From: Candidatus Vogelbacteria bacterium
GTDB taxonomy: Bacteria > Patescibacteriota > Minisyncoccia > Phycocordibacterales > XYD1-FULL-46-19
Assembly (NCBI GenBank): GCA_903864935.1
Contig: CAIPHT010000007.1
Coordinates: forward strand, 16,293-80,292
Direction: 5' to 3'
Length of the DNA stretch: 64,000 nt
Shown: piece after piece, positions 1 to 64,000 of the stretch
Position numbering within the stretch: position 1 is the first letter of the stretch
Layout of the letters: each line of letters opens with the position of its first letter
Program-made: the position numbers and the translations under genes
Notes under the pieces: model-generated
What the model saw: only the letters and a program-made list of their open reading frames with translations
What the model was told of the DNA's origin: nothing
Databases searched by the model: none

Positions 1-323
1 CGCTTAGCAAAATCAAGATGCGTGCGGGGGACAGCTAAATAGAAATTGATTTCTTCACCAAGATTCTTGACCGCCACCTCGAAGACGAAGGGCTCATTGA
101 TTGATGAGAGAGAAGAGAAGAGTTGCTCGGACAAATTTATTTCCTTGAGCGGATCCATCTTGTCCTCACCGGCCAAACGGGGAATGCGAATCTGGAGTAT
201 TCTTAGGTTCAAACTCTTCCAATGTCTTCGTCGCTTGCGATACCAAGAGAAAAGGGCTATCCCAAGAACGCCCAAAACGGCCAAAGAAAGAAAAATGGAG
301 AGATAATAGCCGTAGTCAAACAT
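1..323 (-). CDS. hypothetical membrane-anchored protein, N-terminal part only (gene runs off the window start)
   Basis: ATG at 323..321 overlaps the stop of the upstream minus-strand gene (TAATG). Translation MFDYGYYLSIFLSLAVLGVLGIALFSWYRKRRRHW... has one N-terminal TM helix and stays open to position 1. Not in the supplied ORF track (edge-truncated). Preferred over the low-complexity plus-strand ORF 46..306. Confidence 0.4.
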   Translation of the reverse strand, partial: MFDYGYYLSIFLSLAVLGVLGIALFSWYRKRRRHWKSLNLRILQIRIPRLAGEDKMDPLKEINLSEQLFSSLSSINEPFVFEVAVKNLGEEINFYLAVPRTHLDFAK

Positions 324-739
324 TATTTTGCTTTAATAAAGCCTCTTTGCACAAGTTCATCATACATGCGATCTACCAGAGCGTCGTGAAGAACATCCAC
401 CCGATAAGGTCCACTGATTTCGGCTTCGGCCACCGCCTTAGCAATCCCGGTCTCGGGCAATTTTTGAATCAAGAGACTTATCGCTTCGGCCGTCTCACTA
501 TCAACAGTATCAAGATAACTATCATCCTTCACCATTGTTGCCTGACTCGTCTGGGTCGAGCCATTTCCCGCAACAGGGACTTGCCCCATCGGCATTTGAT
601 TAGCGCCAGTAAACATCTCGCGCAAGGCACTCCCAACTAACTCCTTCTCTTCAACGATCCCACCTTGCTGCTCAAGTTGATTCTTCTTCTCTTCGATCTT
701 CTGCTGCAATTGCGCAATTTCTAATTCAAGATTATCCAT
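323..739 (-). CDS. hypothetical protein
   Basis: 138-aa ORF with coiled-coil-like N-terminus (LELEIAQLQQKIEEKKNQLEQQ); no recognisable family. Confidence 0.5.
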   Translation of the reverse strand: MDNLELEIAQLQQKIEEKKNQLEQQGGIVEEKELVGSALREMFTGANQMPMGQVPVAGNGSTQTSQATMVKDDSYLDTVDSETAEAISLLIQKLPETGIAKAVAEAEISGPYRVDVLHDALVDRMYDELVQRGFIKAK

Positions 740-801
740 ATTATTTTAATTATTTATATCCTCAATTATAGTATGTTATAGTTTAACAGTCTATAAAAAT
801 T

Positions 802-2691
802 ATGAATTATCTCGATCAATTAAATCAACCCCAAAGAGAGGCGGTGGAATATCAAGAAGGACCATTACTGGTAATTGCTGGCGCCGGCGCCGGGAAGACT
901 CGCACCATTGCTTATCGCATTTTGCACCTTATTAAATCCGGGATTGCGCCGGATAATATCTTGGCCATTACTTTTACCAACAAAGCCGCCCGCGAGATGC
1001 GCGAGCGAGTCGAAAAGCTGCTAGAAGGGGATAAGAAGGGGACACCAATGCTAACTACATTCCACTCTTTTGGCGTTTATGTCTTACGCCACAGCGGAGC
1101 CAGGCTCGGCCTCTCGACACACTTCTCAATCTTCGACCGCGATGAGTCAGTGGCCAAGATAAAAGAAGCCATGCGCGCTATGAGTATCGACGAGAAACGA
1201 TTCGAGCCTAAGAAAGTGTTAAATGCTATCTCTAAGCAAAAAGGAGATAATATTAGCGCCAAAGAATTTGCGGGGACTCAATCAAACAATGTCTATGGCA
1301 AGATAATTAGCCAGATTTGGACCAGATATGACGAATTGCTCAAGGCCAACAAGGCTCTTGATTTCGATGATTTGCTTCTTAAAACTGTTGAGCTGTTCAA
1401 GACCAACCCCGATATTCTTGCTACTTACCAAGACCGCTTCAAATATATTCATATTGATGAGTATCAGGATACTAATGTTGTGCAATACGAGCTCACCAAC
1501 CTTTTAGCCGCCAAATATAAAAATATCTGTGTGGTGGGCGATATGGACCAATCCATCTATGGCTGGCGCGGGGCCGACTTCACCAACCTCATGCGCTTCG
1601 AGAAGGATTATAAAGGCGCCAAGATGGTGCTCTTGGAAGAGAATTATCGTTCCACCCAGACAATTCTTAGCGCCGCCAACCAAGTCATTGAGAAAAACAA
1701 GCAACGCCACGAGAAAAAACTTTTTACCAAGAATAAAGAGGGGGCGCAGATCGGACTCTACACAGGGATGGAAGAAGGGGACGAAGCCAGCTTTATGGCC
1801 CAAAAAGCGAAGGAATTAATAAGTAGTGGAGTCACTCCTAACGAGATTGCCGTTCTTTACCGCGCCAACTTCCAATCCCGCGTACTTGAAGAGGCCTGCC
1901 TACGCGCCGATGTACCTTATCAGGTGCTCGGCACCCGCTTCTTCGATCGTAAAGAAATTAAAGATATTGTGGCCTTCGTGCGCGCGGCACTAAACCCCGA
2001 AGATTGGGAGAATATGAAGCGCGTTATCAATGTTCCACCAAGGGGGATTGGCAAAACAACATTACTAAAACTGGCGGCTGGACAATTCGAAGAACTCCCC
2101 GCTGGGATGAAGCTCAAAATTTCGCAGTTTAAAAAAATCCTTAGTGAAGTCAGTGATTTTGCCATTCAAAATAAACCATCTGAACTTATAAAATTTATTT
2201 TAGACAAGACAGGTCTAGAAAAAAGTCTTAAAGAAGATGGTGAAGACGGACAAGAAAGGCTTGAGAACATTAAAGAATTGGTCAACGTCGCCACCAAATA
2301 TGATGCCCTGCCCCCCGAAGAGGCGATTGAGGCCATGATGACTGAGATAGCGCTCGCCAGCGACCAAGATGAACTTGATCAGCCTAAATCTGGTATCAAA
2401 TTAATGACCGTCCACGCCGCCAAAGGATTAGAGTTTGATTATGTTTTTATCACCGGTCTCGAACAAGACCTCTTCCCTCATGCGGGGATGGGCGACGGTA
2501 AACGCGACACCGAAGAAGAGCGCCGTCTCTTCTACGTCGCTGTCACTCGTGCTCGACACAAACTCTATTTATCTTATGCCCAGACCCGCCAAGTCTTCGG
2601 TCAGCGTCGCGTCAATATGCCCTCCGAATTCATCTTCGACATCGACGAGAACCTCATCGAGACCGAGTCCGGCCTGTGGACGATAATTTAA
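802..2691 (+). CDS. pcrA: ATP-dependent DNA helicase, UvrD/PcrA/Rep family
   Basis: Walker A GAGAGKTRT, motif Ia TFTNKAAREM, motif II DEYQDTN, C-terminal VTRARHKLYLSY; full-length SF1 helicase. Confidence 0.9.
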   Translation: MNYLDQLNQPQREAVEYQEGPLLVIAGAGAGKTRTIAYRILHLIKSGIAPDNILAITFTNKAAREMRERVEKLLEGDKKGTPMLTTFHSFGVYVLRHSGARLGLSTHFSIFDRDESVAKIKEAMRAMSIDEKRFEPKKVLNAISKQKGDNISAKEFAGTQSNNVYGKIISQIWTRYDELLKANKALDFDDLLLKTVELFKTNPDILATYQDRFKYIHIDEYQDTNVVQYELTNLLAAKYKNICVVGDMDQSIYGWRGADFTNLMRFEKDYKGAKMVLLEENYRSTQTILSAANQVIEKNKQRHEKKLFTKNKEGAQIGLYTGMEEGDEASFMAQKAKELISSGVTPNEIAVLYRANFQSRVLEEACLRADVPYQVLGTRFFDRKEIKDIVAFVRAALNPEDWENMKRVINVPPRGIGKTTLLKLAAGQFEELPAGMKLKISQFKKILSEVSDFAIQNKPSELIKFILDKTGLEKSLKEDGEDGQERLENIKELVNVATKYDALPPEEAIEAMMTEIALASDQDELDQPKSGIKLMTVHAAKGLEFDYVFITGLEQDLFPHAGMGDGKRDTEEERRLFYVAVTRARHKLYLSYAQTRQVFGQRRVNMPSEFIFDIDENLIETESGLWTII

Positions 2692-2711
2692 TTTAGGGCA
2701 TAATTGAGGAG

Positions 2712-3536
2712 ATGGAAAATGTTCGAGCAAAAAAATCTTTAGGGCAAAACTGGCTCAAGTCGGAGAGCGCAATCAAGGAGATTGTTAAAGCCGGTGAGAT
2801 TAAGCCAGGGGATTGGGTGCTCGAGATTGGCCCCGGCCGTGGGGTTCTCACCCAAGCCTTACTTCTCGCCGAAGCTCGTGTCGTCGCGGCCGAGAAGGAT
2901 GACCGGCTTATTGATTTCTTGCACGAGAAATTTGCTGAAGAAATAAAGGCAGGTAAACTCATTTTAATTCACGATGACATTCTAAATATCGATTTCTCAG
3001 TAGGGTGGAAGAGTAAGGCCGAACCCTACAAGCTCATCGCCAATATTCCTTATTACATCACCGGCCAAGTGATAAGGAAGTTCTTGAGCGAAGAAGAACT
3101 CCAACCAAGTTTAATGGTCTTAATGGTGCAAAAAGAGGTGGCGCGAAGAATTGTGGCTAGTGATAACAAAGAATCAATCTTATCAATGTCGGTCAAGGTT
3201 TATGGCGAACCAAAATATATCAAGACTGTCCCCGCTGGCGCCTTCGAACCCAAACCAAATGTTGACTCAGCGATTTTACAAATAAAAAATATCTCCCGCG
3301 ACTTCTTTTTAGCCAAAAAAGATTTACTAGAAGGTGACGGCGAAGAAATCAGCGAGGCCAACTTTTTCAAAATCTTAAAAAAAGGTTTCGCCCAAAAACG
3401 TAAGCTATTAAAGGGTAATTTGGGAGTGGGGGAGGAGACCCTGATCAATTGCAAGATCTCCCCCAACGCCCGCGCTGAAGATCTAGCTCTGGAGAACTGG
3501 CAATGTCTAACGCGAGAAATGGGCAAAATTAGCTAA
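2712..3536 (+). CDS. rsmA: 16S rRNA (adenine1518/1519-N6)-dimethyltransferase RsmA/KsgA
   Basis: N-terminal KKSLGQNWL box and SAM-binding VLEIGPGRGVLT motif; typical length (274 aa). Confidence 0.85.
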   Translation: MENVRAKKSLGQNWLKSESAIKEIVKAGEIKPGDWVLEIGPGRGVLTQALLLAEARVVAAEKDDRLIDFLHEKFAEEIKAGKLILIHDDILNIDFSVGWKSKAEPYKLIANIPYYITGQVIRKFLSEEELQPSLMVLMVQKEVARRIVASDNKESILSMSVKVYGEPKYIKTVPAGAFEPKPNVDSAILQIKNISRDFFLAKKDLLEGDGEEISEANFFKILKKGFAQKRKLLKGNLGVGEETLINCKISPNARAEDLALENWQCLTREMGKIS

Positions 3537-3538
3537 GC

Positions 3539-4465
3539 CTACGCTGACATATGGTCGGCGTTGATACGAACGTGCCAGTGAGGACCCGAGCCTCCAGTAT
3601 TGCCATAATTCTCGTCAAGATACTCATCGCCATTAGGCATCACGTAGTGAGTCCCTGAGCTATTAGTATAATGACTCGCCGAATTACTCGTGACATAAGC
3701 ATCCACCCCAGGATCTTTATTGAGATCAAAAACTGGTTTGCCCGTACCATGCTCGCCCGGAGGGGTAGGGTTGCCGGGCTGGCGCGCTCCACTGGTAATC
3801 TCCACATTGCAACCTGGGCCACAATCTTGCGATAAATCTTCGGCCCCGGCAATCGCGTTATTAGGCAATTTGCCAACTGGAGACAAGGTAGGAGAAAGAC
3901 CAGGGGCAATATGAACCCCATTAGCCTCAAGACCCGCCCGAGTTTGAGCTTCTGTTTGGCCACCATCAGCCGGGGTCTCGCTCCCAGGGCCACTAGGCTT
4001 CACAGGGGGCTGAGTGGTGTTAGCCGAGGTCTCTTGATATTCAGAGCCTTGGGTTCCGTTATTATTTTGAGAAGACGAATTACCAGATTGGGCCAAATGA
4101 GTCGCGTCTGAAGTCCCAACAATCGTGATAACCGGATGCATTCCCAAACTAACCCGATAAGGACCCACCTGAATAGCGCATTCTTGTTCTCCCTGGACAT
4201 TGCCAAGAAGCCAATTGCCGGGGAGTTCAATATTGCTGTAAGGATAGAGACGGCTTGTCAGCTTATTAAAGATAACTTTTGGTGGACCAGCGACAGCGGT
4301 ATTGATGATTAATAAATTGCCGCCAGAGGCCGTGCAAATAATGACAAATAACGAAAAGCCCCCAAAAGGCGTTTGCCCGGCCGTCGCCAGAGCCCCTCTT
4401 AAAGGGAAAAGGCAAAAAAGAGCAATTATAAGGGGGAAAATAGTTATCCGAGTAAAAAATCTCAT
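3539..4465 (-). CDS. secreted/membrane-anchored low-complexity (Gly/Ser/Thr/Pro-rich) protein
   Basis: N-terminal hydrophobic signal/anchor (IFPLIIALFCLFPL), long compositionally biased region, C-terminal GSGPHWHVRINADH; co-oriented with the downstream 4469..5230 gene. Confidence 0.5.
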   Translation of the reverse strand: MRFFTRITIFPLIIALFCLFPLRGALATAGQTPFGGFSLFVIICTASGGNLLIINTAVAGPPKVIFNKLTSRLYPYSNIELPGNWLLGNVQGEQECAIQVGPYRVSLGMHPVITIVGTSDATHLAQSGNSSSQNNNGTQGSEYQETSANTTQPPVKPSGPGSETPADGGQTEAQTRAGLEANGVHIAPGLSPTLSPVGKLPNNAIAGAEDLSQDCGPGCNVEITSGARQPGNPTPPGEHGTGKPVFDLNKDPGVDAYVTSNSASHYTNSSGTHYVMPNGDEYLDENYGNTGGSGPHWHVRINADHMSA

Positions 4466-4468
4466 ATT

Positions 4469-5230
4469 TTATCTTATTTGGTAGTTAAAAGTTAGCTCAC
4501 CACTCTTCCCGTTGGAATTAGTAACATAAACGGTAATCGGAACAGATATTGACGAGGCAACCCCTCCAGGCAAGGAGTTGATACTACTTAAAACTTCGCC
4601 ACTTAGCGGAATCGAGAAGTTGAAACTCAAACTTTGCCCGTCGGCCGAAGAGATATTATTAAAAGTCTGAAATTTAGTGATAATAGTGTTGCCCGTCTTA
4701 GTAAAACCCTCACCCCGAAGAGTTATTGTCCCCCCATTTGAGACAATTGTCGGTGAAAGAGAGTAAATTTTGGGCGTAATCTTCCTAATCGCCGGGGTCA
4801 CTCTCTGGGAGGAGACCGTCTCTTTAGTTTGAGCACTTGGTTCTGGCCAGTCAGTGGGGATAAGCGCCATCTTACTCTTTCTGGCGCTGAGCAATTTGGG
4901 ACCGAGTTGATTTATCAATTGAACAGTTTGCGGACCAATCTGGCCCGTTTCGCCCATAATTCCGTATTTTTTCTGGAATTTTATGACCGCCAGACGCGTT
5001 TTATCACCAAAGTATTCGGTCTCTTTGCCAAGTGACCCATCGCCAGACACTCCAAGCCTTGTCGCTGGGTCAAGGTTTAAGACAATTTGCGCGATCTGGA
5101 CAGCCAAACCACGCATACCCAAGAAAAGAACCGGGCTCGAGGTCGCCGCCAGAGTTTTGCCAGTTGGGAAAGCAATAATTACCCCCAAAATGGCCACCAG
5201 AAAAATTATTTTGAAAGAAATTTTAAACAT
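4469..5230 (-). CDS. secreted protein with peptidoglycan-binding (PG_binding_1-like) domain and C-terminal IPT/TIG-like beta domain
   Basis: Signal peptide MFKISFKIIFLVAILGVIIAFPTGKTLAA. Motif GMRGLAVQIAQIVLNL...GVSGDGSLGKETEYFGDKTRLAVIKFQKKYGI matches the PG-binding repeat pattern. C-terminal segment YSLSPTIVSNGGTITLRGEGF is TIG-like. Confidence 0.55.
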   Translation of the reverse strand: MFKISFKIIFLVAILGVIIAFPTGKTLAATSSPVLFLGMRGLAVQIAQIVLNLDPATRLGVSGDGSLGKETEYFGDKTRLAVIKFQKKYGIMGETGQIGPQTVQLINQLGPKLLSARKSKMALIPTDWPEPSAQTKETVSSQRVTPAIRKITPKIYSLSPTIVSNGGTITLRGEGFTKTGNTIITKFQTFNNISSADGQSLSFNFSIPLSGEVLSSINSLPGGVASSISVPITVYVTNSNGKSGELTFNYQIR

Positions 5231-5325
5231 AGAAATTGCGTAAGCTAATCATAAATTAAAATTAGCGATTTATCCACTATTTAACGTGCATAAAATGGAG
5301 ATTAAGTAGTATAATTAAGGCACTC

Positions 5326-6018
5326 TTGATTAATCTACCAAGCAAAAGAGTGATATGGCTAGTAATTGTCCTAGTGGTAATTGCCGTTAGTGTTTTGTGG
5401 TATGCCGGATATCAAGACCGCAAAGATAAAGAGGCCAAACTCGCGCAATATACCAAGGAATTTCTCGACAAACAAAAGAACATTGAAGCGGTCGCGGTTA
5501 AAGAACTACAAGGAGATGCCACCGGTAGGACTCCGATAGACAGTATCCCGCCACTTACGATATCAACCTCGACAGCCAGCTCCACCGAACAACTTCGCAT
5601 TTATAATCTCGCGGTCATTGAGGCCCTCAAGCCTCTGAGTGTTAAAAGGGCCAATGAACCCCAAGCTGTTCTTGAGGCGATAGATAAGAACGACCCTTCG
5701 CTACTACGACCGGTAGTGGAGTCAAGAATATATCATCAGACAGTAGCACAGAATCTAGCCCAGATTGTTGTTCCCAAAGAAATCCTAACCGAGCACAAGA
5801 AAATCATCAGTGATCTCAATTTTCTCGTGAGCATTCTTCGCAGTATGGAAGTGGCCACCGAGCAACCCCAGCTAGCTCTGACCAATAGCAAGGCTCTCAT
5901 CACCAATTACCCTGTTCTGATTAAGGATATCAATAACCTAACACAGCATCTTGTTGACCGCGGAGTAAAATTAGGAACCAAAGACCAAATTCAAATTTTT
6001 GTTAGTTTTGCCCAATAA
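5326..6018 (+). CDS. bitopic membrane protein (single N-terminal TM, extracytoplasmic domain); first gene of the T4SS-like operon
   Basis: TM VIWLVIVLVVIAVSVLWYAGY followed by a ~200-aa soluble domain; overlaps the next gene by 20 nt (translational coupling). Size and topology resemble VirB8/PrgL-like components (inference only). Confidence 0.45.
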   Translation: MINLPSKRVIWLVIVLVVIAVSVLWYAGYQDRKDKEAKLAQYTKEFLDKQKNIEAVAVKELQGDATGRTPIDSIPPLTISTSTASSTEQLRIYNLAVIEALKPLSVKRANEPQAVLEAIDKNDPSLLRPVVESRIYHQTVAQNLAQIVVPKEILTEHKKIISDLNFLVSILRSMEVATEQPQLALTNSKALITNYPVLIKDINNLTQHLVDRGVKLGTKDQIQIFVSFAQ

Positions 6019-8629
6019 AATGCGACACCAGTTAAAAACCATAAGAAGTTTAAAAATCCTCCTTGTTTTAGGATTAGTTCTTTTTGTTTTTAATTTTGTC
6101 AGCCCCAAGGTAGCCTTAGCCCTACCATTCCCGAATATTGATACGAGTCTTCTCCCGGGGATAAGTGATACGATACTAGACCCAACGGCACCAACTAATG
6201 GAGATAACGCCGACCCCATTGCTGAACGCCAAAAGAAAGATGAGGAACAGGCAAAACTTGAAGCGGATAGATTGAAGAAAGCTCAAGAAGAAGAGGACGT
6301 TAAGCTCTGCAAGAAAGATCAAGAATCAGTCAACACCGAAGTCGGAGCCGCCGCCTCAGGCGATGCCAGACAAGCTGACGCTTATGACCCTAAGAAACCG
6401 ATAACCGACGCCAATGGTGATGGCATCCCAGACCCGATTCCACCCGCCTGCACCAGTGCCAATGGTAATTCGCCTGCCTATACCGCCGCCTGGGAAGGCT
6501 TCACCCCGAGAGCTTTTAATGACATGGGGCACCAGACAATTGGGATGGGACATCAAATTACCGGCCATGAACCATTCGATGTGAGTGGCGATATCACCCA
6601 AGCCCAAGCGCAACAGTTATATGATGCCGATTATGCCACCGCCCGTTCGAATGCGGAACAATCGGCCACACGACACGGTGTTGATTGGCAAACCCTAAGT
6701 CCAGAACGTCAAACCGTTCTGACTGATATGAGTTTCAACATGGGGGCCTCGGGAGGTGGCGGAGTTGATGGCTTCGGTGATATGTGGGCCAACACCCGAC
6801 AAGCCCAACAAACAGGGGATCAGCGCTATTGGGATGCTGCCGGAGATGAGATTGTTGACAGTACTTATGGGCACCAATTAAAAACACGGTCTGAATACAA
6901 TGCCAATGTCATGCGCACCAGCGATAGCGCCTCAGTTGACCAGCAAGCCAACGCGACAGCATTGAGTCGCGGTCTATGTAGTGGCACAACCGCCTTCAAC
7001 TGGCAGAAACCTTTTAGCCTCTTCGCCATGCTCTTCGGTTCACAAATCGCCGAAGCCGTTGGCGGAACATTTGTCCCCGTGCAAGAGCAAGAGGGGGGCC
7101 TGATGGACAAGACTAAAGAGATCCAAACCAACACCGAACAAACCAGGAATCTCTCTATCCAAATTTGTACTCATCTTCGAGCCATCAAACGCATCCAACA
7201 AGAATTCGAGAAAAAAATGGTAGAGGATGCCAATGTTTCCCGTGTCAAAGCGACTGAGATTGCGAAGTATCAACAAGCACTTAATGGCAACAACGGGTTA
7301 CTAAAAACCGGATATGCCCTAATAGACGAGGATGGAAATGAAACAAAATTGGACCAAGGAATGCCTCTCTATATAGTAAATCAACAAGACTACATGGAAA
7401 AAGCGTCAAGAGAGGGAATCCAGGTGGCAATTGACGATATTACCCAAACACACAATATTTATAATAACCTTGTCTTGGCGAGCCTCCAATCTGAAGCTGG
7501 AGACAACGGCTTAGACTCCGGTCCAAGTATGGAGGATATTCAGAATGTCTTAGGCACCGATAACCCACAAGCGTCAACTGTTGTTGCAAAAAGCTCTTTT
7601 GATAATATTCCCATAATAACAAGCCTGCTCAAACCATTGCGTCAAACTTTTGCCTGGCTAACAGGAAGCGAGGCTTACGCTCTCGACAATAGCACAACCC
7701 AAAACAAGAGCACTGATCCTCGCCAATATTGGCCTAGCCTTATAAAGTTAGCCAAGGAGAATCCCTACACCAGTTATTTAAAGAACGTTGATTATATTAA
7801 TCAAAGTGAAAGTAAAGCCGTGCTCGCAGCAAGAGACACAGCCATACAAGGACAGGGCTTTTTACCAATTCGAACCTGTTTGCAGAAAACCTCTGATGGC
7901 AAAACCTGCTCTATCTGGGGAACATCTCAACCGGGAGCAATTGTTAAAGAAACAACAGCCGCGGCCGCTAATTCTCGTCTCACTCAGTATGAGAATGCCG
8001 ACACGGTTGGCGAGATAATCCAAGGCAACGAACCAAACATTACCGAACTCATAACCAACCTCCCAGCCGAGGGGGGCGGAGGAGCCGTGGGGCCGGGGAT
8101 GAGATCGGCAGAACAGATTTCCCAATCAATACAAACAATGTCGAGTAACCCCTCGACAAATCTCCCCGGGCAAATCATTAACATTGGTGGCGGCAATAAC
8201 TATAACGACAATGTTAACAGTGCCTTAAACGCCTCTGGTCTTGAAGGTCTATTGGGTAGCCTCTTCGGCAACAGCGATAAGCCAAACTTGTCCTCAAATA
8301 GCGAGCTCCAAGGGATAATAGATTCTCTCAAGCAAACCTTTTCCCTTATCTGGAATTTACTAAATCCGATCGTCATTGTTGGCACTAAGGCCAAAGACAA
8401 CGGCAACAAATTGCTCTACTGGTACTCACCAAACGCCAATGATTGCTCAACCACCAATGATTGGATGAGCGCCGGAGCCGAACAGGGGGTTATTAAAGCC
8501 AAGGGCGAGAGCTTAGGCGGTGTTGATAGCAGTCTCTTGGTTACCCCCACCACCACTACGAAATATAAGTTAAAATGTATGAACGGTAATGGCAACTCTG
8601 ACGAGAAAACTCTTGAAGTAAAAATATAA
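5999..8629 (+). CDS. large secreted protein with embedded GH24 (phage/T4-type) lysozyme domain
   Basis: Signal/TM at N-terminus. Segment WEGFTPRAFNDMGHQTIGMGHQITGH...LSPERQTVLTDMSFNMGASG...YWDAAGDEIVDSTYGHQLKTRSEYNANVM follows the GH24 pattern (catalytic Glu, TIGxGH, LxxxQxxALxxxxFNxG, GLxxRRxxExxLF-like). 876 aa. Confidence 0.6.
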   Translation: MLVLPNKMRHQLKTIRSLKILLVLGLVLFVFNFVSPKVALALPFPNIDTSLLPGISDTILDPTAPTNGDNADPIAERQKKDEEQAKLEADRLKKAQEEEDVKLCKKDQESVNTEVGAAASGDARQADAYDPKKPITDANGDGIPDPIPPACTSANGNSPAYTAAWEGFTPRAFNDMGHQTIGMGHQITGHEPFDVSGDITQAQAQQLYDADYATARSNAEQSATRHGVDWQTLSPERQTVLTDMSFNMGASGGGGVDGFGDMWANTRQAQQTGDQRYWDAAGDEIVDSTYGHQLKTRSEYNANVMRTSDSASVDQQANATALSRGLCSGTTAFNWQKPFSLFAMLFGSQIAEAVGGTFVPVQEQEGGLMDKTKEIQTNTEQTRNLSIQICTHLRAIKRIQQEFEKKMVEDANVSRVKATEIAKYQQALNGNNGLLKTGYALIDEDGNETKLDQGMPLYIVNQQDYMEKASREGIQVAIDDITQTHNIYNNLVLASLQSEAGDNGLDSGPSMEDIQNVLGTDNPQASTVVAKSSFDNIPIITSLLKPLRQTFAWLTGSEAYALDNSTTQNKSTDPRQYWPSLIKLAKENPYTSYLKNVDYINQSESKAVLAARDTAIQGQGFLPIRTCLQKTSDGKTCSIWGTSQPGAIVKETTAAAANSRLTQYENADTVGEIIQGNEPNITELITNLPAEGGGGAVGPGMRSAEQISQSIQTMSSNPSTNLPGQIINIGGGNNYNDNVNSALNASGLEGLLGSLFGNSDKPNLSSNSELQGIIDSLKQTFSLIWNLLNPIVIVGTKAKDNGNKLLYWYSPNANDCSTTNDWMSAGAEQGVIKAKGESLGGVDSSLLVTPTTTTKYKLKCMNGNGNSDEKTLEVKI

Positions 8630-8630
8630 A

Positions 8631-10967
8631 ATGTTCAAGCTATTAACAAATAAGAAAAAAATAATTTTAACATTCCTCGTTGGTGTTGGTATCTTAATCA
8701 CCCTCCCAGGTTTAGCTTTAGCCGTTGATGGACCAATTGCAACAGAGGGTTACTCGGTCTCGTTTTCTGCCGGGACTGATTTACCCACCATTCCCGCGGC
8801 CACAGGGATAATGGCTCCAAGACCTTCAACCGAAGCCGAACTCACCCAAAGATCCAATAACGACCAGACCCAAATCGATAATCTCCTCCAACTAAAAAAA
8901 CAGCTGTCCATTGCCAGCGAACAGAGTTTTCTTAAAAATGCCAAGACGGGGGCAGTGGTGGGAGCAGCAAACGGTTATACTTATGGCGGAGTAATAGGAA
9001 CAGGCATTGGAGCAGTCAGGGGCTTCTTTTTATACAATAGCCAGAGAAAAAACTCTATTGCTTTGCTAGACAAAAATGCCGATGCCAAAATTGGAGCTCT
9101 CAAAGATGACCAAGGCGCCTGTCTTGATAAAATAAGTGACATTACTAAAGAGGCCGCTCTTGCCGCGGGCGATCAAGTGGCTCTCCAGGCGGCACTAAAT
9201 AAAGCTGATCAAGCAAAACAAAAAATGGCTCAGTCTCGGGCCGCCTACAATAAAGCCGTCGCTCAATTCAAAACCGTCAACAGCCTCGCCTGTTCGGTTA
9301 ATAATCTGGGTAATTGCGTTCTAGAGGTTACCAGCTGGATAGGGAACATTGTTACTTATGTTTTTGCTCTTCTGTTATGGGCGTCAAGTGGTATTTTTGA
9401 TATTGTCGTCAATTTTTCTATCTTGAATATTGGCACTTGGTTTAAACTACCGTTAGTCGCTAGCGCCTGGCGATTAATGAGAGACTTTGCCAATATTTTC
9501 TTCGTCTTTGTCCTTCTTTATATTGCGATTGGCACAATTTTTGACTTAAAGGGTGTCGGCCAAGGACTTCAAAAGACGATAGTTGGCGTTATTGTTATTG
9601 CCCTCTTAGTTAATTTTAGCGGCTTCTTCGTCCGCGTAGTTGTTGATGCTTCTAATATCATCGCCTATGAATTCTATTCGGGGATAAAAAAGGGGGACTC
9701 CACCTTTTCTTTAGGGACGAACCTAGTCCAAAAAATGGATTTGGGTGCTCGTTTTATTGATCCCAGCTCGTTAGAAGATGCCAAAGCACAGGCCGGGGGG
9801 GTCTTTAATAACTCCCCAATACCAGAGGAAGGGGCTGTCGACAAGCTTAGTTTCCTTAGTATTATTGCGGGAACCTTCGGTAACATTTTAATTATCTTGG
9901 CCACTTCTTTTGTTTTACTCACTGCCGCCATTCTATTTATCATCAGGACAATTACTTTATTGTTTATCTATATTATCGCTCCTTTTGCCTTCGTCTCCAA
10001 GATTATCCCAATAAAGAGTTTCAACAAGTTTGATAAATGGTCTGACACCTTAATCAAACAATCATTCTTTGCTCCGGCTTTTCTTATCCCACTTTATCTG
10101 GTCTTCTTAATCCTTGGCCCGACTGGTATCTCTCATCTGGCCTCCACCGCCAAAGGGACAGAGGGTTGGGCCTTTATTGGACAGGACTCCCTCCTTCTAG
10201 TAATGGCTGACGTTTTCATCCTTGGCTTGATTATTGCCTGCATCTTTATCGCTCAATCTTTAAGCGCTATTGGTTTGGGCTTTGCTACCGGTGTTGCTGG
10301 CAAGGCCAATGCCTTAGGCGTTAGAAATATAGGGAGATTTGTTGGCCGACCGGTGGCAACCGTCGCTGGAAAACTAGGAGGCAATAGACTTATTACTGAG
10401 GCTAAATGGGCAGCATCAAAGACCAGGGTCACCAAAGTTTGGAATTCTGCCTCAATGAAAGAAATTAGGGAGACAAAATTCGGCAAGAAGCTAGGCCAAG
10501 CTATAAAAAATCCAATGCTCTCAGCCAATGACGCTCTTGGTTCAGCCGCTGGTTTGGCAGGGGTAAAAAGTTTCAATGTCTTAGGCAGTTCGGCCGAATC
10601 AAGAAAAGATGCCGCCAAAGCAGAAAAGGAGAAAAAAGAAGAAGACGAAAAAAGAAAGAAAGAAGACAGAGAAAAAGCACTAAAAACCGCCAGTACAGCT
10701 GAAGCCTTAACGATACTTGGTGGTATGACTGACGGCGAGATCAAAGATTTACCAGCTGATATTATTACTTTACCAGCTATTTCTCTAAATCTAGAAAATG
10801 ACCAACTTGTAGCAATCAACAAGGCCGGAAAATTAACCAAAGACCATAAGAAGGCCGTTAAACAAATAATCATGGGAATCGCACCAAAAGGAATACCTGG
10901 CACGATGGGAACACCAGAAGGACAAATCTTCATGATGACGGGAGCGGGAGCGTCCTGGCCGAGATAA
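8631..10967 (+). CDS. polytopic membrane protein, TrbL/VirB6-like T4SS channel component
   Basis: Signal peptide plus a ~200-aa periplasmic coiled-coil region, then at least 6 TM helices (residues ~230-540), then a Lys/Glu-rich cytoplasmic tail (KAEKEKKEEDEKRKKEDREK). Architecture and operon position fit TrbL/VirB6. Start 2 nt after the previous stop. Confidence 0.5.
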   Translation: MFKLLTNKKKIILTFLVGVGILITLPGLALAVDGPIATEGYSVSFSAGTDLPTIPAATGIMAPRPSTEAELTQRSNNDQTQIDNLLQLKKQLSIASEQSFLKNAKTGAVVGAANGYTYGGVIGTGIGAVRGFFLYNSQRKNSIALLDKNADAKIGALKDDQGACLDKISDITKEAALAAGDQVALQAALNKADQAKQKMAQSRAAYNKAVAQFKTVNSLACSVNNLGNCVLEVTSWIGNIVTYVFALLLWASSGIFDIVVNFSILNIGTWFKLPLVASAWRLMRDFANIFFVFVLLYIAIGTIFDLKGVGQGLQKTIVGVIVIALLVNFSGFFVRVVVDASNIIAYEFYSGIKKGDSTFSLGTNLVQKMDLGARFIDPSSLEDAKAQAGGVFNNSPIPEEGAVDKLSFLSIIAGTFGNILIILATSFVLLTAAILFIIRTITLLFIYIIAPFAFVSKIIPIKSFNKFDKWSDTLIKQSFFAPAFLIPLYLVFLILGPTGISHLASTAKGTEGWAFIGQDSLLLVMADVFILGLIIACIFIAQSLSAIGLGFATGVAGKANALGVRNIGRFVGRPVATVAGKLGGNRLITEAKWAASKTRVTKVWNSASMKEIRETKFGKKLGQAIKNPMLSANDALGSAAGLAGVKSFNVLGSSAESRKDAAKAEKEKKEEDEKRKKEDREKALKTASTAEALTILGGMTDGEIKDLPADIITLPAISLNLENDQLVAINKAGKLTKDHKKAVKQIIMGIAPKGIPGTMGTPEGQIFMMTGAGASWPR

Positions 10968-10990
10968 TTTAATAGGATATATTTAGAAAT

Positions 10991-11470
10991 ATGAAAATAG
11001 ACATAGAAAAAATGGATGAGGCTTATGCCCAATTACCAAAGAATTTACAAGACTTACTCGATAGTAAAGAAACAGCCGCAACAATTAATAATATTGGGAA
11101 GAAGTATGCTCTTCATATTGACCAATTAGGGCAGTTAGCTATCGTTGTTAGAGCCATTCTCTCGGGCTTAGTTTCAAGACAAAATTCTCTAAGCCAACTT
11201 CGTGAAGAAACCGGCCTCCCAGAGGACACTATCAATCTTATTGTCTATGACCTAAACCAACAAATTTTTTCTAAGATTCGCGAGGAGTTAGAAAAAGAGA
11301 CACTCCCAACACAAAACACGTCGTCCAAACAAATTTTCGAAGAAAAGATGAGCGGCGTGGCCAATGTCCCCAAACAAGAAGTTGAAGTTAAGACGCAAAC
11401 GGGGGATAATGATACTAAGGACGCGACAGTGAAGCCTCCGCGCGATCCATATCGCGAGCCAATTAATTAA
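10991..11470 (+). CDS. hypothetical soluble protein within the T4SS-like operon
   Basis: 159-aa ORF, no TM; its stop overlaps the start of the next gene (ATG at 11470). Confidence 0.5.
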   Translation: MKIDIEKMDEAYAQLPKNLQDLLDSKETAATINNIGKKYALHIDQLGQLAIVVRAILSGLVSRQNSLSQLREETGLPEDTINLIVYDLNQQIFSKIREELEKETLPTQNTSSKQIFEEKMSGVANVPKQEVEVKTQTGDNDTKDATVKPPRDPYREPIN

Positions 11471-11910
11471 TGCAATTCCAATTGCCACAATTTATTGAGG
11501 TCGAGGATACCATTTTTGGACCTCTCACCTTCAAGCAATTCCTCTACCTGGCCGGTGGCGCCGGTTTGGCCTTTATTTGTTATGTTTATCTGCCTATCTA
11601 CTTGGCAATCTTTCCCATTATTGGAGTTATTGCCTTATCAACCCTACTCGCTTTTTATAAATACAATGGACGAAACTTTGTTTATATTGTTGAGTCGGCC
11701 ACCAAATTCTTCTTCTCCAGCAAACTCTATTTATGGAAGCAGACTCTGGCAGGAGAAAGTAAAAGAACGGTAGTGGTGAAGGAAGAGAAGAGCGCGCCGG
11801 AGGGTATTAATCTCCCTCGCTTATCAGCCAGCAAATTAAAAGATCTCACTTGGAGCCTTGACGTCCAAAACAGTCCCGAAGCTGAGCAACAAAATAATTA
11901 TGGCACTTAA
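11470..11910 (+). CDS. PrgI/VirB3-like small membrane protein
   Basis: N-terminal motif EDTIFGPLTFKQFLYLAGGAGLAFICYV followed by two TM helices; matches the PrgI-family (VirB3 analogue) hallmark of an F/L-rich RQF[LI]YL box preceding the TM hairpin. Confidence 0.5.
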   Translation: MQFQLPQFIEVEDTIFGPLTFKQFLYLAGGAGLAFICYVYLPIYLAIFPIIGVIALSTLLAFYKYNGRNFVYIVESATKFFFSSKLYLWKQTLAGESKRTVVVKEEKSAPEGINLPRLSASKLKDLTWSLDVQNSPEAEQQNNYGT

Positions 11911-12577
11911 AGATTTTATCCCCAACAATAAATCCACCCAAGACTTCGTTCCAATCAAGGAGATTAAGAACGGAGTGGTGATTCTTAAGGATGGCTCTTT
12001 GCGAGCCGTGGTCATGGTCTCCTCGCTCAACTTTGGTCTCAAGTCAGACGACGAGAAAGTGGCAATCATCAGCGCCTTCCAAAACTTCCTTAACTCTATT
12101 GATTTCACTATTCAGATTTCCATTCAATCGAGACGCCTCAATATTGAGCCCTATCTCCAAACTCTAAGAGATCGCATGGCCGAGCAAACAAATGAGTTGC
12201 TCAAGGTCCAAATTAGAGAATACATAGAGTTTATTAGGTTCTATACTGATCATCAGAACGTCATGACCAAAACTTTCTTTGTCGTCGTTTCTTACGAACC
12301 AGCTTTAATTGCTGGGGGAGAGAGAGGTTTCCTCTCCAAGATTTTTAACAGCCAGAAAGCGAATTCCAAGAGCGCCATCATTAACGAATTCGACCAGAAT
12401 GTCGCGCAGCTAAATCAACGAACTAACGTTATCAAGAGCGGCCTAAGCCGGATGGGCTTAGTTAGCGCCGTGCTAGGAACCGAAGAGCTAATTGAGCTTT
12501 ATTTCAAATTATTCAATCCCGGGGAGAACGATGCCCCAGCCAGTAGCAATAATGGCTCAACCGCCGAAGCCAAATAA
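11900..12577 (+). CDS. VirB4/TrbE-family N-terminal domain protein (separate ORF)
   Basis: Motif VPIKEIKNGVVILKDGSLRAVVMVSSLNFGLKSDDEKVAIISAFQNFLNSIDFTIQISIQ matches the conserved N-terminal domain of Gram-positive-type VirB4 (PrgJ/TcpF-like). Alternative upstream ATG at 11858. Ends 5 nt before the ATPase ORF, in a different frame. Confidence 0.5.
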   Translation: MALKDFIPNNKSTQDFVPIKEIKNGVVILKDGSLRAVVMVSSLNFGLKSDDEKVAIISAFQNFLNSIDFTIQISIQSRRLNIEPYLQTLRDRMAEQTNELLKVQIREYIEFIRFYTDHQNVMTKTFFVVVSYEPALIAGGERGFLSKIFNSQKANSKSAIINEFDQNVAQLNQRTNVIKSGLSRMGLVSAVLGTEELIELYFKLFNPGENDAPASSNNGSTAEAK

Positions 12578-12582
12578 GTTAT

Positions 12583-14412
12583 ATGAATATCCCTTTTCTA
12601 AACCAAAAAAATAAGAACGAGGAGCTGATTCCCATCCTCCCGCAAGACATTTACCAAGTTGGAGTCCTAGAGCTTCAAGACATTATTGCTCCCTCGGCCC
12701 TACGCGTGACACCCAAGAATCTTAATTTGGGCGAGAAGATTGCACGTACTCTCTTTGTCATTTCTTATCCTCGCTTCTTGAGCGAAGAGTGGTTCTCACC
12801 CATTATCAACCTAGATAGTGTCTTCGACATTTCAATCTTTGTCCACCCGCTCGACACAACAACAACTCTCCGCGCCCTGCAAAAGAAGATTGCCGAGGTT
12901 GAGAGCCAAATTATGGTCCGCGAACAGAAGGGGATGGTCCGTGACCCAATGCTTGATACCGCCCAAGCTGATATCGAGAGCCTGCGCGATCAATTAATGC
13001 AGGCCACCGAGAAAATGTTCAGTGTCGGCCTCTATCTCACCCTCTACGGTGAGAGTGAAGAAGAATTAGATCATACCGAGGGGCAAATTAAATCCGTTCT
13101 CGATGCCAAGCTAATTTATCTTAAGACCGCCCTCTTCCAGCAAGAAGAAGGGTTCAAGAGTGTGGCCCCCTTCGCTACCGACTACCTCGAGGTCAATAAT
13201 CGACTTAATTCCACACCCCTTTCTAGTATCTTCCCCTTTGTCTCCTTTGACTTAACTTCTAATAAGGGAATTCTCTATGGGCGTAATATGCATAATTCTT
13301 CTCTTGTCATTTTCGACCGTTTCTCGCTAGAGAACTACAACTCGGTCATTTTTGCCAAATCGGGTTCGGGGAAATCTTTTGCCACTAAACTGGAGATTCT
13401 TCGTAGTCTCATGTTTGATATTGATGTTCTAGTTATTGACCCAGAAAGGGAGTACGAATTCTTGGCCGAAGCTGTCGGTGGACGATATTTCAACATTTCT
13501 CTCGCCTCTGAGCACCACATTAACCCCTTCGACCTGCCTTTTGCCCGCGAAGATGAGTCACCGGCCGACGTTCTTCGGTCTAACATCATCAATCTGGTCG
13601 GTCTCTTCCGTATTATGTTGGGCGGTCTTAGCCCTGAAGAAGACTCAATCCTCGACAATGCCATCTCCGAGACCTATGCGCTTAAAGATATCACGCCGGA
13701 TTCCGATTTTACTAACAAACCGGCGCCCCTCTTGTCAGATCTCGAATTAGTCTTGGCCGGCATGGAGGGGGGAGATTCGCTGGCCCAGAGATTACTTAAG
13801 TATACTCAAGGCACCTGGGCGGGCTTTCTCAACAAACCAACCAACGTTGATATCAACAAGAAATTCGTCGTTTTCTCTATCCGCGACATGGAGGACGAAC
13901 TTAAGCCAGTGGCCATGTATATCGTCATGCACCACATTTGGAACGCGATTAGACGCAATCTCAAGCGCCGCCTCCTGGTTGTCGACGAGGCTTGGGTTAT
14001 GATGAAGGATGACGATACCGCCTCTTTCCTCTTCTCCTTGGTGAAGAGAGGCCGTAAGTATTATCTGGGCGTCGCCACTATTACTCAAGACGTGGGAGAC
14101 TTCATTCGTTCACAATACGGTCTGCCCATCATCACCAACTCGTCTATTCAAATTCTCTTGAAACAGTCACCAGCCTCTATTGATGAGGTTCAGAAGACCT
14201 TTAATCTTACCGATGAAGAGAAATACTTCCTCTTGGAGTCACCGGTCGGGAATGGAATTTTTATTGCTGGTCTGAAGAGGGTAGAGATCAGGATTGAAGC
14301 CTCTTATACCGAGGAACAAATTGTTACCTCTGATCCTTCACAAATTCTCGCCATTAAGAAAGCCAAGTTAGATTTCGATACCGCCAAACAAACTGAGCAA
14401 ACCAATGCCTAA
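12583..14412 (+). CDS. virB4: VirB4/TrbE/TraC-family conjugative-type ATPase (C-terminal ATPase part)
   Basis: Walker A AKSGSGKS, Walker B LLVVDEAWVMM, ATITQDVGDF motif (VirB4 family); 609 aa. Confidence 0.85.
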   Translation: MNIPFLNQKNKNEELIPILPQDIYQVGVLELQDIIAPSALRVTPKNLNLGEKIARTLFVISYPRFLSEEWFSPIINLDSVFDISIFVHPLDTTTTLRALQKKIAEVESQIMVREQKGMVRDPMLDTAQADIESLRDQLMQATEKMFSVGLYLTLYGESEEELDHTEGQIKSVLDAKLIYLKTALFQQEEGFKSVAPFATDYLEVNNRLNSTPLSSIFPFVSFDLTSNKGILYGRNMHNSSLVIFDRFSLENYNSVIFAKSGSGKSFATKLEILRSLMFDIDVLVIDPEREYEFLAEAVGGRYFNISLASEHHINPFDLPFAREDESPADVLRSNIINLVGLFRIMLGGLSPEEDSILDNAISETYALKDITPDSDFTNKPAPLLSDLELVLAGMEGGDSLAQRLLKYTQGTWAGFLNKPTNVDINKKFVVFSIRDMEDELKPVAMYIVMHHIWNAIRRNLKRRLLVVDEAWVMMKDDDTASFLFSLVKRGRKYYLGVATITQDVGDFIRSQYGLPIITNSSIQILLKQSPASIDEVQKTFNLTDEEKYFLLESPVGNGIFIAGLKRVEIRIEASYTEEQIVTSDPSQILAIKKAKLDFDTAKQTEQTNA

Positions 14413-14803
14413 TGCTAAGATGAGGATAAGCCCGATTGTCGCCTCTTTTATGATTGGACTGGCCTTGGTTTATGATACCCTTAAATTTTTGTTGAGTTTC
14501 ATTTTGATGGGGTGGGTCGTCGCTATTTGGTCGTTCCTAACCTTCTGGTTCTGGTTTACTTACTTAGGAGTCAGTTTTATGAAGCCAGGCAAGATGAGAG
14601 GGGCGAAGATTGCGTCGCTTAGCGTCCCGGCAATAATTGGAATCTTACCCTTCATCTCCGCACTACCAGGCGAAACTCTGGGGGTAACAACGACAATAGG
14701 CATTGCTAGCGCCGAAGATCTGACCAAGGGGATTACTCCAGAGGTAGCCCAAGCTCTTGGCTCAGGATTAAAACAATTTAAGGGGGGAGGGATTGGCCAT
14801 TAA
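14405..14803 (+). CDS. small polytopic membrane protein (possible VirB2/VirB3-like)
   Basis: Three hydrophobic helices; overlaps the previous gene by 8 nt and the next gene by 11 nt. Confidence 0.45.
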   Translation: MPNAKMRISPIVASFMIGLALVYDTLKFLLSFILMGWVVAIWSFLTFWFWFTYLGVSFMKPGKMRGAKIASLSVPAIIGILPFISALPGETLGVTTTIGIASAEDLTKGITPEVAQALGSGLKQFKGGGIGH

Positions 14804-15848
14804 CTATTTAAGTATTATAATTAAAGAGAAAATGACTAAAAACTTTTTTTTAACTTTAATTCTAGCATTATTATTTATACCGACGACAATTCTGGCCGTC
14901 ACCGAGACAGGGGTTGGTAGTAATGTCTTGGCCACCATCACCCCCACTAACCCTCGGCCGGGGGATATCGTTAATATTTCCTTAAGCGGGTATGGCTTCG
15001 ATACGAATCAGAGTTATTTTAAATGGATGAGAGATGGTAAGGACGTTTTGTCTGGCAATGGACAGAGTCAATACTCCTTCCAACTTGGGCGCCTAGGGGT
15101 CGCCACAAAAATTGATGTGACAATTTTCTCGGACACCAGAGCTCTAGCGACAAAATCATTCTATTTTGAACCCGCCGACATTGATTTTGTTTGGCAAGCG
15201 GACACCTTTGTCCCGCCTTTTTACAAAGGAAAAGAGCGAGCCAGTGCCGGAGCGAATATTAAAATACTCGCCACCCCTTATCTTATTAATAATTTAGGTC
15301 AAGCAGAGAATAAATCTAACCTTAATTACTCTTGGTCACAAGATGGTAAGCCGCTCAACGATCGTTCAGGGCTGGGCAAATCAAACATAACTATTGCCAC
15401 TGGGCCAGACAAGAATCAGATTAAAATTGATTTAGCTGTTAGCACAATTGATAAAAGCCGTTCAACTAACAAATCTTTAATTATAAATTTAGATAAGCCA
15501 GAACTGGCTTTCTATGAGATTAAGCCTCTCGCGGGAACTAATTTTTTAAAACAAGTTATCGGGAGCTATGACCTCTATGATGATGAGGCAAGTTTCTTGG
15601 CTATCCCTTATTTCTGGCCCCGCAATCAAATAAATAACATCAATTATCTTTGGGCAATTAACGGCCTCCAGGCTTCTCCACAAAAAGATCCTTGGTCGCT
15701 AACCGTCCGCGAACCAAGCGGGGGAGCGGGGCAAAACGAGATAAATCTTCAGGTTAGTGATGCCCAAAATAGCTTAGGCCCTGTCAGCAACCACTTTAAT
15801 ATTAAATTTGGTAATAATTTGTTAAAATTCAATAATGCAAACCAATAA
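14793..15848 (+). CDS. secreted protein (signal peptide), T4SS-like operon
   Basis: Signal peptide MTKNFFLTLILALLFIPTTILAV; 351 aa, beta-rich composition. Confidence 0.5.
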   Translation: MAINYLSIIIKEKMTKNFFLTLILALLFIPTTILAVTETGVGSNVLATITPTNPRPGDIVNISLSGYGFDTNQSYFKWMRDGKDVLSGNGQSQYSFQLGRLGVATKIDVTIFSDTRALATKSFYFEPADIDFVWQADTFVPPFYKGKERASAGANIKILATPYLINNLGQAENKSNLNYSWSQDGKPLNDRSGLGKSNITIATGPDKNQIKIDLAVSTIDKSRSTNKSLIINLDKPELAFYEIKPLAGTNFLKQVIGSYDLYDDEASFLAIPYFWPRNQINNINYLWAINGLQASPQKDPWSLTVREPSGGAGQNEINLQVSDAQNSLGPVSNHFNIKFGNNLLKFNNANQ

Positions 15849-16218
15849 CTCAAACCTACTGGCCGCCACCGCTGGGTACACCCTGCTCGAACCCTCAGTG
15901 GTTCAACCTGACCCATCCAAGGCTTCAGGTACTCCAATCAGTCTTAGTCTCTACCTTAAGGGGGCCTATGTCACAATGTTTATTGTTGTCATTATTGGGG
16001 CGATTTTGGTTATGGTTTATTATGGTATTGGTTATATGATGTCGGATGTCGCGAGTTTCAAAGGAACAGCCAAAAGCCGTCTGACAAAAGTCTTTATTGG
16101 TATCGGTATCGCCATCCTCTCCTTTATCTTGCTCAACCAGATTAACCCGGACTTGGCTGGTAATCTAGGCAAAAATAGCAACAATATCATCCTCAACGGT
16201 CTTAACTCTTTATTTTAA
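15835..16218 (+). CDS. pilin-like small membrane protein (TrbC/VirB2-like topology)
   Basis: Long N-terminal leader followed by two hydrophobic helices (FIVVIIGAILVMVYYGIGYMM and VFIGIGIAILSFILL) separated by a short polar loop, ~120 aa; matches VirB2-type pilin architecture (inference). Confidence 0.4.
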   Translation: MQTNNSNLLAATAGYTLLEPSVVQPDPSKASGTPISLSLYLKGAYVTMFIVVIIGAILVMVYYGIGYMMSDVASFKGTAKSRLTKVFIGIGIAILSFILLNQINPDLAGNLGKNSNNIILNGLNSLF

Positions 16219-16221
16219 AAA

Positions 16222-17433
16222 ATGAAAAAAGCGCTAACTATAATTCTCCTAGTCCTTATCGCTGGTTCTTTAGGCACTCTTGGTTTTTTTATTTATAAGC
16301 AAAGTCAATCTACTACAAGAACTGTCACCAATACCCCAGTCTCGGAAGAGTCACCCTTCCCAATGGGGAGTAGTACTAACCCCGTTACCACCAACTATAA
16401 CTCCGGCAATAGTTCAACTAATTATCCTGAGGCTAATCAGCCCCTCGGCGTTCCTAACCAACCAGCCTTAAGCCAAATGAGTTTGGCGGGTATAACAGTT
16501 CTTTCAATTAACAAAAATCTCCAAACTTTTTTTACGGATAAAGAAACAGGTAATATATATTCTCTCGACGGCCAAAATAATCCCACGAGACTTAGTCTCG
16601 TGACCCTCCCCGGAGTTGAGGAATCTTATCTTGGTTATAGAAACAACAGTTTAGGTATTATCTTGCGACAAATCAAAGGGTTAAATATTGTAAATGAAAT
16701 CGGCCAAATTAAACTAGACAGCTCAGCCCCGACAACATTAAACCCCCACCTTTGGGATATCTCTCTCAGTTCTCTTGCCCTCTCTCCCAACAGCCAAAAA
16801 ATTTCTTTCTTAACCGAGATAACGGATAAAACCATACTTTATACGACAGATTGGTCCCTCCAAAAACCTAAGAAACTCTGGAGCTCACCACTCTCCAGTT
16901 GGAATATTTCATGGCCCAAAGATAGTTTAATTGTCATTACCTCTAAACCCTCTTATGATTACCCCGGTGTGGCTTATTTCCTAGATGCCCAAACCGGCAA
17001 AGAAACGAAGATATTAAACAACATTAATGGGCTAAATCTGTCTGTTTCGCCCAATGGAGACAAACTTATCTATACCAAGAGTTTACTTAGTGGCTTTAGC
17101 TTGTACTCTTATGATACAAAAGTAGAGGAAAGTCGTCTTCTCGATTTCAACACTCTTCCCGATAAATGTGTTTGGTCTGACAATGATACTTTATATTGTG
17201 CAGTACCAAAAAATATCCCAACTGGGCACTACCCCGATAATTGGTATCAAGGCAAAATTAGTTTCTCTGACAATGTTTGGAAAATTGATTTAAAACAAAA
17301 GACAACTACCATCGTCAGCACCCTAAAGGGGGATTATGATTTGTATAACCTAGTCATAAACAAACAAACAGGCTGGCTCTATGCCCTTAATCGAGGAGAT
17401 AATAAGCTCCAAGCCTTTAGTTTGAAGCCTTAG
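16222..17433 (+). CDS. secreted beta-propeller-like protein (TolB/PD40-like repeats)
   Basis: Signal peptide plus Ser/Thr/Asn-rich linker; C-terminal repeats such as LSVSPNGDKLIYTKS; last gene of the operon. 3' end overlaps yidC convergently by 17 nt. Confidence 0.5.
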   Translation: MKKALTIILLVLIAGSLGTLGFFIYKQSQSTTRTVTNTPVSEESPFPMGSSTNPVTTNYNSGNSSTNYPEANQPLGVPNQPALSQMSLAGITVLSINKNLQTFFTDKETGNIYSLDGQNNPTRLSLVTLPGVEESYLGYRNNSLGIILRQIKGLNIVNEIGQIKLDSSAPTTLNPHLWDISLSSLALSPNSQKISFLTEITDKTILYTTDWSLQKPKKLWSSPLSSWNISWPKDSLIVITSKPSYDYPGVAYFLDAQTGKETKILNNINGLNLSVSPNGDKLIYTKSLLSGFSLYSYDTKVEESRLLDFNTLPDKCVWSDNDTLYCAVPKNIPTGHYPDNWYQGKISFSDNVWKIDLKQKTTTIVSTLKGDYDLYNLVINKQTGWLYALNRGDNKLQAFSLKP

Positions 17434-18178
17434 GGGCCCTTAGGACCGCGTCCTGGTCCTTAATCTTCTTAATAACCACCACCTCATAGATGGCGGAGAA
17501 AACGTTACTGGTGACCCAATAAAGGGAGATGGCCGCGGGTAAAGTAAAGGCGATAACCGCCGTCATCACCGGCATAGCATAACGCATTTGGAAATCCATA
17601 CTCTTGGCTAAATCCTGGCCAAAAGAGACCTCTTTTTTGTCTGAAGACTTATTTTTTTCTCGCTTGGGTAGAGAAAGTGTAACCTGGAGATATTGAGTTA
17701 CCCCAGTTAAAAAGGCGAGAGCATAATTATGACTAACCGTTAATTTAACAAAACCCAAGAAAATTGTGTTGATATGATTGGGGATAGTAATAAAAGAGTA
17801 AACAAGGTTGATGTCAATAGTAAAACTCTGGCGAAAGACATAAAAAAGGGAAATAATAATAGGAATTTGGATAAGCAAAACCAAAAAGCTGCTAAAGGGG
17901 TTAATCTTCTCTTTTTTATATAATTCCATCGTCAGGCGAGACTGTTCGGGTAAATTATCTTTGTTTTGCTCTTTTATCGCCTTCAATTCACCCTCGACAG
18001 CCTTCATTTTTATTTGAGTCATTACCGAGGTCTTATAGAGAGGGAAAATGACAATTTTAACTAGAATAGTAAGAAGAATAATGGCCAAACCAAGATCTGC
18101 CCCAGGGAGAATCGCCGTGAGCCAAACCAGAAGATTGTAGAGGGGGATAAAAACAATTATTTTGAAAAAATTAATCAT
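17417..18178 (-). CDS. yidC: membrane protein insertase YidC (short form)
   Basis: Motifs ILLTILVKIVIFPL and MQIKMKAVEGELKAIKEQ, five TM segments, conserved position downstream of rnpA. Confidence 0.85.
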   Translation of the reverse strand: MINFFKIIVFIPLYNLLVWLTAILPGADLGLAIILLTILVKIVIFPLYKTSVMTQIKMKAVEGELKAIKEQNKDNLPEQSRLTMELYKKEKINPFSSFLVLLIQIPIIISLFYVFRQSFTIDINLVYSFITIPNHINTIFLGFVKLTVSHNYALAFLTGVTQYLQVTLSLPKREKNKSSDKKEVSFGQDLAKSMDFQMRYAMPVMTAVIAFTLPAAISLYWVTSNVFSAIYEVVVIKKIKDQDAVLRAPKASN

Positions 18179-18195
18179 ATTTTGCTATTCTAACA

Positions 18196-18552
18196 CTATT
18201 TTAAAATTTTAGCTGTTCTAATTAAAGCCAAGACCTCTTCCTCAAACTGTTTGAATTCAAGTCTAGAAAGATCCTCTTTTACTTGGATGATAATATCTGA
18301 ATTATTTACCACTTCGGGCCAGATTTTTTCTAAAATAGCGTGGAGACGCCTCTTGATCAAATGGCGACGGGCCGAGAGGGGAACAACCTTATTCCCAATA
18401 ACCACCGCCACCCTCGGACTTTGGCCATAATTCTCCTCTGTGGATAACCTGTTATGAACTCGAATATTAAGACTAGGGGACGAGAAAACCCTGTTTTGTT
18501 TCAAAACAAGGGGTAAAAGCTCTTTATTTATACGGTATTTAACCGGAAGCAT
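18196..18552 (-). CDS. rnpA: ribonuclease P protein component
   Basis: RNR-like basic motif ARRHLIKRRL; 118 aa; immediately downstream of rpmH. Confidence 0.8.
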   Translation of the reverse strand: MLPVKYRINKELLPLVLKQNRVFSSPSLNIRVHNRLSTEENYGQSPRVAVVIGNKVVPLSARRHLIKRRLHAILEKIWPEVVNNSDIIIQVKEDLSRLEFKQFEEEVLALIRTAKILK

Positions 18553-18555
18553 TAA

Positions 18556-18690
18556 TTAGACAGCCAATTTATGGCGACCTTTGAGACGGCGTCGGGCCAA
18601 AACCTTAGCCCCGGTTGGGGACTTAGTTCGAGCCAAAAAACCATGGGTAGTGGCTCGTTTCTTCTTTTTAGGATTATACGTAAAAGACAT
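18556..18690 (-). CDS. rpmH: 50S ribosomal protein L34
   Basis: Not in the ORF track (44 aa). Minus-strand translation is [44 protein letters not shown], the canonical L34 sequence. Sits 3 nt upstream of rnpA. Confidence 0.85.
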
Positions 18691-18820
18691 GGGGATAGTA
18701 TACCAGAAAAAAAGCTTTTAGCAATATCCACAAGTAATCCACCACATATAAACAGAATAGGTAAGATTGCTAGTTTTTCCACAAGGCCTATAATTGAAGC
18801 AAGTAAGATAATTATTTTAT
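18691..18820. promoter_or_regulatory. dnaA upstream region with DnaA-box-like 9-mers
   Basis: aTATCCACA at 18725..18733 and TTTTCCACA at ~18776..18784 (consensus TTATCCACA); divergent rpmH/dnaA promoter region. Confidence 0.4.
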
Positions 18821-20197
18821 ATGGAAGGAATTTTAGACAACAAGAAACTCTGGGAAAATGCCCTTAATGAGATCGAGTTGTCTATCTCTAAAGCTAACTT
18901 CGGCACCTGGTTTAAAAACACCCACATTATTAAATGTGATGACGGAATTATTCAATTAGCTGTTCCCAATGCTTTTGTTCGTGACTGGTTAGCTAATAAG
19001 TATCACAAGTTCATCTTGAAAGCTCTCCGCGATATGGAAGATGGGGTAAGATCTATCGAATACGTAATTAGCCGCCCCGACGACCAATCATCTAGTAATA
19101 AGGCTAAGATTGGTGTCAACAAAGACAACCTTCTTAGTAATGACCTTGGTTTAAAGGATCTCTATATTAACAAAGAGAGTAATCTTAATCCTAAATATGA
19201 TTTTAGCACCTTCATTGTTGGATCCTTTAATGATGTGGCCTATGCCGCTGGTCAAGCGGTAATTAAGAATCCAGGGACTGTTCATAATCCACTCTTTATT
19301 TATGGTGGAACAGGTTTGGGTAAGACCCACCTTCTCCAAGCAATTGGCAACCAGATTAAAAAGAATAATCCTAATAAATCAGTTTATTATATTAGTTCGG
19401 AGAACTTCATTGTGGAACTTATTAGTAATATTCAGAACAATAAAGGTAATAGCTTTAAGGAAAAGTTCCGCAAATATGACCTTCTTATTATTGATGATGT
19501 CCAATTTTTCTCTAACAAAGAGCATTCTCAAGAAGAACTCTTCCATTTATTCAATCATTATTACGATAACAATAAACAAATTATCTTTTCTTCAGATAAA
19601 CCCCCTAAATTTATTCCTAACCTTGAGGAGAGACTGCGTTCACGCTTCGAAGGGGGGATTATTATTGATATTTCCAAGCCTGATTATGAATCACGCTTAG
19701 CTATCCTAAGAAATAAGAATAAAACCTTAGAAATAAAGATTCCTGATGAGGTTCTCGAGTATCTTGCTTCTGTTATTCAAGACAGTATTAGAGAACTAGA
19801 GGGTTCTCTTAACTCTATTATTCTCCAATCTCAGGCTAAAAATAAAGAGATTACCTTACAAGAAGTGAAGGGGATTATTAAGAATAATATCAAACCTCAG
19901 AAAACTATTTCTATTAAAGACGTTATGCATGTTGTGGCTGATTACTATAATATTGAAGAGGCAATTCTCTATGAGAAAACTCGTCGTAAAGAGGTGGTTA
20001 AACCACGACAAATTATTATGTATATATTAAGAGAAGACTTTAATACTTCTTACCCTTATATTGGCCAAAAATTAGGTGGGAGAGACCACACAACAGTTAT
20101 TCACGCTTACGAAAAAATAAAAGAAGAAGTAAAAAATAATTCAGCCCTTGTCCAAGAGTTAGAACAAATTAGATCACTTCTTTACGCTAATAATTAA
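18821..20197 (+). CDS. dnaA: chromosomal replication initiator protein DnaA
   Basis: AAA+ Walker A GGTGLGKTHLLQAIGN, sensor motifs, C-terminal DNA-binding domain (TVIHAYEKI); 458 aa. Confidence 0.95.
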   Translation: MEGILDNKKLWENALNEIELSISKANFGTWFKNTHIIKCDDGIIQLAVPNAFVRDWLANKYHKFILKALRDMEDGVRSIEYVISRPDDQSSSNKAKIGVNKDNLLSNDLGLKDLYINKESNLNPKYDFSTFIVGSFNDVAYAAGQAVIKNPGTVHNPLFIYGGTGLGKTHLLQAIGNQIKKNNPNKSVYYISSENFIVELISNIQNNKGNSFKEKFRKYDLLIIDDVQFFSNKEHSQEELFHLFNHYYDNNKQIIFSSDKPPKFIPNLEERLRSRFEGGIIIDISKPDYESRLAILRNKNKTLEIKIPDEVLEYLASVIQDSIRELEGSLNSIILQSQAKNKEITLQEVKGIIKNNIKPQKTISIKDVMHVVADYYNIEEAILYEKTRRKEVVKPRQIIMYILREDFNTSYPYIGQKLGGRDHTTVIHAYEKIKEEVKNNSALVQELEQIRSLLYANN

Positions 20198-20432
20198 ATT
20201 TCTGTTAATAACCTGTGGAGAAGATTGTTAATAAAAAGATATTAAAAACAGGATAAGTTATAGAAAAATAAAAATATTATTTTAGAAGTAAAATTAATCT
20301 TAAGTAATCAACAGTTGAATAAAATTTATTATCTCAAATATGTTGCCAAATAAAGATATTCTGAGTTCTCCACATATCCCCAACTATAACAATAATAAGT
20401 TTCTTTTTAATTAAAAATAATTTATAAATACT
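20198..20432. other. candidate oriC (dnaA-dnaN intergenic, AT-rich with inverted DnaA-box-like pair)
   Basis: Very AT-rich 235-bp spacer. TGTGGAGAA at 20214..20222 and its reverse complement TTCTCCACA at 20366..20374 flank an AT-rich stretch. Confidence 0.45.
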
Positions 20433-21536
20433 ATGAAGCTAGAATGTCTAAAAGATAAATTTAAAGATGCTATTATCTTAGCCGAGAAGATAAGTGGGCG
20501 TAACTTAACCTTACCAATTCTAAGTACTATCCTGCTTGAGACTAAGAATAAGAATTTAATAATCAGAGCGACAAACTTAGAAGTGGGGATAGAAATAGAG
20601 ATTCCGGCCAAGATTGAAACTAGTGGTTTAGTGGCGGTTAATGCGAGTATTCTCTTGAATTATCTTAATAATCTTACTAAAGAAGAAAAAATAACCCTTG
20701 AGCTAGATAATAATAATCTTAAATTAAGTACTGAATCAACCCAAACGATTATTAAGAGTCTGGCGCCTGAAGATTTTCCTATTATTCCTAAAATTGCTCA
20801 GGAAGGTGGTTTTGAGATTAAGGCAGTTGATTTTGTCTCAGGCTTACAAGCTGTCTCTTTTGCAAGTGCAGTATCTGATATAAAACCAGAGATATCTAGC
20901 GTTTATCTTCATAATGAGAATCAAGATTTGATTTTTGTTGCCACCGACTCCTTTAGATTAGCCGAGAAAACAATAAATAATATCCCTAATTTAAGTAATC
21001 TTAATATTATTATTCCCTTTAAGAACGTGAACGAATTGATTAGAGTTCTAACTAGTTTGGGGACGAACCAAGTTGTTGTTAGTTATAATAAGAATCAATT
21101 AGCTATCCAGACAGACAATCTCTATCTTACTTTAAGGGTAATTGATGGTAATTATCCCGATTATAAACAAATCATCCCAACCAAATTTAATACTGAATTA
21201 AATATCAAAAAAGAAGATTTTGTTGGGTTACTTAAACTCTCAACAATTTTCTCTGATCGCTTTAATCAAATTGATATAACCTTTAAACCAGATTCTAATA
21301 CACTAGAAGTTTTATCTCATAACCAAGAAGTAGGGGAGAATAAATCGTCTTTAGTAATTAAAATTAAGGGCGAACCATTAATTATTAGCTTTAATGCTAA
21401 GTATTTACTAGATTGCCTTAGTTCCTTTAGTGATAATGTAATTAATCTACGTTTTACTGAGACAAGTCGACCTCTAATGATAGAGGGGACAACGGATAAC
21501 TCTTTCCATTATCTTGTGATGCCGATCAATAAGTAA
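20433..21536 (+). CDS. dnaN: DNA polymerase III subunit beta (sliding clamp)
   Basis: Three-domain clamp of 367 aa; N-terminus MKLECLKDKFKDAI...LTLPILSTILLE; conserved position after dnaA. Confidence 0.9.
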   Translation: MKLECLKDKFKDAIILAEKISGRNLTLPILSTILLETKNKNLIIRATNLEVGIEIEIPAKIETSGLVAVNASILLNYLNNLTKEEKITLELDNNNLKLSTESTQTIIKSLAPEDFPIIPKIAQEGGFEIKAVDFVSGLQAVSFASAVSDIKPEISSVYLHNENQDLIFVATDSFRLAEKTINNIPNLSNLNIIIPFKNVNELIRVLTSLGTNQVVVSYNKNQLAIQTDNLYLTLRVIDGNYPDYKQIIPTKFNTELNIKKEDFVGLLKLSTIFSDRFNQIDITFKPDSNTLEVLSHNQEVGENKSSLVIKIKGEPLIISFNAKYLLDCLSSFSDNVINLRFTETSRPLMIEGTTDNSFHYLVMPINK

Positions 21537-21537
21537 G

Positions 21538-21789
21538 ATGGATAACTTCAAAGATCTCCTTAAACTTTATAGTCAAAAATTAAATAGTACTCAATTAATT
21601 ATTGACGAAATTCTAGCTGTTATAAATAAAGAAACCGGTCTAAATCTTAATAAAACAAATTTAGTAACCAGAGATGGTATTGCTTATCTTAAAGTTAAAC
21701 CAAAACAAAAATTAGAGATTATCCTACATAAAGACAGGATAATCTCTAATTTTAAAGAAGAAAAAATTCTAATTACTGACCTAAAGTAA
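21538..21789 (+). CDS. small protein, possibly DUF721/DciA-like
   Basis: 83 aa directly after dnaN; segment TRDGIAYLKVKPKQKLEIILHKDRII loosely follows the DUF721 pattern. Weak. Confidence 0.3.
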   Translation: MDNFKDLLKLYSQKLNSTQLIIDEILAVINKETGLNLNKTNLVTRDGIAYLKVKPKQKLEIILHKDRIISNFKEEKILITDLK

Positions 21790-24226
21790 AAATGACTGTT
21801 TTGGTACTACTATTACCAGCTTGGTCATAAATAACAGCTTTTAGTTCATGTTTTCCTTTAGAAATAAGTGATTCTCCTGGGTTGAAAGCAAGAGAAAAAG
21901 GAGAATTTTTGGTTGATGTTAATTTATTATTATCAATAAAATAATCAACTTGAGATAAATTTAGATTACTAGGGAGAAGAAGAGAAATGTTAATATCACT
22001 TTGAAGTGAAAAATTACTTCCCTCTGTGGGGGAAAGAATATCAACCTGGTTGAGAAGTCTCACTTGATCTGGGTTAGGGGCACTCATAATCGTTTCTCCT
22101 CCTAAGCGTTGTGCTTTGGTCTTGAGCCATTGTTGAATAGGATATTCCCAAAGATTAAATTGCGGATCACCCGCTGGGTTACTTGGCCGTGGTCCCAAAG
22201 GATTATTTTTATCAAGCCAGTAGAGGATAGAATGAACATTATTATTAAGGACTTCTTGTCCGTTGATAATACTTGTCTCTCCACCTTGCCAATAACCACG
22301 AAGGACAGGCTTCAGACCGGCATAATTGACCACAGGGGGGATGAATTTCTCGTCTGGGGTGATAGCTAGCGCCTCCTTCATGACAGAGCTCCAGAGAGGT
22401 GTTAGGAGGTAACCAGCCACCTTCTTCTCCATTGGGGTGTTGTCACTGTTACCAGCCCAGGCCCCAACCACAACATTGGGGGTATAACCAATAACCCAAG
22501 CGTCCTTGTAGTCGTTTGTTGTCCCCGTTTTAACAGCCACCTGACGATTACCAAACCAGAGGTTAGAGTGGACACCATAAGCAGGAGCACGCGCGTTGTC
22601 ATCAGCCAAAATATCCGTTATTAATCTAGCGGTATTAACAGGAAGAACAACCTCATTCTTATCCTGATACTCTTCTATTTTGTCGCCATTTGGCCCAAGA
22701 ACACTAAGAACACCAACGGTGGCATGTTTAACTCCATCAGTGGCAAAGGTGCCATAAGCACCAGTCATATCGAGGAGAGAGACTTCACCACCACCCAAAA
22801 CGAGGGTTAAACCATATTGATTTTTATCACCAAGATTAGTAATTCCCATTTTTTTGGCTAAATCCAAAGCATCATTAATCCCAACGAGGTAAAGTAATTT
22901 AACCGCTGGGATATTGCGTGATTGGCCAAGAGCCTGTCTTAAGGTTAAGGGTCCGGGGAATTTTAAGTCATAATCATTAGGGGAGTAACATTTTGCTCCA
23001 GCGGTGAGCGGTTTGCTGGTAGGACTACAATTAGTATTAAATTCAGTTTTGAGGTCAAAAAGAACGGTCTGGTCAGTATAGCCTTTATTGAAGGCAGCGG
23101 CATAAACAAAGGGTTTGAAGGAAGAACCTGGTTGGCGATAAGCCGTGGCCACATTGAAATTACCACTAATTGCTTGGTTGAAGTAGTCACGCGAGCCGGT
23201 AAAAGCAAGAATTTGCCCTGTTTTCGGATCAATAATAACAATACTATTATTCTTAGCATTAAACTTGGTCTCGTTCTCGGTACCATATTTCTTAGCTAAT
23301 TCCTCAACTTTTTGTTGTAGATCCCAATTGATAGTGGAGATAACTTTGAAATCGTTATTCTCAATATTATCTAAGCCATAACGCTCAGCTAATTGATCCT
23401 TAAGCCAGAGAACAAAGTGAGGAGCCTTGATTCCCTGATTGATCTTCTCGTAGAAGGCGACTCGCTCTTGTTTAGCTTTATTATAATCAGTTTGAGAAAT
23501 GAGCTTGAGATCTAACATACGACTTAAGACCAAATTCTTTCTTTGTTCTAGTTTGGCTTTATTTGCCCCATAAGGAGAGTAATAATTAGGGGCTTGGGGC
23601 ATCGAGGCTAAATAAGCAGCCTCCGCGAGAGTAATCTGGGTAATATCTTTATGGAAATAGGCTTTAGCGGCCTCTTGAACCCCATAAATATTACCCCCAT
23701 AAGGAGATTGATTAAGATAAACATTCAAGATCTCGTCCTTCGTCATATTATTCTCCAGTTTAATTGAGAGAATAACTTCTTTAATCTTGCGAGTAATCGT
23801 CTTATCGCGTGTTAGAAGAGAATTTTTTACTACTTGCTGGGTGATTGTAGAGCCACCTTGTTGGGCCCCGCCAGAGACGAGGTCAACCAATAAGGCTCGG
23901 GCGATTGAGGTTGGTTGAATTCCTTTGTGTTGATAGAAACCAGCATCTTCGATTGCGATTGTGGCGTTCTTCATAATTTGGGGGATGGTCTGGAAAACGA
24001 CCGGAGTACGACGAACCCCTTTAACATCATAGAGCAAAATTTGACCAGTCCGGTCATAAATTTTCATTGACCGCTCAGCAATTTGTTTGGTGAAGAAGGT
24101 CTCGAAATCAGGCACCGGGAGAGTGATAGCCCAAATGGTAGTAAAACTACTCAAAAGGAGAAAAGCCGTGATAACAAAGAGGATTAAACTATAAATTTTA
24201 CTAAGATTATTTTTATGTTTAGACAT
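21773..24226 (-). CDS. mrcA: class A penicillin-binding protein (PBP1A; transglycosylase plus transpeptidase)
   Basis: N-terminal TM; GT51 motifs (EDAGFYQHKG, GGSTITQQ); transpeptidase SxxK (SSFKPF), SxN, KTGTT; C-terminal extra beta domain. Confidence 0.9.
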   Translation of the reverse strand: MSKHKNNLSKIYSLILFVITAFLLLSSFTTIWAITLPVPDFETFFTKQIAERSMKIYDRTGQILLYDVKGVRRTPVVFQTIPQIMKNATIAIEDAGFYQHKGIQPTSIARALLVDLVSGGAQQGGSTITQQVVKNSLLTRDKTITRKIKEVILSIKLENNMTKDEILNVYLNQSPYGGNIYGVQEAAKAYFHKDITQITLAEAAYLASMPQAPNYYSPYGANKAKLEQRKNLVLSRMLDLKLISQTDYNKAKQERVAFYEKINQGIKAPHFVLWLKDQLAERYGLDNIENNDFKVISTINWDLQQKVEELAKKYGTENETKFNAKNNSIVIIDPKTGQILAFTGSRDYFNQAISGNFNVATAYRQPGSSFKPFVYAAAFNKGYTDQTVLFDLKTEFNTNCSPTSKPLTAGAKCYSPNDYDLKFPGPLTLRQALGQSRNIPAVKLLYLVGINDALDLAKKMGITNLGDKNQYGLTLVLGGGEVSLLDMTGAYGTFATDGVKHATVGVLSVLGPNGDKIEEYQDKNEVVLPVNTARLITDILADDNARAPAYGVHSNLWFGNRQVAVKTGTTNDYKDAWVIGYTPNVVVGAWAGNSDNTPMEKKVAGYLLTPLWSSVMKEALAITPDEKFIPPVVNYAGLKPVLRGYWQGGETSIINGQEVLNNNVHSILYWLDKNNPLGPRPSNPAGDPQFNLWEYPIQQWLKTKAQRLGGETIMSAPNPDQVRLLNQVDILSPTEGSNFSLQSDINISLLLPSNLNLSQVDYFIDNNKLTSTKNSPFSLAFNPGESLISKGKHELKAVIYDQAGNSSTKTVIFTLGQ

Positions 24227-24278
24227 TTTTCTATCCTAGCACATTTTGCGTAAAAAGATAAGTGTGGTGTTATTAATA

Positions 24279-24318
24279 AAAAGACCAGGCTGACTTTATT
24301 TAGTCAGCCTGGTCTTTT
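24279..24318. terminator. bidirectional rho-independent terminator
   Basis: Perfect 15-bp stem AAAGACCAGGCTGAC/GTCAGCCTGGTCTTT with an 8-nt loop, flanked by A-run and T-run. Confidence 0.6.
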
Positions 24319-24345
24319 TATTGTGAGACGATTTTAAAATTCTTC

Positions 24346-24492
24346 GTCAAAATCTTCCCCCCCCCCTTCTTCTTCGTCAGCAACCATATCTGGATCGTCC
24401 AAAAGGGGATCATCTAAGTCGATATCTTCAGCAATTGGGGGGGTGACAGTATCATCGTCACTACCCATAATTATTTGATCATCGTCAGGCAT
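24346..24492 (-). CDS. tiny highly acidic ORF containing an 11-nt poly-G (poly-C on plus strand) tract
   Basis: Minus-strand translation MPDDDQIIMGSDDDTVTPPIAEDIDLDDPLLDDPDMVADEEEGGGGRF. With a 10-nt homopolymer the tail would read ...EEEGGGEDFDEEF. Below the ORF-track size cut-off. Coding status uncertain. Confidence 0.25.
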
Positions 24493-24591
24493 TTTTTTAA
24501 AAAATTATTTTTATAATAAAAACTAAACTATTACTTTTTAACATATCGGTATTTTTTTGCAACTTTTTACCTGCTAGTTTGGGGATAACAT

Positions 24592-25071
24592 TTATTTGGG
24601 TGGATGATAGATGGCTAAGTGGGTAAGAGCAATAGCGATCGCGTCATACTCGTCATCATATTTTACTTCCTTAGAAATTTTGATTAAACGAGGCACCATC
24701 TCGGCCACCTGTTTTTTGTTGGCATTACCATAACCAGTAACCGTGAGTTTTATCTCTGGCGGGGTATATTCGAAGAGGGGGATATGATGCTTGGCCGACA
24801 GATATGATATCACCCCCCGTGCTTCAGCTACAGCCATAGCCGTCTTTTGATTGACGGTAAAATAGAGCTTCTCGGTGGCCACGGTATCGGGCTTATACTC
24901 TTTTATTAATTTTTCTAACTCACTTCCCACTGACAAAAGCCTCTCGCCAAGACAGTCTTTATTAGAAGAAAGAAAACAAGCAGAAAAAACCAACTCCTCT
25001 TTGCCGTTATCTTTTTTTATAAGAGCGACTCCGAGACGATCATAACCAGGGTCAATGCCTAGAACTAACAT
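24592..25071 (-). CDS. ruvC: crossover junction endodeoxyribonuclease RuvC
   Basis: MLVLGIDPGYDRLGVALI; RNase H-fold resolvase motifs; 159 aa. Confidence 0.9.
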   Translation of the reverse strand: MLVLGIDPGYDRLGVALIKKDNGKEELVFSACFLSSNKDCLGERLLSVGSELEKLIKEYKPDTVATEKLYFTVNQKTAMAVAEARGVISYLSAKHHIPLFEYTPPEIKLTVTGYGNANKKQVAEMVPRLIKISKEVKYDDEYDAIAIALTHLAIYHPPK

Positions 25072-25100
25072 TTTATTTTTTTATTTAGAATAATTAGAAA

Positions 25101-25640
25101 TTAGGTCAATTCGGCATTACTAAAGACATTCTTGATATCTTCGTGTTCTTCAATTTCTTCAATTAGGCCAGAGAGTTTTTCTTGATCGGCTTCTGAGAGG
25201 GGAATCATCGCTTGAGGAACGAAATTCCCTTCCTCATCTTTGGTAAAAGCCCAAGCGGTGGAACCTTGGGTACCGAGGCTCCCGCCGTGTTCGGAAAGAA
25301 TATGTTTAATCTCTGGTGTTGTTCTGTTTTTATTGTCTGTCACTCCGGTAATAAGTAGAGCCACTCCGGCTGGACCATAAGCCTCATAGGTGACCTCTTC
25401 GAAGTTCTCAGCGCCGCCGCCAAAGCCTTTTTGCACAGCGCGTTCAATATTATCAAGAGGCATATTGGCGTCTTTGGCACGAATAATCGCTGCTTTGAGA
25501 CTTGGAGCCTCTTTATTACCACCAGCGCGCTTAGCCTCCATGGTAATCATTCGCACGAGCATTGAGAATAACTTACTGCGCTTAGCATCTGTTACCCCTT
25601 TCTTGTTCTTAATCTGTGACCATTTATTATGTCCACTCAT
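25101..25640 (-). CDS. yebC: YebC/PmpR-family DNA-binding regulator
   Basis: MSGHNKWSQIKNKKGVTDAKRSKLF N-terminus (start moved to this Met; the ORF track begins 18 codons upstream). Confidence 0.85.
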   Translation of the reverse strand: MSGHNKWSQIKNKKGVTDAKRSKLFSMLVRMITMEAKRAGGNKEAPSLKAAIIRAKDANMPLDNIERAVQKGFGGGAENFEEVTYEAYGPAGVALLITGVTDNKNRTTPEIKHILSEHGGSLGTQGSTAWAFTKDEEGNFVPQAMIPLSEADQEKLSGLIEEIEEHEDIKNVFSNAELT

Positions 25641-25713
25641 ATAGTTTGTAGTATAGCGTATTTGATATAGAGGTAAAGAGCGAAAATTTTGCAAAACATG
25701 TTAAAATAAAAAC

Positions 25714-26322
25714 ATGAGATATGCTTTTATTGATGTTCAGAATACTATGGGGACAGTTAATCAACTCTTAAATTTCTCTATTGACTGGGGAAAACTTATC
25801 AGGCACCTAAAAAATGAGAAATGGGATTGCGCAAAAGTTTTTTATTACAAAGGCCGAAGAAAAGGCGAAGAAGAAGATAAAAGAATCCAAGACCTAGAGA
25901 ATTTGGGCTATATCGTTCGCAGTAAACTTACCCATATCCACCCAGATAAAACATTCACCCAAAAAGGTTTTTGCCAAAAATGTGGGGCAGAGACAGAGTC
26001 AAAATATATTATTAAGGGAGACCATAAATCAAATTGTGATGTTGAATTGACGGTAGATGCTTTAAAAATTGCGTATGCCAATAATTCGGAAAAAGAATTT
26101 TTGATTTTTACTGGTGATGGCGACTTCCGTTTCTTAATTGAAGCCCTTATTGAAAAGGGGATAAAAGTTATAATTATCTCTAATACTAAAAAGAATAGTA
26201 ACGGCGACAAGAGGTTCAGCACTAGATTAAGAGATTTAATCAAACAAGAAGAAAATAAGGGTAAATCAGGCCTAGTTGATTTTATTGATATTAATGACTG
26301 GAAACAGAGTATAAAAATATAA
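25714..26322 (+). CDS. NYN/LabA-like (PIN-like) nuclease-domain protein with inserted zinc-ribbon
   Basis: FIDVQN N-terminus, CDVELTVDAL, FTGDGDFRFLIEALIEKGIKV (NYN signature); inserted CQKCG...C ribbon. Paralog of 39728..40255. Confidence 0.65.
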   Translation: MRYAFIDVQNTMGTVNQLLNFSIDWGKLIRHLKNEKWDCAKVFYYKGRRKGEEEDKRIQDLENLGYIVRSKLTHIHPDKTFTQKGFCQKCGAETESKYIIKGDHKSNCDVELTVDALKIAYANNSEKEFLIFTGDGDFRFLIEALIEKGIKVIIISNTKKNSNGDKRFSTRLRDLIKQEENKGKSGLVDFIDINDWKQSIKI

Positions 26323-26325
26323 AAA

Positions 26326-26352
26326 CAAACCGCCCTCAAGCGTGGCGGTTTG
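26326..26352. terminator. hairpin terminator (better U-tract on minus strand)
   Basis: AAACCGCC-CTCAAGCGT-GGCGGTTT; on the minus strand it is followed by TTTGTTTTTATATTTTT. Confidence 0.5.
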
Positions 26353-26544
26353 CGAATGATGTAATAATAATAGCAAGGTGCTGGCAAAAGTCAAGTAGTA
26401 GATATAAAAAGAAAAGGGTACCTAAGGCACTAACACCTTTCGGGCCCCCTCTTCGTCTTAATATGCTGAGTATCCTAACAAAAGCAGGTCACTAGATTCA
26501 AGTCTTCTAACCAAAATGAAAATCCTTGTAGTGGAAAATCTTAT

Positions 26545-27087
26545 CTAGGTCGTTTCCTCAATAATTTCTCCTGTTTCCGGCACTCTTTCTCCAACCTTAA
26601 CCTTCTTTATTGACACGCCTTCTTTGGGGTAATATTTTTTCCACTGGCCCAAGGCTTCTTCCTTAGAGAGCTCTATCCCGTCGGCGACACCGCTTATTGT
26701 CTCCGTGTCTATGGCCATAAGTTCGCTTCCTTCTTTTATGTTGGCTGTGATGATTATATTATGTTCCCCCTCTTCATCCGTTTCCATTATGCTCATAAAT
26801 ACCTTAGTCTTATCCTCATTTGTCTCTATATTAACACTGCGTTCTACTCTTGCTTCATAAATGGGTTGTCTTTTTTCTTCGCCGGTTTCTTCGTTGTAGC
26901 CTTGGCCATGAACACCGTATTTTTTCCTCAGTTTGTCCAGCTCCTCATTACTTTTTTCTGCACTTTGTTTGTCTCTTTCTTTAAGATAATCCGTCATTGC
27001 ATGACCTTCTTTTAGAATCTCCAAAGGGGATTTGGCCCCCGGGGTCGACTTTTGTTGTTCTGGGACACCAAAATTTTCCATTGACAT
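26545..27087 (-). CDS. hypothetical acidic protein
   Basis: 180-aa Glu/Lys-rich ORF; no family recognised. Confidence 0.5.
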   Translation of the reverse strand: MSMENFGVPEQQKSTPGAKSPLEILKEGHAMTDYLKERDKQSAEKSNEELDKLRKKYGVHGQGYNEETGEEKRQPIYEARVERSVNIETNEDKTKVFMSIMETDEEGEHNIIITANIKEGSELMAIDTETISGVADGIELSKEEALGQWKKYYPKEGVSIKKVKVGERVPETGEIIEETT

Positions 27088-27197
27088 ATTATAAAATAGT
27101 TATTTTGATAAAAACTAGCGACATTGTCATTTTACCATAATCTCTGTTTTTGCTAAACTGTGGTCAGATATTATAAAGTCTAATTTAACACAAATTT

Positions 27198-27623
27198 ATG
27201 TCTAATTTTGAATTTATCCCAGATCCAAGTAAAAATGAGCCCAAGGGTGAGACTCATGTCGAATTCCCTAAATGGGATAAAAATACGGGCTTTGATCCGG
27301 ACTTAAGTAAAAATGAGTCTACCCCAAATAATAAAGAGGATAAGCCTTTAGAAACGGGGAATTTTCAAGTTAAGAAGAAGGAGGAAGAGGCTAGGGGTGC
27401 ATTGTTGGGGGTTTATGGTGATATCGCTGGCGATCTTAATAAAACCCTAGAGGAGCAAGCTAAAGACAATGATGATTTTATTAAAAGAGAGTTAAAAAGA
27501 CTGGGGAAAGATCCCGCTGAATTTGAAAGAAGAGCGGCTAAATTGGCTTGGCAAAACAAAACACTTGGTCAAAAAGCCTCTAGTATTTTCAAGGGTCTGG
27601 GGAAGAAGCTTTCTGGTAAATAA
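27198..27623 (+). CDS. hypothetical protein
   Basis: 141-aa charged ORF; 5 nt upstream of the next gene. Confidence 0.5.
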   Translation: MSNFEFIPDPSKNEPKGETHVEFPKWDKNTGFDPDLSKNESTPNNKEDKPLETGNFQVKKKEEEARGALLGVYGDIAGDLNKTLEEQAKDNDDFIKRELKRLGKDPAEFERRAAKLAWQNKTLGQKASSIFKGLGKKLSGK

Positions 27624-27628
27624 TTTAC

Positions 27629-28828
27629 ATGGAAGGTTTACCAGGGGAAAATATTAGCAATAACGAGGGTTTAGAAAGAGCTGAAAAGTTGGCCCGAAAG
27701 CTTATTGGCTTAATGACAGCTAAGATTGGGATTAATATTCCTGAAGAAAATTGGCCTGAAATAAAAATTTCCCCAGAAGGTTACAATACTTCTGCGTATG
27801 ACAAGAAAGACAATGTTATTTATCTAAACGAGTCACGCTTAGGTAGTGGCATCACTTACGGCGAAGAAATAGGGCATTTCATCAGATGCTATTTTGAGAG
27901 AGAAAATGGAGAGGCCGATATTTTTTGGGGTAATCCCAAGGTTGCGGTTGATGAATTTTATGGCCGTTTGGGTGAAAATATTGCCCGAGAAGTTTCCATG
28001 GGCACAGAGTTAGAAGTGCTCTTTGGCGAAGAGGACGAACGCAAACATTTTAAAGATGAAAAACTTGAAGAGGAAATAAAAAATGACATTAACAAGACAA
28101 AACCACTTTTAGATAAACTCGAAGAAGTGGCAAGAGCTAATCGTGAGGGTAAAATTAAAATAGCTGACAATATTAAATCATTTTTTGCTAAGCTTAAAGA
28201 TGCCGAATTGCTGTGCCAAGAAGCGAAACAACAAAAAATGTCTCCGGCTGAGTTGGGAAAAGAAGTTCTTAGTCTTGTCACCGAAGGCAGTGGAGGAAGA
28301 GAAGAATTAGCCGTTTTGGCCAAGTCCTTAATTAAAGATGGTGGTTATCCCGATTGGGCCCAGGGTCTGTTTGATGTTCTTACTGCGGCCGAAAAAAATC
28401 TCGCCGCCTTTAAAAGCAAGATTGAAGAAATGGGGTCATCTAAAGATGATAGTTTATACACTTTCCTCGAGAGTGATATTTGGTTTATAAAATCAAGCTG
28501 TAAAATGGCTATGATGAAATTATCAAACTTGGACCAGAGACTTGGTGGTATTGAGATGATAAATAACGCTCAGGTTAGCCTCCACCACACCATTGGGTAT
28601 GCTGCCGCTGAGAAATATATGCAGAAAGATCCTGATTGGCTTAGCAAGATACCCGTAATTTTTAAATATAAAAACAGGGAGGCGTTGGAAGAATTTATTG
28701 AAAATGATGATTTTCAGGATTGGCTACAGAGCAACGAATCAATGACCGTGTTAAAGGAAATGATTGAACAGTTAAAAAGAATTAGTGACTTGTCTATTTT
28801 CCCTTCAGAAGAATACGATTTAGACTAA
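27629..28828 (+). CDS. hypothetical protein
   Basis: 399-aa ORF, helical and charged; no recognisable family. Confidence 0.5.
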
Positions 28829-29808
28829 GAGGAGGAAGGGTAATCAAAACCCATATGTTCGTAAGCGCGCTGAGTGGCAACGCGACCACGGGAGGTGCGT
28901 TCGATGAAGCCGAGTTGGATGAGGTAGGGCTCGTAGACATCCTCGATGGTGGCGTCTTCTTCGGAAATAGCGGTGGCAATGGTGCCGACACCAACGGGTC
29001 CACCATTAAATTTGGAGATAATAATATCTAAGATCTGGCGATCGGGATCAGTGAGTCCCATCTCATCTATTCCCTGTAAAGCCAAAGCCTCTTTTACTGT
29101 TTTAAGGTCAAGAGATTTTTTGGTAATTTGCGCATAATCTCGACAGCGTTTGAGGAGATGGTTGGCGATACGCGGGGTGAAACGAGAACGACGAGCGACT
29201 TCGATAGCGCCCGCCTCATCAATTTCTATACCCAAAATTCCTGCCGAGCGTTTAATTATTTCGGTAATTTCTTCTTCGGTATAAAATTCGAGACGATAAG
29301 TCCCGCCCGAGAAACGAGAGCGAAGAGGGGAGGAGAGTAGGGCGACACGAGTGGTGGCCGCAAGGAGAGTGAAGGGTGGTAAGTCAATCTGGATGACTCT
29401 CGCCCCTGGCCCTTTGCCAATAACAATATTAAGCATCCCAGACTCCATGGCGGGGTAGAGGACTTCCTCAATCATTTTATTGAGCCGATGGACTTCATCT
29501 ATAAAGAGAATATCTCCAGGCGAGAGGTTGGTAAGGATAGAGGCGAGGTCACCCACCTTCTCAATAGCGGGGCCGGAGGTAATCTTAATTTGAGCGCTCA
29601 TTTCCTTAGCAATCAGGTGAGCAAGAGTGGTCTTACCGAGACCGGGAGGGCCATAAAATAGGAGGTGCTCAGGCGGATGATTGCGCTCTTTAGCGGCTTG
29701 GAGGAGGATTTTTAGGTTATCTTTGATATTCTTTTGCCCTACATACTCCTCCCAGAGAGCGGGACGCAAGGAGCGATCTAAAAAGGTGTCATTTTCGATA
29801 CTTGACAT
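28825..29808 (-). CDS. ruvB: Holliday junction branch-migration helicase RuvB
   Basis: AAA+ Walker [19 protein letters not shown], Walker [12 protein letters not shown]-terminal winged-helix; 327 aa. Confidence 0.95.
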
Positions 29809-29851
29809 ATAATTCTTGATGTGCTAACATTAAGCTCAGGTAATCAAGTAG

Positions 29852-29997
29852 ACAAATCTCTAAACAATCTAGATCAATTTATTGATCTAACGGATTTATT
29901 TGAGAGGACGTTTCGGTTCCCACCCTAGCAGTGGATCAGACGGAAACTATCCTGGATTATTTATTTAACTTTAGTTGCATAACGAAAGCGATTGTTT
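29852..29997. mobile_element. MITE-like element flanked by perfect 18-bp terminal inverted repeats
   Basis: ACAAATCTCTAAACAATC at 29852..29869 and its exact reverse complement GATTGTTTAGAGATTTGT at 29980..29997. Internal perfect palindrome TAGATCAATTTATTGATCTA at 29870..29889. Located between ruvB and pilB. Confidence 0.4.
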
Positions 29998-30038
29998 AGA
30001 GATTTGTACACTCGATTATCAAAGAGCCGGGAACTGGG

Positions 30039-31736
30039 CTAAATTATCTCCTCGTACAGATCTATCACACGGCCCATTTCTTCTATCGTTGTTTCTCCTT
30101 TAATAACCTTCAGGACTCCATCTTGGCGCATGTCCAAGATTTTTTGCGGTATGGCGGCAATCTTAATTTCTTTTTCATTTGGATTGGTAATGGCGGCGGC
30201 TGCTACGGCGTCATCCATATAAATGGCTTCGAAGATGCCCTGACGGCCCTTGAAGCCAGTATTGTGGCACTCGTCACAACCAACACTTTTATAAACCTTA
30301 GTCCAAGTAGCGGGGACAAGCCCAGGGCGCTTTTTCTTAATGCTCTCTAAGACCTTATCAATTAACTCTTTCTCCCAAGGCTCAGGTTCTCGCTCTTGTT
30401 TGCAGACGGGGCAGAGCTTGCGCAAGAGACGCTGGGCAATAGATAGAGTAAGGGCGGAGGTAATAATCTTGGGATTAAGATTAAGATCAATCAAGCGGGG
30501 GATAGCGCCTTGGGCGTTATTGGTGTGCAAGGTTGAGAAGACTAAGTGCCCTGTTAACGATGATTGCACAGCAATCTTAGCGGTCTCGGGATCGCGAATT
30601 TCTCCCACCATGATAATATCCGGGTCTTGACGCAAGGCGCTTCGGAGACCAGAGAGGAAAGTGTAACCTTGCTTCCTATTGACCTGAGTCTGGTTGATGC
30701 CCTCGAGGTGATATTCAATTGGGTCTTCAATCGTGATGATTTTGCTCTCGGTGGAGTTAATCTCGCGCAAGAAGGAGTAGAGGGTCGTGGTTTTACCAGA
30801 GCCGGTTGGACCAGTAAGTAAGACAAGGCCGTTCGGCTTGTGAATTTCTTTATTAAAGACCTCAAACAATTCTTTCTCGATGCCCAATTTCTCGAAGGTG
30901 ACATTGATCGACTCCGGATTCAAGATACGCATAACGACCGATTCGCCATAGGCGGTGGGGATGACCGAAGAACGAATTTCAATCTCAGTATTCTTAAGTA
31001 TAATACTGAAGCGACCATCTTGAGAGGCGAGTTTAACATTCAACTTCATACCTGAGACAAGCTTGAGACGAGAGATAATCTGATTATAGATTTTGCTCGG
31101 GAAAACAGCCACATCTTCAAGTACGCCATCGAGGCGATAACGGAGACGAATATTGTCTTGCTCTGGTTCAATATGAATATCAGAGGCATCAGTCACGAGT
31201 CCGCCAGCCATAATAATTTCTAAGATAATAGAGATACCGCCCTGCTTCTCGGCGAGGTTGCTCTCTTTCTCGATCTCGACTCGGATATCCTTAAGAGTTT
31301 TGAAGCGGGTGGTATAATCCGCGATACTCTCACTGGAGATTTCGATTAGACCAGCATGAGACCTCTCAGATTTGGAGATTTCTTCATATTTGGCCCAGGC
31401 GCTCTCGAGGCCACTTAGAGAAGTGACATATAGAGTTATTTCAAAATTCTTGTTTTTTAATTCCTCAATGATACCCAAGGTCTCTGGTTTGTTGGGAGAG
31501 TCAACGGCGACATTTATTTTTTTGCCTGAGACAGAGAAAGCGACAATACTACCGGCGCGAGCGTCGGCTTCGGTCACCAGACGAAGAGCATCGGTATTAA
31601 CAAGAGTGCGAGTGAGATCAATGTAGGGGAGCTTGTATTTATCCGCCATCACTTGAGCCAGCTCTTCAGCCTCTCTGGTTCGCAAATCAGAAATTTGCTC
31701 ATCAGTAACTCCTTGTTTAAGTGGATCGTTGCTCAT
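30039..31736 (-). CDS. pilB: type IV pilus assembly / type II secretion ATPase (PilB/GspE family)
   Basis: N-terminal GspII_E_N region, Walker A LLTGPTGSGKTTTLYSFL, Asp/His boxes, tetracysteine CPVC...CDEC zinc motif; 565 aa. Confidence 0.9.
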   Translation of the reverse strand: MSNDPLKQGVTDEQISDLRTREAEELAQVMADKYKLPYIDLTRTLVNTDALRLVTEADARAGSIVAFSVSGKKINVAVDSPNKPETLGIIEELKNKNFEITLYVTSLSGLESAWAKYEEISKSERSHAGLIEISSESIADYTTRFKTLKDIRVEIEKESNLAEKQGGISIILEIIMAGGLVTDASDIHIEPEQDNIRLRYRLDGVLEDVAVFPSKIYNQIISRLKLVSGMKLNVKLASQDGRFSIILKNTEIEIRSSVIPTAYGESVVMRILNPESINVTFEKLGIEKELFEVFNKEIHKPNGLVLLTGPTGSGKTTTLYSFLREINSTESKIITIEDPIEYHLEGINQTQVNRKQGYTFLSGLRSALRQDPDIIMVGEIRDPETAKIAVQSSLTGHLVFSTLHTNNAQGAIPRLIDLNLNPKIITSALTLSIAQRLLRKLCPVCKQEREPEPWEKELIDKVLESIKKKRPGLVPATWTKVYKSVGCDECHNTGFKGRQGIFEAIYMDDAVAAAAITNPNEKEIKIAAIPQKILDMRQDGVLKVIKGETTIEEMGRVIDLYEEII

Positions 31737-31812
31737 TTTTATAATTTTACCGCGTTACTACTTACATTACTAGCACCCATTAAACTTAACGCAAAGTGGA
31801 TAAGTACCATTC

Positions 31813-31963
31813 GGCTTAGTAGTTTTGAAAACCACACAAAAATCTCCGGCGAAGATTTTTGCTCGCGTTCCGCGTTGCCGTTTTGCCTTCGCACTGCTGT
31901 GCATAAGGAAGGCAAAATCCCTGCCGGCAACAGCTTCACGAGGCTTTTCAAAATTACTAAGCC
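31813..31963. other. GC-rich structured non-coding element upstream of pilB
   Basis: 19-nt inverted repeat (1 mismatch) GGCTTAGTAGTTTTGAAAA / TTTTCAAAATTACTAAGCC enclosing a terminator-like hairpin (AAAAATCTCCGGCGAAGATTTTT) and nested 7+7-bp stems (GTTGCCGTTTTGCC ... GGCAAAATCCCTGCCGGCAAC). Confidence 0.4.
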
Positions 31964-32017
31964 TCATTTGTTGTCCGGAGAGGCTTTTTAAACGAAACAA
32001 CCTTCGTTCATTTGTGC

Positions 32018-32046
32018 TTGACAGATATGTTAGACTATGCTATACT
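32018..32046 (+). promoter_or_regulatory. near-consensus sigma70 promoter (TTGACA-N17-TATACT)
   Basis: TTGACA at 32018..32023, TATACT at 32041..32046, 17-nt spacer; followed by RBS AAAGGA 8 nt before the ATG at 32120. Confidence 0.55.
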
Positions 32047-32119
32047 ATAGGTAGAAATGCAGTATTGAGTTGGGAATAACTGGCGAGCTTAAAGGCCGCC
32101 TTAATGAAAGGATTTCCCC

Positions 32120-32779
32120 ATGAAGAACCTTGTTATAGTCGTTGTTTTTGTTGTCATGTTGGCGTCGGTTGCTTTTGCCCAGTCTGGGCAGAGCGTGACC
32201 TTTCACCAGCCCAACGGCGGGACGTCCACCTGGACCCCGCCGGCGGCGCAGATGGTCAAGACCCCGTGCTACGGCACGGTGCCGAGAGCCAACGGACCGG
32301 TCGTCCGTCAGCTTCAGTCGCAGTGGCCTTCTCAGGTCTCCGCCCCGATGCCGCCGGTTGTGGGTGGGACAACATCGGCTGATCCGAGCGGTGTAGCCTC
32401 CCTTCGGGGTGGCATAGTTGCCGCGCGCCCTGTTCCTTCGGGTAACCCCGAGGTCGACAGAGACAACAACCAGACGGACCTCCAATGGGGTCAGTTGGCG
32501 GCTGAGCGTGAGCGCAGCAACCAGCAGGCTGATCTGGAGAGAGTCCAGATCGAAAGGCAATACGACATCCAACGCCGTGAAGAGTCTCGCCAGACGGTTC
32601 AGACTTTGGCCAATGTCATCCAGAATTGGCAGGATGGACAGGCTCGGCGCGAAGACTCGAAGGCCTCGCGGCGAATTGAGGCAAACTGGCAGGCTCAGAA
32701 CGCCGCTCAGCAAGCGGCAGACCGCGCGAGCCAGTTGGCCCAAACGGCCATGTCAGCGGCCGCCGCGGCCAGGCACTAA
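32120..32779 (+). CDS. secreted Gln/Arg-rich protein encoded in a GC-rich island
   Basis: Signal peptide MKNLVIVVVFVVMLASVAFA-QS. GC-rich coding region that produces long shadow ORFs in other frames. Own promoter and terminator. Confidence 0.55.
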   Translation: MKNLVIVVVFVVMLASVAFAQSGQSVTFHQPNGGTSTWTPPAAQMVKTPCYGTVPRANGPVVRQLQSQWPSQVSAPMPPVVGGTTSADPSGVASLRGGIVAARPVPSGNPEVDRDNNQTDLQWGQLAAERERSNQQADLERVQIERQYDIQRREESRQTVQTLANVIQNWQDGQARREDSKASRRIEANWQAQNAAQQAADRASQLAQTAMSAAAAARH

Positions 32780-32795
32780 GTTTAGTAAAGGGTCC

Positions 32796-32840
32796 GAGCC
32801 CCTGGGAGAGAGTCACTCTCCCAGGGGCTTTTTCTTTTGT
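32796..32840 (+). terminator. rho-independent terminator
   Basis: GCCCCTGGGAGAG-AGTCACT-CTCTCCCAGGGGC followed by TTTTTCTTTTG. Confidence 0.65.
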
Positions 32841-32878
32841 CCTCATTTTGTTACGCTTATCGTTGTAGAATAAATAAT

Positions 32879-33367
32879 ATGAAAGAGACAAAAATTATTT
32901 CTAAATCACTCGAAGATACTTATAATGTTGCCAAGCTTTTTCTTTCTAACCTAAAACCTAAAAGTTTACCCCGTGGCGGAGCTTTACGGGGCTCCCAAGC
33001 TGCTGTTGTTTTACTCGAAGGGGACTTAGGAGGAGGTAAGACCACGTTTACTCAAGCCTTGGCCCGCGAACTTGGGGTGAAGAATTATCTTACGAGTCCG
33101 ACCTTTGTTTTAATGAAAAGCTACAAGATTTCTCCCGAAGTCACTGAGAGGCTTCGCCTCTCAGTTAAGAATCTTATTCATATTGATGCTTATCGCTTAA
33201 ATTCTGGCGCTGATTTGTTGAATCTTGGCTGGGCTGAGCTCGTCGCTAATCCCGCCCACTTAATTGTGTTAGAATGGCCAGAGAAGGTGGCCGACCTCTT
33301 CGACGGTTTGGAGCACAAAATCAAGTTCAAATTTATTGATGAACAAAAAAGAGAAATAATTTTATAA
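32879..33367 (+). CDS. tsaE: tRNA threonylcarbamoyladenosine biosynthesis protein TsaE
   Basis: P-loop LEGDLGGGKTTFTQALAREL, SPTFVLMKSY, HIDAYRL; start set at MKETKI (ATG 32879). Confidence 0.8.
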   Translation: MKETKIISKSLEDTYNVAKLFLSNLKPKSLPRGGALRGSQAAVVLLEGDLGGGKTTFTQALARELGVKNYLTSPTFVLMKSYKISPEVTERLRLSVKNLIHIDAYRLNSGADLLNLGWAELVANPAHLIVLEWPEKVADLFDGLEHKIKFKFIDEQKREIIL

Positions 33368-33789
33368 TGATGGAAGACAATATTTTTGATTTTTCTAAAT
33401 TTAAGAGAGAGAAGGAAGAAAAGAAGTCTGAGGTAATAAAAGCTGAAGGTAAGAAATCAGAACCAGATAATCTGGCCGGCTTTATGGGTATGATGGCAGA
33501 TATGATTGGGCAAGTGTCTGATGCCGGTGGTGCAGATAAATCGGTTAGTGATGCCCTCTCAGCTTTTCAATTAGAATTTTCGCCCAATGGTGTGATTATT
33601 AATAAGGTTAGGTACTCTGTGAATCCTCAATCAACAGCTTATCGGGAAGCCTATGAGAGAGCTGACCAGTTGTCGCTTGAAGAAATTCGCGGACAAATAG
33701 AATCCGCGAACGAGATGCCAATTAAGGCTCATCCGACTTGGTATGTTGTCCTTATTGATAACCTGATGAATCGCTCAAAGCCGAAATAA
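33367..33789 (+). CDS. hypothetical protein
   Basis: 140-aa ORF overlapping the tsaE stop (TAATG); no family recognised. Confidence 0.5.
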   Translation: MMEDNIFDFSKFKREKEEKKSEVIKAEGKKSEPDNLAGFMGMMADMIGQVSDAGGADKSVSDALSAFQLEFSPNGVIINKVRYSVNPQSTAYREAYERADQLSLEEIRGQIESANEMPIKAHPTWYVVLIDNLMNRSKPK

Positions 33790-33857
33790 CTTTATAAAAT
33801 AAGGCCTAATAGAGGTCTCACTTCCATAAGCCGTAGCCACGTTAAATAATCAAGACC

Positions 33858-33887
33858 TTGACGAGTAGGGCTATTTAGGGGTATATC
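33858..33887 (+). promoter_or_regulatory. sigma70-like promoter of GC-rich cassette (TTGACG-N18-TATATC)
   Basis: TTGACGAGTAGGGCTATTTAGGGGTATATC; near-identical in sequence to the promoter at 38851..38880. Confidence 0.5.
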
Positions 33888-33972
33888 TGAAGCAGATAAT
33901 CATTGTCATTTTACTCGGTGTCTCTGGGTGAAATGTTGAAATATCGGCGAACAGAAATAAGGAAAACTGACC

Positions 33973-34614
33973 ATGGATTACATGCTCAGCAAAGCGCTCC
34001 GCGAATTCAATTCCGGACCGCTTCATCAACTTCTAGTGAATCTTGGTGGGGAAGAGGGCGCAATGTGGGAAGCAGAGCTCAAAAAGTTCAATCGCAAGGA
34101 AACCTGCTGGCCCAAGACGAACCCCTACCTGCGCAAGCTCGCGGACGGCACGCTTCCGGCGACCGACGGCCAGCGAACGATGGTCAGGGCGAAGGACATG
34201 TTTCCCGGCTACTTCGGGAAAGATTACGCTAACTGGGGAACGGATGTCCCTGGCAAAGCGACGCCGGAAATGCCATTCCAAGTGTATGAGCTGGTCATGG
34301 ACGGTAAATTCGCGCAGATCTTCGGCGGATTCGCCCGTCCACTCGGCGAGTTGTGCTGGGAACAAGACAAGATCCTCGCGTTTGTGGAGGGTCACCCCGA
34401 ACGGCTCCACCCGCAGGGCTACGGGACCTTCTTCTTGTTCAAGGTTAAGTTCAAGGAGAACACCGAGAACAAGCGAGAGGAGTTCTTCGTTGCCAACGTC
34501 TACCGGGACGGTGGCCAGCTCAAGGCGCACGTGTTCCGGTTCTCGTTCGACAGCGTCTGGCCTGCCGGGTATCGCTATCGCTTCGTGGTCCCGCAACTGG
34601 CCTCAGCCGTTTAG
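33973..34614 (+). CDS. GC-rich cassette protein, paralog family member 1
   Basis: RBS AAGGAAAA. Shares VNxLGGEE N-terminal motif and C-terminal FFVANVYRDGGQLKAHVFRFSFDSVWPAGYRY motif with 39012..39605, 56425..56793, 59273..59920 and 53722..53901. Confidence 0.6.
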   Translation: MDYMLSKALREFNSGPLHQLLVNLGGEEGAMWEAELKKFNRKETCWPKTNPYLRKLADGTLPATDGQRTMVRAKDMFPGYFGKDYANWGTDVPGKATPEMPFQVYELVMDGKFAQIFGGFARPLGELCWEQDKILAFVEGHPERLHPQGYGTFFLFKVKFKENTENKREEFFVANVYRDGGQLKAHVFRFSFDSVWPAGYRYRFVVPQLASAV

Positions 34615-34708
34615 TCTCTGTTTCCCCTTTGTCGCTTTGATCCTCAATCCCTTGGACCCTTTCGGGGGCCCAGGGGATTTTTGCTATAAATGAGTTATAC
34701 TTAAGGCA

Positions 34709-37210
34709 ATGGCCAAAAAGAATTATAAAACCAAAATCGTCCTCATTGACGCCCATGCTATCTTGCATCGGGCTTATCATGCTTTGCCGGATTTCTCTTC
34801 GAGTAAGGGTGAGCCGACGGGCGGGCTCTACGGCTTGGCCTCGATGATGCTTCGGATTATTGCTGACCTTAAGCCAGATTATATTTTTGCTTGTTATGAC
34901 CGCGCTGAGCCAACCTTCCGTAAGCAAGTTTATGATGAATATAAGGCGGGGCGCGCTAAGGCTGAGCCAGAGTTGGTGGCGCAGATTATTCGTTCGCGCG
35001 ATATCTTCACCGCGCTTCATATACCAATCTACGATCTGGCCGGTTTTGAGGCGGATGATATTATTGGGACGATAGTTGAGAAATTGTCAAAAGGAGTTCG
35101 AGGAGAGACCTCGGGCTCACTCGAGGACTCACCTCGAACGCGACAGGCCTCCTCGGCTCAGATAATAATTGCCTCGGGTGATATGGACACCCTCCAGCTG
35201 GTTGATGACGATAGGGTTGTTGTCTTCACACTTAAGAAAGGTCTCAATGATACTGTCGTCTATGATGAGAAGATGGTGCGCGAGCGTTATGGCTTCGAAC
35301 CCAAATTCCTGATTGATTATAAAGGTTTAAGAGGTGACCCGTCTGATAATATTATTGGTGTGGAGGGTATCGGAGAGAAAACGGCGACAACTTTGATTCA
35401 AGAGTTTGGCACAATTGAAGATATTTATAAACAGATTAAAAAGGATGAGCAGGTTTTGCTTGATCGAGGTGTTAAAGCTCGAATTCTGGAGATTTTAAAG
35501 AATAGCGAAGAAGAGGCGATTTTTTCTAAAACCTTGGCAACGATCAGGCGTGATGCTGGTATTGATTTTAAATTACCTAAGGAGACTTGGGCCGAGACTT
35601 TTGAGACGACCAAGGCCGAGGGCTTATTCAATGATTTGGAGTTTAGGACTTTGATTGGGAGGTTGAAGAAACTTGAGATCGGGCCTCGCCCCACGGGCGA
35701 AGTTGGACTTCAGGGCTCATCGAAGTCCAACTTCTCACGACCGGGCTCGGCCGAGGGAGGTGAGCCGGCTGTGGGAAGTCCGACTTCAAGTGAGCCCGAA
35801 GTCGTACTTCACTCACCGGCTGAGGAACTTGAAATTAAACAACTTGCCATCGCCCTCTGGCTTATCAATTCAGACACTACCAACCCCAAGCTTGAAGATA
35901 TTTTCGAATACACCCGAACCGAAGACTTGGCCAAGGCCAAAGAAAAATTGTTGGCTGACTTAGAGAAGCTTGGCCTAACTAAAATTTACCAAGAAGTGGA
36001 ACTGCCTCTCATCCCAATACTTGAAGAGGCTCAGGCACGGGGGATTAAGGTGGATAAGAAATTATTGGCAGATTTGTCTGTTGATTATCATGCCAAGCTC
36101 AAAGATTTGGAGAAAAAGATTTATGAGCTGGCTGGCTCTGAATTCAACATTAATTCGCCCAAGCAACTAGGAGAGATTCTTTTTACCAAGCTTAATTTGT
36201 CGGTGAAGGGTCTTAAGAAGACAGCGGGAGGCAGTCAATCTACTCGCGAATCGGAGATTGCCAAGCTGAAGGATGTCCACCCAATTATCAACGAGATTCT
36301 GGCCTATCGCGAATTGCAGAAGTTGCTCTCAACTTATATTGATAATCTCCCTAAGCTCTTAGACGAGGACGATATTTTGCACCCGACCCTCAACCAGACG
36401 GGTACCACGACCGGGCGTATGTCCTCAACTAACCCTAACGTGCAGAATATCCCGACGCGGGGTGAGCAAGGGGCAGCGATTAGGACAGCCTTCGTCGCGC
36501 GCGAGGGGTATGAATTAATGGCTTTTGACTATTCTCAGATTGAGCTGCGAGTTTTGGCTGCCCTCTCACAAGATCCAGAATTAATTAAGATTTTTAACGA
36601 AGGTAAGGACATCCACACTTCGGTTGCGTCACGCGTTTTTGGAGTTATTGAGGGAGATGTGACTAAAGAGATGAGGCGACGGGCAAAGGTGATTAATTTT
36701 GGCATTATCTATGGGATGGGGGTTAATGCGCTTAAGGCCAATCTTGGGACAACTCGTGATGAAGCCCAAGAATTCATGGATAATTATTTTGCCTCTTTCC
36801 CCACTATCAAGAAATACTTCGAATTGGTGATTGAGGGAGCCAGAGACAGGGGATACACCGAGACTCTCTTTGGTCGTCGTCGTTATTTGCCGGCTCTTCA
36901 CTCTCAATTGCCTCAAATTAAGGCCAGCGCTGAGCGTATGGCGATGAATGCCCCACTTCAGGGGACGGCAGCCGATATTATTAAGCTGGCCATGATTCGG
37001 GCTGATAAAGATATCAAGGAGGCTGGTTTGTCAGACAAAGCCTTCTTGTTGCTCCAGATCCACGATGAACTTATTTTTGAAGTAAAAGAGGGACTTAGTG
37101 CTAAAGTTATGCCTTTAATTAAGAAATCCATGGAGGAGGTGATTAAGATGAATGTTCCCCTAGAGGTCTCATCGGCTCGTGGTCCTCGCTGGGGGGAACT
37201 TGAGAAATAA
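34709..37210 (+). CDS. polA: DNA polymerase I (5'-3' exonuclease plus polymerase; degenerate 3'-5' exo region)
   Basis: FEN domain (IVLIDAHAILHRAYHALPD), motif A DYSQIELR, motif B RRRAKVINFGIIYGMG, motif C LLQIHDELIFE. 833 aa. Low-complexity GC-rich linker regions carry palindromic insertions. Confidence 0.95.
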   Translation: MAKKNYKTKIVLIDAHAILHRAYHALPDFSSSKGEPTGGLYGLASMMLRIIADLKPDYIFACYDRAEPTFRKQVYDEYKAGRAKAEPELVAQIIRSRDIFTALHIPIYDLAGFEADDIIGTIVEKLSKGVRGETSGSLEDSPRTRQASSAQIIIASGDMDTLQLVDDDRVVVFTLKKGLNDTVVYDEKMVRERYGFEPKFLIDYKGLRGDPSDNIIGVEGIGEKTATTLIQEFGTIEDIYKQIKKDEQVLLDRGVKARILEILKNSEEEAIFSKTLATIRRDAGIDFKLPKETWAETFETTKAEGLFNDLEFRTLIGRLKKLEIGPRPTGEVGLQGSSKSNFSRPGSAEGGEPAVGSPTSSEPEVVLHSPAEELEIKQLAIALWLINSDTTNPKLEDIFEYTRTEDLAKAKEKLLADLEKLGLTKIYQEVELPLIPILEEAQARGIKVDKKLLADLSVDYHAKLKDLEKKIYELAGSEFNINSPKQLGEILFTKLNLSVKGLKKTAGGSQSTRESEIAKLKDVHPIINEILAYRELQKLLSTYIDNLPKLLDEDDILHPTLNQTGTTTGRMSSTNPNVQNIPTRGEQGAAIRTAFVAREGYELMAFDYSQIELRVLAALSQDPELIKIFNEGKDIHTSVASRVFGVIEGDVTKEMRRRAKVINFGIIYGMGVNALKANLGTTRDEAQEFMDNYFASFPTIKKYFELVIEGARDRGYTETLFGRRRYLPALHSQLPQIKASAERMAMNAPLQGTAADIIKLAMIRADKDIKEAGLSDKAFLLLQIHDELIFEVKEGLSAKVMPLIKKSMEEVIKMNVPLEVSSARGPRWGELEK

Positions 37211-37348
37211 GGCTTAAAAACTAGACCACTTTATCCCCAAAGGGGGAATCTTGATTTTTTTGCTCCAAAGCCCTATTATTAGGGAGCAATAAGATTTGCA
37301 AACCAAAAAATAAAGGTCGGTTATTAACCTTTTATTGAATTTTTTCAA

Positions 37349-37555
37349 ATGAAGAATTATATCATTGTTGCTGTTATCATCATCCTCATCATTGTTGGTG
37401 TTGTTTGGTTCAAGGCTAAGAGCCCAGCCCCTGTTGGTGAGACCACTGTCACTACCGAACCAGCTACTACTACTGACACCACTGTTGTCCCTGCCGCTGA
37501 AGTTCCAGCTGCTGAGACCCCAGCTGCCAGTACTACTGCCCCAGCTGCTCAATAA
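37349..37555 (+). CDS. small membrane-anchored protein with Thr/Ala/Pro-rich tail
   Basis: TM IIVAVIIILIIVGVVWF then TTVTTEPATTTDTTVVPAAEVPAAETPAASTTAPAAQ; followed by a strong terminator. Preferred over the antisense ORF 37214..37552. Confidence 0.45.
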   Translation: MKNYIIVAVIIILIIVGVVWFKAKSPAPVGETTVTTEPATTTDTTVVPAAEVPAAETPAASTTAPAAQ

Positions 37556-37572
37556 TCTTAAAAAGATTTAGA

Positions 37573-37607
37573 AAAACAACCCCGCTTAGCGGGGTTGTTT
37601 TCGTTTA
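37573..37607 (+). terminator. rho-independent terminator
   Basis: AACAACCCCGC-TTA-GCGGGGTTGTT followed by TTCGTTT. Confidence 0.6.
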
Positions 37608-37632
37608 CTTAAAAGTTTATAATTTTAGTTAT

Positions 37633-38154
37633 ATGGATTTAACTCTTATTGGTTACTCAAGCTTGTTTATTAGTTTATTAGCAGCCGTTTTTTTGGGTGC
37701 GGTCTTGGGGATTGAGAGAAATTTGGCCGGCAAGATGGCTGGTATGCGCACCTACTCCCTAGTTAGTCTTGGCTCAGCTCTCTTTGTTATCATCTCACGT
37801 TCGGTGATTGCCGAGTCGGGCCCATTAACGGCCGGGATTGACCCGCTTCGTATGGCTTCGCAAATTATTGTGGGCATCGGCTTCATTGGAGCCGGACTTG
37901 TTGTTTTGCGAGGTTCAAGATTAACCGGTATTACAACCGCGGCTGGAGTTTGGGTTTCGGCGGGGGTTGGTATGGCCTGTGGCTTCGGTCTCTATGCCCT
38001 AGCTCTGTTTACCACGGGGCTTACGCTCTTCATCTTTACCATTCTTTGGATTATTGAGCGTGATTATGTTCGCCGAATGTTAATTAAGGGAGAAATTCCT
38101 ACGCCGACTCAAGAAGAAGGTGACGAAGAAGATAATGGCGATAACGAAGAATAA
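37633..38154 (+). CDS. mgtC: MgtC/SapB-family membrane protein
   Basis: GAVLGIERNLAGKMAGMRTYSLVSLGSALFVII signature and 4-5 TM helices. Confidence 0.8.
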   Translation: MDLTLIGYSSLFISLLAAVFLGAVLGIERNLAGKMAGMRTYSLVSLGSALFVIISRSVIAESGPLTAGIDPLRMASQIIVGIGFIGAGLVVLRGSRLTGITTAAGVWVSAGVGMACGFGLYALALFTTGLTLFIFTILWIIERDYVRRMLIKGEIPTPTQEEGDEEDNGDNEE

Positions 38155-38764
38155 CCTTAGCGAGCGAGATGTAGCTCTTAAGAAAATCAGAGACGAAGTC
38201 TTAACCCTAGAAGACTCGCCTCTGTTTTTGTATCGGACAGAGAATAATTATTTGCCGGTGATCGGCGAAGGGAGTCACATTGCGAAGATTATGTTGGTGG
38301 GGGAGGCCCCAGGGAGGAATGAGGCGAAGTCGGGCAAACCTTTTTGTGGTTCGGCGGGAAAGATCTTAGACTCTCTCTTGGCCGAAGCCGGATTAAAAAG
38401 AGAAGAAATTTATATTACGAATATTGTCAAAGACCGACCACAAAAGAATAGAGATCCCTTGCCAGAGGAGATAGAAATGTATGGCCCATTTTTAGACCGG
38501 CAAATTGATATCATTCAGCCGAGAGTTTTAGTTGGCCTCGGGCGTTATTCATCCAAGTATCTCCTAGGGAAATTTGGTTTGGCCGAAGCAACACTCCCAA
38601 TTAGTGAACTCCACGGGAGGGCTTTTGAGGCAGTCGCTCCTTATGGTAAAGTGACCATAGTCCCTCTCTACCACCCCGCCGCCGCGATTTATAACCAACG
38701 CCTGATTGAGACTCTCAAAAAAGATTTTAAGATTTTGCCCTCCCTCCTCCCGCCAGACCTCTAG
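38120..38764 (+). CDS. udg: uracil-DNA glycosylase, family 4
   Basis: GEGSHIAKIMLVGEAPGRNEAKSGKPFCGSAGKILD (family-4 motif A) and C-terminal HPAAAIYN motif B; overlaps the mgtC 3' end. Alternative start at 38135. Confidence 0.85.
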   Translation: MTKKIMAITKNNLSERDVALKKIRDEVLTLEDSPLFLYRTENNYLPVIGEGSHIAKIMLVGEAPGRNEAKSGKPFCGSAGKILDSLLAEAGLKREEIYITNIVKDRPQKNRDPLPEEIEMYGPFLDRQIDIIQPRVLVGLGRYSSKYLLGKFGLAEATLPISELHGRAFEAVAPYGKVTIVPLYHPAAAIYNQRLIETLKKDFKILPSLLPPDL

Positions 38765-38850
38765 TGCTGTGCCCCTCGAAGCTTTAGCGAAGTGGGGAGC
38801 CCGAGGTCTGGCGGGTCTTAAATTGTCTTAAAACAAGGCTTTTCTTACTA

Positions 38851-38880
38851 TTGACAAGTAGGGCAATTTGGGTGTATAAT
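38851..38880 (+). promoter_or_regulatory. consensus sigma70 promoter of GC-rich cassette (TTGACA-N18-TATAAT)
   Basis: TTGACAAGTAGGGCAATTTGGGTGTATAAT; homologous to the promoters at 33858 and 59081. Confidence 0.55.
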
Positions 38881-39011
38881 GTAAGTAGAAGTTTGAAATA
38901 GAAATAGCGTTTTTTGTGAGGCAAACCGTGTTTGTCTTGCTGTCTTGTTTGGCCTCTTGCCTATCAGGTGAGAGGAACCCCCGACTATCAGTCGGGAGAA
39001 AGGCTACGGCC

Positions 39012-39605
39012 ATGTCAAAGTATGGACACAGAACAGGAGACTGGTGTGAGGCGATTGTGAACAAGCTTGGAGGAGAAGAAGCGGCTGACGCTTTCCTTCG
39101 GGACGAGTTGGTCATCTCCAAACGGCCCGCCGATGCCATCCTCGAGTTCGTCGGCACGGCCAACATCGCCGCCACGACAACGAAGTTCGTCGCCAAGGAA
39201 AAGTTCAAGCTGAAGAAGGATGGGGGCATCTGCTCCTATATCGGCGACAACTTCAAGGACTGGTTCGGCGGCAAAGAGGAGGATCCGCTTGCCGAAACCA
39301 CGCTCCGCTATGCCAAACTCCGCAAGTCGTCCGTCGACACCCCGATTGTCGCCGAGCTTGGCGGTGAAGCAAAGGCCGAGACCACGTTGACGGAAGTCTT
39401 TGGTCTTATGTCCAAACAGGCCAAGGCCGAGACTGGCGTTCTCCTCACCAATGGCTGGGCGAACATCTTCTATGTTCGCGATCAGAATGGTGTGTTGCGC
39501 GCGGTCTTCGTCCACTGGGACGACGGCGGCTGGAGCGTGCACGCGGGCGAGCTCGGCTACCCGGATACGTGGCTCGATGGCTACCAGGTGTTCTCTCGCA
39601 ATTAG
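39012..39605 (+). CDS. GC-rich cassette protein, paralog family member 2
   Basis: RBS GGGAGAAAGG 9 nt upstream; MSKYGHRTGDWCEAIVNKLGGEEAAD...IFYVRDQNGVLRAVFVHWDDGGWSVHAGELGY. Start set at the internal Met of track ORF 38916..39605. Confidence 0.6.
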   Translation: MSKYGHRTGDWCEAIVNKLGGEEAADAFLRDELVISKRPADAILEFVGTANIAATTTKFVAKEKFKLKKDGGICSYIGDNFKDWFGGKEEDPLAETTLRYAKLRKSSVDTPIVAELGGEAKAETTLTEVFGLMSKQAKAETGVLLTNGWANIFYVRDQNGVLRAVFVHWDDGGWSVHAGELGYPDTWLDGYQVFSRN

Positions 39606-39675
39606 CGCTTAGGGTCTTGGAAACTTCGGGTTTCTGACCCTTAGATCCTTTTGACCCTTTGGCCCTGTTCCCTTA

Positions 39676-39715
39676 ACCCCCGGACGCATTTCGTCCGGGG
39701 GTTTCGCTTTTTGGG
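39676..39715 (+). terminator. rho-independent terminator
   Basis: ACCCCCGGACG-CATTT-CGTCCGGGGGT followed by TTCGCTTTTTGGG. Confidence 0.6.
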
Positions 39716-39727
39716 AATTGTTATAGA

Positions 39728-40255
39728 ATGAGGGGGATGAATCTAGCCTTTATTGACGGGCAAAATTTGTATTTCAACACGGCCAAAAAAGAAATTGAGC
39801 CGTGGGTGGTGGATTTGGCCCGTTTTCGAATTTATTTGGAGAAAAAATATCAAGTCAAAGAGGCTTATTATTTTTTGGGTTATGAACAAGAAGAGAATAA
39901 AGATTTGTATGAAGAAATTAGAAAAGCTGGATTTGTTTTAAAATTTCGCAGTCATAATTTAGCAATGGAGGGTAAGAAAAAGGGTAATGTCGATTCGGAC
40001 ATTATCTTTCACATTATGAAAAAGTTATACAAAAAGGAGGATTTCGATAAGATTGTCTTAGTTTCTGGTGACGGGGACTATAAATTACTGGTTGATTTTC
40101 TGATTGAGGAGGGGAAATTTGAGAGAATTTTGTTCCCGGACAAGAGATTTAGATCGTCTTTGTATCAAGAATTGGGTTCAGAATATTTTGATTATCTAGA
40201 AAGCAAGAGTATTAAAGAAAAAATTCAGTATAAACGAAAAGGGCTCCTTAGGTAG
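39728..40255 (+). CDS. NYN/LabA-like nuclease-domain protein (paralog 2)
   Basis: FIDGQN N-terminus, DSDIIFHIM, LVSGDGDYKLLVDFLIEEG; paralog of 25714..26322. Confidence 0.65.
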   Translation: MRGMNLAFIDGQNLYFNTAKKEIEPWVVDLARFRIYLEKKYQVKEAYYFLGYEQEENKDLYEEIRKAGFVLKFRSHNLAMEGKKKGNVDSDIIFHIMKKLYKKEDFDKIVLVSGDGDYKLLVDFLIEEGKFERILFPDKRFRSSLYQELGSEYFDYLESKSIKEKIQYKRKGLLR

Positions 40256-40339
40256 TTAGCCGTTCGGATCCCTTTTCTTCTGAATACTTAAATAATAGCA
40301 AAATAGACAGAAAAAGTCAACCAAGTATAATGCAATAAT

Positions 40340-41101
40340 ATGTCCACTAAACTCAAAATTTATTCTTGGAATGTGAATGGCATACGCGCGGCGGTGAAGA
40401 ACGGTTTTGTGGAGTGGTTGAAGGAGGAGAAGCCAGATATTGTGGGTCTCCAAGAAATTAAAATTAATGACGTAGCCCGAGCCAAAGAGGAATTCGATTT
40501 TGCCGGTTACAATGAGTATTGGCATCATGCCAAGCGCCCGGGCTATTCAGGGACAGCTGTTCTCTCAAAGATTGAACCCATTTCTGTTAGTCGTGGTGAT
40601 TGGGATGACGAAGGGCGGGTGATAACCCTTGAGTTTGAGAAGTTCTATTTTGTTAATTGTTATTTTCCTAACTCGCAACACGAGTTAGCTCGGCTTGATT
40701 TCAAAGAAGAATTTAATAAGAAGTGGCTGGCTTATATTAAGAAGTTAGAGGAGAAGAAACCGGTCGTCACTTGTGGCGACTTCAATGTGGCCCATCAAGA
40801 GATAGACTTGGCTCGACCTAAGGATAATGTTGGCAACCCTGGCTTTACCAATGAAGAGCGAGCATGGGCCGATAAATTCCTCCAACATGGCCTCATTGAT
40901 ACCTATCGCTTGATAAATGGCGACAAAGTGCAGTATTCTTGGTGGAGTTATCGGATGGCGGCCCGTGCGCGGAATATTGGTTGGCGTATTGATTATTTTC
41001 TCGTGAGCGAGAAATTAAAGAAAAATATTAAGGATGCTTTTATTCATGATACCCAGATGGGCTCCGACCATTGCCCGGTCGGAATTGTTCTTGAGATTTA
41101 A
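40340..41101 (+). CDS. xth: exodeoxyribonuclease III (AP endonuclease)
   Basis: IYSWNVNGIRA, LQEIK, GDFNVAH, and C-terminal SDHCPV motifs. Confidence 0.95.
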   Translation: MSTKLKIYSWNVNGIRAAVKNGFVEWLKEEKPDIVGLQEIKINDVARAKEEFDFAGYNEYWHHAKRPGYSGTAVLSKIEPISVSRGDWDDEGRVITLEFEKFYFVNCYFPNSQHELARLDFKEEFNKKWLAYIKKLEEKKPVVTCGDFNVAHQEIDLARPKDNVGNPGFTNEERAWADKFLQHGLIDTYRLINGDKVQYSWWSYRMAARARNIGWRIDYFLVSEKLKKNIKDAFIHDTQMGSDHCPVGIVLEI

Positions 41102-41102
41102 C

Positions 41103-41135
41103 TTTACTACTTACTACTTATTACTTACTACTACC
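41103..41135. repeat. heptanucleotide tandem repeat (TTACTAC)n, about 4.5 units
   Basis: TTTACTACTTACTACTTATTACTTACTACTAC between xth and holA. Confidence 0.6.
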
Positions 41136-41139
41136 CAAA

Positions 41140-41955
41140 ATGATCTACCTTTTTTATGGCAATGATGAGATAAGAAGTCGCGATAAGTATAACGCGGTGA
41201 TTAATTTGCTTTTGGCGAAGAGTCCTGAGGCGAGCCTCTTCCGTCTCACTAAAGAAACCTTCAAAGAAGATGATGTGAGCGAATTAACCCGCGGGCAAGG
41301 CCTCTTCTATAATAAATTTATTGTGGCTTGTGATAATCTTTTGAGTCCGGTTAAAAAAGTGAAGGAAGGTAAGGACGAGAAAGACCCCTCGACTGCGCTC
41401 GGGGCAGGGGATGGCGATAATTCTTTTGTGGAAAGTGAGGAGAAGAGTGATAAAACAGATTGGATTAAATTAGCGGCGAAGTCGGAGAATGTTTTTATTT
41501 TTCTTGAGAATAATTTGCCGGCGAAGACTTTAGAAAAGCTGGAGAAATTGGCGGCTAAGACCCAAAACTTCGAGAAGAGTGGGGGAGCCCTCCGACTTTA
41601 TGGTGGAGCTCCTGGCTTCAACATTTTCTCAATCACCGACGCCTTCACGGCCAAGAATAAGAATCGCGCTTGGGCCCTCTATCAAGAGGCGATGATGCAT
41701 GGCATTTCATCTGAAGAAATATTATGGAAGTTGATTTGGGCGACAAATAACTTAATGTTGGTGAAGAATACTAAAGATGCGAGCAAGCTCAAGATGAAGC
41801 CCTTCCCTTTGGCCAAAGCTAAGTCGGCCGCCAAGACTTTCTCTAATGATGAACTTAAAAAACTCTCGGGGAGCTTCGTTGATCTCTATCACGAGAACTA
41901 CCTTGGGACTGACGAGTTTGAGTTTGGGTTAGAGAGGATAATCTTAAGTATTTGA
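41140..41955 (+). CDS. holA: DNA polymerase III delta subunit (HolA-like)
   Basis: MIYLFYGNDE N-terminus typical of delta; 271 aa, helical C-terminal domain. Confidence 0.55.
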   Translation: MIYLFYGNDEIRSRDKYNAVINLLLAKSPEASLFRLTKETFKEDDVSELTRGQGLFYNKFIVACDNLLSPVKKVKEGKDEKDPSTALGAGDGDNSFVESEEKSDKTDWIKLAAKSENVFIFLENNLPAKTLEKLEKLAAKTQNFEKSGGALRLYGGAPGFNIFSITDAFTAKNKNRAWALYQEAMMHGISSEEILWKLIWATNNLMLVKNTKDASKLKMKPFPLAKAKSAAKTFSNDELKKLSGSFVDLYHENYLGTDEFEFGLERIILSI

Positions 41956-41990
41956 AATTAGCCAGAATTTTGCTATTATCTTCTTGTTAT

Positions 41991-42063
41991 CCGCTCATAG
42001 CTCAGCTGGTAGAGCAGCTCCCTTTTAAGGAGACGGTCGCAGGTTCGATTCCTGCTGAGCGGA
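41991..42063 (+). tRNA. tRNA-Lys (anticodon TTT)
   Basis: Cloverleaf: acceptor CCGCTCA/TGAGCGG, D-arm GCTCAGCTGGTAGAGC, anticodon loop CTTTTAA, T-arm GCAGGTTCGATTCCTGC. Close to canonical bacterial tRNA-Lys(UUU). Confidence 0.85.
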
Positions 42064-42070
42064 CAAAATA

Positions 42071-42097
42071 AAGAACCGCGTAGGCGGTTTTTATTTT
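42071..42097 (+). terminator. rho-independent terminator after tRNA-Lys
   Basis: AACCGC-GTAG-GCGGTT followed by TTTATTTT. Confidence 0.6.
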
Positions 42098-42279
42098 GTC
42101 CGCGAAAGCAAGCAAACTGCTTTGCTTGCGAGCAGGAATCGAACAGCGGAGCGATGTTTCTTCACCAGAAGAAACTAGCGAGCTGGTGCCCAGACAAGAC
42201 CGAGCGACGGCGAGGGCTTAGTCGCGGGAGATTCCTTTGTGGCTAGAAAAAAAGTTAATGGACTGGTATTGTAACTCTA

Positions 42280-42753
42280 ATGAAAAAAGAAGCTATAATT
42301 ATCCTCCCCGACATTCGGAGTTCTCTAAATGTTGGCTCAATCTTTCGCACCGCTGATGCCTGTGGGGTGAGCAAAATATACCTTGCTGGCTATACTCCGG
42401 CGCCTGTCGATCAATTCGGACGAGCTGATAAACAGATTGCGAAGACGGCTCTCGGGGCCGAGAAGAACATCCCTTGGGAGAAGGCCGAAGGTATTGATAA
42501 ACTTATCACTAAATTAAAAAAAGAGGGATTTTATATTGTTGCCATCGAGCAAGCTGAGAATTCGGTTGATTATAAAAAAGTTAAGGCCAAGGCTAAAACT
42601 GCTTTTCTCTTTGGCAACGAAGTTGAGGGTATCTCCAAAACTATTCTGAAAAAGTGCGATGTGACTGCCGAGATCCCGATGGCGGGGGACAAGGAATCCC
42701 TTAATGTCTCCGTCTCCGCCGGCGTGGCTTTATTTCGGATTTTGAATGTATAA
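42280..42753 (+). CDS. SpoU/TrmH-family RNA 2'-O-methyltransferase
   Basis: Motif 1 RSSLNVGSIFRTADA, motif 2 LFGNEVEGIS, motif 3 IPMAGDKESLNVSVSAGVALF (SPOUT knot). Confidence 0.85.
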   Translation: MKKEAIIILPDIRSSLNVGSIFRTADACGVSKIYLAGYTPAPVDQFGRADKQIAKTALGAEKNIPWEKAEGIDKLITKLKKEGFYIVAIEQAENSVDYKKVKAKAKTAFLFGNEVEGISKTILKKCDVTAEIPMAGDKESLNVSVSAGVALFRILNV

Positions 42754-42969
42754 AAAAGGGCCATCACTGAGTCGGTGCCCTTTTTCGCTCGCCACTACTT
42801 GGGCTCTCCGATTCGCGAGGTTTACTCTTTCCTCGTTCTCACCATTGGACTGGCTGTGATGGCCGTTTGAACAGCTTAACATAATACTTAGTTAAGTAAA
42901 CATCTCTTGACATTTAATTTAGCTGTAATACAATGTATTACAGCATTATTAATATAATAAAATAATAAT

Positions 42970-43185
42970 ATGCGTAGCATTGTAAATATTTCATTACCTC
43001 CTAGTTTGCTTAAGGAGGTCAACAAAGAGGTCAAAGATGGCGGGTTTGCTTCTAAGAGTGAATTTTTCCGTCAGCTTTTGCGATCTTGGCGCGAGGCCAA
43101 ACTCTTTTTAGAGTTAGAAAAAAGTCACAAAGAAGTCCTGGCTGGCAAGGCTAAGGTGCTAAAGTCTCTTAAAGATCTTCGTTAA
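42970..43185 (+). CDS. ribbon-helix-helix (CopG/ParD-like) antitoxin
   Basis: SLPPSLLKEVNKEVKDGGFASKSEFFRQLLRSW is RHH-like; 71 aa, 4 nt upstream of the toxin gene. Confidence 0.65.
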   Translation: MRSIVNISLPPSLLKEVNKEVKDGGFASKSEFFRQLLRSWREAKLFLELEKSHKEVLAGKAKVLKSLKDLR

Positions 43186-43189
43186 AAAC

Positions 43190-43447
43190 ATGAAACTTTT
43201 TTACACTAGCAAATTTGCTCGGGAGTATAAAAAGTTGAATACAGAAATCCAGGATCTGGTGGATGGGAAAATAGAGATATTCAGGGAATCCTCGTTTTCT
43301 TCCAAGCTAAGAACACACAAGCTTCACGGTTCGCTGGCTAATTATTATGCTTTTTCTGTTACCTCAAAAATAAGGATTATTTTTCGTTATGGTGAAAAAG
43401 GGGAGGCTTATCTTCATTCCGTTGGTGATCACGGAATTTATGAATAA
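43190..43447 (+). CDS. RelE/ParE-family type II toxin
   Basis: 85 aa; KLHGSLANYYAFSVTSKIRIIFRYGEKGEAYLHSVGDH matches the RelE/ParE C-terminal core. Confidence 0.7.
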   Translation: MKLFYTSKFAREYKKLNTEIQDLVDGKIEIFRESSFSSKLRTHKLHGSLANYYAFSVTSKIRIIFRYGEKGEAYLHSVGDHGIYE

Positions 43448-43613
43448 ATAAAAAAGGCCATCGCTTGGTTGCCTTTTTTGGACTTGAAGTCCTCAGGGTC
43501 TCCTGTCAACTCAAGTAGAATACTACACTCTTGAGGCACAGGTCAGTGCAGCCGACCCCACAATAGGGGGTTGCGATGGCAAATTCAATTTAGCATATAT
43601 TTTAATTTTAAAC

Positions 43614-43646
43614 AAAAAAGCCCTGCCGTTGGAAATACGGCAGGGT
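43614..43646. terminator. bidirectional terminator (serves mutM on minus strand)
   Basis: AAAAAAG-CCCTGCCG-TTGGAAATA-CGGCAGGG; T-run on the minus strand. Confidence 0.55.
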
Positions 43647-43767
43647 GGACAGAGCCATACGCTAGTCGGGGTCCGTCTGGTGCTTCAGTTTGACCTCCAC
43701 CACAGACTAGATTTTCCCGAGCCTGCAACGCATAACCCAAATCCAATTATATTTCTAGCAGATTACC

Positions 43768-44673
43768 TTACTTTTGGCAACTGGCACAAAAGTGAGTACC
43801 CCTGCCGGCGTGGCGGATCTTTTGGATCGGGCGACCACAGACCTTGCAAGGCTCGCCTTCGCGACCATAGACATTAAGATGGGGGACGAAGCCGCCCCTG
43901 GTGCCATCGCTCCGGCGGTAATTGCGAGAGGAAGTGCCTTTCTTTTGGATTGAGAGCTTGAGAACTTTAATAATATTGTCTCGCAAATTTTTTATCTCCG
44001 CTGGCTTGAGGGTTGAAACTTTTCTCGTTGGGAGAAATTTAGACAAGAAGCAGGCTTCATCGGCATAGATATTCCCAATCCCAGCAATCAGGGTTTGATC
44101 AAGAAGTATTTGTTTGATTGTTCTATTTTTATATTTCTTAAATATCTCAGCAAGAAGGCTGGGAGTGAAGATGGGGGAGAGCGGTTCGGGGCCGATATTC
44201 TCGACGAGTTTGCCTATTTGCTTATCATCCGCTAGTCTTACCCAACCAAATTTGCGCAGGTCATTGAAGTAGAGTTTAGACTTATCAGTGAATTCAAAAA
44301 TGAGGCGAGTGTATTTGGAGGGTTGCTTCTCGAGCATTTGGTCATCGGGATGTCCTCCAAGGACCGCTTGCCCGAGGACAGTCCTTGAACTGCCCCTAAG
44401 GACTGTCCTCGGGCAAGCTGGAACAAAAATTAATTGCCCTGTCATCTTGAGATGCACCGCGAGCGCCAAGTCACCCTCAAAATCAATAAAAAGCATTTTG
44501 GCCCTGCGCCTTACTTCTTTTATTTTTTTCCCTTTTATTTGTTTGAGAAATTCGTTGGGTGAGAAAGGACCCACCGTTTTAGCCCAAAGAACCTGAGTGT
44601 CTTTAATCTCCAGACCAATCAGGACTTTATTTAGTTCGCGTTTTAGAGTCTCAACTTCTGGTAGTTCGGGCAT
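43768..44673 (-). CDS. mutM: formamidopyrimidine-DNA glycosylase (Fpg/MutM)
   Basis: MPELPEVE catalytic N-terminus, H2TH, C-terminal zinc finger CKVCGRPIQ...CASCQ. Contains an in-frame palindromic insertion (RTVL repeat). Confidence 0.9.
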   Translation of the reverse strand: MPELPEVETLKRELNKVLIGLEIKDTQVLWAKTVGPFSPNEFLKQIKGKKIKEVRRRAKMLFIDFEGDLALAVHLKMTGQLIFVPACPRTVLRGSSRTVLGQAVLGGHPDDQMLEKQPSKYTRLIFEFTDKSKLYFNDLRKFGWVRLADDKQIGKLVENIGPEPLSPIFTPSLLAEIFKKYKNRTIKQILLDQTLIAGIGNIYADEACFLSKFLPTRKVSTLKPAEIKNLRDNIIKVLKLSIQKKGTSSRNYRRSDGTRGGFVPHLNVYGREGEPCKVCGRPIQKIRHAGRGTHFCASCQK

Positions 44674-44686
44674 AAAACCCAATATA

Positions 44687-46021
44687 CTATGAATTTAGAA
44701 TTTTCTGCAATTCTTCTTTAACGACGATGCGATCATCCCAAGGGGAAGTAATTCCATTGACGGTGATGGATTGCTCAGCGCCTTTGCCAGTGATTATCAC
44801 CACGTCACCTGAGCGGGCGAGGGAGAGGCACTTATTGATGCCGGCGCGGCGGTCTTCGATTACAAATAAATTTTCATTTCTGGTTTTGCCATTAACTTCG
44901 GCCACTTTGGCAATATCCTCGGCAATCTCGGTCGGGCTGTCATCATAAGGGTCAACATTACTTACCACTACATAGTCGGCCCGTTTGCCCACAATCTCGC
45001 CCATTAGGGCGCGCTTAGCTTTGTCGCGACCACCACCCTCGGCTCCTAAGTTCACAATAATCCGCCGGCTGGCGGAACCCGTGTCATTTTCTCGAATCAT
45101 CTCAGCTGTCTCCATTGCTCGCGTCATGCTCTCTTTCTCGTGGGCATAGTCCACAATTACGGTGAAGTCTTGCCCTAAGTTTATCTTTTCCATTCGGCCG
45201 GGGATTAAGCTTAATTTGGCTAAGCCATTTTTAATTTGATCATTCGAGAGCCCGGCTTCTTGGCCAACAATAATGGCTGGTAAAGCGTTGTAGATATTAA
45301 AAGCGCCAACGATATTAATTTTGTATTTCTCATTATTAACTTCGAATTCTACCCCTTCTTCGTTGCCGGAGATATTGGTGGCGATAAAAGCAGCATCTGT
45401 TTCTAAGCCGTATGTAATTTTTTTATCGGCGGGGAAGCTTAAGAAGAAATCTTTGTTTGGGTCGTCATTATTAATAACCGAAAGTGATTTAATCTCACGA
45501 TTTCCTATTATTTTTTTGTGGTTTTTAAGGGTAGCAAAGAGTTCACCTTTTTTACCCTTATATTCCTCGAAGCTGTTGTTGTGAGAGGCGAGATGTTCTG
45601 GCGTGAGGTTGGTAAATATAACCCAATCATAATTAATGCCAATGTGGCGGAATTGTTTGATACCCTCTGAGGTGGTCTCGACAATACAATATTTACATCC
45701 AGCATCGAGCATTTGCTTGAAGAACTTTTGCAGGACGAAGCGCCCAGGCATGGTCATGTGGTATTTGTTTAGAATCTCTTTGTCTCCAATTCTTATGTTT
45801 GCTGTCCCTGTCAGCCCAGTTTTTAGGCCGTTCTCATTAAGAACTGACCAGAGGAAATTGCCGGCGGAGGTCTTGCCCTTGGTGCCTGTTATCCCAATAA
45901 CAATCATCTTGTTTGTGGGATGACCATAATAAAAGGCGGCTAAGTGGGAGAGGGCCCAGTGGTAACGAAGGAAAAGTTTTTCTGGTAAGAACCTTTTAAT
46001 TATTCTTTTTAATTTCTTCAT
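44687..46021 (-). CDS. Mur-ligase-family protein (P-loop near N-terminus; MurT/FPGS/CapB-like order rather than MurC-F)
   Basis: IGITGTKGKTS P-loop at residue ~43, Mur ligase middle and C domains, VIVDYAHE; adjacent to FemAB. Confidence 0.6.
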   Translation of the reverse strand: MKKLKRIIKRFLPEKLFLRYHWALSHLAAFYYGHPTNKMIVIGITGTKGKTSAGNFLWSVLNENGLKTGLTGTANIRIGDKEILNKYHMTMPGRFVLQKFFKQMLDAGCKYCIVETTSEGIKQFRHIGINYDWVIFTNLTPEHLASHNNSFEEYKGKKGELFATLKNHKKIIGNREIKSLSVINNDDPNKDFFLSFPADKKITYGLETDAAFIATNISGNEEGVEFEVNNEKYKINIVGAFNIYNALPAIIVGQEAGLSNDQIKNGLAKLSLIPGRMEKINLGQDFTVIVDYAHEKESMTRAMETAEMIRENDTGSASRRIIVNLGAEGGGRDKAKRALMGEIVGKRADYVVVSNVDPYDDSPTEIAEDIAKVAEVNGKTRNENLFVIEDRRAGINKCLSLARSGDVVIITGKGAEQSITVNGITSPWDDRIVVKEELQKILNS

Positions 46022-46033
46022 TTTGTTTTTTAG

Positions 46034-47029
46034 TTATTTTTTGAATTTACGCCTTAGGTTATAAATCAGATACCAGAAAGGTTGCCCGACGAGATCAAAG
46101 AGGGGAGAGTAACTGAGCATCTCGCCGCCAAATCTTTTTTTATAAATCGAGAGACCACTCCACTGGTGTCCACTTTTCCCGGCCGAATTCTCGATGGCGC
46201 CAAAATTATACCAAGAAAGGCCACGTCTCTTGGCCTCGCAAATGGCTTCCCAGTGGAGGAGTTGAGTTGGCATTTTTTCTCGCCCGATATTAGAAGAGGC
46301 GCCAAAGGGGTAATAGGCGGTATCCCCAAAGAAGAGTATGAGATGCATCGCCAAGATCTGATTCTGGTACCTTGCGATAAAAAGATTAAGTTGATCTGTT
46401 TCTTTGGCCGAGTTCCAAATTATCTCATAATAGCTCTTGGGGTGAAGTCTAAACTCGTTACGGGTGGCCGTGTCACTCATTAATTGGTAAAAATCGTTGA
46501 AGTATTTGGCCATATCTTTTCCCTCGACTTTCTCGACAGTCACTTCTTTGCGCTTAGCGAGATTAATGCCATAGCGTGTTTTCTCATGCATGGTTTTGAG
46601 TAATTCATCCTCACTCTTGTTGAGATTAAGACGCCAGTCATTGGGGGATTGGACGAATGATGATTTATAAGAAACTTCAGGGGCGGTCTTAAAATATTTT
46701 TGCCAGAGCTTGGTTGAAGCATCTTCTTTGGGCCATGGCTCGAAACGCAGGAAGACGGAGTCCGTTTCGGCCAAAAGTTTTTTGTTGACGGTCTTGAATT
46801 CTTCAACCAGCTTCTCTGTTAATCGCCCGATAATGATTGGACCATGGGGAATATACCAATAGCTTTTGCCAAGGAGGAGGGGATAGCAAATACTTTGCCA
46901 AGCCAATTGGTTTTCTCCATCAGAGAGAGAAAAAATTTTAACCTTTCGGCCAGCTGCTTCTTGCCACTCGCGATAGATAGCACTTTGGGTAAAGTGGGGG
47001 GATGCTTCTTTTTCTTTATTTTCCATCAT
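46034..47029 (-). CDS. FemAB-family peptidoglycan aminoacyltransferase
   Basis: 331 aa; GNAT-like tandem FemAB fold signatures (WYIPHGPII, C-terminal YKKRFGG); overlaps the ruvA stop. Confidence 0.6.
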   Translation of the reverse strand: MMENKEKEASPHFTQSAIYREWQEAAGRKVKIFSLSDGENQLAWQSICYPLLLGKSYWYIPHGPIIIGRLTEKLVEEFKTVNKKLLAETDSVFLRFEPWPKEDASTKLWQKYFKTAPEVSYKSSFVQSPNDWRLNLNKSEDELLKTMHEKTRYGINLAKRKEVTVEKVEGKDMAKYFNDFYQLMSDTATRNEFRLHPKSYYEIIWNSAKETDQLNLFIARYQNQILAMHLILFFGDTAYYPFGASSNIGREKMPTQLLHWEAICEAKRRGLSWYNFGAIENSAGKSGHQWSGLSIYKKRFGGEMLSYSPLFDLVGQPFWYLIYNLRRKFKK

Positions 47030-47601
47030 CTTTTATTGCCAAGTTGTTTTAGAACTTCTTTAACTTGTTCGCTGGTATCGGTAATGTCGGCCGGTATTTT
47101 TCTTAAGGCTTCGCGAGCCTCTTTGTTAGAATAGCCAAGAGATTCGAGGGCAAGTATCGTCTCAGCTTCTTGGTCAAGATTTCCTCCTTCGCTCTCAATA
47201 ACGCCAATTTTGTCACGAAGCTCGAGAACTATTTTCTCAGCAATCTTGCGCCCTATCCCTGAGACCTGAGTTAAGTAAGAGGTGTTGCCTGACGAGATTG
47301 CTCTCTTTAAAGTGTCAGGAGGCGCGAGGGAGAGGATAGAGAGCGCTCCCCGTGGGCCAACACCAGAGATACTAATAAGGAGCTCAAAGAAGTCGAGCTC
47401 GTTCTTGGTAAGGAAGCCGTATAGATCAAGAACATCTTCTCTCACAACGAGATGGGTCCAGAAGTTGAGGGGGGTTTGGCCAATTTGGACCTTGCTCAGG
47501 GTGTCTGCTGAGACAAAAAGCTTGTACCCGACGCCGTTGACCTCGAGGATGAGGGACCGGCTGTCGCTATAAGCTATTTTGCCAGTAAGTTGACCAATCA
47601 T
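47026..47601 (-). CDS. ruvA: Holliday junction DNA helicase RuvA
   Basis: MIGQLTGKIAY...VNGVGYKLFVS OB-fold, HhH motifs (ISGVGPRGAL, VSGIGRKIAEKI); start set at MIGQL. Confidence 0.9.
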   Translation of the reverse strand: MIGQLTGKIAYSDSRSLILEVNGVGYKLFVSADTLSKVQIGQTPLNFWTHLVVREDVLDLYGFLTKNELDFFELLISISGVGPRGALSILSLAPPDTLKRAISSGNTSYLTQVSGIGRKIAEKIVLELRDKIGVIESEGGNLDQEAETILALESLGYSNKEAREALRKIPADITDTSEQVKEVLKQLGNKR

Positions 47602-47668
47602 AGCTTCATAATACACCAGCGAGGCATACCCTTGCAATTAAGCGCAAAATCTTGTATTCTTTCCCTGT

Positions 47669-47932
47669 ATGCCAATAATCAAATCAGCAAAAAAGGCTTT
47701 ACGCGGCAGTCAGCGTAAGAAAGTTTATAACGATCGTCGCAACAAAGCTATGAAGGCGGCGGTTAAAGATGTGAAGAAATTAGTTGTAGCTAAGGAGCCT
47801 AAGCAGGCCCTCGCCGAACTAAAGACCGCCTACAAGGCGATCGACAAGGCCGCCAAGCGTGGAATTATCAAAAAAAATACCGCTGCTCGCAAAAAGTCCC
47901 GTCTCGCCAAACTTATCAAAAAATCAGTCTAG
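47669..47932 (+). CDS. rpsT: 30S ribosomal protein S20
   Basis: MPIIKSAKKALRGSQRKKVYNDRRNKAMKAAVK; 87 aa. Confidence 0.9.
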   Translation: MPIIKSAKKALRGSQRKKVYNDRRNKAMKAAVKDVKKLVVAKEPKQALAELKTAYKAIDKAAKRGIIKKNTAARKKSRLAKLIKKSV

Positions 47933-47944
47933 TCTCTAATAATC

Positions 47945-47973
47945 AAAAAACCGCCCCAAGGGGCGGTTTTTTG
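47945..47973 (+). terminator. rho-independent terminator after rpsT
   Basis: AAAAAACCGCCCC-AA-GGGGCGGTTTTTT. Confidence 0.7.
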
Positions 47974-47992
47974 ATTAGCGGAATTTTGTTTT

Positions 47993-48067
47993 TGGTGCTC
48001 CCGGCAGGAATCGAACCTACATCACATCCTCCGCAAGGATGCATTCTATCCGTTGAACTACGGGAGC
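47993..48067 (-). tRNA. tRNA-Arg (anticodon GCG), CCA encoded
   Basis: Minus-strand sequence GCTCCCGTAGTTCAACGGATAGAATGCATCCTTGCGGAGGATGTGATGTAGGTTCGATTCCTGCCGGGAGCACCA; anticodon loop TTGCGGA. Confidence 0.85.
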
Positions 48068-48094
48068 ATTGATTGATACGTTAACACAAAACTA

Positions 48095-48565
48095 TTAAAA
48101 ACCCAAGGACTCGAAGATCACTTCGGTAAAAGTCTCCACATGCTTTTCTTCTTCACCATAATTAAGCATTAACTGGCGAACTTCCTCAGGATTTTGCCCG
48201 ATAATTGGGATATGAATATTGGGGACGAAGAGGCGACGGTAGTGGAGGATAAGGCGAGCTGGTTTGTCGCCCGACGCTTCTTCAACCCAGAAAGAAGCAA
48301 TCTTCTCATAAGTAAAAAGTTCTTTGTTTAGTTGGACTCCTTGCTTGGTTATCTTCACCCATAATTTGGGATCAACCGGGCGTTTCTCATGATGGTAGAG
48401 AGAGAAAGCGCCTAGACCGATAATTAAAGCGAGAAGGATATTCCCAAAGAAAAGAGAAATAATCGCTGAGAAAACAGCAATCGCGCCAAGTGCCCAAAAC
48501 CAATCCTCACTTCGCTCAATTGGTTCACTGCTATATGATTCCCACTCCAAAATTGGATCGTTCAT
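48095..48565 (-). CDS. hypothetical membrane protein (2 TM)
   Basis: WFWALGAIAVFSAIISLFFGNILLALIIGLGAFSLY then a ~100-aa soluble domain. Confidence 0.5.
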   Translation of the reverse strand: MNDPILEWESYSSEPIERSEDWFWALGAIAVFSAIISLFFGNILLALIIGLGAFSLYHHEKRPVDPKLWVKITKQGVQLNKELFTYEKIASFWVEEASGDKPARLILHYRRLFVPNIHIPIIGQNPEEVRQLMLNYGEEEKHVETFTEVIFESLGF

Positions 48566-48657
48566 TTGCTCTAATTATAACAGTTTTTCCTTTTTTAAAG
48601 TAGAGTGGAAAAGTTTTATTTTCCTTTAAATTCTGCTAGTATTCTTAGTGTTTACTG

Positions 48658-48746
48658 GGAGGGGTGCTTGAGAGGCTGAAAAGGTCGGTCTTGAAAACCG
48701 AAATACCCGAAAGGGTATCGTGGGTTCGAATCCCACCCCCTCCGCC
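48658..48746 (+). tRNA. tRNA-Ser (anticodon TGA), type II with long variable arm
   Basis: GGAGGGG...TCGGTCTTGAAAACCGA...ACCCGAAAGGGT...GTGGGTTCGAATCCCAC CCCCTCC G; near-identical in layout to bacterial tRNA-Ser(UGA). Confidence 0.8.
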
Positions 48747-48793
48747 TTCGGTTCGCCGAAGCGAACCTACGGCGTGACGAAGTCCGCCAGAAG

Positions 48794-49189
48794 ATGAGCG
48801 ACAGCGGGAATAAAATAATTATGTCCAACGAATCACCTAAAGATCAAATTGCTAATTCTGTCGACAGCGAAGCTGAGGCCTCTTGGAATGGGCAAAAAAT
48901 GCGCATACTCTCGCTTAGGAAGGAGGTCATTGATGAAGTAAAAAGAAAAATTGTTTTCGAACCATCCCAACATCTAAGCGATTTGGTTAGTGAAGTTAGG
49001 GATCGTCTTCTTAAGAAAACTGGTTTAGATGAAGACGAGTTAAGAAAGTTTGCGGCCTTTAATTTTATTTCTGGTAGCACGATTGATTATGTTAGCGTCC
49101 CCAATTTTGATTTGCCTGGGAATTTAATTACGGGGACCTTCATATCTGTTTTTGGTCGTGAGTTACGTAATCTGGAGGCCTTAACTTAA
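48794..49189 (+). CDS. hypothetical protein
   Basis: 131-aa ORF; stop 2 nt before yqgF. Alternative start at 48821. Confidence 0.45.
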   Translation: MSDSGNKIIMSNESPKDQIANSVDSEAEASWNGQKMRILSLRKEVIDEVKRKIVFEPSQHLSDLVSEVRDRLLKKTGLDEDELRKFAAFNFISGSTIDYVSVPNFDLPGNLITGTFISVFGRELRNLEALT

Positions 49190-49191
49190 TT

Positions 49192-49590
49192 ATGCGTTAT
49201 CTAGGAATTGACTATGGTAATAGAAAAGTGGGCCTCGCCATCTCCGATGAAGCGGGGAGCTTTGCTTTTCCTTATCAAGTAATTGAGAACAGGGGATTGG
49301 ATAACTTAATCGCTCAGATTGAGAAAATTTGTGACAACGAAGGCGTCGGGAGCATAGTCTTGGGTGAATCAATAGACCTGTCAGGCCTTGCCAATGACAT
49401 CCAAAAGGACATCTCAAACTTTAAAGAAAAATTAGAAAAAGAAACGGGGCGCGAGGTCATCTTAGAAAAAGAATTCTTCACCACTCAAGAAGCCAGACGA
49501 ATTATTGACGAGGATCAAGTTGATAGACAAACCGATGCTCGGGCCGCCGCGCTCATTCTTAAGTCATATCTGGATAAAAATTCTAGATAG
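49192..49590 (+). CDS. yqgF: YqgF/RuvX-family putative pre-16S rRNA nuclease / Holliday junction resolvase-like
   Basis: MRYLGIDYGNRKVGLAISDE, RNase H-like fold; 132 aa. Confidence 0.9.
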   Translation: MRYLGIDYGNRKVGLAISDEAGSFAFPYQVIENRGLDNLIAQIEKICDNEGVGSIVLGESIDLSGLANDIQKDISNFKEKLEKETGREVILEKEFFTTQEARRIIDEDQVDRQTDARAAALILKSYLDKNSR

Positions 49591-49619
49591 TTTTCTTACT
49601 TTAGATTATAATTAGAGAG

Positions 49620-50693
49620 ATGGATAAGGATTTGCTTCTTAAATTTTTTCCGGTGCCAGACTTTTTACTTCGGCCGGCGGTTGGTTTCGATATCTCTGAT
49701 CAATCCATAAAATTTATGGAGTTAATTAGAGTTGGTGATAAGTTTAAAATTGGCCGTTTTGGTGAAGTGGAGATACCGCTCGGTCTTATCGAAGGCGGGG
49801 TGCTTAAGGATGCTGAAGCTTTTCTCAAAATTCTTATTGACCTTAAACATAAGTGGCATTTTTCTAACGTTTTTATTTCTCTGCCGGATGATCATACTTA
49901 TACTATTAATCTCAAGTTGCCGTTATTAAAGCCCGAGGAAGTTTATGGGAGCATTGAATTGCAAATTGAAGAATATGTCTCTTTGCCGGCCCCTGAAGTT
50001 GTCTTCGACTTTGAACTTATCCACCAAGATAAAGAGGGTGACAAATTAGATGTTGGAGTCACCGCTTCTCCGCGCAAGATGATTGAGAGTTATCAAGATG
50101 TTTTTTCTCGGGCGGGACTTAATCTCTTGGCTGTTGAGACGCAAGGAGTGGCCTTAGCCAGAACTTTTGCTGGGGCAGGTAAAAGTAATAATGTTGCCAT
50201 TGTTGATCTTGGGAAGAATCATACGGCAATCTTTTGGGTCAAACGGGGGGTGGTGATACACGCTTCGGCGGCCATTGTGGGTGGAGCGACAATTACTCGT
50301 AATTTGCAAAAAGCTCTTGGCCTAGAATTTGCCGAAGCCGAGAAAATTAAGATGACTCAAGGCCTTCTTCGTTCGGGGGAGAATCAACCCGCTTTTGAAG
50401 CGATGGTTCCCGTCGTCTCGGCTATTCGTGACGAGATTGAACGTTTGACTTCCTTCTGGTTGGGTCAAATTGAAGAAGCGGAGCCTAAACTAGACCAAAT
50501 TATTTTGACTGGCGGACAGTCTTCCTTGCCGGGGTTTGCCGAATATCTGGGCAATCACTTGTCTTGCCCCGTAACAATTGGCAATCCTTGGGAAAAAGTT
50601 TTTCCCGCCAATACGACAGTCAAAGAATTGGTTTATAATGAAGCTCTCCGTTATGGGACAGCAATTGGCTTAGCTCTGCGAAACTTTAGATAA
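49620..50693 (+). CDS. pilM: type IV pilus assembly protein PilM
   Basis: Actin-like ATPase fold (GFDISDQSIKFMEL, VVDLGKNHTAIF, ILTGGQSSLPG); followed by pilN- and pilO-like genes. Confidence 0.8.
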   Translation: MDKDLLLKFFPVPDFLLRPAVGFDISDQSIKFMELIRVGDKFKIGRFGEVEIPLGLIEGGVLKDAEAFLKILIDLKHKWHFSNVFISLPDDHTYTINLKLPLLKPEEVYGSIELQIEEYVSLPAPEVVFDFELIHQDKEGDKLDVGVTASPRKMIESYQDVFSRAGLNLLAVETQGVALARTFAGAGKSNNVAIVDLGKNHTAIFWVKRGVVIHASAAIVGGATITRNLQKALGLEFAEAEKIKMTQGLLRSGENQPAFEAMVPVVSAIRDEIERLTSFWLGQIEEAEPKLDQIILTGGQSSLPGFAEYLGNHLSCPVTIGNPWEKVFPANTTVKELVYNEALRYGTAIGLALRNFR

Positions 50694-50702
50694 GAATTAA
50701 AA

Positions 50703-51245
50703 ATGGCAAATCTTTTAACCAACGAAGCAAAAAAGAAGTTAGTTCGCGAAAGAAAAATTCGAGAGCTGGTTTTGTCACTCGGACTCTTGGCTGTACTCCT
50801 GCTAATTGCCGTGGTTCTTAATGTTTCTCTTTGGTTGAGCTTTAGAATTCAGAAGGACATCCCAATAGCAAAAGGACTCGCGACTTCGAGTCCCTCGAGT
50901 GCTCCCGTCAATTCAATTAAGGAGACAGTACAAATCAAAGAGAAGTTATCTCTATTATCTAAATGGTGGCCAAACAATACTTGGTCTTCAGTTGTTGCAA
51001 AAGTTGAGAAGATAAGACCAGCAACTGTTAAAATCAGTCAGATTACCGGTTTATTAAGCGAGAAGGATAATACCATAAGTCTTGCTATCTCCGGTCAGGC
51101 TCTTGGTCGTCAGGAATTGGTGAAGTTTGTTGATGATTTAAAAAAAGAAAAAGCCTTTAGTAAGGTCGATCTGCCGATTGATTATTTGCTTAGTACGGCC
51201 AAAGGGCAATTTACTATAAATTTAGAAATAAAAAACAATGATTAA
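50703..51245 (+). CDS. pilN: PilN-like pilus assembly protein
   Basis: Bitopic; TM LVLSLGLLAVLLLIAVVLNVSLWL; position after pilM. Confidence 0.5.
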   Translation: MANLLTNEAKKKLVRERKIRELVLSLGLLAVLLLIAVVLNVSLWLSFRIQKDIPIAKGLATSSPSSAPVNSIKETVQIKEKLSLLSKWWPNNTWSSVVAKVEKIRPATVKISQITGLLSEKDNTISLAISGQALGRQELVKFVDDLKKEKAFSKVDLPIDYLLSTAKGQFTINLEIKNND

Positions 51246-51729
51246 GTCACCTTCAAGCAAATGGGTAATTGCTCTTGGATTAATTGTTTTGTTGGCAATT
51301 GGTGTGTGGGGTGTCTTGTTTTTATTTATTCAGCAGGATAAAAAGATTGTGATCGAAATAAACCAAAAGAGCGAACAGTCTGGCGGAGGGGAGGGTGTTG
51401 TCGGTCTTCGTCTAAATCAGGAAAAAATAACTAAAATAAAAAATTACTTTATCTCGGGCGAGTCCACTGTTAAATTGTTGGAAGAGCTTGAGCAACTTGG
51501 ACGCAAAACGAATGTTAATCTCACGATTGGTCAGGCGGGAGAGGCGGAGACAGAACTAAAATTAAATCTCTCAACCGAGGGAACATTTTCTGGGACGATG
51601 AAATTCCTTCAGGGTTTGGAGAACTTGCCTTATGCGACAAGGATTGACCGTTTAGAGTTAAAGAAGAGTGAGAAAATGTGGCAAAGCGTTTTTATCCTTA
51701 GAGTTTTAAAAGATAATACCAGTATTTAA
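51238..51729 (+). CDS. pilO: PilO-like pilus assembly protein
   Basis: Bitopic, 163 aa; overlaps the pilN stop by 8 nt. Confidence 0.45.
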   Translation: MIKSPSSKWVIALGLIVLLAIGVWGVLFLFIQQDKKIVIEINQKSEQSGGGEGVVGLRLNQEKITKIKNYFISGESTVKLLEELEQLGRKTNVNLTIGQAGEAETELKLNLSTEGTFSGTMKFLQGLENLPYATRIDRLELKKSEKMWQSVFILRVLKDNTSI

Positions 51730-51731
51730 AA

Positions 51732-52022
51732 ATGTTTGATAAATTTAAAAAAATTAATTTGTCTGACCCAACCGTCTTCTGGCGTTTGGCGATGATGGCC
51801 TCTGGCTTTGGCTTAATTTTAATCTTTGTTGGGCAAACCGTCTTCATGTTCATTGTGAGCGAGACAGGTCCCAGCCAAACAGTGACCCTGTCTTCAGTTG
51901 ATACTGGTGCTGGTCTTGATGCCAAGAGGATAGAGACTTTGCTAAAAGAATTAGAAGCTCGTCCCCTAAGAGCAGAGAGTGCCCTCGCCACCACCACCCT
52001 CTTTGTTGACCCGAGCCTATAA
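51732..52022 (+). CDS. small membrane protein (possible pilus-operon accessory)
   Basis: 96 aa, one TM (LAMMASGFGLILIFVGQTVFMFIV); 2 nt after the pilO stop. Confidence 0.4.
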   Translation: MFDKFKKINLSDPTVFWRLAMMASGFGLILIFVGQTVFMFIVSETGPSQTVTLSSVDTGAGLDAKRIETLLKELEARPLRAESALATTTLFVDPSL

Positions 52023-52053
52023 TTATTGCTATATTTTAAGAGCCTTAAGTTTT

Positions 52054-52125
52054 GCCCCTGTAGTTAAATGGATATAACAGCGGACTTCTAAGCCGTTATT
52101 CGAGGTTCGATTCCTCGCGGGGGCA
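52054..52125 (+). tRNA. tRNA-Arg (anticodon TCT), slightly non-canonical anticodon stem
   Basis: Acceptor GCCCCTG/CGGGGGC (one G-T), D-arm GTTAAATGGATATAAC, anticodon loop CTTCTAA with a 4-bp stem plus A-G closing, T-arm CGAGGTTCGATTCCTCG. Confidence 0.65.
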
Positions 52126-52144
52126 CAGTTGCTTTAAAATTAAT

Positions 52145-52217
52145 GGGTGGTTAGCTCAGTTGGTAGAGCGTCCGGTTTACATCCGGCAGGTCACAGGTTC
52201 GAGTCCTGTACCACCCA
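52145..52217 (+). tRNA. tRNA-Val (anticodon TAC)
   Basis: GGGTGGTTAGCTCAGTTGGTAGAGCG TCCGG TTTACAT CCGGC AGGTC ACAGGTTCGAGTCCTGT ACCACCC A. Confidence 0.8.
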
Positions 52218-52222
52218 CATAA

Positions 52223-52963
52223 ATGTTAGACACCCAAATCATCTATGAAGATAAGGACCTCTTGGTTATTAATAAACCGAGTGGTTTGTCGGTGCATGGG
52301 GACGGATTTAATCTGGAGACAAAGACGCTGGTTGATTGGTTGATGGGTAAGTATCCAGAGATTGAAAGTGTAGGAGAGAGTATGTTTACTCAGAAGGGGG
52401 AGGAGATTAAGAAGCCTGGGATTATCCATCGGTTAGATAAGGAGACTAGTGGGGTTATGATTATTGCTAAGACTCAAGAGGCTTTCTTGTGTTTCAAAAA
52501 ACAATTTCAAGATCATGAGGTGAAGAAGATTTATCGAGCTATTCTCTCTGGCCATGTTAACTTGCCGGTGGGGGAGGAGAAGATTCTCGATTGGCCCATT
52601 GGTCGTAGCAAGAATGACCCAAGAATTAGGGTGGCCCGTCTCCATGGGAAGGGCAAATTGCGCGAAGCGGTTACTATCTTCCGTCTCCTTGAAAATATTT
52701 GTTCTAGTTACGCTTATATTGAGGCCGAACCTAAGAGTGGTCGCACTCATCAACTTCGAGCCCACTTTAAGGCCTACAACCATCCGATTATTGGTGATCA
52801 TTTATACAATCAAGAGGATGATGGTGGGGGAGCCATTGGTCGCACCGCACTCCATGCTTACTCCTTGTCTCTTAAGGGACTCTCGGGCGAGAGCGTGACC
52901 TTCGTGGCCCCTTTGCCGACTGATTTTGTGTCAGCGCTTGAAAAACTTAAGTCTTCATGTTAA
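52223..52963 (+). CDS. RluA-family pseudouridine synthase
   Basis: [16 protein letters not shown] catalytic Asp motif, [13 protein letters not shown]-terminal RTHQLRAH. Confidence 0.9.
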
Positions 52964-52976
52964 ACTGCTTCGCGTT

Positions 52977-53456
52977 ATGGCAAAGGCAACAGAATTCCTA
53001 ATTTCCCCAGTAGATATGGTTAAGCGCCAGAAGTTGGCCTTGAAGCCCGGCTTTACTGTTAAGGTTTGGCAGAAGGTTCCTGATAAGGGTGGCAAGTTCC
53101 GCTTGCAGGCTTATGAGGGTCTTATTATCGCGACCAAACATGGTAATGAGGCTGGTGCCACTTTCACTGTTCGTCGTGTCGCCTCCGGTGTTGGGATGGA
53201 AAAGATTTTCCCTCTCTATTCTCCAATGATTGATAAGATTGAAATTCTACGAGAAGTTAAGGTTCGTCGTTCTAAATTGTATTATATCCGTGAGAAGGCC
53301 GCTCGTGAGATTCGTCGCCGTATGCGTAAGATTGTTACTGGCAAGCGCGAGCCCGATGAATTGGTTGAGCAGGTAACTGCCGGTGTTGTGCTTGAACCGG
53401 TTGCTGAAGAGGAGATGATTGAAGCACCAGTAACTGAAGCCGAAACCAAAGAATAA
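52977..53456 (+). CDS. rplS: 50S ribosomal protein L19 with acidic C-terminal extension
   Basis: [11 protein letters not shown]...[11 protein letters not shown]...[22 protein letters not shown]...[10 protein letters not shown]; start set at MAKATEF. Confidence 0.9.
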
Positions 53457-53463
53457 TTAAACA

Positions 53464-53491
53464 AAAAACTCGCCAATTGGCGAGTTTTTTG
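53464..53491 (+). terminator. rho-independent terminator after rplS
   Basis: AAAAAACTCGCC-AATT-GGCGAGTTTTTT. Confidence 0.7.
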
Positions 53492-53515
53492 TTATAGTCA
53501 GAGTGTTCAAAATTT

Positions 53516-53599
53516 GCCCAGGTGGTGAAATTGGTATACACGCTACCTTGAGGTGGTAGAGCCAGCAATGGTGTGGAGGTTCGAGTCCTCTCCTGGGCA
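53516..53599 (+). tRNA. tRNA-Leu (anticodon GAG), type II
   Basis: GCCCAGGTGGTGAAATTGGTATACACGCTACCTTGAGGTGGTAG...GGAGGTTCGAGTCCTCTCCTGGGCA; very close to canonical bacterial tRNA-Leu(GAG). Confidence 0.8.
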
Positions 53600-53657
53600 C
53601 AAAAAGTCGGCCAACGCCGATTTTTTTTGTGCCCGCGGAAGAGTCCTCCTTTTTTGC

Positions 53658-53685
53658 TTGACAATTTAGACCAGTATGGTATACT
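53658..53685 (+). promoter_or_regulatory. sigma70-like promoter (TTGACA-N16-TGgTATACT)
   Basis: TTGACA at 53658..53663; extended -10 TGGTATACT ending at 53685. Confidence 0.5.
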
Positions 53686-53721
53686 TAGATGCAGGGTGTT
53701 CTAACCAAAGGAGGTGTTGCC

Positions 53722-53901
53722 GTGGAGACATCGTTTTACCTTTATGGGGAGTCTGGTCGTTATCTGGGGACAGTTGTTCTGTCTGTGGAAACGACAAGCG
53801 CAACCGATTTCTGGAAGGCCCTTTTGGAGAAGGATCGGGCCTTGTATGAAGAGACCGCAACCTTCGCCCCCGTTTCTGGCTTCACAGCACACGCTGTCTA
53901 G
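53722..53901 (+). CDS. small GC-rich protein, minimal member of the cassette paralog family (GTG start)
   Basis: RBS AAGGAGG 7 nt before GTG; VETSFYLYGESGRYLGTVVLSVETTSATDFW matches the family C-terminal motif. In frame with track ORF 53689..53901. Confidence 0.4.
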   Translation: METSFYLYGESGRYLGTVVLSVETTSATDFWKALLEKDRALYEETATFAPVSGFTAHAV

Positions 53902-53977
53902 CCAAGCCAGATCGAATGGCGCCATGCCCTGTGGGTGGCGCCTTTGTCTTTTCCCTTTTTTTATGTTAAAAATAGAT

Positions 53978-54505
53978 ATGCTTTATACAGGCAAAGGGGA
54001 TAATGGTAAAACAAATCTCTTTCATTGTGACCAGCGTTTGTCCAAGAGTTCGCTCGTGGCTGAAGCGCTTGGTTCACTTGACGAGATCAATTCCTTTCTT
54101 GGTTGGTGTAAGGTTAAGACTTCAGGCAAAGTTCTGTCTCAACTTTCTTCGACTCAAGACAACCTCTTTTCTGTTCAGGCCGAAGTGGCCGGAGCTGATA
54201 AATTTGTCACTGCGAGCGACGTAGAAGAATTAGAGACCTGGATCGCTGAGATTGAGAAAGATCTACCCGAAATCAAGTCCTTCATTGTCTCTGGTGGTAC
54301 AGAATTAGCAGCGATGTTTGATTTTGCTCGGACTATTGCTCGTCGTACTGAGCGTAAGGTTGTCGCTGTTTCCGAAGCAGGAGATGTTGCCCTTAATCCT
54401 GAGACTCTTGCTTATCTCAATCGTCTATCATCATTTCTCTATGCCTTGGCTCGCCAGGCGAACAACGAAGCGGGGATAGAGGAGGAGAAGCCCAAATACA
54501 ATTAA
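53978..54505 (+). CDS. PduO-type ATP:cob(I)alamin adenosyltransferase family protein
   Basis: MLYTGKGDNGKTNLFHCDQRLSKSSLVAEALGSLDEINSFLGW; start set at the internal Met of track ORF 53714..54505 (upstream part overlaps the GC-rich cassette and is likely non-coding). Confidence 0.8.
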   Translation: MLYTGKGDNGKTNLFHCDQRLSKSSLVAEALGSLDEINSFLGWCKVKTSGKVLSQLSSTQDNLFSVQAEVAGADKFVTASDVEELETWIAEIEKDLPEIKSFIVSGGTELAAMFDFARTIARRTERKVVAVSEAGDVALNPETLAYLNRLSSFLYALARQANNEAGIEEEKPKYN

Positions 54506-54561
54506 ACTTGTCCACAGGGAATAGTGTTTACCTGTGGTTATTTTTATATTAAAATTAGTTA

Positions 54562-55074
54562 ATGCTGTTAATCTCTTGCAAAAATTGTGGCAAGATTTTT
54601 AAAAAGAAGCCTTCTCAAGTTGAACGTTCAAAAGAACATTTTTGCTCTGCTTTTTGTCAACATGAAGCAAAAAAGTCAGGTGGAATGAAAGAATGCTTTA
54701 TCTGCGGTGAAAAAATTTATCGACAAAGCAAGTTTTTGAAGCAATCTCAAAGTGGTAAATTTTTTTGTAGCAAAAAGTGTAGTCTAAAATGGCAAAATAC
54801 AGAATTTATTGGAGAAAAACATCCAAATTGGATTAGTGGTGAATATTCCTATCGGGCAATTCTAAAAAAAACAGGGGTCGCTCAGAGGTGCTGTCTGTGT
54901 GACAAAGATGACAAGAGGATTCTCGCTGTTCACCATTTGGATAAAAATCGTCAGAATAATAAAAAAGCTAATCTCGTCTGGCTCTGCCATAATTGTCATC
55001 ATTTGGTGCATCATTATGATGTGGATAAAGAATTTTTGGCTAAAATAAAACAAAATGGTAATAAGACTTTGTAA
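54562..55074 (+). CDS. HNH endonuclease with two N-terminal CxxC zinc-ribbons (paralog 1)
   Basis: CKNCG...CSAFC and CFICG...CSKKC ribbons; HNH core AVHHLDKNRQNNKKANLVWLCHNCHHLVHH. Confidence 0.7.
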   Translation: MLLISCKNCGKIFKKKPSQVERSKEHFCSAFCQHEAKKSGGMKECFICGEKIYRQSKFLKQSQSGKFFCSKKCSLKWQNTEFIGEKHPNWISGEYSYRAILKKTGVAQRCCLCDKDDKRILAVHHLDKNRQNNKKANLVWLCHNCHHLVHHYDVDKEFLAKIKQNGNKTL

Positions 55075-55546
55075 AATTTGCGGGGAATCTTTTAAAACAA
55101 AACCCTCTTTTGTTGAGAAGGGGCAGGGGATATATTGCTCGAATACTTGTCATTATCGAGACAAGAAGGGTGAAAAAATTAAATGTTTTGTCTGTGGCCA
55201 GGAAACATACCGGCCTATTTCTCGACTTGGTAATTCTAAAAGTGGAAAATATTTCTGTGGCAAGTCTTGTCAAACTAAATGGCGGAATAAGGAATTTAGC
55301 GGAGAAAAGAGTTTGATGTGGAAAAATGGTCAATCAACATATAGACGGGTAATAATAAAGAGCTCTGTTAAAAAGGAGTGTCAGTTGTGCCAAGAAAATG
55401 ATCAGAGAGTCTTGGCTGTCCACCATATCGATAAAAATCGAAAAAATTACAAAGTTGAAAATCTGGCTTGGCTGTGCCATAATTGCCATTACTTGGTGCA
55501 TCACCATGATTCGGAGATGCAAAAGTTTATGGAGGCATTGGTGTAG
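55055..55546 (+). CDS. HNH endonuclease with two N-terminal CxxC zinc-ribbons (paralog 2)
   Basis: Same architecture (CKICG...CSNTC; CFVCG...CGKSC; AVHHIDKNRKNYKVENLAWLCHNCHYLVHH); overlaps paralog 1 by 20 nt. Confidence 0.7.
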   Translation: MVIRLCKICGESFKTKPSFVEKGQGIYCSNTCHYRDKKGEKIKCFVCGQETYRPISRLGNSKSGKYFCGKSCQTKWRNKEFSGEKSLMWKNGQSTYRRVIIKSSVKKECQLCQENDQRVLAVHHIDKNRKNYKVENLAWLCHNCHYLVHHHDSEMQKFMEALV

Positions 55547-55678
55547 TAGTAGCACAACGACCTGTGGAGTCGTCAGCAAGGGTGCGACCCCCTTATGCCT
55601 CCCATCACAGATTTTCTCAATCAGCCTTTATTTTAAGGCGTCTTTTGGTTTTTGTGGACAAGGATTGTTTTTGCTGAG

Positions 55679-56344
55679 ATGGCTAGATATAATATCGGTA
55701 TGGATTTTGAGGAATTAGATGTCAAACAAGTTGAGGTAGAATTAACCGATCTAATTAAAAAGTTAAAGATTGGTGATAAAATTTCGGTCGCTTGGATTAA
55801 AGATTTTACCTACAATTTTGACGCACCGGACAATCAAATTGCTCAAAAATACTTTGGTGCGCTTTTTGATTTATTGCCCAAAAACATTAGTGAGAAAGAT
55901 TTTGAAACGGCGGTTAGGGTTTTTAATAATGCCTGGAATGCTTTTCCTCAAAAGATAATGGGTGGAATTTCGCCTCAAGAAAAAATGCTCGGAGCTAATT
56001 CCTTAGAAGAACATTTTGCTGTCGCAAAAAAAGACCTTGATAAATATTTAGATTGGGCAGGAAAAGAAGTTCTTCCTAATTACAAAAAGAGTTTGGAAAA
56101 TTTAAAATTGGACAAAATAAAAAAAAGAAATGCCGTTGGCGTAGCCGAAGTTTTATTTCAAATTTGTGGTCAGCTCGGGATGCTCGATTTTCGACGTTTG
56201 CCGCCAGATTTTATTAAAGATTTCCCTGAAATTTTTAAGAAGGAGGTGGTCGGTCCAAAAATTTCTCAGGAGAAAGTGGCGGAATATTTAGGTAATTTTC
56301 TAGCATTTTTAGACTTATTTTATGGTATCAAAGCTGTTGACTAA
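55679..56344 (+). CDS. hypothetical protein
   Basis: ORF in frame with track entry 55652..56344, start set at MARYNIG; no family recognised. Confidence 0.45.
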   Translation: MARYNIGMDFEELDVKQVEVELTDLIKKLKIGDKISVAWIKDFTYNFDAPDNQIAQKYFGALFDLLPKNISEKDFETAVRVFNNAWNAFPQKIMGGISPQEKMLGANSLEEHFAVAKKDLDKYLDWAGKEVLPNYKKSLENLKLDKIKKRNAVGVAEVLFQICGQLGMLDFRRLPPDFIKDFPEIFKKEVVGPKISQEKVAEYLGNFLAFLDLFYGIKAVD

Positions 56345-56424
56345 GATAATCCGTCCACCTCTTGTCTTTCTCTTTTGTAAATAGTAGTATCGATTTGGAT
56401 AAACAAACAAGAAAGGAGGTGCCC

Positions 56425-56793
56425 ATGGCATCGCTTAAGGAATTGGTAGACCTTTTCAACAATGGCGCTCTTGGCAAAATGCTGGCCGAGAGGTTCCATG
56501 GAGAGCGGGGTCACGTGTACCCCCGCCAAGACTCGGAGTTTGTGATTGGCTTCGCTTCGGAGGAAGCGACGCCATCAGGTGAGGCGATTGGGATAGCTGT
56601 GACCGAGTTTTACCAAGGTCTTGGTTATGTGGTCAAAGTGCTCAGGTATAATGATCCAGACGTCTTCGTCGCCAATGTTTATTGTCCGAAGGAGAATTTT
56701 GGAGTTATCCTGGTGAATATTACGACGAAGTACCCCATCTCCCTTGGTGGACCACACGACCATCTTCGGGTGATGACCAATGCCACAATCTGA
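56425..56793 (+). CDS. GC-rich cassette protein, paralog family member (short form)
   Basis: RBS AAAGGAGG 7 nt upstream; MASLKELVDLFNNGALGKMLAERF...DVFVANVYCPKENFGVILVNITTKYPISLGG. Start set at the internal Met of track ORF 56362..56793. Confidence 0.5.
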   Translation: MASLKELVDLFNNGALGKMLAERFHGERGHVYPRQDSEFVIGFASEEATPSGEAIGIAVTEFYQGLGYVVKVLRYNDPDVFVANVYCPKENFGVILVNITTKYPISLGGPHDHLRVMTNATI

Positions 56794-56858
56794 TCCCCAC
56801 GCCTTTCTTGCGCGGCTTCTCTGTAATCAGGGGGGCCGTTTTGTTTTTAATCTTTTTC

Positions 56859-57009
56859 TTATAACACCTTCTGGCCTCTAATTACTCGGATTAGAATTAC
56901 TACAAGGGCAACAACAAGAAGCAGGTGGATGAAGCCACCTAAGGTATAAGAGGTGACGAGACCCAAGAGCCAAAGCAAGATTAGAACAGCAGCAATTATT
57001 TCTAACATA
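56859..57009 (-). CDS. lmo0937-family small membrane protein (49 aa)
   Basis: Not in the ORF track. Translation MLEIIAAVLILLWLLGLVTSYTLGGFIHLLLVVALVVILIRVIRGQKVL; LLWLLG...GG.IHLLLV.A signature. Confidence 0.6.
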
Positions 57010-57054
57010 AAATTTATTTTTAAATTAAGCTATTAATTTTAAAGCCTGGGCGCT

Positions 57055-57219
57055 CAGTCATCTAAATGGCCTACCTCCACTTTCCCCCCGAACAATTGGA
57101 CAAGGATGGCGATAACCGCGATTATTAAGAGAAGGTGGATGAGCCCACCTAGGGTATAGGCAGTGGCTAGGCCAAGGAGCCAAATAATAATAAAAACAAT
57201 GGCGAGTGCGTACAACATA
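57055..57219 (-). CDS. lmo0937-family small membrane protein (54 aa), tandem paralog
   Basis: Not in the ORF track. Translation MLYALAIVFIIIWLLGLATAYTLGGLIHLLLIIAVIAILVQLFGGKVEVGHLDD. Confidence 0.6.
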
Positions 57220-57342
57220 TCTTTGTATTTAAAATTAGGCGACTAATTTAAACCTTTCTATAAACTAAAAGACGGCAAAACCTTTGATTATTACAAATCC
57301 TCCCTCGCTACCCTAAAGTTTTAAAAGGTATATTATTAGAAT

Positions 57343-57789
57343 ATGAAGAAAACAATAGGGTTAATTACGATTTTGGTAATTTTAGCTTTGGCACTAATTT
57401 ACTTATTTGTAATTAGGCAGAGTGTCCAAAGGCCAAAAGTAGTCTGCAATTATCAATATCAAGAGGCTCAATATTTCCTCGCCTCAACCACCAATTTTTT
57501 ACTTATTGATCAGGGGACAGCGCCTGACCCCAGAGTTATTATTGTCTATGACCTAAATAAGTGTGCAAAAGTTTATGAAGGGCAATACTCCAAACCTTTC
57601 GCGCTTGCCGGTGAGACAGCTACTTATTGGGACCCGATTAATGACGAAGTTAGCGATGAGAATTGTCCCAAGAACAAGGATTATCTAAAAGAGGGGTTAG
57701 GAGTTGGCCTTGAATCTCATATTGCCCTTAATCTCTCTAATTTAACAAAAAAGAGTTTGGGCGAGGTTCGCTGTTCCCCTCGGCAATAA
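57343..57789 (+). CDS. secreted hypothetical protein
   Basis: Signal peptide/anchor MKKTIGLITILVILALALIYLFVI; 148 aa with 4 Cys. Confidence 0.5.
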   Translation: MKKTIGLITILVILALALIYLFVIRQSVQRPKVVCNYQYQEAQYFLASTTNFLLIDQGTAPDPRVIIVYDLNKCAKVYEGQYSKPFALAGETATYWDPINDEVSDENCPKNKDYLKEGLGVGLESHIALNLSNLTKKSLGEVRCSPRQ

Positions 57790-57838
57790 AGTCGTGCTAG
57801 GATATAGACATATTATTAATTTATAAAATATAAGGCTT

Positions 57839-58597
57839 ATGGGTATTATTGTTGTGGTCATTATTATTGTTCTCTTCTTTTTGGCGACCTCTTTGCGCGT
57901 GGTTAAGGAGTATGATCGAGGCGTTATCTTTTTTCTCGGTAAGTGTACCGGTGTTCGTGGGCCAGGGCTTATTATCCTTATTCCGATTCTAGAACAAATG
58001 ACCAAGGTCACCTTGCGTACCATTACGATGAATATTCCATCGCAGAAGATTATTACTAAAGATAATGTCTCTATTGATATTGCCGCCGTCGCTTACTATC
58101 ACATTGTTGATGCTGAGAAGTCGGTTGTGGCGATTGAGGATGTTTATGACGCGGTGAATCAGATTAGTCAGACAACAGTAAGAAATGTCGTTGGTCGCTT
58201 TTCTCTTGACCAACTTCTTTCTCAGACCAGTGATATCAATGTTCAGATTAAGGATGTTATTGATTCTCACACTGAACCATGGGGTGCTCAAGTGACGGCG
58301 GTAGAGATTAAGGATATTCAACTTCCTGAGAACATGCAACGGGCGATGGCTAAAGAGGCTGAGGCTGAGCGTGAGCGACGAGCTAAGATTGTGGCCGCTG
58401 AAGGAGAATTTCAGGCTGCTGTTAAACTTGGTGAAGCCGCTGATATTATTGCTTCTCACCCGGTCGCCCTTCAATTGCGAACACTCCAGACCATGGCCGA
58501 GATTAGCGTGGAGAAGAATTCAACCATAATTTTCCCTGCTCAATTTATGACGACTGTCTCCGAGGCAATTAAGATGATTAAGGGGGACAATGCTTAG
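57839..58597 (+). CDS. SPFH/band-7 (stomatin-like) protein
   Basis: N-terminal TM, RVVKEYDRGVIFFLGK, SPFH core, C-terminal AKEAEAERERRAKI coiled coil. Confidence 0.9.
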   Translation: MGIIVVVIIIVLFFLATSLRVVKEYDRGVIFFLGKCTGVRGPGLIILIPILEQMTKVTLRTITMNIPSQKIITKDNVSIDIAAVAYYHIVDAEKSVVAIEDVYDAVNQISQTTVRNVVGRFSLDQLLSQTSDINVQIKDVIDSHTEPWGAQVTAVEIKDIQLPENMQRAMAKEAEAERERRAKIVAAEGEFQAAVKLGEAADIIASHPVALQLRTLQTMAEISVEKNSTIIFPAQFMTTVSEAIKMIKGDNA

Positions 58598-58630
58598 CTA
58601 GTTATAAAAAATTAAGTATATAATTATTAC

Positions 58631-59017
58631 ATGACAATAAATTATCTAGGTATCATTTTGGGGACAGCTCTTAATATTGTTCTGGCTCGAATTTGGTACG
58701 GGGTCTTCTTTAAGGATCTTTGGCGGTCTCTTACCAATCGCACGGCCACCGAGAAGCCGGATAGGTTGCAGATGGTTGTCGCCCTTATTTTTGGCTTAAT
58801 GATGTCTCTTGGGGTTAATCTTTTGGTTGGACTCTTTGCTATTGATACTCTTGCTTGGGGTTTGTTTATTGGTCTTGTTCTTGGCGTCCTCATTGTTGCC
58901 CCGATTATCTTGGGGGAGTGGATTTGGGATAAGAAAAATTTTGAACTCGCGGCCATAAACGCCGGTTTCTATCTGGTTTATCTCGTCTTAGCTTTCTTTA
59001 TCTTCGTTTTGGTTTAA
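58631..59017 (+). CDS. small polytopic membrane protein (DUF1761-like)
   Basis: 128 aa, four hydrophobic helices, WYGVFFKDLW motif; frequently paired with SPFH genes (inference). Confidence 0.5.
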   Translation: MTINYLGIILGTALNIVLARIWYGVFFKDLWRSLTNRTATEKPDRLQMVVALIFGLMMSLGVNLLVGLFAIDTLAWGLFIGLVLGVLIVAPIILGEWIWDKKNFELAAINAGFYLVYLVLAFFIFVLV

Positions 59018-59080
59018 TTTCTAAATTTTCCAAGGCCCCCGCGACAAGGGCGGAACATCCTTTGGGGTATCACATAGGTC

Positions 59081-59109
59081 TTGACAATACGCAATAAAGG
59101 GTGTATAAT
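59081..59109 (+). promoter_or_regulatory. consensus sigma70 promoter (TTGACA-N17-TATAAT) of GC-rich cassette
   Basis: TTGACAATACGCAATAAAGGGTGTATAAT; shares the GCAAT...GGGTGTATAAT core with the promoter at 38851. Confidence 0.55.
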
Positions 59110-59272
59110 TAAAAAAGATAAGTAATAAGAAGTGCTGGTTCTTTTAAAAACTGGTTGCGCCTAGCCAGCGTAATTGTTGCCCTCGTTCGGGGGATTACGG
59201 CTCTCTGTTCCATGTGGCGCAGAGGAAAGTAAAACTGGCCAAACGGCCACATTCCCCTGAAAGGAGGAAAAG

Positions 59273-59920
59273 ATGAGGCAGGTGAAATTCAAGGCGACAT
59301 GGGATCACAAACCGTTCGCCGAAATTGACGGATGGCCAGCTTGGCCAACATCGGAAGGGGTTCAGCCCATGGTCGGTGAGACATGGGAGGTGGACGTTGC
59401 TGGTGTTAAGAGCGGGATGGACAAGTGGATAAGACTTGTCCGTAAGGTAGAGGCAGAACCCGTTGCTGGGCCTGCTACTATCGTTGTCGTGAGGGACAGC
59501 AATGATATGTTGTACTCACCGACGAATTGGAAAGTCCTGATCGATGGCCAGCCATTACGGAAAGATGCGCCAGTTGTTGATGCTGTGAGGAGCATTAAGT
59601 TCGCTCTTCCGAGCAACGATCGGGCGAAGGAGTATGCGAACTCCCTGTTTCAGCTGGAGGAAGGAAGGATTTACGTTTTGATCTTTGAGACGTACAACTC
59701 GAGGAATACCCCTCGCATTGTAAGTGAAGGGGGACTGATTCGGGTGTTCGCCTATGGCGATGGTCACGGAATGTCGTGGGCGGCGTTGTTCAAGGTAAGC
59801 GAACCATCCTGGACCGTCGACTGGAATACGCCGAGCGGCAAGTACCGGATCGTTGGGTCCGGAGAGAAGTACGTTCATAAGGACGAGGAACGAAGGGTTG
59901 AAGAAGCCCCTATCGCATAA
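59273..59920 (+). CDS. GC-rich cassette protein, paralog family member
   Basis: RBS AAAGGAGG; ...GGLIRVFAYGDGHGMSWAALFKVSEPSWTVDWNTPSGKYRI C-terminal family motif; ~165-nt structured 5' leader; followed by a terminator hairpin (CCCACCAT...ATGGTGGG plus T-run). Confidence 0.55.
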   Translation: MRQVKFKATWDHKPFAEIDGWPAWPTSEGVQPMVGETWEVDVAGVKSGMDKWIRLVRKVEAEPVAGPATIVVVRDSNDMLYSPTNWKVLIDGQPLRKDAPVVDAVRSIKFALPSNDRAKEYANSLFQLEEGRIYVLIFETYNSRNTPRIVSEGGLIRVFAYGDGHGMSWAALFKVSEPSWTVDWNTPSGKYRIVGSGEKYVHKDEERRVEEAPIA

Positions 59921-60035
59921 AAACTTCATTGCCCACCATTCGAACACAGGGAAACCTCCCGTCGTGAGATGGTGGGTTTTCTTTTTAAAAAATTAAGTAG
60001 AACCTTTTTCTTATTTAAGCTATTATAGTTCTACT

Positions 60036-60641
60036 ATGTTTAATATTGTCGCTTTGGTAAAAACTTTTGGCTACTTGGGAATTTTTGGGGTTGTCTTTGC
60101 CGAGTCGGGATTATTTTTTGGTTTCTTCTTGCCGGGGGATTCGCTGGTTTTTACGGCGGGATTTTTAGCTTCGCAAAATTATCTTAATATTTACATTCTT
60201 CTTGTTGGCTTACTCATCTCAGCGGTAGTGGGGGATAATGTGGGTTATTGGTTTGGGGCGAAGGTGGGGCCAATGATTTTCAAAAAAGAGGATTCCCGTT
60301 TTTTCAAAAAACATTATGTTGAAGAAGCTCACAAATTTTTTGAGAAGTATGGGGGCAAGAGTTTGATCTTGGCGCGCTTCGTTCCCGTTGTGCGCACCTT
60401 TATCCCGATTGTGGCCGGGGTGGCAAAAATGGAATACAAAAAGTTTTTTCTCTTTAATGTTGTTGGCGGTTTGCTCTGGGCGGTGGGTCTATGTTTGGCC
60501 GGCTTTTATCTCGGGCGAGTGATCCCCGATGCTGATACTTACATTATCCCTATTATCCTTCTGATTATTGTCGTTTCTGTTTTGCCTGGCTTGGGTCACT
60601 TCGGCGGAACTTATGTCTCTCGGAAAATTAGGAAGAAGTAA
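60036..60641 (+). CDS. dedA: DedA-family membrane protein
   Basis: GIFGVVFAESGLFFGFFLPGDSLVFTAGFLA and FVPVVRTFIPIVAG motifs. Confidence 0.85.
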   Translation: MFNIVALVKTFGYLGIFGVVFAESGLFFGFFLPGDSLVFTAGFLASQNYLNIYILLVGLLISAVVGDNVGYWFGAKVGPMIFKKEDSRFFKKHYVEEAHKFFEKYGGKSLILARFVPVVRTFIPIVAGVAKMEYKKFFLFNVVGGLLWAVGLCLAGFYLGRVIPDADTYIIPIILLIIVVSVLPGLGHFGGTYVSRKIRKK

Positions 60642-60654
60642 GGTTTAAAGTTAT

Positions 60655-61350
60655 TTAATTAATTCTGTAAATAACATCCTTGCGTTCGACAATCACTGGC
60701 CACTTATTGAGTTTGGCATAACGATAGAGCTTCTCGTTAGGATTAAAGCAAATTGGCTTCTCAACAGCTTCGAGCATGGGAATGTCGGCGCTGGTATCGC
60801 CAACCGCGATCGAACCTTCAAGGGTTAGATTTTCTTTCTCGACAACGCGATGAATGATATTGGCCTTGTTGGCAATTAAGTGTTCATCAACAATGGCTCC
60901 GGTAAATTTGTCGCCCGGGCCAAGTTCGTAGAAGCGACCATAAATTTTATCAAAGCCGAGTTCTTGGCAAAAAATGTCGAGGATACCCTTGGGTGAGCCG
61001 GAGATGGCAATAAGATAATAACCACGTTTCTTAAGATTGCGAACAAGTTCGCGCGTATAGACATAAGTACGATTCTTTTTCTCGCTCATTAACTTTTTGA
61101 CCACTCCGATAAAATCGCCATAAGAGATCCCTTTAATATTCTTGTTAAAGACAGTAATTATATCTTCAATATATTTGCCATACTCGTCTTCGCGATTGAG
61201 CCACTTCTCGAAAGAGGCACGATACTCGACCCGAGCTTCGGGCGGGAAGAGGCCTTCATCAATAAGAGCTTCGGTCAGCTCAATCAACAAGCTTGAACGG
61301 AAGATGGTCCCGTCAATATCAAAAGCGGCAAATTTTTTAGGCTTCTCCAT
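60655..61350 (-). CDS. HAD-IB family hydrolase (phosphoserine-phosphatase-like)
   Basis: FAAFDIDGTIF (motif I), GSPKGILD and GDTSADIPML (motifs III/IV); start set at MEKPKK (track ORF begins 49 codons upstream, inside the divergent promoter region). Confidence 0.75.
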   Translation of the reverse strand: MEKPKKFAAFDIDGTIFRSSLLIELTEALIDEGLFPPEARVEYRASFEKWLNREDEYGKYIEDIITVFNKNIKGISYGDFIGVVKKLMSEKKNRTYVYTRELVRNLKKRGYYLIAISGSPKGILDIFCQELGFDKIYGRFYELGPGDKFTGAIVDEHLIANKANIIHRVVEKENLTLEGSIAVGDTSADIPMLEAVEKPICFNPNEKLYRYAKLNKWPVIVERKDVIYRIN

Positions 61351-61389
61351 AATCTTTAAATAATACCACAAATTTGCTACAATCAAGGG

Positions 61390-61845
61390 ATGAGAGAAAA
61401 AGCCGAAATCCTTGTTCAAAAGTATATTATAACGGCCGTTTACCTCTTTGTTTGGGCCGGGACTCTCGGCAGTCTTTATTTTAGCGAGGTCAAACATCTG
61501 CCACCTTGTTCCCTTTGCCTTATCCAGCGCGGATTGATGTATCCACTTATCCTTATTATGGGGATCGGGTTGTGGAAGAAGGATCGCTGGTTGCCTTATT
61601 ATGTCTTACCCTTCTCCATCTTAGGCCTAATTGTCTCGGGTTATCACAATTTGCTGGTTTGGCATTTAGCCCCCGCTGATCTCATTGTTTGCTCTATCCA
61701 GCTACCTTGCACCATTCAAGAATTTGCCCTTTTGGGCTTCGTCACCATCCCCTTAATGTCCTTCTTTGCTTTTGCCTTTATAACGGCGGGGATAATTACT
61801 TATGCAAAATTAACCCTTAAAATTAAGGGTCCTGGGCGGGGTTGA
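61390..61845 (+). CDS. dsbB: disulfide bond formation protein B (DsbB/BdbC-like)
   Basis: Four TM helices, PCSLCLIQR (CxxC in first loop) and CSIQLPC second Cys pair. Confidence 0.75.
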   Translation: MREKAEILVQKYIITAVYLFVWAGTLGSLYFSEVKHLPPCSLCLIQRGLMYPLILIMGIGLWKKDRWLPYYVLPFSILGLIVSGYHNLLVWHLAPADLIVCSIQLPCTIQEFALLGFVTIPLMSFFAFAFITAGIITYAKLTLKIKGPGRG

Positions 61846-61881
61846 CTTTTTAGGCGAGAAGGGGTATCATTAAGAGTAATA

Positions 61882-61903
61882 AGCCCGCGGGGGCTTTTTT
61901 TAA
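61882..61903 (+). terminator. rho-independent terminator
   Basis: AAGCCC-GCGG-GGGCTT followed by TTTTTT. Confidence 0.6.
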
Positions 61904-61947
61904 AAACTGACAATTTTAGCAATTTTATTAGCTTAATAAAAAATACT

Positions 61948-62133
61948 ATGTCTAGACTCCTCAATTACTTCAAAGATACTCGTAGCGAGATGAAGCACGT
62001 GAGCTGGCCCACCCAGAGCCAGACCATTAACTTCACAATCATGGTTCTCGCCATTTCGATTTTTACCGGCTTACTTCTTGGCTTGTTTGATGTTATCTTC
62101 CAACTTGGTCTAAAAAGTTTTATTCTAAAATAA
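61948..62133 (+). CDS. secE: preprotein translocase subunit SecE
   Basis: 61 aa, SRLLNYFKDTRSEMKHVSWPT then one TM; precedes nusG. Confidence 0.85.
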   Translation: MSRLLNYFKDTRSEMKHVSWPTQSQTINFTIMVLAISIFTGLLLGLFDVIFQLGLKSFILK

Positions 62134-62141
62134 AAATAATT

Positions 62142-62687
62142 ATGGCAAAACAAGAACTAGAACAAGGGCGTAATTGGTACGCCATCCACACCTACTCAGG
62201 CTACGAGAATGCGGTCGCCCGTAATCTTAAACAGCGTATTGAGTCTCTTGGTATGGAGAACAAAATTTTTAACGTGATTGTCCCCACTGAGAAAAAGGTT
62301 AAGGTGAAGGGAGGGAAGCGTGTGACCGAAGATGAGAAGATTTACCCAGGTTATGTCTTAGTAGATATGACGGTGACCGATGACTCTTGGTATGTTGTCC
62401 GTAATACCCCGCGAGTGACTGGCTTTATCGGCTCGGGTGTCGTCCCTGTTCCTCTTGAGAAGAAGGAGGTGGATGAACTCTTCAGTCGTATGAGTGACGA
62501 TAGTGTGAAGCATAATATTGACTTGGTGAAGGGTGAGTTGGTAACCATTGTCGATGGCCCATTTAAGGAGTTTGAAGGTAAGGTTAGTGAGACAGATGAA
62601 GTTCGTGGTAAGGTTAAGGTCTTGGTCTCCATGTTTGGTCGCGAGACCCCGGTCGAACTCGATTTCTTGCAAGTTAAGAAGATTTAA
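62142..62687 (+). CDS. nusG: transcription termination/antitermination factor NusG
   Basis: NGN domain WYAIHTYSGYENAV, KOW motif GELVTIVDGPFKEFEGKV. Confidence 0.95.
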   Translation: MAKQELEQGRNWYAIHTYSGYENAVARNLKQRIESLGMENKIFNVIVPTEKKVKVKGGKRVTEDEKIYPGYVLVDMTVTDDSWYVVRNTPRVTGFIGSGVVPVPLEKKEVDELFSRMSDDSVKHNIDLVKGELVTIVDGPFKEFEGKVSETDEVRGKVKVLVSMFGRETPVELDFLQVKKI

Positions 62688-62710
62688 GGTAAATTAGCTA
62701 AGCAACTATT

Positions 62711-63136
62711 ATGGCAACACAAAAAGTAACAAAAAAGATTAAATTACAGATTCCGGCTGGTAAAGCTACCCCAGCTCCTCCAGTTGGTACCGCTTTGGGT
62801 CCTGCTGGCGTGAACATTGGTGATTTCGTTCAGAAGTTCAATGCGGCCACCGCTGAGATGGCTGGCAACATTATTCCGGTTGAATTATCTGTCTACGCCG
62901 ACCGCAGTTTCGACTTTATTCTTAAGACCCCACCAGCCGCCAATCTCTTGATGAAGGCTGCCGGTATTGAGAAAGGTTCTGGTAAGAACTTGGTCAGTAA
63001 GTCTGGCAAAGTCACTAAGGCTCAGGTTCGTGAGATTGCTGAACGCAAGATGCCTGACCTCAACACTACCGATATTGAACAAGCCGTTCGCATGATCGAA
63101 GGCACTGCCCGCTCGATGGGAATGGAAATCAAGTAA
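62711..63136 (+). CDS. rplK: 50S ribosomal protein L11
   Basis: [37 protein letters not shown]; 141 aa. Confidence 0.95.
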
Positions 63137-63155
63137 TTAAGTTTAAATTTAAAAA

Positions 63156-63195
63156 CAAAGACCTTGAACAGCTTATCTGTCAAGGTTTTTGTTTT
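63156..63195 (+). terminator. rho-independent terminator after rplK
   Basis: ACCTTGA-ACAGCTTATCTG-TCAAGGT followed by TTTTGTTTTG. Confidence 0.7.
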
Positions 63196-63219
63196 GCTTT
63201 AATTTGTTAAAATAGAGAT

Positions 63220-63792
63220 ATGAGATTAGCTGTTGTTGGTCCGCAGAATACGGGCAAGTCCACCTTTATTCAGGATTTTGTAAAAACTTTTCCTGATTAT
63301 ATTACGCCGGCCGAGACTTATCGGGACGTTATTAAACGTAAAAAATTAGACATAAATCAGAAGGGGAGCGAAGAGACACAGAAGGCCATCCGTGATTTTC
63401 TCTACAACCAGATTTGTCATAACCAGGAAAGGAATGTTCTCTTCGACCGTTGTGTGATTGATAATTATGTTTACTCGCTGGCCCTTTATGAGAAAAAACA
63501 GGCGAGTCTCGAATTTCTAAATGAGACTTTTGACATGGCCGTTAAGCATCTAGAGTTCCTTGATGGCATCATCTTCATTCCATCGGCCGTCTCGGTAAAA
63601 TTGGTCAACGACGATCTACGAGATATTGAGACAAAATATATTGATAAGATTAACCGTTTCTTTATTAAGACACTATTCCTTCTTCATAAAGACCGACCGA
63701 TTGAAGTCTTCGTTATCTCGGGGGATAGGAAGGAGAGATTAAAACTAGCTCGAGACATCTTCCACTTTATCAATTATCGTCTAAGACTGTAA
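63220..63792 (+). CDS. P-loop NTPase (AAA_28/NadR-kinase-like small ATPase)
   Basis: Walker A VVGPQNTGKSTF at N-terminus; Walker B-like VLFDRCVIDN; 190 aa. Confidence 0.5.
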   Translation: MRLAVVGPQNTGKSTFIQDFVKTFPDYITPAETYRDVIKRKKLDINQKGSEETQKAIRDFLYNQICHNQERNVLFDRCVIDNYVYSLALYEKKQASLEFLNETFDMAVKHLEFLDGIIFIPSAVSVKLVNDDLRDIETKYIDKINRFFIKTLFLLHKDRPIEVFVISGDRKERLKLARDIFHFINYRLRL

Positions 63793-63797
63793 AAATA

Positions 63798-64000
63798 ATG
63801 AAAGACAAACAAATCGAAAATTTAATTAAGGCCGAAGAGAAGCGCCAAAAGAGTGTGGTTAATCTTACCGCTTCAGAGAACTATGTGTCCAAAGATGTTC
63901 TCATGGCCTTAGGCTCAATCCTGACGAATAAATACGCTGAGGGCTATTCAGTTCAGCGCTATTATTATGGTACTGATATTAGCGACCAGATCGAAAATCT
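63798..64000 (+). CDS. glyA: serine hydroxymethyltransferase, N-terminal part (runs off window end)
   Basis: NLIKAEEKRQKSVVNLTASENYVSKDVLMALGSILTNKYAEGYSVQRYYYGTD matches the SHMT N-terminus. Confidence 0.9.
   Translation, partial: MKDKQIENLIKAEEKRQKSVVNLTASENYVSKDVLMALGSILTNKYAEGYSVQRYYYGTDISDQIEN

Follow-up and report, generated by a model that had tools for sequence, protein, structure and literature searches.

What is the 12-kb run of secretion-like genes that lies beside the replication origin of a Ca. Vogelbacteria-like Paceibacteria genome: the transfer module of a mobile element, or an apparatus fixed in the chromosome? The cassette occupies positions 5326-17433 of the window, by which we mean the whole stretch of 64,000 nucleotides that was analysed. 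It is very probably a vertically inherited chromosomal T4SS of the Patescibacteria clade, descended from the MPF-FATA conjugation apparatus of single-membrane bacteria. A sequence-only reading of the window had proposed a chromosomal T4SS-like apparatus, probably not for plasmid conjugation, and homology and synteny agree in supporting this. Because such a system was already described in 2023 (Wang et al., Cell, PMC10633639) and 2025 (Quiñonero-Coronel et al., Microb Genom, PMC12102498), the identification is correct and is no new discovery.

Gene layout of the cassette

The ORF listing of the window gives an unbroken series of plus-strand ORFs over 5326-17433. Eleven co-oriented ORFs of at least 100 aa (g1 to g11), rather than the twelve genes first counted, are separated by gaps of up to 28 nt, the widest in the cassette, or share short overlaps. 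The stop/start junctions, taken from the ORF listing and public gene calls, are 6018/6020, 8629/8631, 10967/10991, 11470/11470 (a TAATG overlap of g4 and g5) and 11910/11900 from g1 to g6, and 12577/12583, 14412/14405, 14803/14832 (or TTG 14793), 15848/15835 and 16218/16222 from g6 to g11; they confirm the overlapping or near-abutting packing over about 12 kb. The ATG starts at 6020 (g2), 11900 (g6) and 14832 (g9) are probably to be favoured over the longest-ORF TTG starts at 5999, 11858 and 14793.

The closest relatives of the cassette are found in Ca. Vogelbacteria and other Paceibacteria. At least 577 Paceibacteria-type genome contigs matched by VirB4; the best 80 of them (71-90% VirB4 identity) served as related loci, and the locus counts given below for single gene families refer to these. 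All 11 genes were detected in the same order in 51 to 71 of the 80 loci, and a chance arrangement is dismissed because the gene order is repeated among the relatives.

The divergent intergenic spacer ahead of g1 (5231..5325, no strand assigned) contains TATAAT (5310-5315), 10 nt ahead of g1's TTG, and a DnaA-box-like site, TTATCCACT, at 5270-5278, and it is presumed to be the operon promoter. Consensus promoter and terminator scans returned numbers close to those of shuffled controls (31 vs 25.6 and 21 vs 18.7, respectively), so a promoter role of the spacer is something that we infer. Judged from their spacing, all eleven packed genes would be transcribed as one unit from this spacer.

Predicted components of the membrane translocon

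The signature T4SS motor is g7 (12583..14412, plus strand; 609 aa), a VirB4-family ATPase. It scores 375.2 bits against the NCBIfam model CD1110 (conju_CD1110; cut-off 325), covering profile positions 179-732, and 98 bits against Pfam P-loop_TraG, and its Walker A (AKSGSGKS, 258-265) and Walker B (LLVVDEAW, 464-471) motifs are both intact. The preceding g6 (11900..12577, plus strand; 225 aa from ATG) is predicted to be TrsD-like, a protein encoded on its own and homologous to the N-terminal domain of VirB4. Below the curated cut-offs, it matches NCBIfam TrsD/TraD (NF041427, E = 1.6e-6) and VirB4_plasma (E = 7.8e-12), and covers positions 2-122 of the CD1110 profile and 14-177 of Pfam TraC_F_IV; its public record carries PF26593 TraC-like. 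The VirB4 call of the sequence-only reading thus stands for the ATPase, above the NCBIfam cut-off, but not for a single gene, the family being represented here by two.

The two genes might be taken for a frameshifted or pseudogenised VirB4. This was rejected because the split is conserved: TrsD and VirB4 are separate ORFs in 77 of 77 loci, and a fusion was never seen. A wider form of the same suspicion would make the whole cassette the leftover of an ancient conjugation system, now decaying and without function, as could be suggested by two genes standing in place of a canonical full-length VirB4 and by no VirB8, VirD4 or relaxase having been detected nearby. However, all 11 ORFs are intact as well as both Walker motifs, and the genomes are tiny and streamlined. 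In the same genomes VirB4 also shows stronger conservation than DnaA (median identity 74% vs 59%, with 43% for DnaN, in loci that were picked by VirB4 similarity). Moreover, PMC10633639 reports that homologous T4SS genes are essential if a Saccharibacterium, S. epibionticum, is to grow as an epibiont. The conservation of the cassette refutes a functionless remnant, to which we assign a vanishingly small probability.

Two further membrane components are predicted next to the VirB4 pair. The g5 protein (11470..11910, plus strand; 146 aa) is a PrgI-family VirB3 analogue, as had been proposed; it exceeds the cut-off of Pfam PF12666 PrgI (40.6 bits vs 27, E = 3.9e-10), forms a two-TM hairpin (25-43 and 44-62), and its family is present in 68 of the best 80 of at least 577 contigs. 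The g3 protein (8631..10967, plus strand; 778 aa) appears to be an extended VirB6/TrbL-like polytopic membrane protein. Its seven hydrophobic segments are arranged as a signal/TM, an outside domain of about 200 aa, six TM and a cytoplasmic tail of about 240 aa with a Lys/Glu-rich stretch (K/E = 16/40 in residues 641-680). By itself the window copy matches neither Pfam nor NCBIfam, and a profile comparison with solved VirB6 structures gave low-complexity noise only; among the family members, 8 of 32 match Pfam TrbL/VirB6 PF04610 (best E = 1.9e-9). Together with the topology, these matches are in keeping with the earlier description of a TrbL/VirB6-like protein with a K/E-rich tail. The g3 family occurs in 59 of the best 80 contigs.

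The pilin gene and its small membrane neighbour

Two VirB2-like mini proteins had been suggested, of which one holds. The g10 protein (15835..16218, plus strand; 127 aa) is a two-TM hairpin (43-61 and 83-101) and the single pilin copy of the cassette. Among 68 family members, 58 match Pfam T4SS_pilin PF18895 (best E = 1.1e-10) and 10 match TrbC/VirB2; the window copy alone is weak (T4SS_pilin E = 0.039; ICE pilin-like NF045849 E = 0.004). These results suggest a VirB2-like T4SS pilin module. Fusions of the pilin with cell-wall hydrolases are found in relatives.

The other candidate, g8 (14405..14803, plus strand; 132 aa), is a small polytopic membrane protein that always lies directly 3' of virB4 and whose family was found in 53 of the best 80 of at least 577 contigs. 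It was rejected as a VirB2/TrbC pilin: none of the 53 family members match T4SS_pilin or TrbC, hhalign against the pilin family gives a probability of 0.6%, and there are at least three TM segments (8-26, 28-46 and 69-87).

Predicted wall-active proteins

The g2 gene (6020..8629, plus strand) encodes a secreted protein of 869/876 aa, in which a GH24 domain resembling T4 lysozyme (about residues 160-320) is followed by a conserved Cys-containing core with no recognised fold (about 430-650) and a C-terminal beta-sandwich. The g2 family profile aligns with T4 lysozyme over T4L residues 10-155 (E = 3.3e-14), and Glu166, Asp175 and Thr180 align with E11, D20 and T26, so that the catalytic triad is kept. 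A PDB search with the single sequence found the gp5/T4L lysozyme (E = 1e-3), and a homologue is annotated GH24 by JGI; the window copy gave nothing in Pfam at E ≤ 0.1. With a pLDDT of 49, the AF2 model of full-length g2 was not good enough for a fold search, and the GH24 call therefore rests on profile-sequence evidence. On this evidence g2 carries a GH24 domain and is a predicted muramidase, in line with the phage-type muramidase first read from its sequence. The alignment covers the whole of T4 lysozyme; unlike the phage GH24 enzymes (T4-type, including the baseplate spike gp5), the domain is embedded in a Sec-type secreted protein of a T4SS operon.

The core of g2, for which no PDB or Pfam relative was found, is common to the position-2 proteins of 51 loci, whereas Pfam Phage_lysozyme was detected in 1 of 50 and F5/8 type C in 5. 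In other Paceibacteria, discoidin or Ig domains are joined to the same core. The lysozyme domain is a lineage-specific add-on, found only in the closest relatives.

Two minus-strand genes lie upstream of the cassette, and both had been taken for secreted PG-binding/TIG proteins. This is supported for the 253-aa secreted protein at 4469..5230 (minus strand), which has a hydrophobic N-terminal segment, matches Pfam PG_binding_1 (E = 3e-8; 34.1 bits, cut-off 23) and has homologues in the equivalent position in 15 relatives. It is not supported for the 308-aa secreted protein at 3539..4465 (minus strand), which has no Pfam match, PG-binding and TIG included. The latter consists of an N-terminal hydrophobic signal/TM, a Cys-containing module of about 120 aa, a low-complexity linker and a C-domain with H-x7-D ... 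HWH. Small secreted proteins consisting of the N-module by itself are encoded upstream, on the minus strand, in more than 20 relatives, and in 5-6 relatives the pilin-like gene has a C-terminal extension homologous to the C-domain. Weak PDB profile matches (E 0.2-0.4) are to the zinc-site motif of the Hedgehog N-domain, suggestive of a LAS/DD-peptidase-fold metallopeptidase.

Accessory proteins

The first gene, g1 (5326..6018, plus strand; 230 aa), is conserved in that position and was found in 51 of the best 80 of at least 577 contigs. It encodes a bitopic membrane protein with one TM (residues 9-27), and its AF2 model is all-helical, with a mean pLDDT of 77.8 that rises to about 90 in residues 90-220 and a predicted extracytoplasmic four-helix bundle. 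A fold search in the PDB gave nothing significant (best E = 0.026, a designed bundle), and neither Pfam nor PDB was matched by sequence or profile. The sequence-only reading had pointed to structure prediction of this ORF and to VirB8 NTF2 profile searches of every ORF; the prediction gave a helical bundle and not an NTF2 fold, and g1 was dismissed as a VirB8/NTF2 protein on the all-helical model, the fold search and the empty sequence profile. It is the sole bitopic candidate of the right size, and VirB8, PrgL and TraM profiles matched none of the cassette ORFs. Absence of a VirB8-like protein is typical of the Patescibacteria-clade T4SS, according to the 2025 survey (PMC12102498).

The g4 protein (10991..11470, plus strand; 159 aa) is small, soluble and helical, without TM, and has a disordered tail ending in DPYRE, in which P153 is nearly invariant. 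It matched nothing in Pfam, NCBIfam or PDB. Its family is present in 61 of the best 80 loci, always directly upstream of PrgI.

The secreted beta-rich proteins expected from the first reading were recovered by family profiles. The g9 protein (14832..15848, plus strand; 338 aa from ATG), with a hydrophobic N-terminal segment, is a secreted or anchored protein of predicted Ig-like beta-sandwich repeats: its family profile matches the Ig domains of phage T4 Hoc (E = 1.1e-4), and of 36 family members 4 contain BiPBP_C and 2 PKD_3. The last gene, g11 (16222..17433, plus strand; 403 aa; TM 6-24), has no Pfam family and is a predicted membrane-anchored beta-propeller, its family profile matching TolB propellers (E = 2.9e-5) and designed propellers (E down to 5.6e-11). 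Among the best 80 of at least 577 contigs, g9 is found in 71 and g11 in 58.

Chromosomal position and the question of mobility

It is evident that the cassette lies beside the replication origin, as had been noticed from the sequence. The genes dnaA (18821) and dnaN (20433) are downstream, DnaA-box-like sites occur at 18439, 18724, 18775, 20214 and 20366, and the cumulative GC-skew minimum is at about 16-19 kb of the window. The cassette is flanked by ksgA on one side and by yidC-rnpA-dnaA-dnaN on the other, and the end of g11, stop included, runs 17 nt into the convergent yidC. In CPR relatives the ksgA-cassette-yidC arrangement is shared as well, the order uvrD-ksgA-[cassette]-yidC-rnpA-dnaA-dnaN-PBP1 being kept in about 43 long related loci.

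The components themselves could be read as the transfer module of an ICE or integrated plasmid by which DNA passes from cell to cell. PrgI, TrsD and VirB6 are components of conjugation systems, g7 is above the cut-off of a conjugal-transfer ATPase model (CD1110), and the nearest VirB4s outside CPR sit on conjugative plasmids of Bacillota and Actinomycetota (28-35% identity with g7; the best are of the monoderm CD1110 family). However, no relaxase or integrase was found in the scanned ORFs of the window (among them 10 of the 13 downstream ones with 250 aa or more), and no VirD4/T4CP in the 64-kb window, where every ORF of at least 400 aa is accounted for: two in the cassette have no Pfam match and the rest are assigned to other families. 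The absence of relaxase and VirD4 from the window had been stated in the sequence-only reading, and the scanned ORFs agree with it. In PMC12102498, VirD4 homologues lie far from virB4 in many Patescibacteria, and a relaxase is nearby for only 15 of 2,474 Patescibacteria virB4 genes. A search for att sites yielded only imperfect repeats of 14-20 nt, at chance level, and no flanking repeats longer than 20 nt; no tRNA adjoins the cassette, the nearest being at 41991; and its GC content is like that of the surroundings (0.443 in the operon vs 0.432 in the window). Furthermore, the identical housekeeping flanks recur in about 43 species-level relatives. The ICE or integrated-plasmid reading is largely refuted and highly improbable, and the earlier statement that the cassette is not on an obvious mobile element is borne out by the lack of integrase among the scanned ORFs and of att repeats, the ordinary GC and the fixed synteny.

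Relationship to described systems

The preferred reading, a chromosomal Patescibacteria-clade T4SS, is best judged against its known counterparts. Homology assigns predicted roles to g3, g5, g6, g7, g10, the GH24 domain of g2 and the PG_binding_1 protein, and g1, g4, g8, g9 and g11 would complete the extracellular part. According to PMC12102498, Paceibacteria carry VirB4, TrsD, PrgI, VirB6 and VirB2-like genes with no relaxase, near dnaA, dnaN, rnpA and ksgA. The cassette shares this chromosomal site. Taking g3 as the probable VirB6, it also shares the component set, the adjacent TrsD and the lack of a nearby relaxase or T4CP with the systems of the survey and with SEML1_0006-0019 of S. epibionticum (PMC10633639). 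The VirB1 role is similarly taken there by non-orthologous lysozyme or peptidase proteins. It differs in having one pilin gene, whereas arrays of 2-11 genes are common in Saccharimonadia and Microgenomatia.

With the MPF-FATA systems of monoderms (pCF10 Prg/Pcf, pGO1 Trs and the C. difficile CTn2 CD1110 family) the cassette has in common a VirB4 above the CD1110 cut-off, PrgI and TrsD homologues, the theme of a membrane-anchored wall hydrolase and the lack of an outer-membrane core complex. In contrast to them, it has no relaxase, T4CP, oriT or adhesin (PrgB), its VirB4 is only 28-35% identical, it has a VirB2-like pilin where the Gram-positive systems have none, and it is fixed in the chromosome beside oriC whereas they reside on mobile elements.

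The T4SS cluster is nearly universal among the ultra-small Patescibacteria (CPR), a phylum to which a large part of bacterial diversity belongs, and it is essential to life as an epibiont in the single species tested. With about 2,400 genomes already surveyed for this cluster, the cassette adds a further Paceibacteria example and no new kind of system. The copy in the window is a clean, fully resolved reference with gene-by-gene annotation, to which five conserved unnamed components, the split VirB4 and the modular wall-hydrolase add-ons are additions that could guide structural and genetic work.

A bolder reading would see an eleven-gene core organelle of Paceibacteria, about half of whose parts (g1, g4, g8, g9, g11 and the g2 core) have no counterpart in described T4SSs, whose pilin module carries interchangeable hydrolase heads, and which acts as a conduit drilled through the wall for feeding on host macromolecules, mechanistically distinct from conjugative and effector T4SSs. 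These parts are not named as components in the cited sections of PMC12102498 and PMC10633639, and we regard this reading as unlikely.

Proposed working and cargo

As a Patescibacteria-clade T4SS, the cassette would work from a translocon in the cytoplasmic membrane, made of VirB4 (g7), TrsD (g6), PrgI (g5) and the VirB6-like g3. VirB4/TrsD would dock on PrgI and VirB6 and power the assembly of a pilin-based conduit, which would cross the cell's own wall towards the host cell. The wall may be opened locally by hydrolases of a wall-cutting and wall-binding set, namely the GH24 domain of g2, the PG_binding_1 protein and the probable LAS-type peptidase. Because no relaxase or coupling protein lies alongside the cassette, the cargo moved where epibiont and host meet is most likely proteins or macromolecules of host origin and not conjugated DNA.

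It is possible, if somewhat doubtful, that the apparatus is specifically an import machine, drawing host DNA, RNA and other macromolecules into a nucleotide-auxotrophic cell. H. pylori ComB and archaeal Ced are likewise VirB4-driven, without relaxase or coupling protein, and proposed to import. However, ComB is a diderm VirB2-10 set, and the Ced proteins match the cassette weakly (g7 to the DNA-import ATPase CedB of NCBIfam, E = 3.5e-13, 49 bits, far under the cut-off of 700). The sequence carries no feature that would fix whether transport runs inwards or outwards, the cassette has no nuclease, DNA-binding or ComEC-like partner, and the exported hydrolase and adhesin-like domains would suit export or attachment equally. 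On the other hand, import was proposed by both the 2025 survey and a 2024 perspective, and in S. epibionticum ComEC competence is dispensable whereas the T4SS is essential. Moreover, a 2026 preprint (bioRxiv 10.64898/2026.06.21.733656) ties host-RNA feeding to the tubular parasite-host connections seen in a cultivated Microgenomatia strain.

Operon structure and position at the replication origin

The window is a chromosomal piece of a Patescibacteria (CPR) genome in which eleven plus-strand ORFs of at least 100 aa (g1-g11) fill positions 5326-17433, between ksgA (2712-3536) and the convergent yidC (17417-18178); after yidC come rnpA, dnaA (18821-20197), dnaN and a class A PBP. The junctions (stop/start) on the plus strand are tight throughout: 6018/6020, 8629/8631, 10967/10991, 11470/11470, 11910/11900, 12577/12583, 14412/14405, 14803/14832, 15848/15835 and 16218/16222. 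The ORF listing agrees with the operon coordinates and overlaps quoted in the sequence-only reading, which had counted twelve genes where there are eleven. At three genes where the longest possible ORF opens with TTG, an ATG a few codons downstream is the more likely start, matching public gene calls on the same sequence. The eleven genes would be co-transcribed from the spacer at 5231-5325, which holds a TATAAT at 5310-5315.

Adjacency to the origin, also proposed earlier, is borne out by DnaA-box-like sites clustered at 18439, 18724, 18775, 20214 and 20366 and by the minimum of the cumulative GC skew at about 16-19 kb. GC content is markedly low (0.29-0.38) in the dnaA-dnaN region (18000-22000) versus about 0.43 in the rest of the window. 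The 12-kb operon lies to the left of oriC (about 18.4-20.4 kb) and is transcribed toward it, therefore head-on to the leftward replication fork. The GC skew inside 5326-17433 is negative, and the same orientation is found in all long relatives. A DnaA-box-like sequence with one mismatch (TTATCCACT, 5270-5278) falls inside the presumed promoter spacer; such sites are twice as frequent across the window as in shuffles (29 vs 14.6), and this single site may be due to chance.

Conservation and chromosomal inheritance

A VirB4 scan of the genome collection yielded at least 577 contigs, of which the best 80 (71-90% identity) were analysed; they come from Ca. Vogelbacteria, Taylorbacteria, Campbellbacteria, Wolfebacteria, Nomurabacteria and other Paceibacteria MAGs. 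The order uvrD-ksgA-cassette-yidC-rnpA-dnaA-dnaN-PBP1 is identical in the loci long enough to judge, roughly 43, and iterative profile searches placed every cassette gene where expected in 51-71 of the 80 loci. For the same genome pairs, the median identity of VirB4 (74%) is higher than that of DnaA (59%) and DnaN (43%), in loci that were themselves picked by VirB4 similarity. Such conservation excludes the explanation that the cluster is a decaying remnant. Many TPA MAGs titled "uncultured Candidatus Saccharibacteria bacterium" (loci L004, L006, L008 and others) carry VirB4s 72-79% identical to that of the window in Paceibacteria synteny, and their titles are probably taxonomic mislabels.

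The GC content of the operon (0.443) is ordinary for the window (0.432), and neither att-like repeats flanking the cassette nor a tRNA near it were found. As the sequence-only reading had stated, VirD4 and relaxase are absent, and so is an integrase, among the rest-of-window ORFs scanned (10 of the 13 of at least 250 aa), which encode RuvB, PilB, PolA, Fpg, a Mur ligase, FemAB, PilM, a HAD hydrolase, a DNA polymerase III delta-like protein and a 399-aa acidic protein without a Pfam match. The nearest plasmid-borne VirB4s, of the CD1110 family in Actinomycetota and Bacillota, are only 28-35% identical. Because synteny, conservation, GC content, the lack of att-like repeats and tRNA, the lack of VirD4, relaxase and integrase in the scanned ORFs, and the distance of plasmid VirB4s all agree, the cluster is an old feature of the chromosome, passed on vertically, and no ICE, in line with the chromosomal apparatus suggested earlier. 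That it serves conjugation is very improbable.

Core machinery

The VirB4 ATPase is confirmed in g7 (12583-14412), which matches the NCBIfam CD1110 conjugal-transfer ATPase model (375 bits, cut-off 325) and Pfam P-loop_TraG (98 bits) and has intact Walker A (258-265) and Walker B (464-471) motifs. It covers the CD1110 model from position 179 onward only. The gene just before it, g6 (11900-12577), matches TrsD/TraD and the N-terminal positions of VirB4 profiles; on these matches, g6 encodes the N-domain that g7 lacks. A frameshift was rejected as the cause of this split, since g6 and g7 are encoded as separate ORFs at every related locus compared (77 of 77). The PrgI-family VirB3 analogue holds for g5 (11470-11910), which scores above the Pfam gathering threshold. 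For g3 (8631-10967) itself no direct family match was obtained; TrbL/VirB6 is matched by 8 of 32 homologues (best E = 1.9e-9). The topology of g3 fits an "extended VirB6": after a signal/TM segment and an outside domain come six TM segments, followed by a long cytoplasmic tail that includes a Lys/Glu-rich stretch. The family of g10 (15835-16218) scores against pilin models, Pfam T4SS_pilin in 58 of 68 members and TrbC/VirB2 in 10. The second VirB2-like protein proposed earlier, g8 (14405-14803), is a polytopic membrane protein that is conserved among relatives and in which no relation to pilins could be detected.

Accessory proteins and modular hydrolase fusions

The phage-type muramidase domain assigned to g2 (6020-8629) is supported as T4-lysozyme-like: a profile of nine close homologues matches T4 lysozyme (E = 3e-14, residues 10-155), with Glu166, Asp175 and Thr180 at the catalytic positions in the profile alignment. 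In an alignment of the position-2 ORFs of 50 loci, only the closest relatives have this GH24 domain; what all share is a Cys-containing core (window residues about 430-650) for which neither PDB nor Pfam gave a relative. The domains joined to this core in other Paceibacteria are of F5/8 type C (discoidin) or Ig-like type, and the lysozyme is, as judged from this alignment, a lineage-specific addition. The secreted beta-rich calls also stand, g9 (14832-15848) having Ig-like repeats and g11 (16222-17433) being a membrane-anchored beta-propeller. A membrane-anchored four-helix bundle is predicted for g1 (5326-6018), and a VirB8-like identity was rejected on that model. The small, soluble g4 (10991-11470), upstream of PrgI, closes with a disordered tail and then a conserved DPYRE motif (residues 152-156 of 159), a possible docking peptide.

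The pilin-like module of g10, short in the window, usually bears a C-terminal extension in relatives (median protein length 312 aa; for example L026:13864-15288, L063:13014-14063 and L007:13201-14169). Recognisable extensions are peptidoglycan hydrolase or transpeptidase domains: CHAP (4), YkuD (3), NlpC/P60 (3), Amidase_5 (2), SLT (1) and SLT_3 (1). One locus has two pilin modules within one ORF. Encoded divergently from the cassette, 3539-4465 (minus strand) is a composite secreted protein. The N-terminal Cys-containing module of about 120 aa also occurs by itself in more than 20 relatives, as a small secreted protein encoded upstream of the cassette. The C-terminal domain, with an H-x7-D ... 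HWH motif, is homologous to the pilin-module extension in 5-6 loci and weakly matches the Hedgehog N-domain (E 0.2-0.4), which shares its zinc-binding fold with DD-peptidases (LAS group).

Relation to described systems and possible function

By homology, the cluster encodes a VirB4/TrsD-PrgI membrane translocon with a putative VirB6, together with a VirB2-like pilin and wall hydrolases. In a survey of 3,035 Patescibacteria genomes, VirB4 was found in 2,417, mostly as one clade nested in MPF-FATA, with TrsD as the commonest companion, followed by PrgI/VirB3, VirB6 and VirB2-like pilins, and a relaxase in almost none; the clusters of Paceibacteria and Microgenomatia have dnaA, dnaN, rnpA, ksgA and rpmH nearby (Quiñonero-Coronel et al. 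2025, PMC12102498), the arrangement seen here. Wang et al. 2023 (PMC10633639) showed that Southlakia epibionticum needs its homologous cluster for epibiotic growth and that no coupling protein or relaxase can be recognised in it. The feature is real, correctly delimited and interpreted, and a member of an already described system; the sequence-only reading reached the published one independently and is supported, though not new. The pilin extensions, the 3539-4465 homology, the add-on lysozyme of g2 and the head-on operon go further than the published description, none of them decisively, and the residual novelty would lie in unnamed conserved components and modular hydrolase fusions.

Most likely, the ATPase would drive the building of a pilin-based conduit across the epibiont's own wall, and the exported proteins with Ig repeats, a propeller, a helical bundle or a lysozyme domain would build or guide its extracellular part toward a host cell. 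The function is regarded as unknown in a T4SS review of 2025 and a perspective of 2024, with effector delivery or uptake of host material as proposals. For a cultivated Microgenomatia strain that feeds on host RNA, a 2026 preprint describes tubes linking parasite and host that may be T4SS pili. Import of host macromolecules and export of effectors are both candidate functions, import as a specific claim being less likely than not.

The window also encodes type IV pilus genes, a PilB-type T2SSE ATPase and PilM, at 30039-31736 (minus strand) and 49620-50693 (plus strand); this pilus is the other envelope machine reported essential in Saccharibacteria (PMC10633639). The 399-aa acidic protein (27629-28828, plus strand) is helical and apparently cytoplasmic; no other large ORF outside the cassette was left without an explanation.

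What the first reader, a model, noticed from the sequence alone, without database searches (positions are those of the whole stretch)
11900..14412. VirB4 encoded as two ORFs (N-terminal domain and ATPase domain) separated by 5 nt and a frame change
ORF 11900..12577 carries the hallmark N-terminal VirB4 domain (…VPIKEIKNGVVILKDGSLRAVVMVSSLNFGLKSDDEKVAIISAFQNFLNSI…). It stops at TAA, and 5 nt later ORF 12583..14412 starts with the Walker A/B ATPase domain in another frame. The combined length (~835 aa) equals a normal VirB4. This is either a genuine split gene, a programmed frameshift, or an assembly/sequencing frameshift (pseudogene).
Basis: seen in the sequence. Interest (0 to 1): 0.55.

Follow-up and report, generated by a model that had tools for sequence, protein, structure and literature searches.

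The report
Conserved two-gene VirB4 secretion ATPase
The type IV secretion ATPase VirB4 is truly encoded here as two neighbouring genes, a layout conserved across thousands of Patescibacteria and already described in the literature, so it is real but ordinary.

Summary
ORF1 (11900-12577, 225 aa) stops at TAA. Five bases later ORF2 (12583-14412, 609 aa) starts in another frame. ORF1 is the first ~200 residues of a VirB4 N-terminal domain. ORF2 is the rest of that domain plus the P-loop ATPase, so the break lies inside the N-terminal domain, not at the ATPase boundary.

It is not a sequencing error or a programmed frameshift.
- The 120 best of more than 7,800 ORF1 homologues are all stand-alone proteins of 209-239 aa.
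- In 76 of 76 species-representative genomes the two halves are separate genes. Gaps run from -14 to +497 nt, and all three relative frames occur (20/32/24).
- In three genomes an unrelated gene sits between the halves.
- The junction is identical in an independent assembly.

Fused relatives (787-898 aa, seen in several samples) are colinear with ORF1+ORF2. The break falls in their variable linker. Staphylococcal TrsD/TrsE and pXO1 are split at the same point.

The arrangement is published: TrsD homologues beside VirB4 in Patescibacteria, near dnaA (PMC12102498). The two proteins most likely assemble non-covalently, together with the upstream PrgI (VirB3-like) protein; this step is inferred. 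Already known; low interest.

The parts
11470..11910 (+). PrgI-family (VirB3-like) small membrane protein, 146 aa. Its end overlaps the ORF1 start by 11 nt.
   Evidence: Pfam PF12666 PrgI, 3.9e-10, 40.6 bits against a cutoff of 27. The same gene sits directly upstream of the ORF1 homologue in Woesebacteria L001 and in the fused-VirB4 loci L086, L087 and L090.
11900..12577 (+). ORF1: TrsD-like stand-alone protein, equivalent to the first half of the VirB4 N-terminal domain (225 aa, stop TAA).
   Evidence: NCBIfam N-terminal matches to VirB4 models and to TrsD/TraD. Precomputed Pfam PF26593 'TraC-like' on the identical protein P0001. More than 7,800 homologues, the best 120 all 209-239 aa. The AlphaFold2 model (pLDDT 76) has as its 14 best PDB matches only TrwK/VirB4 chains, at probability 0.99-1.00.
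12578..12582 (+). 5-nt spacer GTTAT between the stop of ORF1 and the start of ORF2.
   Evidence: Read directly from the sequence. The + strand has no promoter-like or terminator-like site at the junction. In relatives the spacer varies from -14 to +497 nt, with 1 nt the commonest value.
12583..14412 (+). ORF2: TrsE-like VirB4, made of the second half of the N-terminal domain (about residues 1-225) plus the P-loop ATPase C-terminal domain (609 aa).
   Evidence: NF045971 CD1110-family VirB4, 375 bits against a cutoff of 325, model positions 179-732 of 752. PDB 4AG5 VirB4 C-terminal domain, 4e-42, aligned to residues 226-582; TrwK 445-732 aligned to residues 252-546. Foldseek top hits are 4AG5/4AG6 and TrwK.
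13354..13377 (+). Walker A motif AKSGSGKS (ORF2 residues 258-265).
   Evidence: G261, G263, K264 and S265 are invariant in alignments A1 and A2.
13972..13989 (+). Walker B motif LLVVDE (ORF2 residues 464-469).
   Evidence: D468 and E469 are invariant in alignments A1 and A2.
8631..10967 (+). 778-aa protein at the position where a VirB6-like channel subunit would be expected. This assignment rests on position only.
   Evidence: No family hit. The many hydrophobic stretches are my reading of the translation, not a prediction from a tool. A 791-aa gene occupies the same position in Woesebacteria L001. Role inferred, not tested.

Best explanation
This is a genuine, ancient two-gene form of VirB4 in the chromosomal, origin-proximal type IV secretion system of a Patescibacteria (CPR) bacterium. 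ORF1 is a TrsD-like protein that corresponds to the first ~200 residues of the VirB4 N-terminal domain. ORF2 is a TrsE-like VirB4 that carries the remainder of that domain and the Walker A/B ATPase. The two are translated as separate polypeptides from one tightly packed operon (PrgI, ORF1, ORF2; 11-nt overlap, then 5-nt gap). This much is shown. What follows is inferred. The two proteins most likely associate non-covalently to rebuild a complete VirB4 subunit. ORF1 would supply the membrane-proximal surface that, in the R388 system, is wrapped by VirB3 (here PrgI) and mediates VirB4 dimerisation. ORF2 would supply hexamerisation and ATP hydrolysis to drive assembly and transport by the T4SS.
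For: Evidence for two separate, conserved genes:
- The 120 best ORF1 homologues are all 209-239 aa and 52-100% identical, and come from Paceibacteria, Vogelbacteria, Woesebacteria and others.
- 76 of 76 species-representative loci have a stop codon and then an ATG. Relative frames are 0/1/2 = 20/32/24, and gaps run from -14 to +497 nt.
- A 23S-rRNA-IVS-family gene is inserted between the halves in L006, L009 and L043.
- Synteny is conserved as far as Woesebacteria, where the two genes overlap by 41 nt instead.
- The junction is identical in an independent assembly.

Evidence that the halves are complementary parts of one VirB4:
- Their model coordinates do not overlap: CD1110 2-121 versus 179-732, TIGR00929 3-173 versus 276-728, Pfam TraC_F_IV 14-177 versus 276-352.
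- The ORF1 fold matches TrwK/VirB4 only.
- Fused relatives P0122 (797 aa), P0128 (898 aa, 5 contigs) and P0132 (787 aa, 3 contigs) are colinear with ORF1+ORF2. The break falls in their variable linker.

Evidence for physical association (Rosetta-stone fusions):
- PrgI + N-module + ATPase are fused in P0186, P0247 and P0250.
- PrgI + N-module are fused in an Embleya plasmid.

The same break point occurs in S. aureus TrsD/TrsE and in pXO1.

Literature:
- TrsD homologues lie beside VirB4 in Patescibacteria, and the TrsD homologue is listed as essential in Southlakia epibionticum (PMC12102498).
- In R388, VirB3 wraps the VirB4 N-terminal domain, and that domain mediates dimerisation (PMC9259494).
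Against: - No direct evidence here shows that ORF1 and ORF2 bind each other or PrgI. No multimer prediction or experiment was possible.
- The ORF2 model is of low confidence in its first 270 residues (pLDDT 59 overall).
- ORF1 scores below the curated cutoffs of NF041427 (28 against 200 bits) and of Pfam TraC_F_IV (23.5 against 28.1).
Confidence: 0.85

Rival explanations
1. Assembly or sequencing frameshift: a normally fused virB4 appears broken by an indel error, or is a recent pseudogene.
For: Fused VirB4 genes do exist in some related lineages. Errors of this kind also occur in these metagenomes: in assembly L004 the ATPase gene itself is broken into 417 + 174 aa.
Against: All 76 species-level relatives are split at the same place. 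The 120 best ORF1 homologues are stand-alone. The junction sequence is identical in an independent assembly. ORF2 has a proper ATG at the position where homologues start, most of them with MG[IL]F-type N-termini. No VirB4-like sequence continues past the ORF1 stop in another frame: the ORF2 frame is open for only 30 nt before its ATG.
Confidence: 0.01
2. Programmed ribosomal frameshift or stop-codon bypass produces a fused VirB4 from the two ORFs.
For: The gap is very short (5 nt), the frames differ, and fused homologues exist.
Against: The 25-nt stretch where both frames are open (12553-12577) has no X_XXY_YYZ or other slippery motif (my reading of the sequence). The relative frame in relatives is unconstrained (20/32/24), gaps reach 497 nt, and some contain a whole gene. 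Recoding sites are conserved in position and frame; this junction is not.
Confidence: 0.02
3. ORF1 is an autonomous accessory protein that descends from a VirB4 N-terminus but no longer acts as part of the VirB4 subunit (for example an adaptor or regulator). ORF2 would then work as a naturally short VirB4.
For: TrsD has no assigned function, and in Gracilibacteria it is unlinked from virB4 (PMC12102498). Several ORF2-type proteins carry long disordered N-terminal extensions instead of the module. In an approximate tree, fused and split states are interleaved.
Against: The two parts cover VirB4 models in strict complementarity. They are colinear with fused forms. Gene order and tight spacing next to PrgI are conserved across classes. 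Fusions occur to either neighbour. The paper reports that the TrsD homologue is essential along with other T4SS genes.
Confidence: 0.1

Closest known systems
TrsD + TrsE of staphylococcal conjugative plasmids (pGO1/pSK41 type; MPF_FATA class)
   Same: The gene order is the same: VirB3-like TrsC, then TrsD (227 aa), then TrsE (670 aa), with a 20-nt gap. ORF1 aligns with TrsD almost end to end (residues 10-216 against 31-227). ORF2 aligns with TrsE from residue 8 against residue 5, so the break point is homologous.
   Different: Identity is only 21% and 25%. ORF1 is far below the NF041427 cutoff (28 against 200 bits). The staphylococcal system is plasmid-borne and conjugative, typed with a MOBQ relaxase. 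This one is chromosomal, lies next to the replication origin, and has no relaxase or coupling protein among the window ORFs I scanned.
Patescibacteria T4SS as described by Quinonero-Coronel et al. 2025 (PMC12102498) and in Southlakia epibionticum (PMC10633639)
   Same: TrsD homologue, VirB4 and PrgI/VirB3 are clustered near dnaA. The window's proteins fall in this group: homologues are named Paceibacterota, Vogelbacteria and Woesebacteria.
   Different: Nothing essential differs. The paper calls TrsD remotely homologous to the VirB4 N-terminal portion. It does not use the words 'split' or 'truncated' (0 occurrences each), so it does not appear to present the pair as a fission.
Single-chain MPF_FATA VirB4 (CD1110 family, NF045971) and fused Patescibacteria-type VirB4 (P0122, P0128, P0132)
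   Same: They are colinear with ORF1+ORF2. ORF2 is 46-57% identical to the fused relatives. PrgI lies upstream, and yidC-rnpA-dnaA-dnaN lie downstream in L086.
   Different: They are one polypeptide. A variable linker of roughly 10-100 residues replaces the stop, spacer and start.
TrwK/VirB4 of plasmid R388 (PDB 7O41-7O43, 8RTB, 8RTD)
   Same: The ORF1 fold and the ORF2 fold both match TrwK. The ATPase core aligns by sequence, ORF2 252-546 against TrwK 445-732.
   Different: TrwK is a diderm system and a single chain of 823 aa, with the N-terminal domain at 15-400 and the C-terminal domain at 400-823. ORF1 has no sequence-level match to it.

Membership tests
VirB4 family T4SS ATPase (MPF_FATA, CD1110 type) | C-terminal P-loop ATPase domain with Walker A and Walker B motifs | tested here: met
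   AKSGSGKS at residues 258-265 and LLVVDE at 464-469, with invariant G261, G263, K264, S265, D468 and E469. 4AG5 at 4e-42. Foldseek 4AG6 at 3.6e-19.
VirB4 family T4SS ATPase (MPF_FATA, CD1110 type) | Score above the curated family cutoff | tested here: met
   ORF2 scores 375.2 bits against the NF045971 cutoff of 325. It is below the cutoffs of TIGR00929 (122.8 against 643) and NF045975 (271.6 against 590).
VirB4 family T4SS ATPase (MPF_FATA, CD1110 type) | Complete ~400-aa N-terminal domain on the same polypeptide as the ATPase | tested here: not met
   Model positions 2-121 (CD1110) and 3-173 (TIGR00929) are on ORF1. Positions 179-732 and 276-728 are on ORF2. The domain is complete only across the two proteins.
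VirB4 family T4SS ATPase (MPF_FATA, CD1110 type) | Encoded with other T4SS membrane components (VirB3/PrgI, VirB6-like) | tested here: met
   PrgI lies directly upstream. The VirB6-like and pilin-like neighbours are assigned only by position or by weak hits.
TrsD/TraD family (NF041427) and Pfam PF26593 TraC-like | Stand-alone protein of ~200-230 aa homologous to the N-terminal portion of VirB4 | tested here: met
   ORF1 is 225 aa. The 120 best homologues are 209-239 aa. It matches VirB4 N-terminal model positions and the TrwK fold.
TrsD/TraD family (NF041427) and Pfam PF26593 TraC-like | Profile score above the curated cutoff | tested here: inconclusive
   NF041427 gives 28.1 bits against a cutoff of 200, which is not met. 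PF26593 is listed as a precomputed hit on the identical protein P0001, but against the local Pfam copy did not return it, so no score could be read.
TrsD/TraD family (NF041427) and Pfam PF26593 TraC-like | Located between a VirB3-like gene and an N-terminally short VirB4 (TrsE type) | tested here: met
   The order is PrgI, ORF1, ORF2. The same order is found in S. aureus and pXO1.
Programmed ribosomal frameshift gene | Slippery site in the overlap, with frame relation and position conserved among relatives | tested here: not met
   No slippery heptamer at 12553-12577 (my reading). Frames are 20/32/24 and gaps run from -14 to +497 nt in 76 relatives.
Frameshifted pseudogene or assembly error | The break is peculiar to this sequence while close relatives carry an intact fused gene | tested here: not met
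   76 of 76 species-level relatives at 69-77% ORF2 identity are split. The junction is identical in L004.

The most novel reading that the evidence does not exclude
The N-terminal half-domain of VirB4 may be an evolutionarily mobile module. It has been repeatedly detached from and re-attached to either neighbour. It occurs stand-alone, fused to the ATPase, fused to PrgI/VirB3, or with all three fused. A rough tree gives about 25 state changes among 84 tips whose state could be called. The break always falls at one disordered linker. In split systems the module could then act as a separate adaptor whose stoichiometry relative to the ATPase hexamer can differ from 1:1. Published descriptions treat TrsD only as a protein of unknown function with remote similarity to VirB4.
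Probability: 0.25. Interest if true: 0.35.

Novelty: already known. Interest (0 to 1): 0.15.

Why it matters
For annotation, it means this locus should not be flagged as a pseudogene or frameshift. The pair should be named a TrsD-like VirB4 N-terminal subunit plus a VirB4 ATPase. For biology, the Patescibacteria T4SS has been shown to be essential for epibiotic growth in the one cultivated member tested (PMC12102498, PMC10633639). A naturally bisected VirB4 also offers a convenient way to study what the first half of the VirB4 N-terminal domain does. The arrangement itself is already published, so the finding adds little that is new.

Tried and rejected
- Sequence search of ORF1, alone and as a 35-sequence profile, against PDB chains found nothing meaningful. 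Only the fold comparison linked it to TrwK.
- I tested whether the break separates two tandem homologous sub-domains. ORF1 and ORF2 residues 1-175 show a similar order of strands and helices. However, hhalign of the two family alignments gave a probability of 0.2%, so the idea is not supported at sequence level. A structural superposition could not be run.
- The first broad ATPase alignment (A1) was too diverse for the locus scan. A closer one (A2) worked.
- The N-terminal extensions of P0123, P0125, P0126, P0127 and P0129 were tested as possible divergent N-modules. They are low-complexity, disordered sequence with no match to the ORF1 profile.
- The Shine-Dalgarno check was uninformative. 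About 23 of 27 genes in the window have no such motif, so its absence before ORF2 says nothing.
- The promoter and terminator scan showed nothing above shuffled expectation and nothing on the + strand at the junction.
- The ORF2 structure model was too weak in its first 270 residues (pLDDT 59) to map the second half of the N-terminal domain residue by residue.
- The main text of Guglielmini et al. 2014 (PMC4027160) contains no mention of TrsD. The remote-homology statement is therefore cited from PMC12102498 only.
Full report
**Observation.**
- ORF1 runs from ATG 11900 to TAA 12575-12577 and encodes 225 aa.
- The spacer is GTTAT, at 12578-12582.
- ORF2 runs from ATG 12583 to 14412 and encodes 609 aa, in a different frame.
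- ATG 12583 is the only start codon in the ORF2 frame after that frame's upstream stop at 12550-12552.
- The 81-nt stretch across the junction is identical in an independent metagenome assembly, L004.

**What the two proteins are.**
- ORF1 matches only the N-terminal ends of VirB4 models: NF045975 positions 100-234 (3.5e-12), CD1110 2-121, TIGR00929 3-173, TrbE 3-172.
- ORF1 also matches the stand-alone TrsD/TraD family (1.5e-6).
- Pfam TraC_F_IV positions 14-177 of 375 match ORF1 just below the cutoff.
- The identical database protein P0001 carries the precomputed family PF26593 'TraC-like'.
- An AlphaFold2 model of ORF1 was built from 35 homologues (pLDDT 76, pTM 0.62). Its 14 best PDB matches are all chains of TrwK/VirB4 of R388, at probability 0.99-1.00. 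The next match drops to probability 0.35.
- ORF2 matches the rest of VirB4: CD1110 179-732 of 752 (6.4e-112, above the curated cutoff), TIGR00929 276-728, and TraC_F_IV 276-352.
- The solved VirB4 C-terminal domain 4AG5 aligns to ORF2 226-582. TrwK 445-732 aligns to ORF2 252-546.
- Walker A is at ORF2 residues 258-265 and Walker B at 464-469. Both are invariant among relatives.
- In R388 the VirB4 N-terminal domain spans residues 15-400 (PMC9259494).
- The break therefore bisects the N-terminal domain. It does not separate that domain from the ATPase.

**Is the split real?**
- ORF1 has more than 7,800 database homologues. The best 120 are 52-100% identical and all 209-239 aa long. They come from Paceibacteria, Vogelbacteria, Woesebacteria and other Patescibacteria.
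- A Woesebacteria genome keeps the gene order: 791 aa, 198 aa, PrgI, TraC-like 214 aa, ATPase 628 aa, and further on yidC. There the two halves overlap by 41 nt.
- An unbiased scan of one genome per species, using the ATPase half as query, found 574 relatives. I examined the best 80, which are 69-77% identical to ORF2.
- In all 76 loci where both halves were recovered, ORF1 has its own stop codon and the ATPase has its own ATG.
- The distance between them ranges from -14 to +497 nt. The median is about 6 nt and the commonest value is 1 nt.
- The relative reading frame is 0, 1 or 2 in 20, 32 and 24 loci.
- In L006, L009 and L043 a 124-132-aa gene lies between the halves. The L009 copy scans as Pfam 23S_rRNA_IVP at 6.7e-34. 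I judged the other two to be the same kind of gene from their sequences only.
- These facts exclude a sequencing artefact and a recent pseudogene.
- They also exclude a programmed frameshift. In addition, no slippery heptamer exists in the 25 nt where both frames are open.

**Are the halves one VirB4?** Fused relatives exist and are real.
- P0122 (797 aa) lies in a Patescibacteria-type context: PrgI, fused VirB4, then yidC, rnpA, dnaA and dnaN.
- P0128 (898 aa) occurs on 5 contigs, from at least three sequencing runs.
- P0132 (787 aa) occurs on 3 contigs.
- These proteins are colinear with ORF1+ORF2. The break point coincides with a length-variable, low-complexity linker. It lies between the conserved '...ELIELYFxxYNP' end of ORF1 and the 'DIIAPS...RTLFV..YPR...GW' motif near the start of ORF2.
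- Among the 150 best 50%-identity cluster representatives of ORF2:
  - 54 are fused to an ORF1-like module;
  - 56 begin like ORF2;
  - 13 have other N-terminal extensions, and the nine I examined are low-complexity sequence with no match to the ORF1 profile;
  - 27 are fragments.
- The module is also found fused to PrgI plus the ATPase (P0186, P0247, P0250).
- It is fused to PrgI alone in an Embleya plasmid.
- Such fusions to either neighbour are classical Rosetta-stone evidence that PrgI, the N-module and the ATPase contact each other.
- A rough neighbour-joining tree interleaves fused and split states, with about 25 parsimony changes. The figure is approximate, because the tips are cluster representatives without taxon labels.

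**Known counterparts.**
- On a pGO1/pSK41-type S. aureus plasmid the order is TrsC (VirB3-like), TrsD (227 aa), a 20-nt gap, then TrsE (670 aa).
- ORF1 aligns with TrsD nearly end to end. ORF2 aligns with TrsE from residue 8 against residue 5. The break point is therefore the same.
- B. anthracis pXO1 has PrgI, a 304-aa ORF1-like protein (6e-14) and a 699-aa ATPase.
- Quinonero-Coronel et al. 2025 (PMC12102498) already report the following:
  - TrsD homologues, described as remotely homologous to the N-terminal portion of VirB4, are the most abundant T4SS component in Patescibacteria (2,272 homologues in 2,221 assemblies), and 1,664 of them are associated with virB4.
  - The clusters usually lack a relaxase and often lie near dnaA.
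  - The TrsD homologue of Southlakia epibionticum is listed as essential.
- The window fits this picture. yidC (17417-18178, minus strand), rnpA, dnaA (18821-20197) and dnaN follow the cluster directly. None of the other window ORFs I scanned is a relaxase or a coupling protein.

**Mechanism.**
- Shown: these are two separately terminated and initiated cistrons in a compact operon, conserved across the phylum, and together they cover one VirB4.
- Inferred from the fusions and from the R388 structure: ORF1 docks onto the N-terminal part of ORF2 to complete the N-terminal domain and binds PrgI at the membrane, while ORF2 forms the ATPase ring.
- The R388 facts behind this inference are that VirB3 wraps the N-terminal domain of the central VirB4 and that VirB4 dimer contacts are made entirely by N-terminal domains.
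- The tight spacing suggests coupled translation. The genome hardly uses Shine-Dalgarno motifs, so the absence of one before ORF2 is uninformative.

**Verdict.**
- The 'genuine split gene' reading is supported. The frameshift and pseudogene readings are rejected.
- The arrangement is already documented for Patescibacteria and for Gram-positive conjugative plasmids, so novelty and interest are low.
- The only mildly new points here are three: the explicit complementarity of the halves, the shared break point with TrsD/TrsE, and the apparent repeated fusion and fission of the N-module.

Noticed in passing
window 17417-21536: The T4SS cluster abuts the replication-origin gene set: yidC (17417-18178, minus strand), rnpA (18196-18552, minus strand), dnaA (18821-20197, plus strand) and dnaN (20433-21536, plus strand). 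This matches the published origin-proximal location of Patescibacteria T4SS.
   Followed up: partly
L004 3684-5513 (independent assembly of the same organism): In this assembly the ATPase gene itself is called as two pieces of 417 and 174 aa, although ORF1 and the ORF1/ORF2 junction are identical to the window. This is probably a true assembly or sequencing frameshift in that assembly and is absent from the window.
   Followed up: partly
P0121, P0134, P0139, P0141, P0269 (ATPase homologues): Insertions of about 500-650 aa interrupt the ATPase at the position of ORF2 residues ~265-270, at the Walker A loop. In P0121 the insert scans as an intein: Intein_splicing plus a LAGLIDADG endonuclease. 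The other four were not scanned.
   Followed up: partly
L006 2975-3419, L009 3486-3982, L043 1498-1978: A 124-132-aa gene is inserted exactly between the TrsD-like gene and the VirB4 gene in three species. The L009 copy is a four-helix-bundle '23S rRNA intervening sequence protein' (PF05635, 6.7e-34). The other two look like the same family by eye.
   Followed up: partly
P0123, P0125, P0126, P0127, P0129 (closest ATPase relatives at 50-54% identity): These split-type ATPases carry N-terminal extensions of 230-490 aa. The extensions are low-complexity sequence rich in Q, N, P, S, E and K, with no similarity to the ORF1 module. Their function is unknown.
   Followed up: partly
L093 865-1914 (Embleya sp. 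plasmid NZ_CP108778.1): The annotated 'PrgI family protein' of 349 aa contains an ORF1-like module (1.4e-13), so it is a PrgI + VirB4-N-module fusion. An XF1762-family gene and a separate 643-aa ATPase follow it.
   Followed up: partly
window-wide start-codon regions: About 23 of 27 examined genes have no Shine-Dalgarno-like motif in the 25 nt before the start codon. The leaders are A/T-rich instead.
   Followed up: no
ORF1 residues 19-132 and ORF2 residues 40-156: The two predicted structures show the same order of secondary-structure elements (three strands, helix, strand, two helices, strand). This hints at an internal duplication in the VirB4 N-terminal domain, but profile-profile comparison gives no support (probability 0.2%).
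   Followed up: partly
L045 about 3278-3925: The ORF1 homologue of this species has an internal in-frame stop at 3728-3730, and the C-terminal part continues after it. This may be a pseudogene or a sequencing error in that genome.
   Followed up: no
window 30039-31736 (minus strand) and 49620-50693 (plus strand): Type IV pilus genes are also present in the window: a PilB-type T2SSE ATPase and PilM.
   Followed up: no
window 15835-16218: This 127-aa hydrophobic protein downstream of the ATPase has a weak, sub-threshold match to the Mbov_0395 pilin-like conjugal transfer family (0.0042, 16.7 bits against a cutoff of 40). It may be one of the VirB2-like pilins reported for Patescibacteria.
   Followed up: no

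Follow-up and report, generated by a model that had tools for sequence, protein, structure and literature searches.

What occupies the interval between pilB and tsaE in this CPR bacterium, and do the structured element and the GC-rich gene that share it belong together? Within the 64,000-nucleotide stretch of DNA that was analysed (hereafter, the window), both are placed between pilB (30039-31736, minus strand; T2SSE domain at E 1e-117) and tsaE (32879-33367, plus strand), and GC content is 58-68% across 32100-32800 versus ~43% in the flanks. A preliminary description had listed arms, hairpins, a promoter, an open reading frame and a terminator, all of which proved to be present where it placed them, and had guessed that the structured element was a small RNA, a remnant MITE or a regulatory structure. 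Our preferred reading, which we put at about 70%, is that two adjoining but distinct things meet here, namely a displaced copy of a palindromic repeat and a separate conserved, strongly expressed pilB-tsaE slot with a variable secreted protein.

The exact database look-up of the window PilB returned no record. The closest PilB sequences in GTDB genomes come from Candidatus Paceibacterota metagenome-assembled genomes (L011, 91% identity; L013, 82%; L012, 78%); the PilB of L015 is 84% identical and that of the Vogelbacteria genome L014 69%. The gene order ruvB-pilB-...-tsaE-...-polA is kept in the genomes of these PilB relatives. Elsewhere in the window, dnaA (18821-20197) and dnaN (20433-21536) are found inside a stretch of 26-34% GC (17000-22000), just right of the cumulative GC-skew minimum, and this stretch is the probable replication origin. 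Given the position of dnaA and dnaN near the GC-skew turn, the region of the element and the gene falls on the leading strand, ~12 kb from the origin.

The whole repeat unit, as matched on the plus strand by a covariance model (R1), extends from 31805 to 31972 and is atypical in its placement, having no stop codon before it. Its closing helix is made of a left arm GGCTTAGTAGTTTTGAAAACC (31813-31833) and a right arm GGCTTTTCAAAATTACTAAGCC (31942-31963); the 19-nt portions at 31813-31831 and 31945-31963 carry a single mismatch (2 matches, found in 0/100 shuffles). Inside this helix stand hairpin P2 (31838-31860), with an 8-bp A/U stem and the loop CCGGCGA, which looks like a terminator on the minus strand, and hairpin P3 (31874-31931), a long helix of GTTGCCG plus TTTTGCCTT with a variable apical insert at 31890-31908. 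The nested stems that had been noticed, GTTGCCG/CGGCAAC and TTTTGCCTT/AAGGCAAAA, both belong to P3. A 171-nt stretch folds at -64.6 kcal/mol on the plus strand and -68.9 kcal/mol on the minus strand, with z = -6.5 and 0/200 shuffles as stable in each case, so that the structured element of the preliminary description is real. The closing helix is devoid of a U-tract; as an intrinsic terminator, only the weak A/U-rich P2 qualifies, and on the minus strand only. Immediately adjacent, a terminator-like hairpin read from the sequence (GCCTC-N14-GAGGC followed by TTTTT, 31961-31989, plus strand) has its 5' half in common with the element end; the terminator scanner skips it for its loop of more than 8 nt.

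Strong predicted structure on both strands, together with a terminator-like hairpin on the minus strand upstream of pilB, would suit an independent small RNA gene or a minus-strand cis-regulatory leader of pilB (riboswitch or attenuator). This proposal is largely refuted and we regard it as highly improbable. No promoter was found for the element. The Rfam scan that had been suggested for 31800-31970 gave no family match: with Rfam 15 at the gathering score, the whole window yielded tRNAs only and nothing on the element, and relaxing the search to E up to 10 over 31700-32150 returned chance snoRNA models only (E 5-8). In addition, L011, L012, L013 and L021 hold another sequence at the element site and keep the pilB leader up to GTGGATAAGT; homology to L011 upstream of pilB ends at 31806 (GTGGATAAGT). 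The pilB leader or riboswitch reading is ruled out by these relatives, which keep the leader without the element. Finally, the same element follows SecY, SMC, RpoD and other unrelated housekeeping genes in other genomes, which speaks against both a unique small RNA and a locally acting regulatory structure.

A DnaA-box-like sequence, TTATCCACT, is also present on the minus strand at 31795-31803, just upstream of the putative pilB promoter. The motif GTGGATAA(G/C) is kept in L011, L012, L013, L015 and L021, in the perfect form TTATCCACA in L021, and perfect DnaA boxes are likewise found in the repeat-rich RNase R-SMC spacer of L026 and L043.

The nature of the element became apparent from its copies elsewhere. 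Scanning JGI metagenome contigs with the 21-nt arm pattern GGCTTAGTARTTYTGAAAASC gave 18 loci, mostly full copies, and BLAST and nhmmer recovered full copies in L028, L029, L031, L032, L035, L036, L040, L042 and L043. Conservation elsewhere, on which the preliminary description had made its case depend, is thus strong. The units measure 155-215 nt, with conserved inverted termini GCGCTCGG...CCTCGCTTA and arms of 19-21 nt, and a long closing helix (21 bp) encloses the two hairpins P2 and P3. An alignment of 12 copies (A1, ~185 columns) shows long invariant stretches, a variable insert at the P3 tip and three apical subtypes. Model R1 recognises the window copy with 191 bits (E 1e-52) on the plus strand and 21.5 bits on the minus strand, and it also detects two divergent copies of a second sequence type (type II) in L026 at ~100 bits. 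Every copy within one genome is of a single sequence type. The P2 loop CCRGCGA and the termini are shared between types; the stems differ.

The fold is backed by covariation. Over 15 copies, 96.8% of the cells are paired and 21 of the 50 pairs have changed on both sides, a level reached in 0/500 shuffles and compared with 1-4 such pairs in slid controls; these figures are to be read knowing that the alignment was fitted to the model and that most double changes stem from two type II sequences. Type I alone provides two clean covarying pairs, with UA/CG splits of 6:6 and 7:3, and the TTTYGCC/GGCRAAA pairing of P3 shows UA/CG covariation of 6:6 in A1 and 8:6 in alignment A3. In L005, six substitutions include a compensatory T>C / A>G pair. 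Among the non-Watson-Crick cells, read on the mRNA-sense strand, A.C occurs 10 times versus once for G.U, a weak hint that sense RNA is not the selected form.

Several genomes carry more than one copy, at unrelated sites. One 194-kb contig has a full copy (L029) and a stub (L030, identical with L015), L043 has three copies inside 2.7 kb, and L003 points to a second copy in the window population. The latter contig, from the same sample series and 99.9% identical to the window, starts (1-130) with the end of secY, its TAG stop and GCGCTC, then continues into the element (compare window 31811) and on to P0001-tsaE, P0001 being the protein encoded by the GC-rich gene. This join indicates a copy after secY; it could stem from recombination or from an assembler that jumped from one copy to another. 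A padded SecY query retrieved only SecY fragments of other organisms, downstream of which the element was absent. Seven of the nine contigs with P0001 are shorter than 2 kb, and the majority of these short contigs have their start within the element, which is what assembly breakage at a repeat would produce. In the 64-kb window itself, pattern search, repeat finder, nhmmer and covariance model found no second copy, and none of the six usual host genes is present.

The family is apparently undescribed so far. An exact 33-mer of the element had no match in GTDB representative genomes, two core patterns gave a single chance match in viral contigs (inside a high-GC phage gene), and blastn against phage records found no match. 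Literature searches on CPR or Parcubacteria repeats brought up no description of the element family, and a search on REP, stop-codon and trans-translation work brought up nothing.

As to placement, a long open reading frame is closed by an in-frame TAG 6-9 nt before GGCTTAG in 11 of 13 copies (9 nt, but 6 nt for one copy), and the orientation is the same throughout. The upstream host genes encode SecY, SMC, RpoD (sigma-70), an M23/LysM peptidase, RNase R and FtsW/RodA, and the SecY that precedes the element ends at its natural C-terminus, as in relatives without the element. Since canonical terminators follow the copies in L031, L035 and L040, canonical copies stand between stop codon and terminator. 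Canonical copies would end up in the 3' portion of mRNAs, and their 21-bp helix could there serve in transcript stabilisation or processing.

Between orthologous sites, DNA identity is 61-75% for the host genes and 93-96% for the first 75 nt of the element. A copy is present at the M23 peptidase site of three genomes and at the RNase R site of two, while the SMC site is occupied in five loci, with full copies in L026, L028 and L043 and a 52-nt remnant in L033. Such vertical persistence at orthologous sites is what is seen in REPIN-RAYT systems. The copies at the RNase R and SMC sites are of type II in L026 and of type I in L043, with a site-specific junction sequence common to both genomes; a type switch at the same sites implies concerted evolution within a genome, or renewal in place. 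Decayed copies also exist (a 30-nt stub in L015, the 52 nt of L033, and a copy in L032 whose right arm is replaced by a terminator), as do mosaic clusters with other palindromic modules in L026, L037-L039, L041 and L043, some of them nested. The flanks read NTAG on the left and TTA, TTG or other on the right, and no consistent target-site duplication emerges from comparing the flanks of these filled sites. No transposase-type gene was noticed in the open reading frames listed around the L026 copies. Copies may owe their spread or renewal to an enzyme acting in trans, with the folded single strand and the conserved termini as its recognition features.

This constancy raises the question of selection, and the high conservation, unpaired stretches included, is no less compatible with a selected function than with a selfish repeat. 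The family might be a functional module, either a 3'-UTR RNA or a single-stranded DNA site for a dedicated protein, that controls mRNA 3'-end stability, processing or translation termination after core-gene stop codons, the window copy being a displaced one. The contrast in identity with the host genes, the invariant unpaired segments and P2 loop that persist across types with different stems, the fixed offset from TAG and fixed orientation, the position upstream of the host genes' terminators and the covarying fold all argue for it. We nevertheless hold it to be unlikely, considering that copies are truncated or degraded in L015, L033 and L032, that a single site holds different types in different genomes, and that nested and mosaic clusters occur. 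Moreover, the window copy is equally conserved, yet nothing is predicted to transcribe it; the A.C excess over G.U disfavours a sense RNA; and SecY and the pilB upstream region do without the element in relatives, with no visible compensation.

A broader proposal, which is possible though doubtful, is that of a CPR-specific, long-lived and vertically inherited replicator or RNA/ssDNA module with a dedicated trans-acting partner, homing just after core-gene stop codons, maintained by selection and evolving in concert within each genome. The basis given for selection is an element identity of 93-96% at a protein identity of 60-67%. Under this proposal, the pilB-tsaE slot would be a separate hotspot of secreted-protein diversification, its GC-richness coming from a biased process such as recombination-driven replacement.

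In the preferred reading of two distinct neighbours, the window copy is a displaced family member, most likely without a dedicated local function. It sits between the divergent pilB and P0001 promoters, where it would have landed, and its left terminus has drifted to CCATTC instead of GCGCTC. It is as well conserved as other copies, though no transcription is predicted through it. At the same site in L015, a 30-nt stub is all that is found, consisting of the left arm of the closing helix alone, with TCGGCTTAGTAATTCTGAAAACCAC abutting the -35 box; it follows that either an element already stood here in the ancestor that the window genome and L015 share, or the site was hit twice. At most, the window copy might act, jointly with the adjacent GCCTC/GAGGC-T5 hairpin, as an insulator of the two promoters.

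REPINs and REPs are portrayed in the accounts cited here as short non-coding extragenic elements, multi-copy, with two inverted arms forming a long hairpin, and REPINs as persisting at orthologous positions, mostly vertically inherited and of a genome-specific sequence type (PMC3337134, PMC3116915, 10.1101/2022.05.22.493013). The element family appears to resemble REPINs most, and MITEs as well. It shares with REPINs the two inverted, REP-like arms that form a hairpin outside genes, the multiple copies, the vertical persistence and the genome-specific type. REP sequences have a GTAG head, and a short motif likewise precedes the palindrome here, NTAG in general and GTAG in 5/11 copies. Unlike in REPINs, the spacer is far longer and more structured (~110 nt, highly conserved, folding into two more hairpins, one with a variable tip), placement is tied to stop codons and the hosts are CPR bacteria.

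The Correia elements of Neisseria, which are MITEs of ~100-200 bp with terminal inverted repeats and no open reading frame, occur in many intergenic copies, are co-transcribed with their neighbours, form helices of a size suited to RNase III and break short-read assemblies. Our family is similar in size, terminal inverted repeats, assembly breaks and absence of an open reading frame, which the variable-length centre excludes. It differs in that no TA or other target-site duplication can be defined and no parent insertion sequence sharing its ends is known, in that its internal hairpins covary and keep their loops, which MITEs need not do, and in that canonical copies all point the same way with respect to the gene upstream. 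Of the three original guesses, a remnant MITE thus comes closest, insofar as the element belongs to a multi-copy family bounded by inverted repeats; membership among REPINs or MITEs cannot be claimed. A structured, conserved interior combined with placement at stop codons is unusual for both REPINs and MITEs.

Integron attC sites, such as the Vibrio cholerae repeats, are imperfect palindromes of ~60-140 nt located directly after a gene's stop codon; they are orientation-specific, may bear an extrahelical base, have a folded single strand as their active form, and are alike in sequence within one genome. The palindrome after the stop codon, the single orientation and the homogeneity within a genome recur in our family. 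However, its arms (GGCTTAG/CTAAGCC) do not match the attC core sites (RYYYAAC...GTTRRRY), its copies follow dispersed housekeeping genes rather than forming arrays of promoterless cassettes, and no integrase was seen.

The second component of the locus is the GC-rich gene. A sigma-70-type promoter (TTGACA-17-TATACT with an extended -10 TG, 11/12 positions matching) at 32018-32046, the gene for the 219-aa secreted protein P0001 at 32120-32779 and an intrinsic terminator with a 15-bp stem (10 GC pairs) and a T-tract at 32796-32830, directly upstream of tsaE, follow one another on the plus strand. Promoter-like hits number 8 in the region versus 3.8 +/- 2.1 expected, so the match alone would be weak evidence; the promoter is credible because it is kept in 8/8 relatives, where it aligns with TTGACA...TGCTATA(C/A)T. 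An equivalent terminator hairpin with CTTTTCTTTTTGT is also kept in all eight. The transcription unit of its own that had been proposed for the gene, a predicted one, is in this way corroborated. The open reading frame has 62% GC in a genome of ~43% GC and, in agreement with the GC and codon analysis that had been called for, a GC3 of 0.70 against 0.40 for tsaE; GC3 is highest in this frame, and shadow ORFs do overlap the gene, as had been described along with the high GC. The view of a strain-specific or recent GC island finds no support, given that the pilB-tsaE position of all eight relatives examined holds a gene for a secreted protein that is likewise GC-rich and has this promoter and terminator.

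By inspection, P0001 starts with a Sec signal peptide (residues 1-20, N-terminus MKNLVIVVVFVVMLASVAFA|QS, cleavage AFA|QS) that aligns across homologues, followed by a disordered Pro-rich linker, a conserved core (~88-131) and an R/Q/E-rich helix (110-218). In the AlphaFold2 model (mean pLDDT 71), residues 2-20 form the signal helix, 20-90 are disordered and 110-218 make up one helix of ~110 residues with pLDDT above 90, from which P0001 is probably an extracellular coiled-coil protein. It has the signal peptide with an AXA site, the low-complexity linker and the long charged helix of Sec-secreted coiled-coil proteins, and differs from them in matching no Pfam, NCBIfam or PDB profile and in forming seven clusters, all in the pilB-tsaE slot. 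As to homology, a word-indexed search retrieved only P0001 itself, an exhaustive search of 1.84 billion representatives gave four relatives with 33-40% identity, and a profile search added two, for a family of seven protein clusters in 5.8 billion. The homologues that were looked up (P0002-P0005) are all directly upstream of tsaE and, where the contig reaches that far, divergent from pilB. Their genes have 57-72% GC and a GC3 of 55-81% next to tsaE genes of 38-43% GC, and in every lineage the GC-richness of slot genes extends to all three codon positions.

The content of the slot is far less stable than its frame. In L011, L012 and L013, it encodes signal-peptide proteins that match P0001 in the signal peptide only, and profile comparison of P0001 with the slot proteins of L011 and L012 found no match beyond it. 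L011, the closest relative by PilB (91%), has an unalignable GC-rich secreted protein, and L015 (84%) has a P0001 homologue. The conserved promoter, terminator and position, combined with the swap in L011, lead us to conclude that the slot is kept and that its content diverges very fast and is sometimes replaced, in line with the replaceable slot suggested earlier. The slot (32018-32830) would thus work as a strongly expressed unit with consensus promoter, 5' UTR, Sec signal peptide and strong terminator around a GC-rich coding body that probably evolves very fast and is occasionally replaced. Judged from sequence, P0001 is a predicted lineage-specific secreted protein in a conserved, variable slot.

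The region could alternatively be imagined as a horizontally acquired gene cassette, with the element serving as its recombination site, much as attC does in integrons. The open reading frame is indeed atypical in GC and codon usage, a palindromic element with a bulged base adjoins it and slot content differs among close relatives. We nonetheless find this hardly credible: promoter, terminator and position are kept in all eight relatives and the promoter composition is host-like, most relatives with the gene are without the element, the element elsewhere follows core genes and not cassette arrays, the arms disagree with the attC core as noted above, and the protein has no homologue outside the seven clusters.

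Other features of the neighbourhood deserve mention. Within 33847-34700 and 38848-39710 of the window lie two more ORFan genes of high GC, one of 213 aa (33973-34614) and one of 197 aa (39012-39605), which both have a GC3 of 0.75 and each their own strong promoter and terminator; their promoters share the spacer TTGAC[GA]AGTAGGGC[TA]ATTT[AG]GG[GT]GTATA, and their proteins are weakly and collinearly similar. The first gene is absent from L011, where the open reading frame after tsaE abuts polA. At 38750-38815 of the window, a long hairpin with the stem CCCGCCAGACC...GGTCTGGCGGG spans the TAG stop of a UDG gene, and the same stem recurs upstream of pilB in L011 (4890-4925); it is probably a second palindromic repeat family. 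L011 also encodes, between pilB and the slot promoter (3398-4885), an additional signal-peptide protein of 495 aa that matches no Pfam family. L015 carries a diversity-generating retroelement (bAvd plus reverse transcriptase, 7466-8882) 1.2 kb downstream of tsaE, adjoining another GC-rich ORFan gene of 207 aa. The contig L020 starts (1-30) with the perfect 30-nt palindrome CACACCAACTTGGTTAACCAAGTTGGTGTG; either a fold-back in the assembly or a genuine inverted repeat at the slot's edge towards pilB could account for it.

The genomes of CPR bacteria are small and densely packed, and we know of no catalogue of repeat families in them. Here, a structured repeat located at the stop codons of the genes for SecY, RpoD, SMC, RNase R and FtsW remains constant in sequence across genomes whose proteins are 30-40% diverged. 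It would be a replicator that persists within genomes or else a shared module for 3'-end control, and either would be new for CPR bacteria; besides, the family explains recurrent assembly breaks in Paceibacterota metagenome-assembled genomes. As for the pilB-tsaE slot, it may be a place where these probably symbiotic cells vary a secreted protein predicted to be highly expressed, which makes the slot protein a candidate for interaction with a host or with phages.
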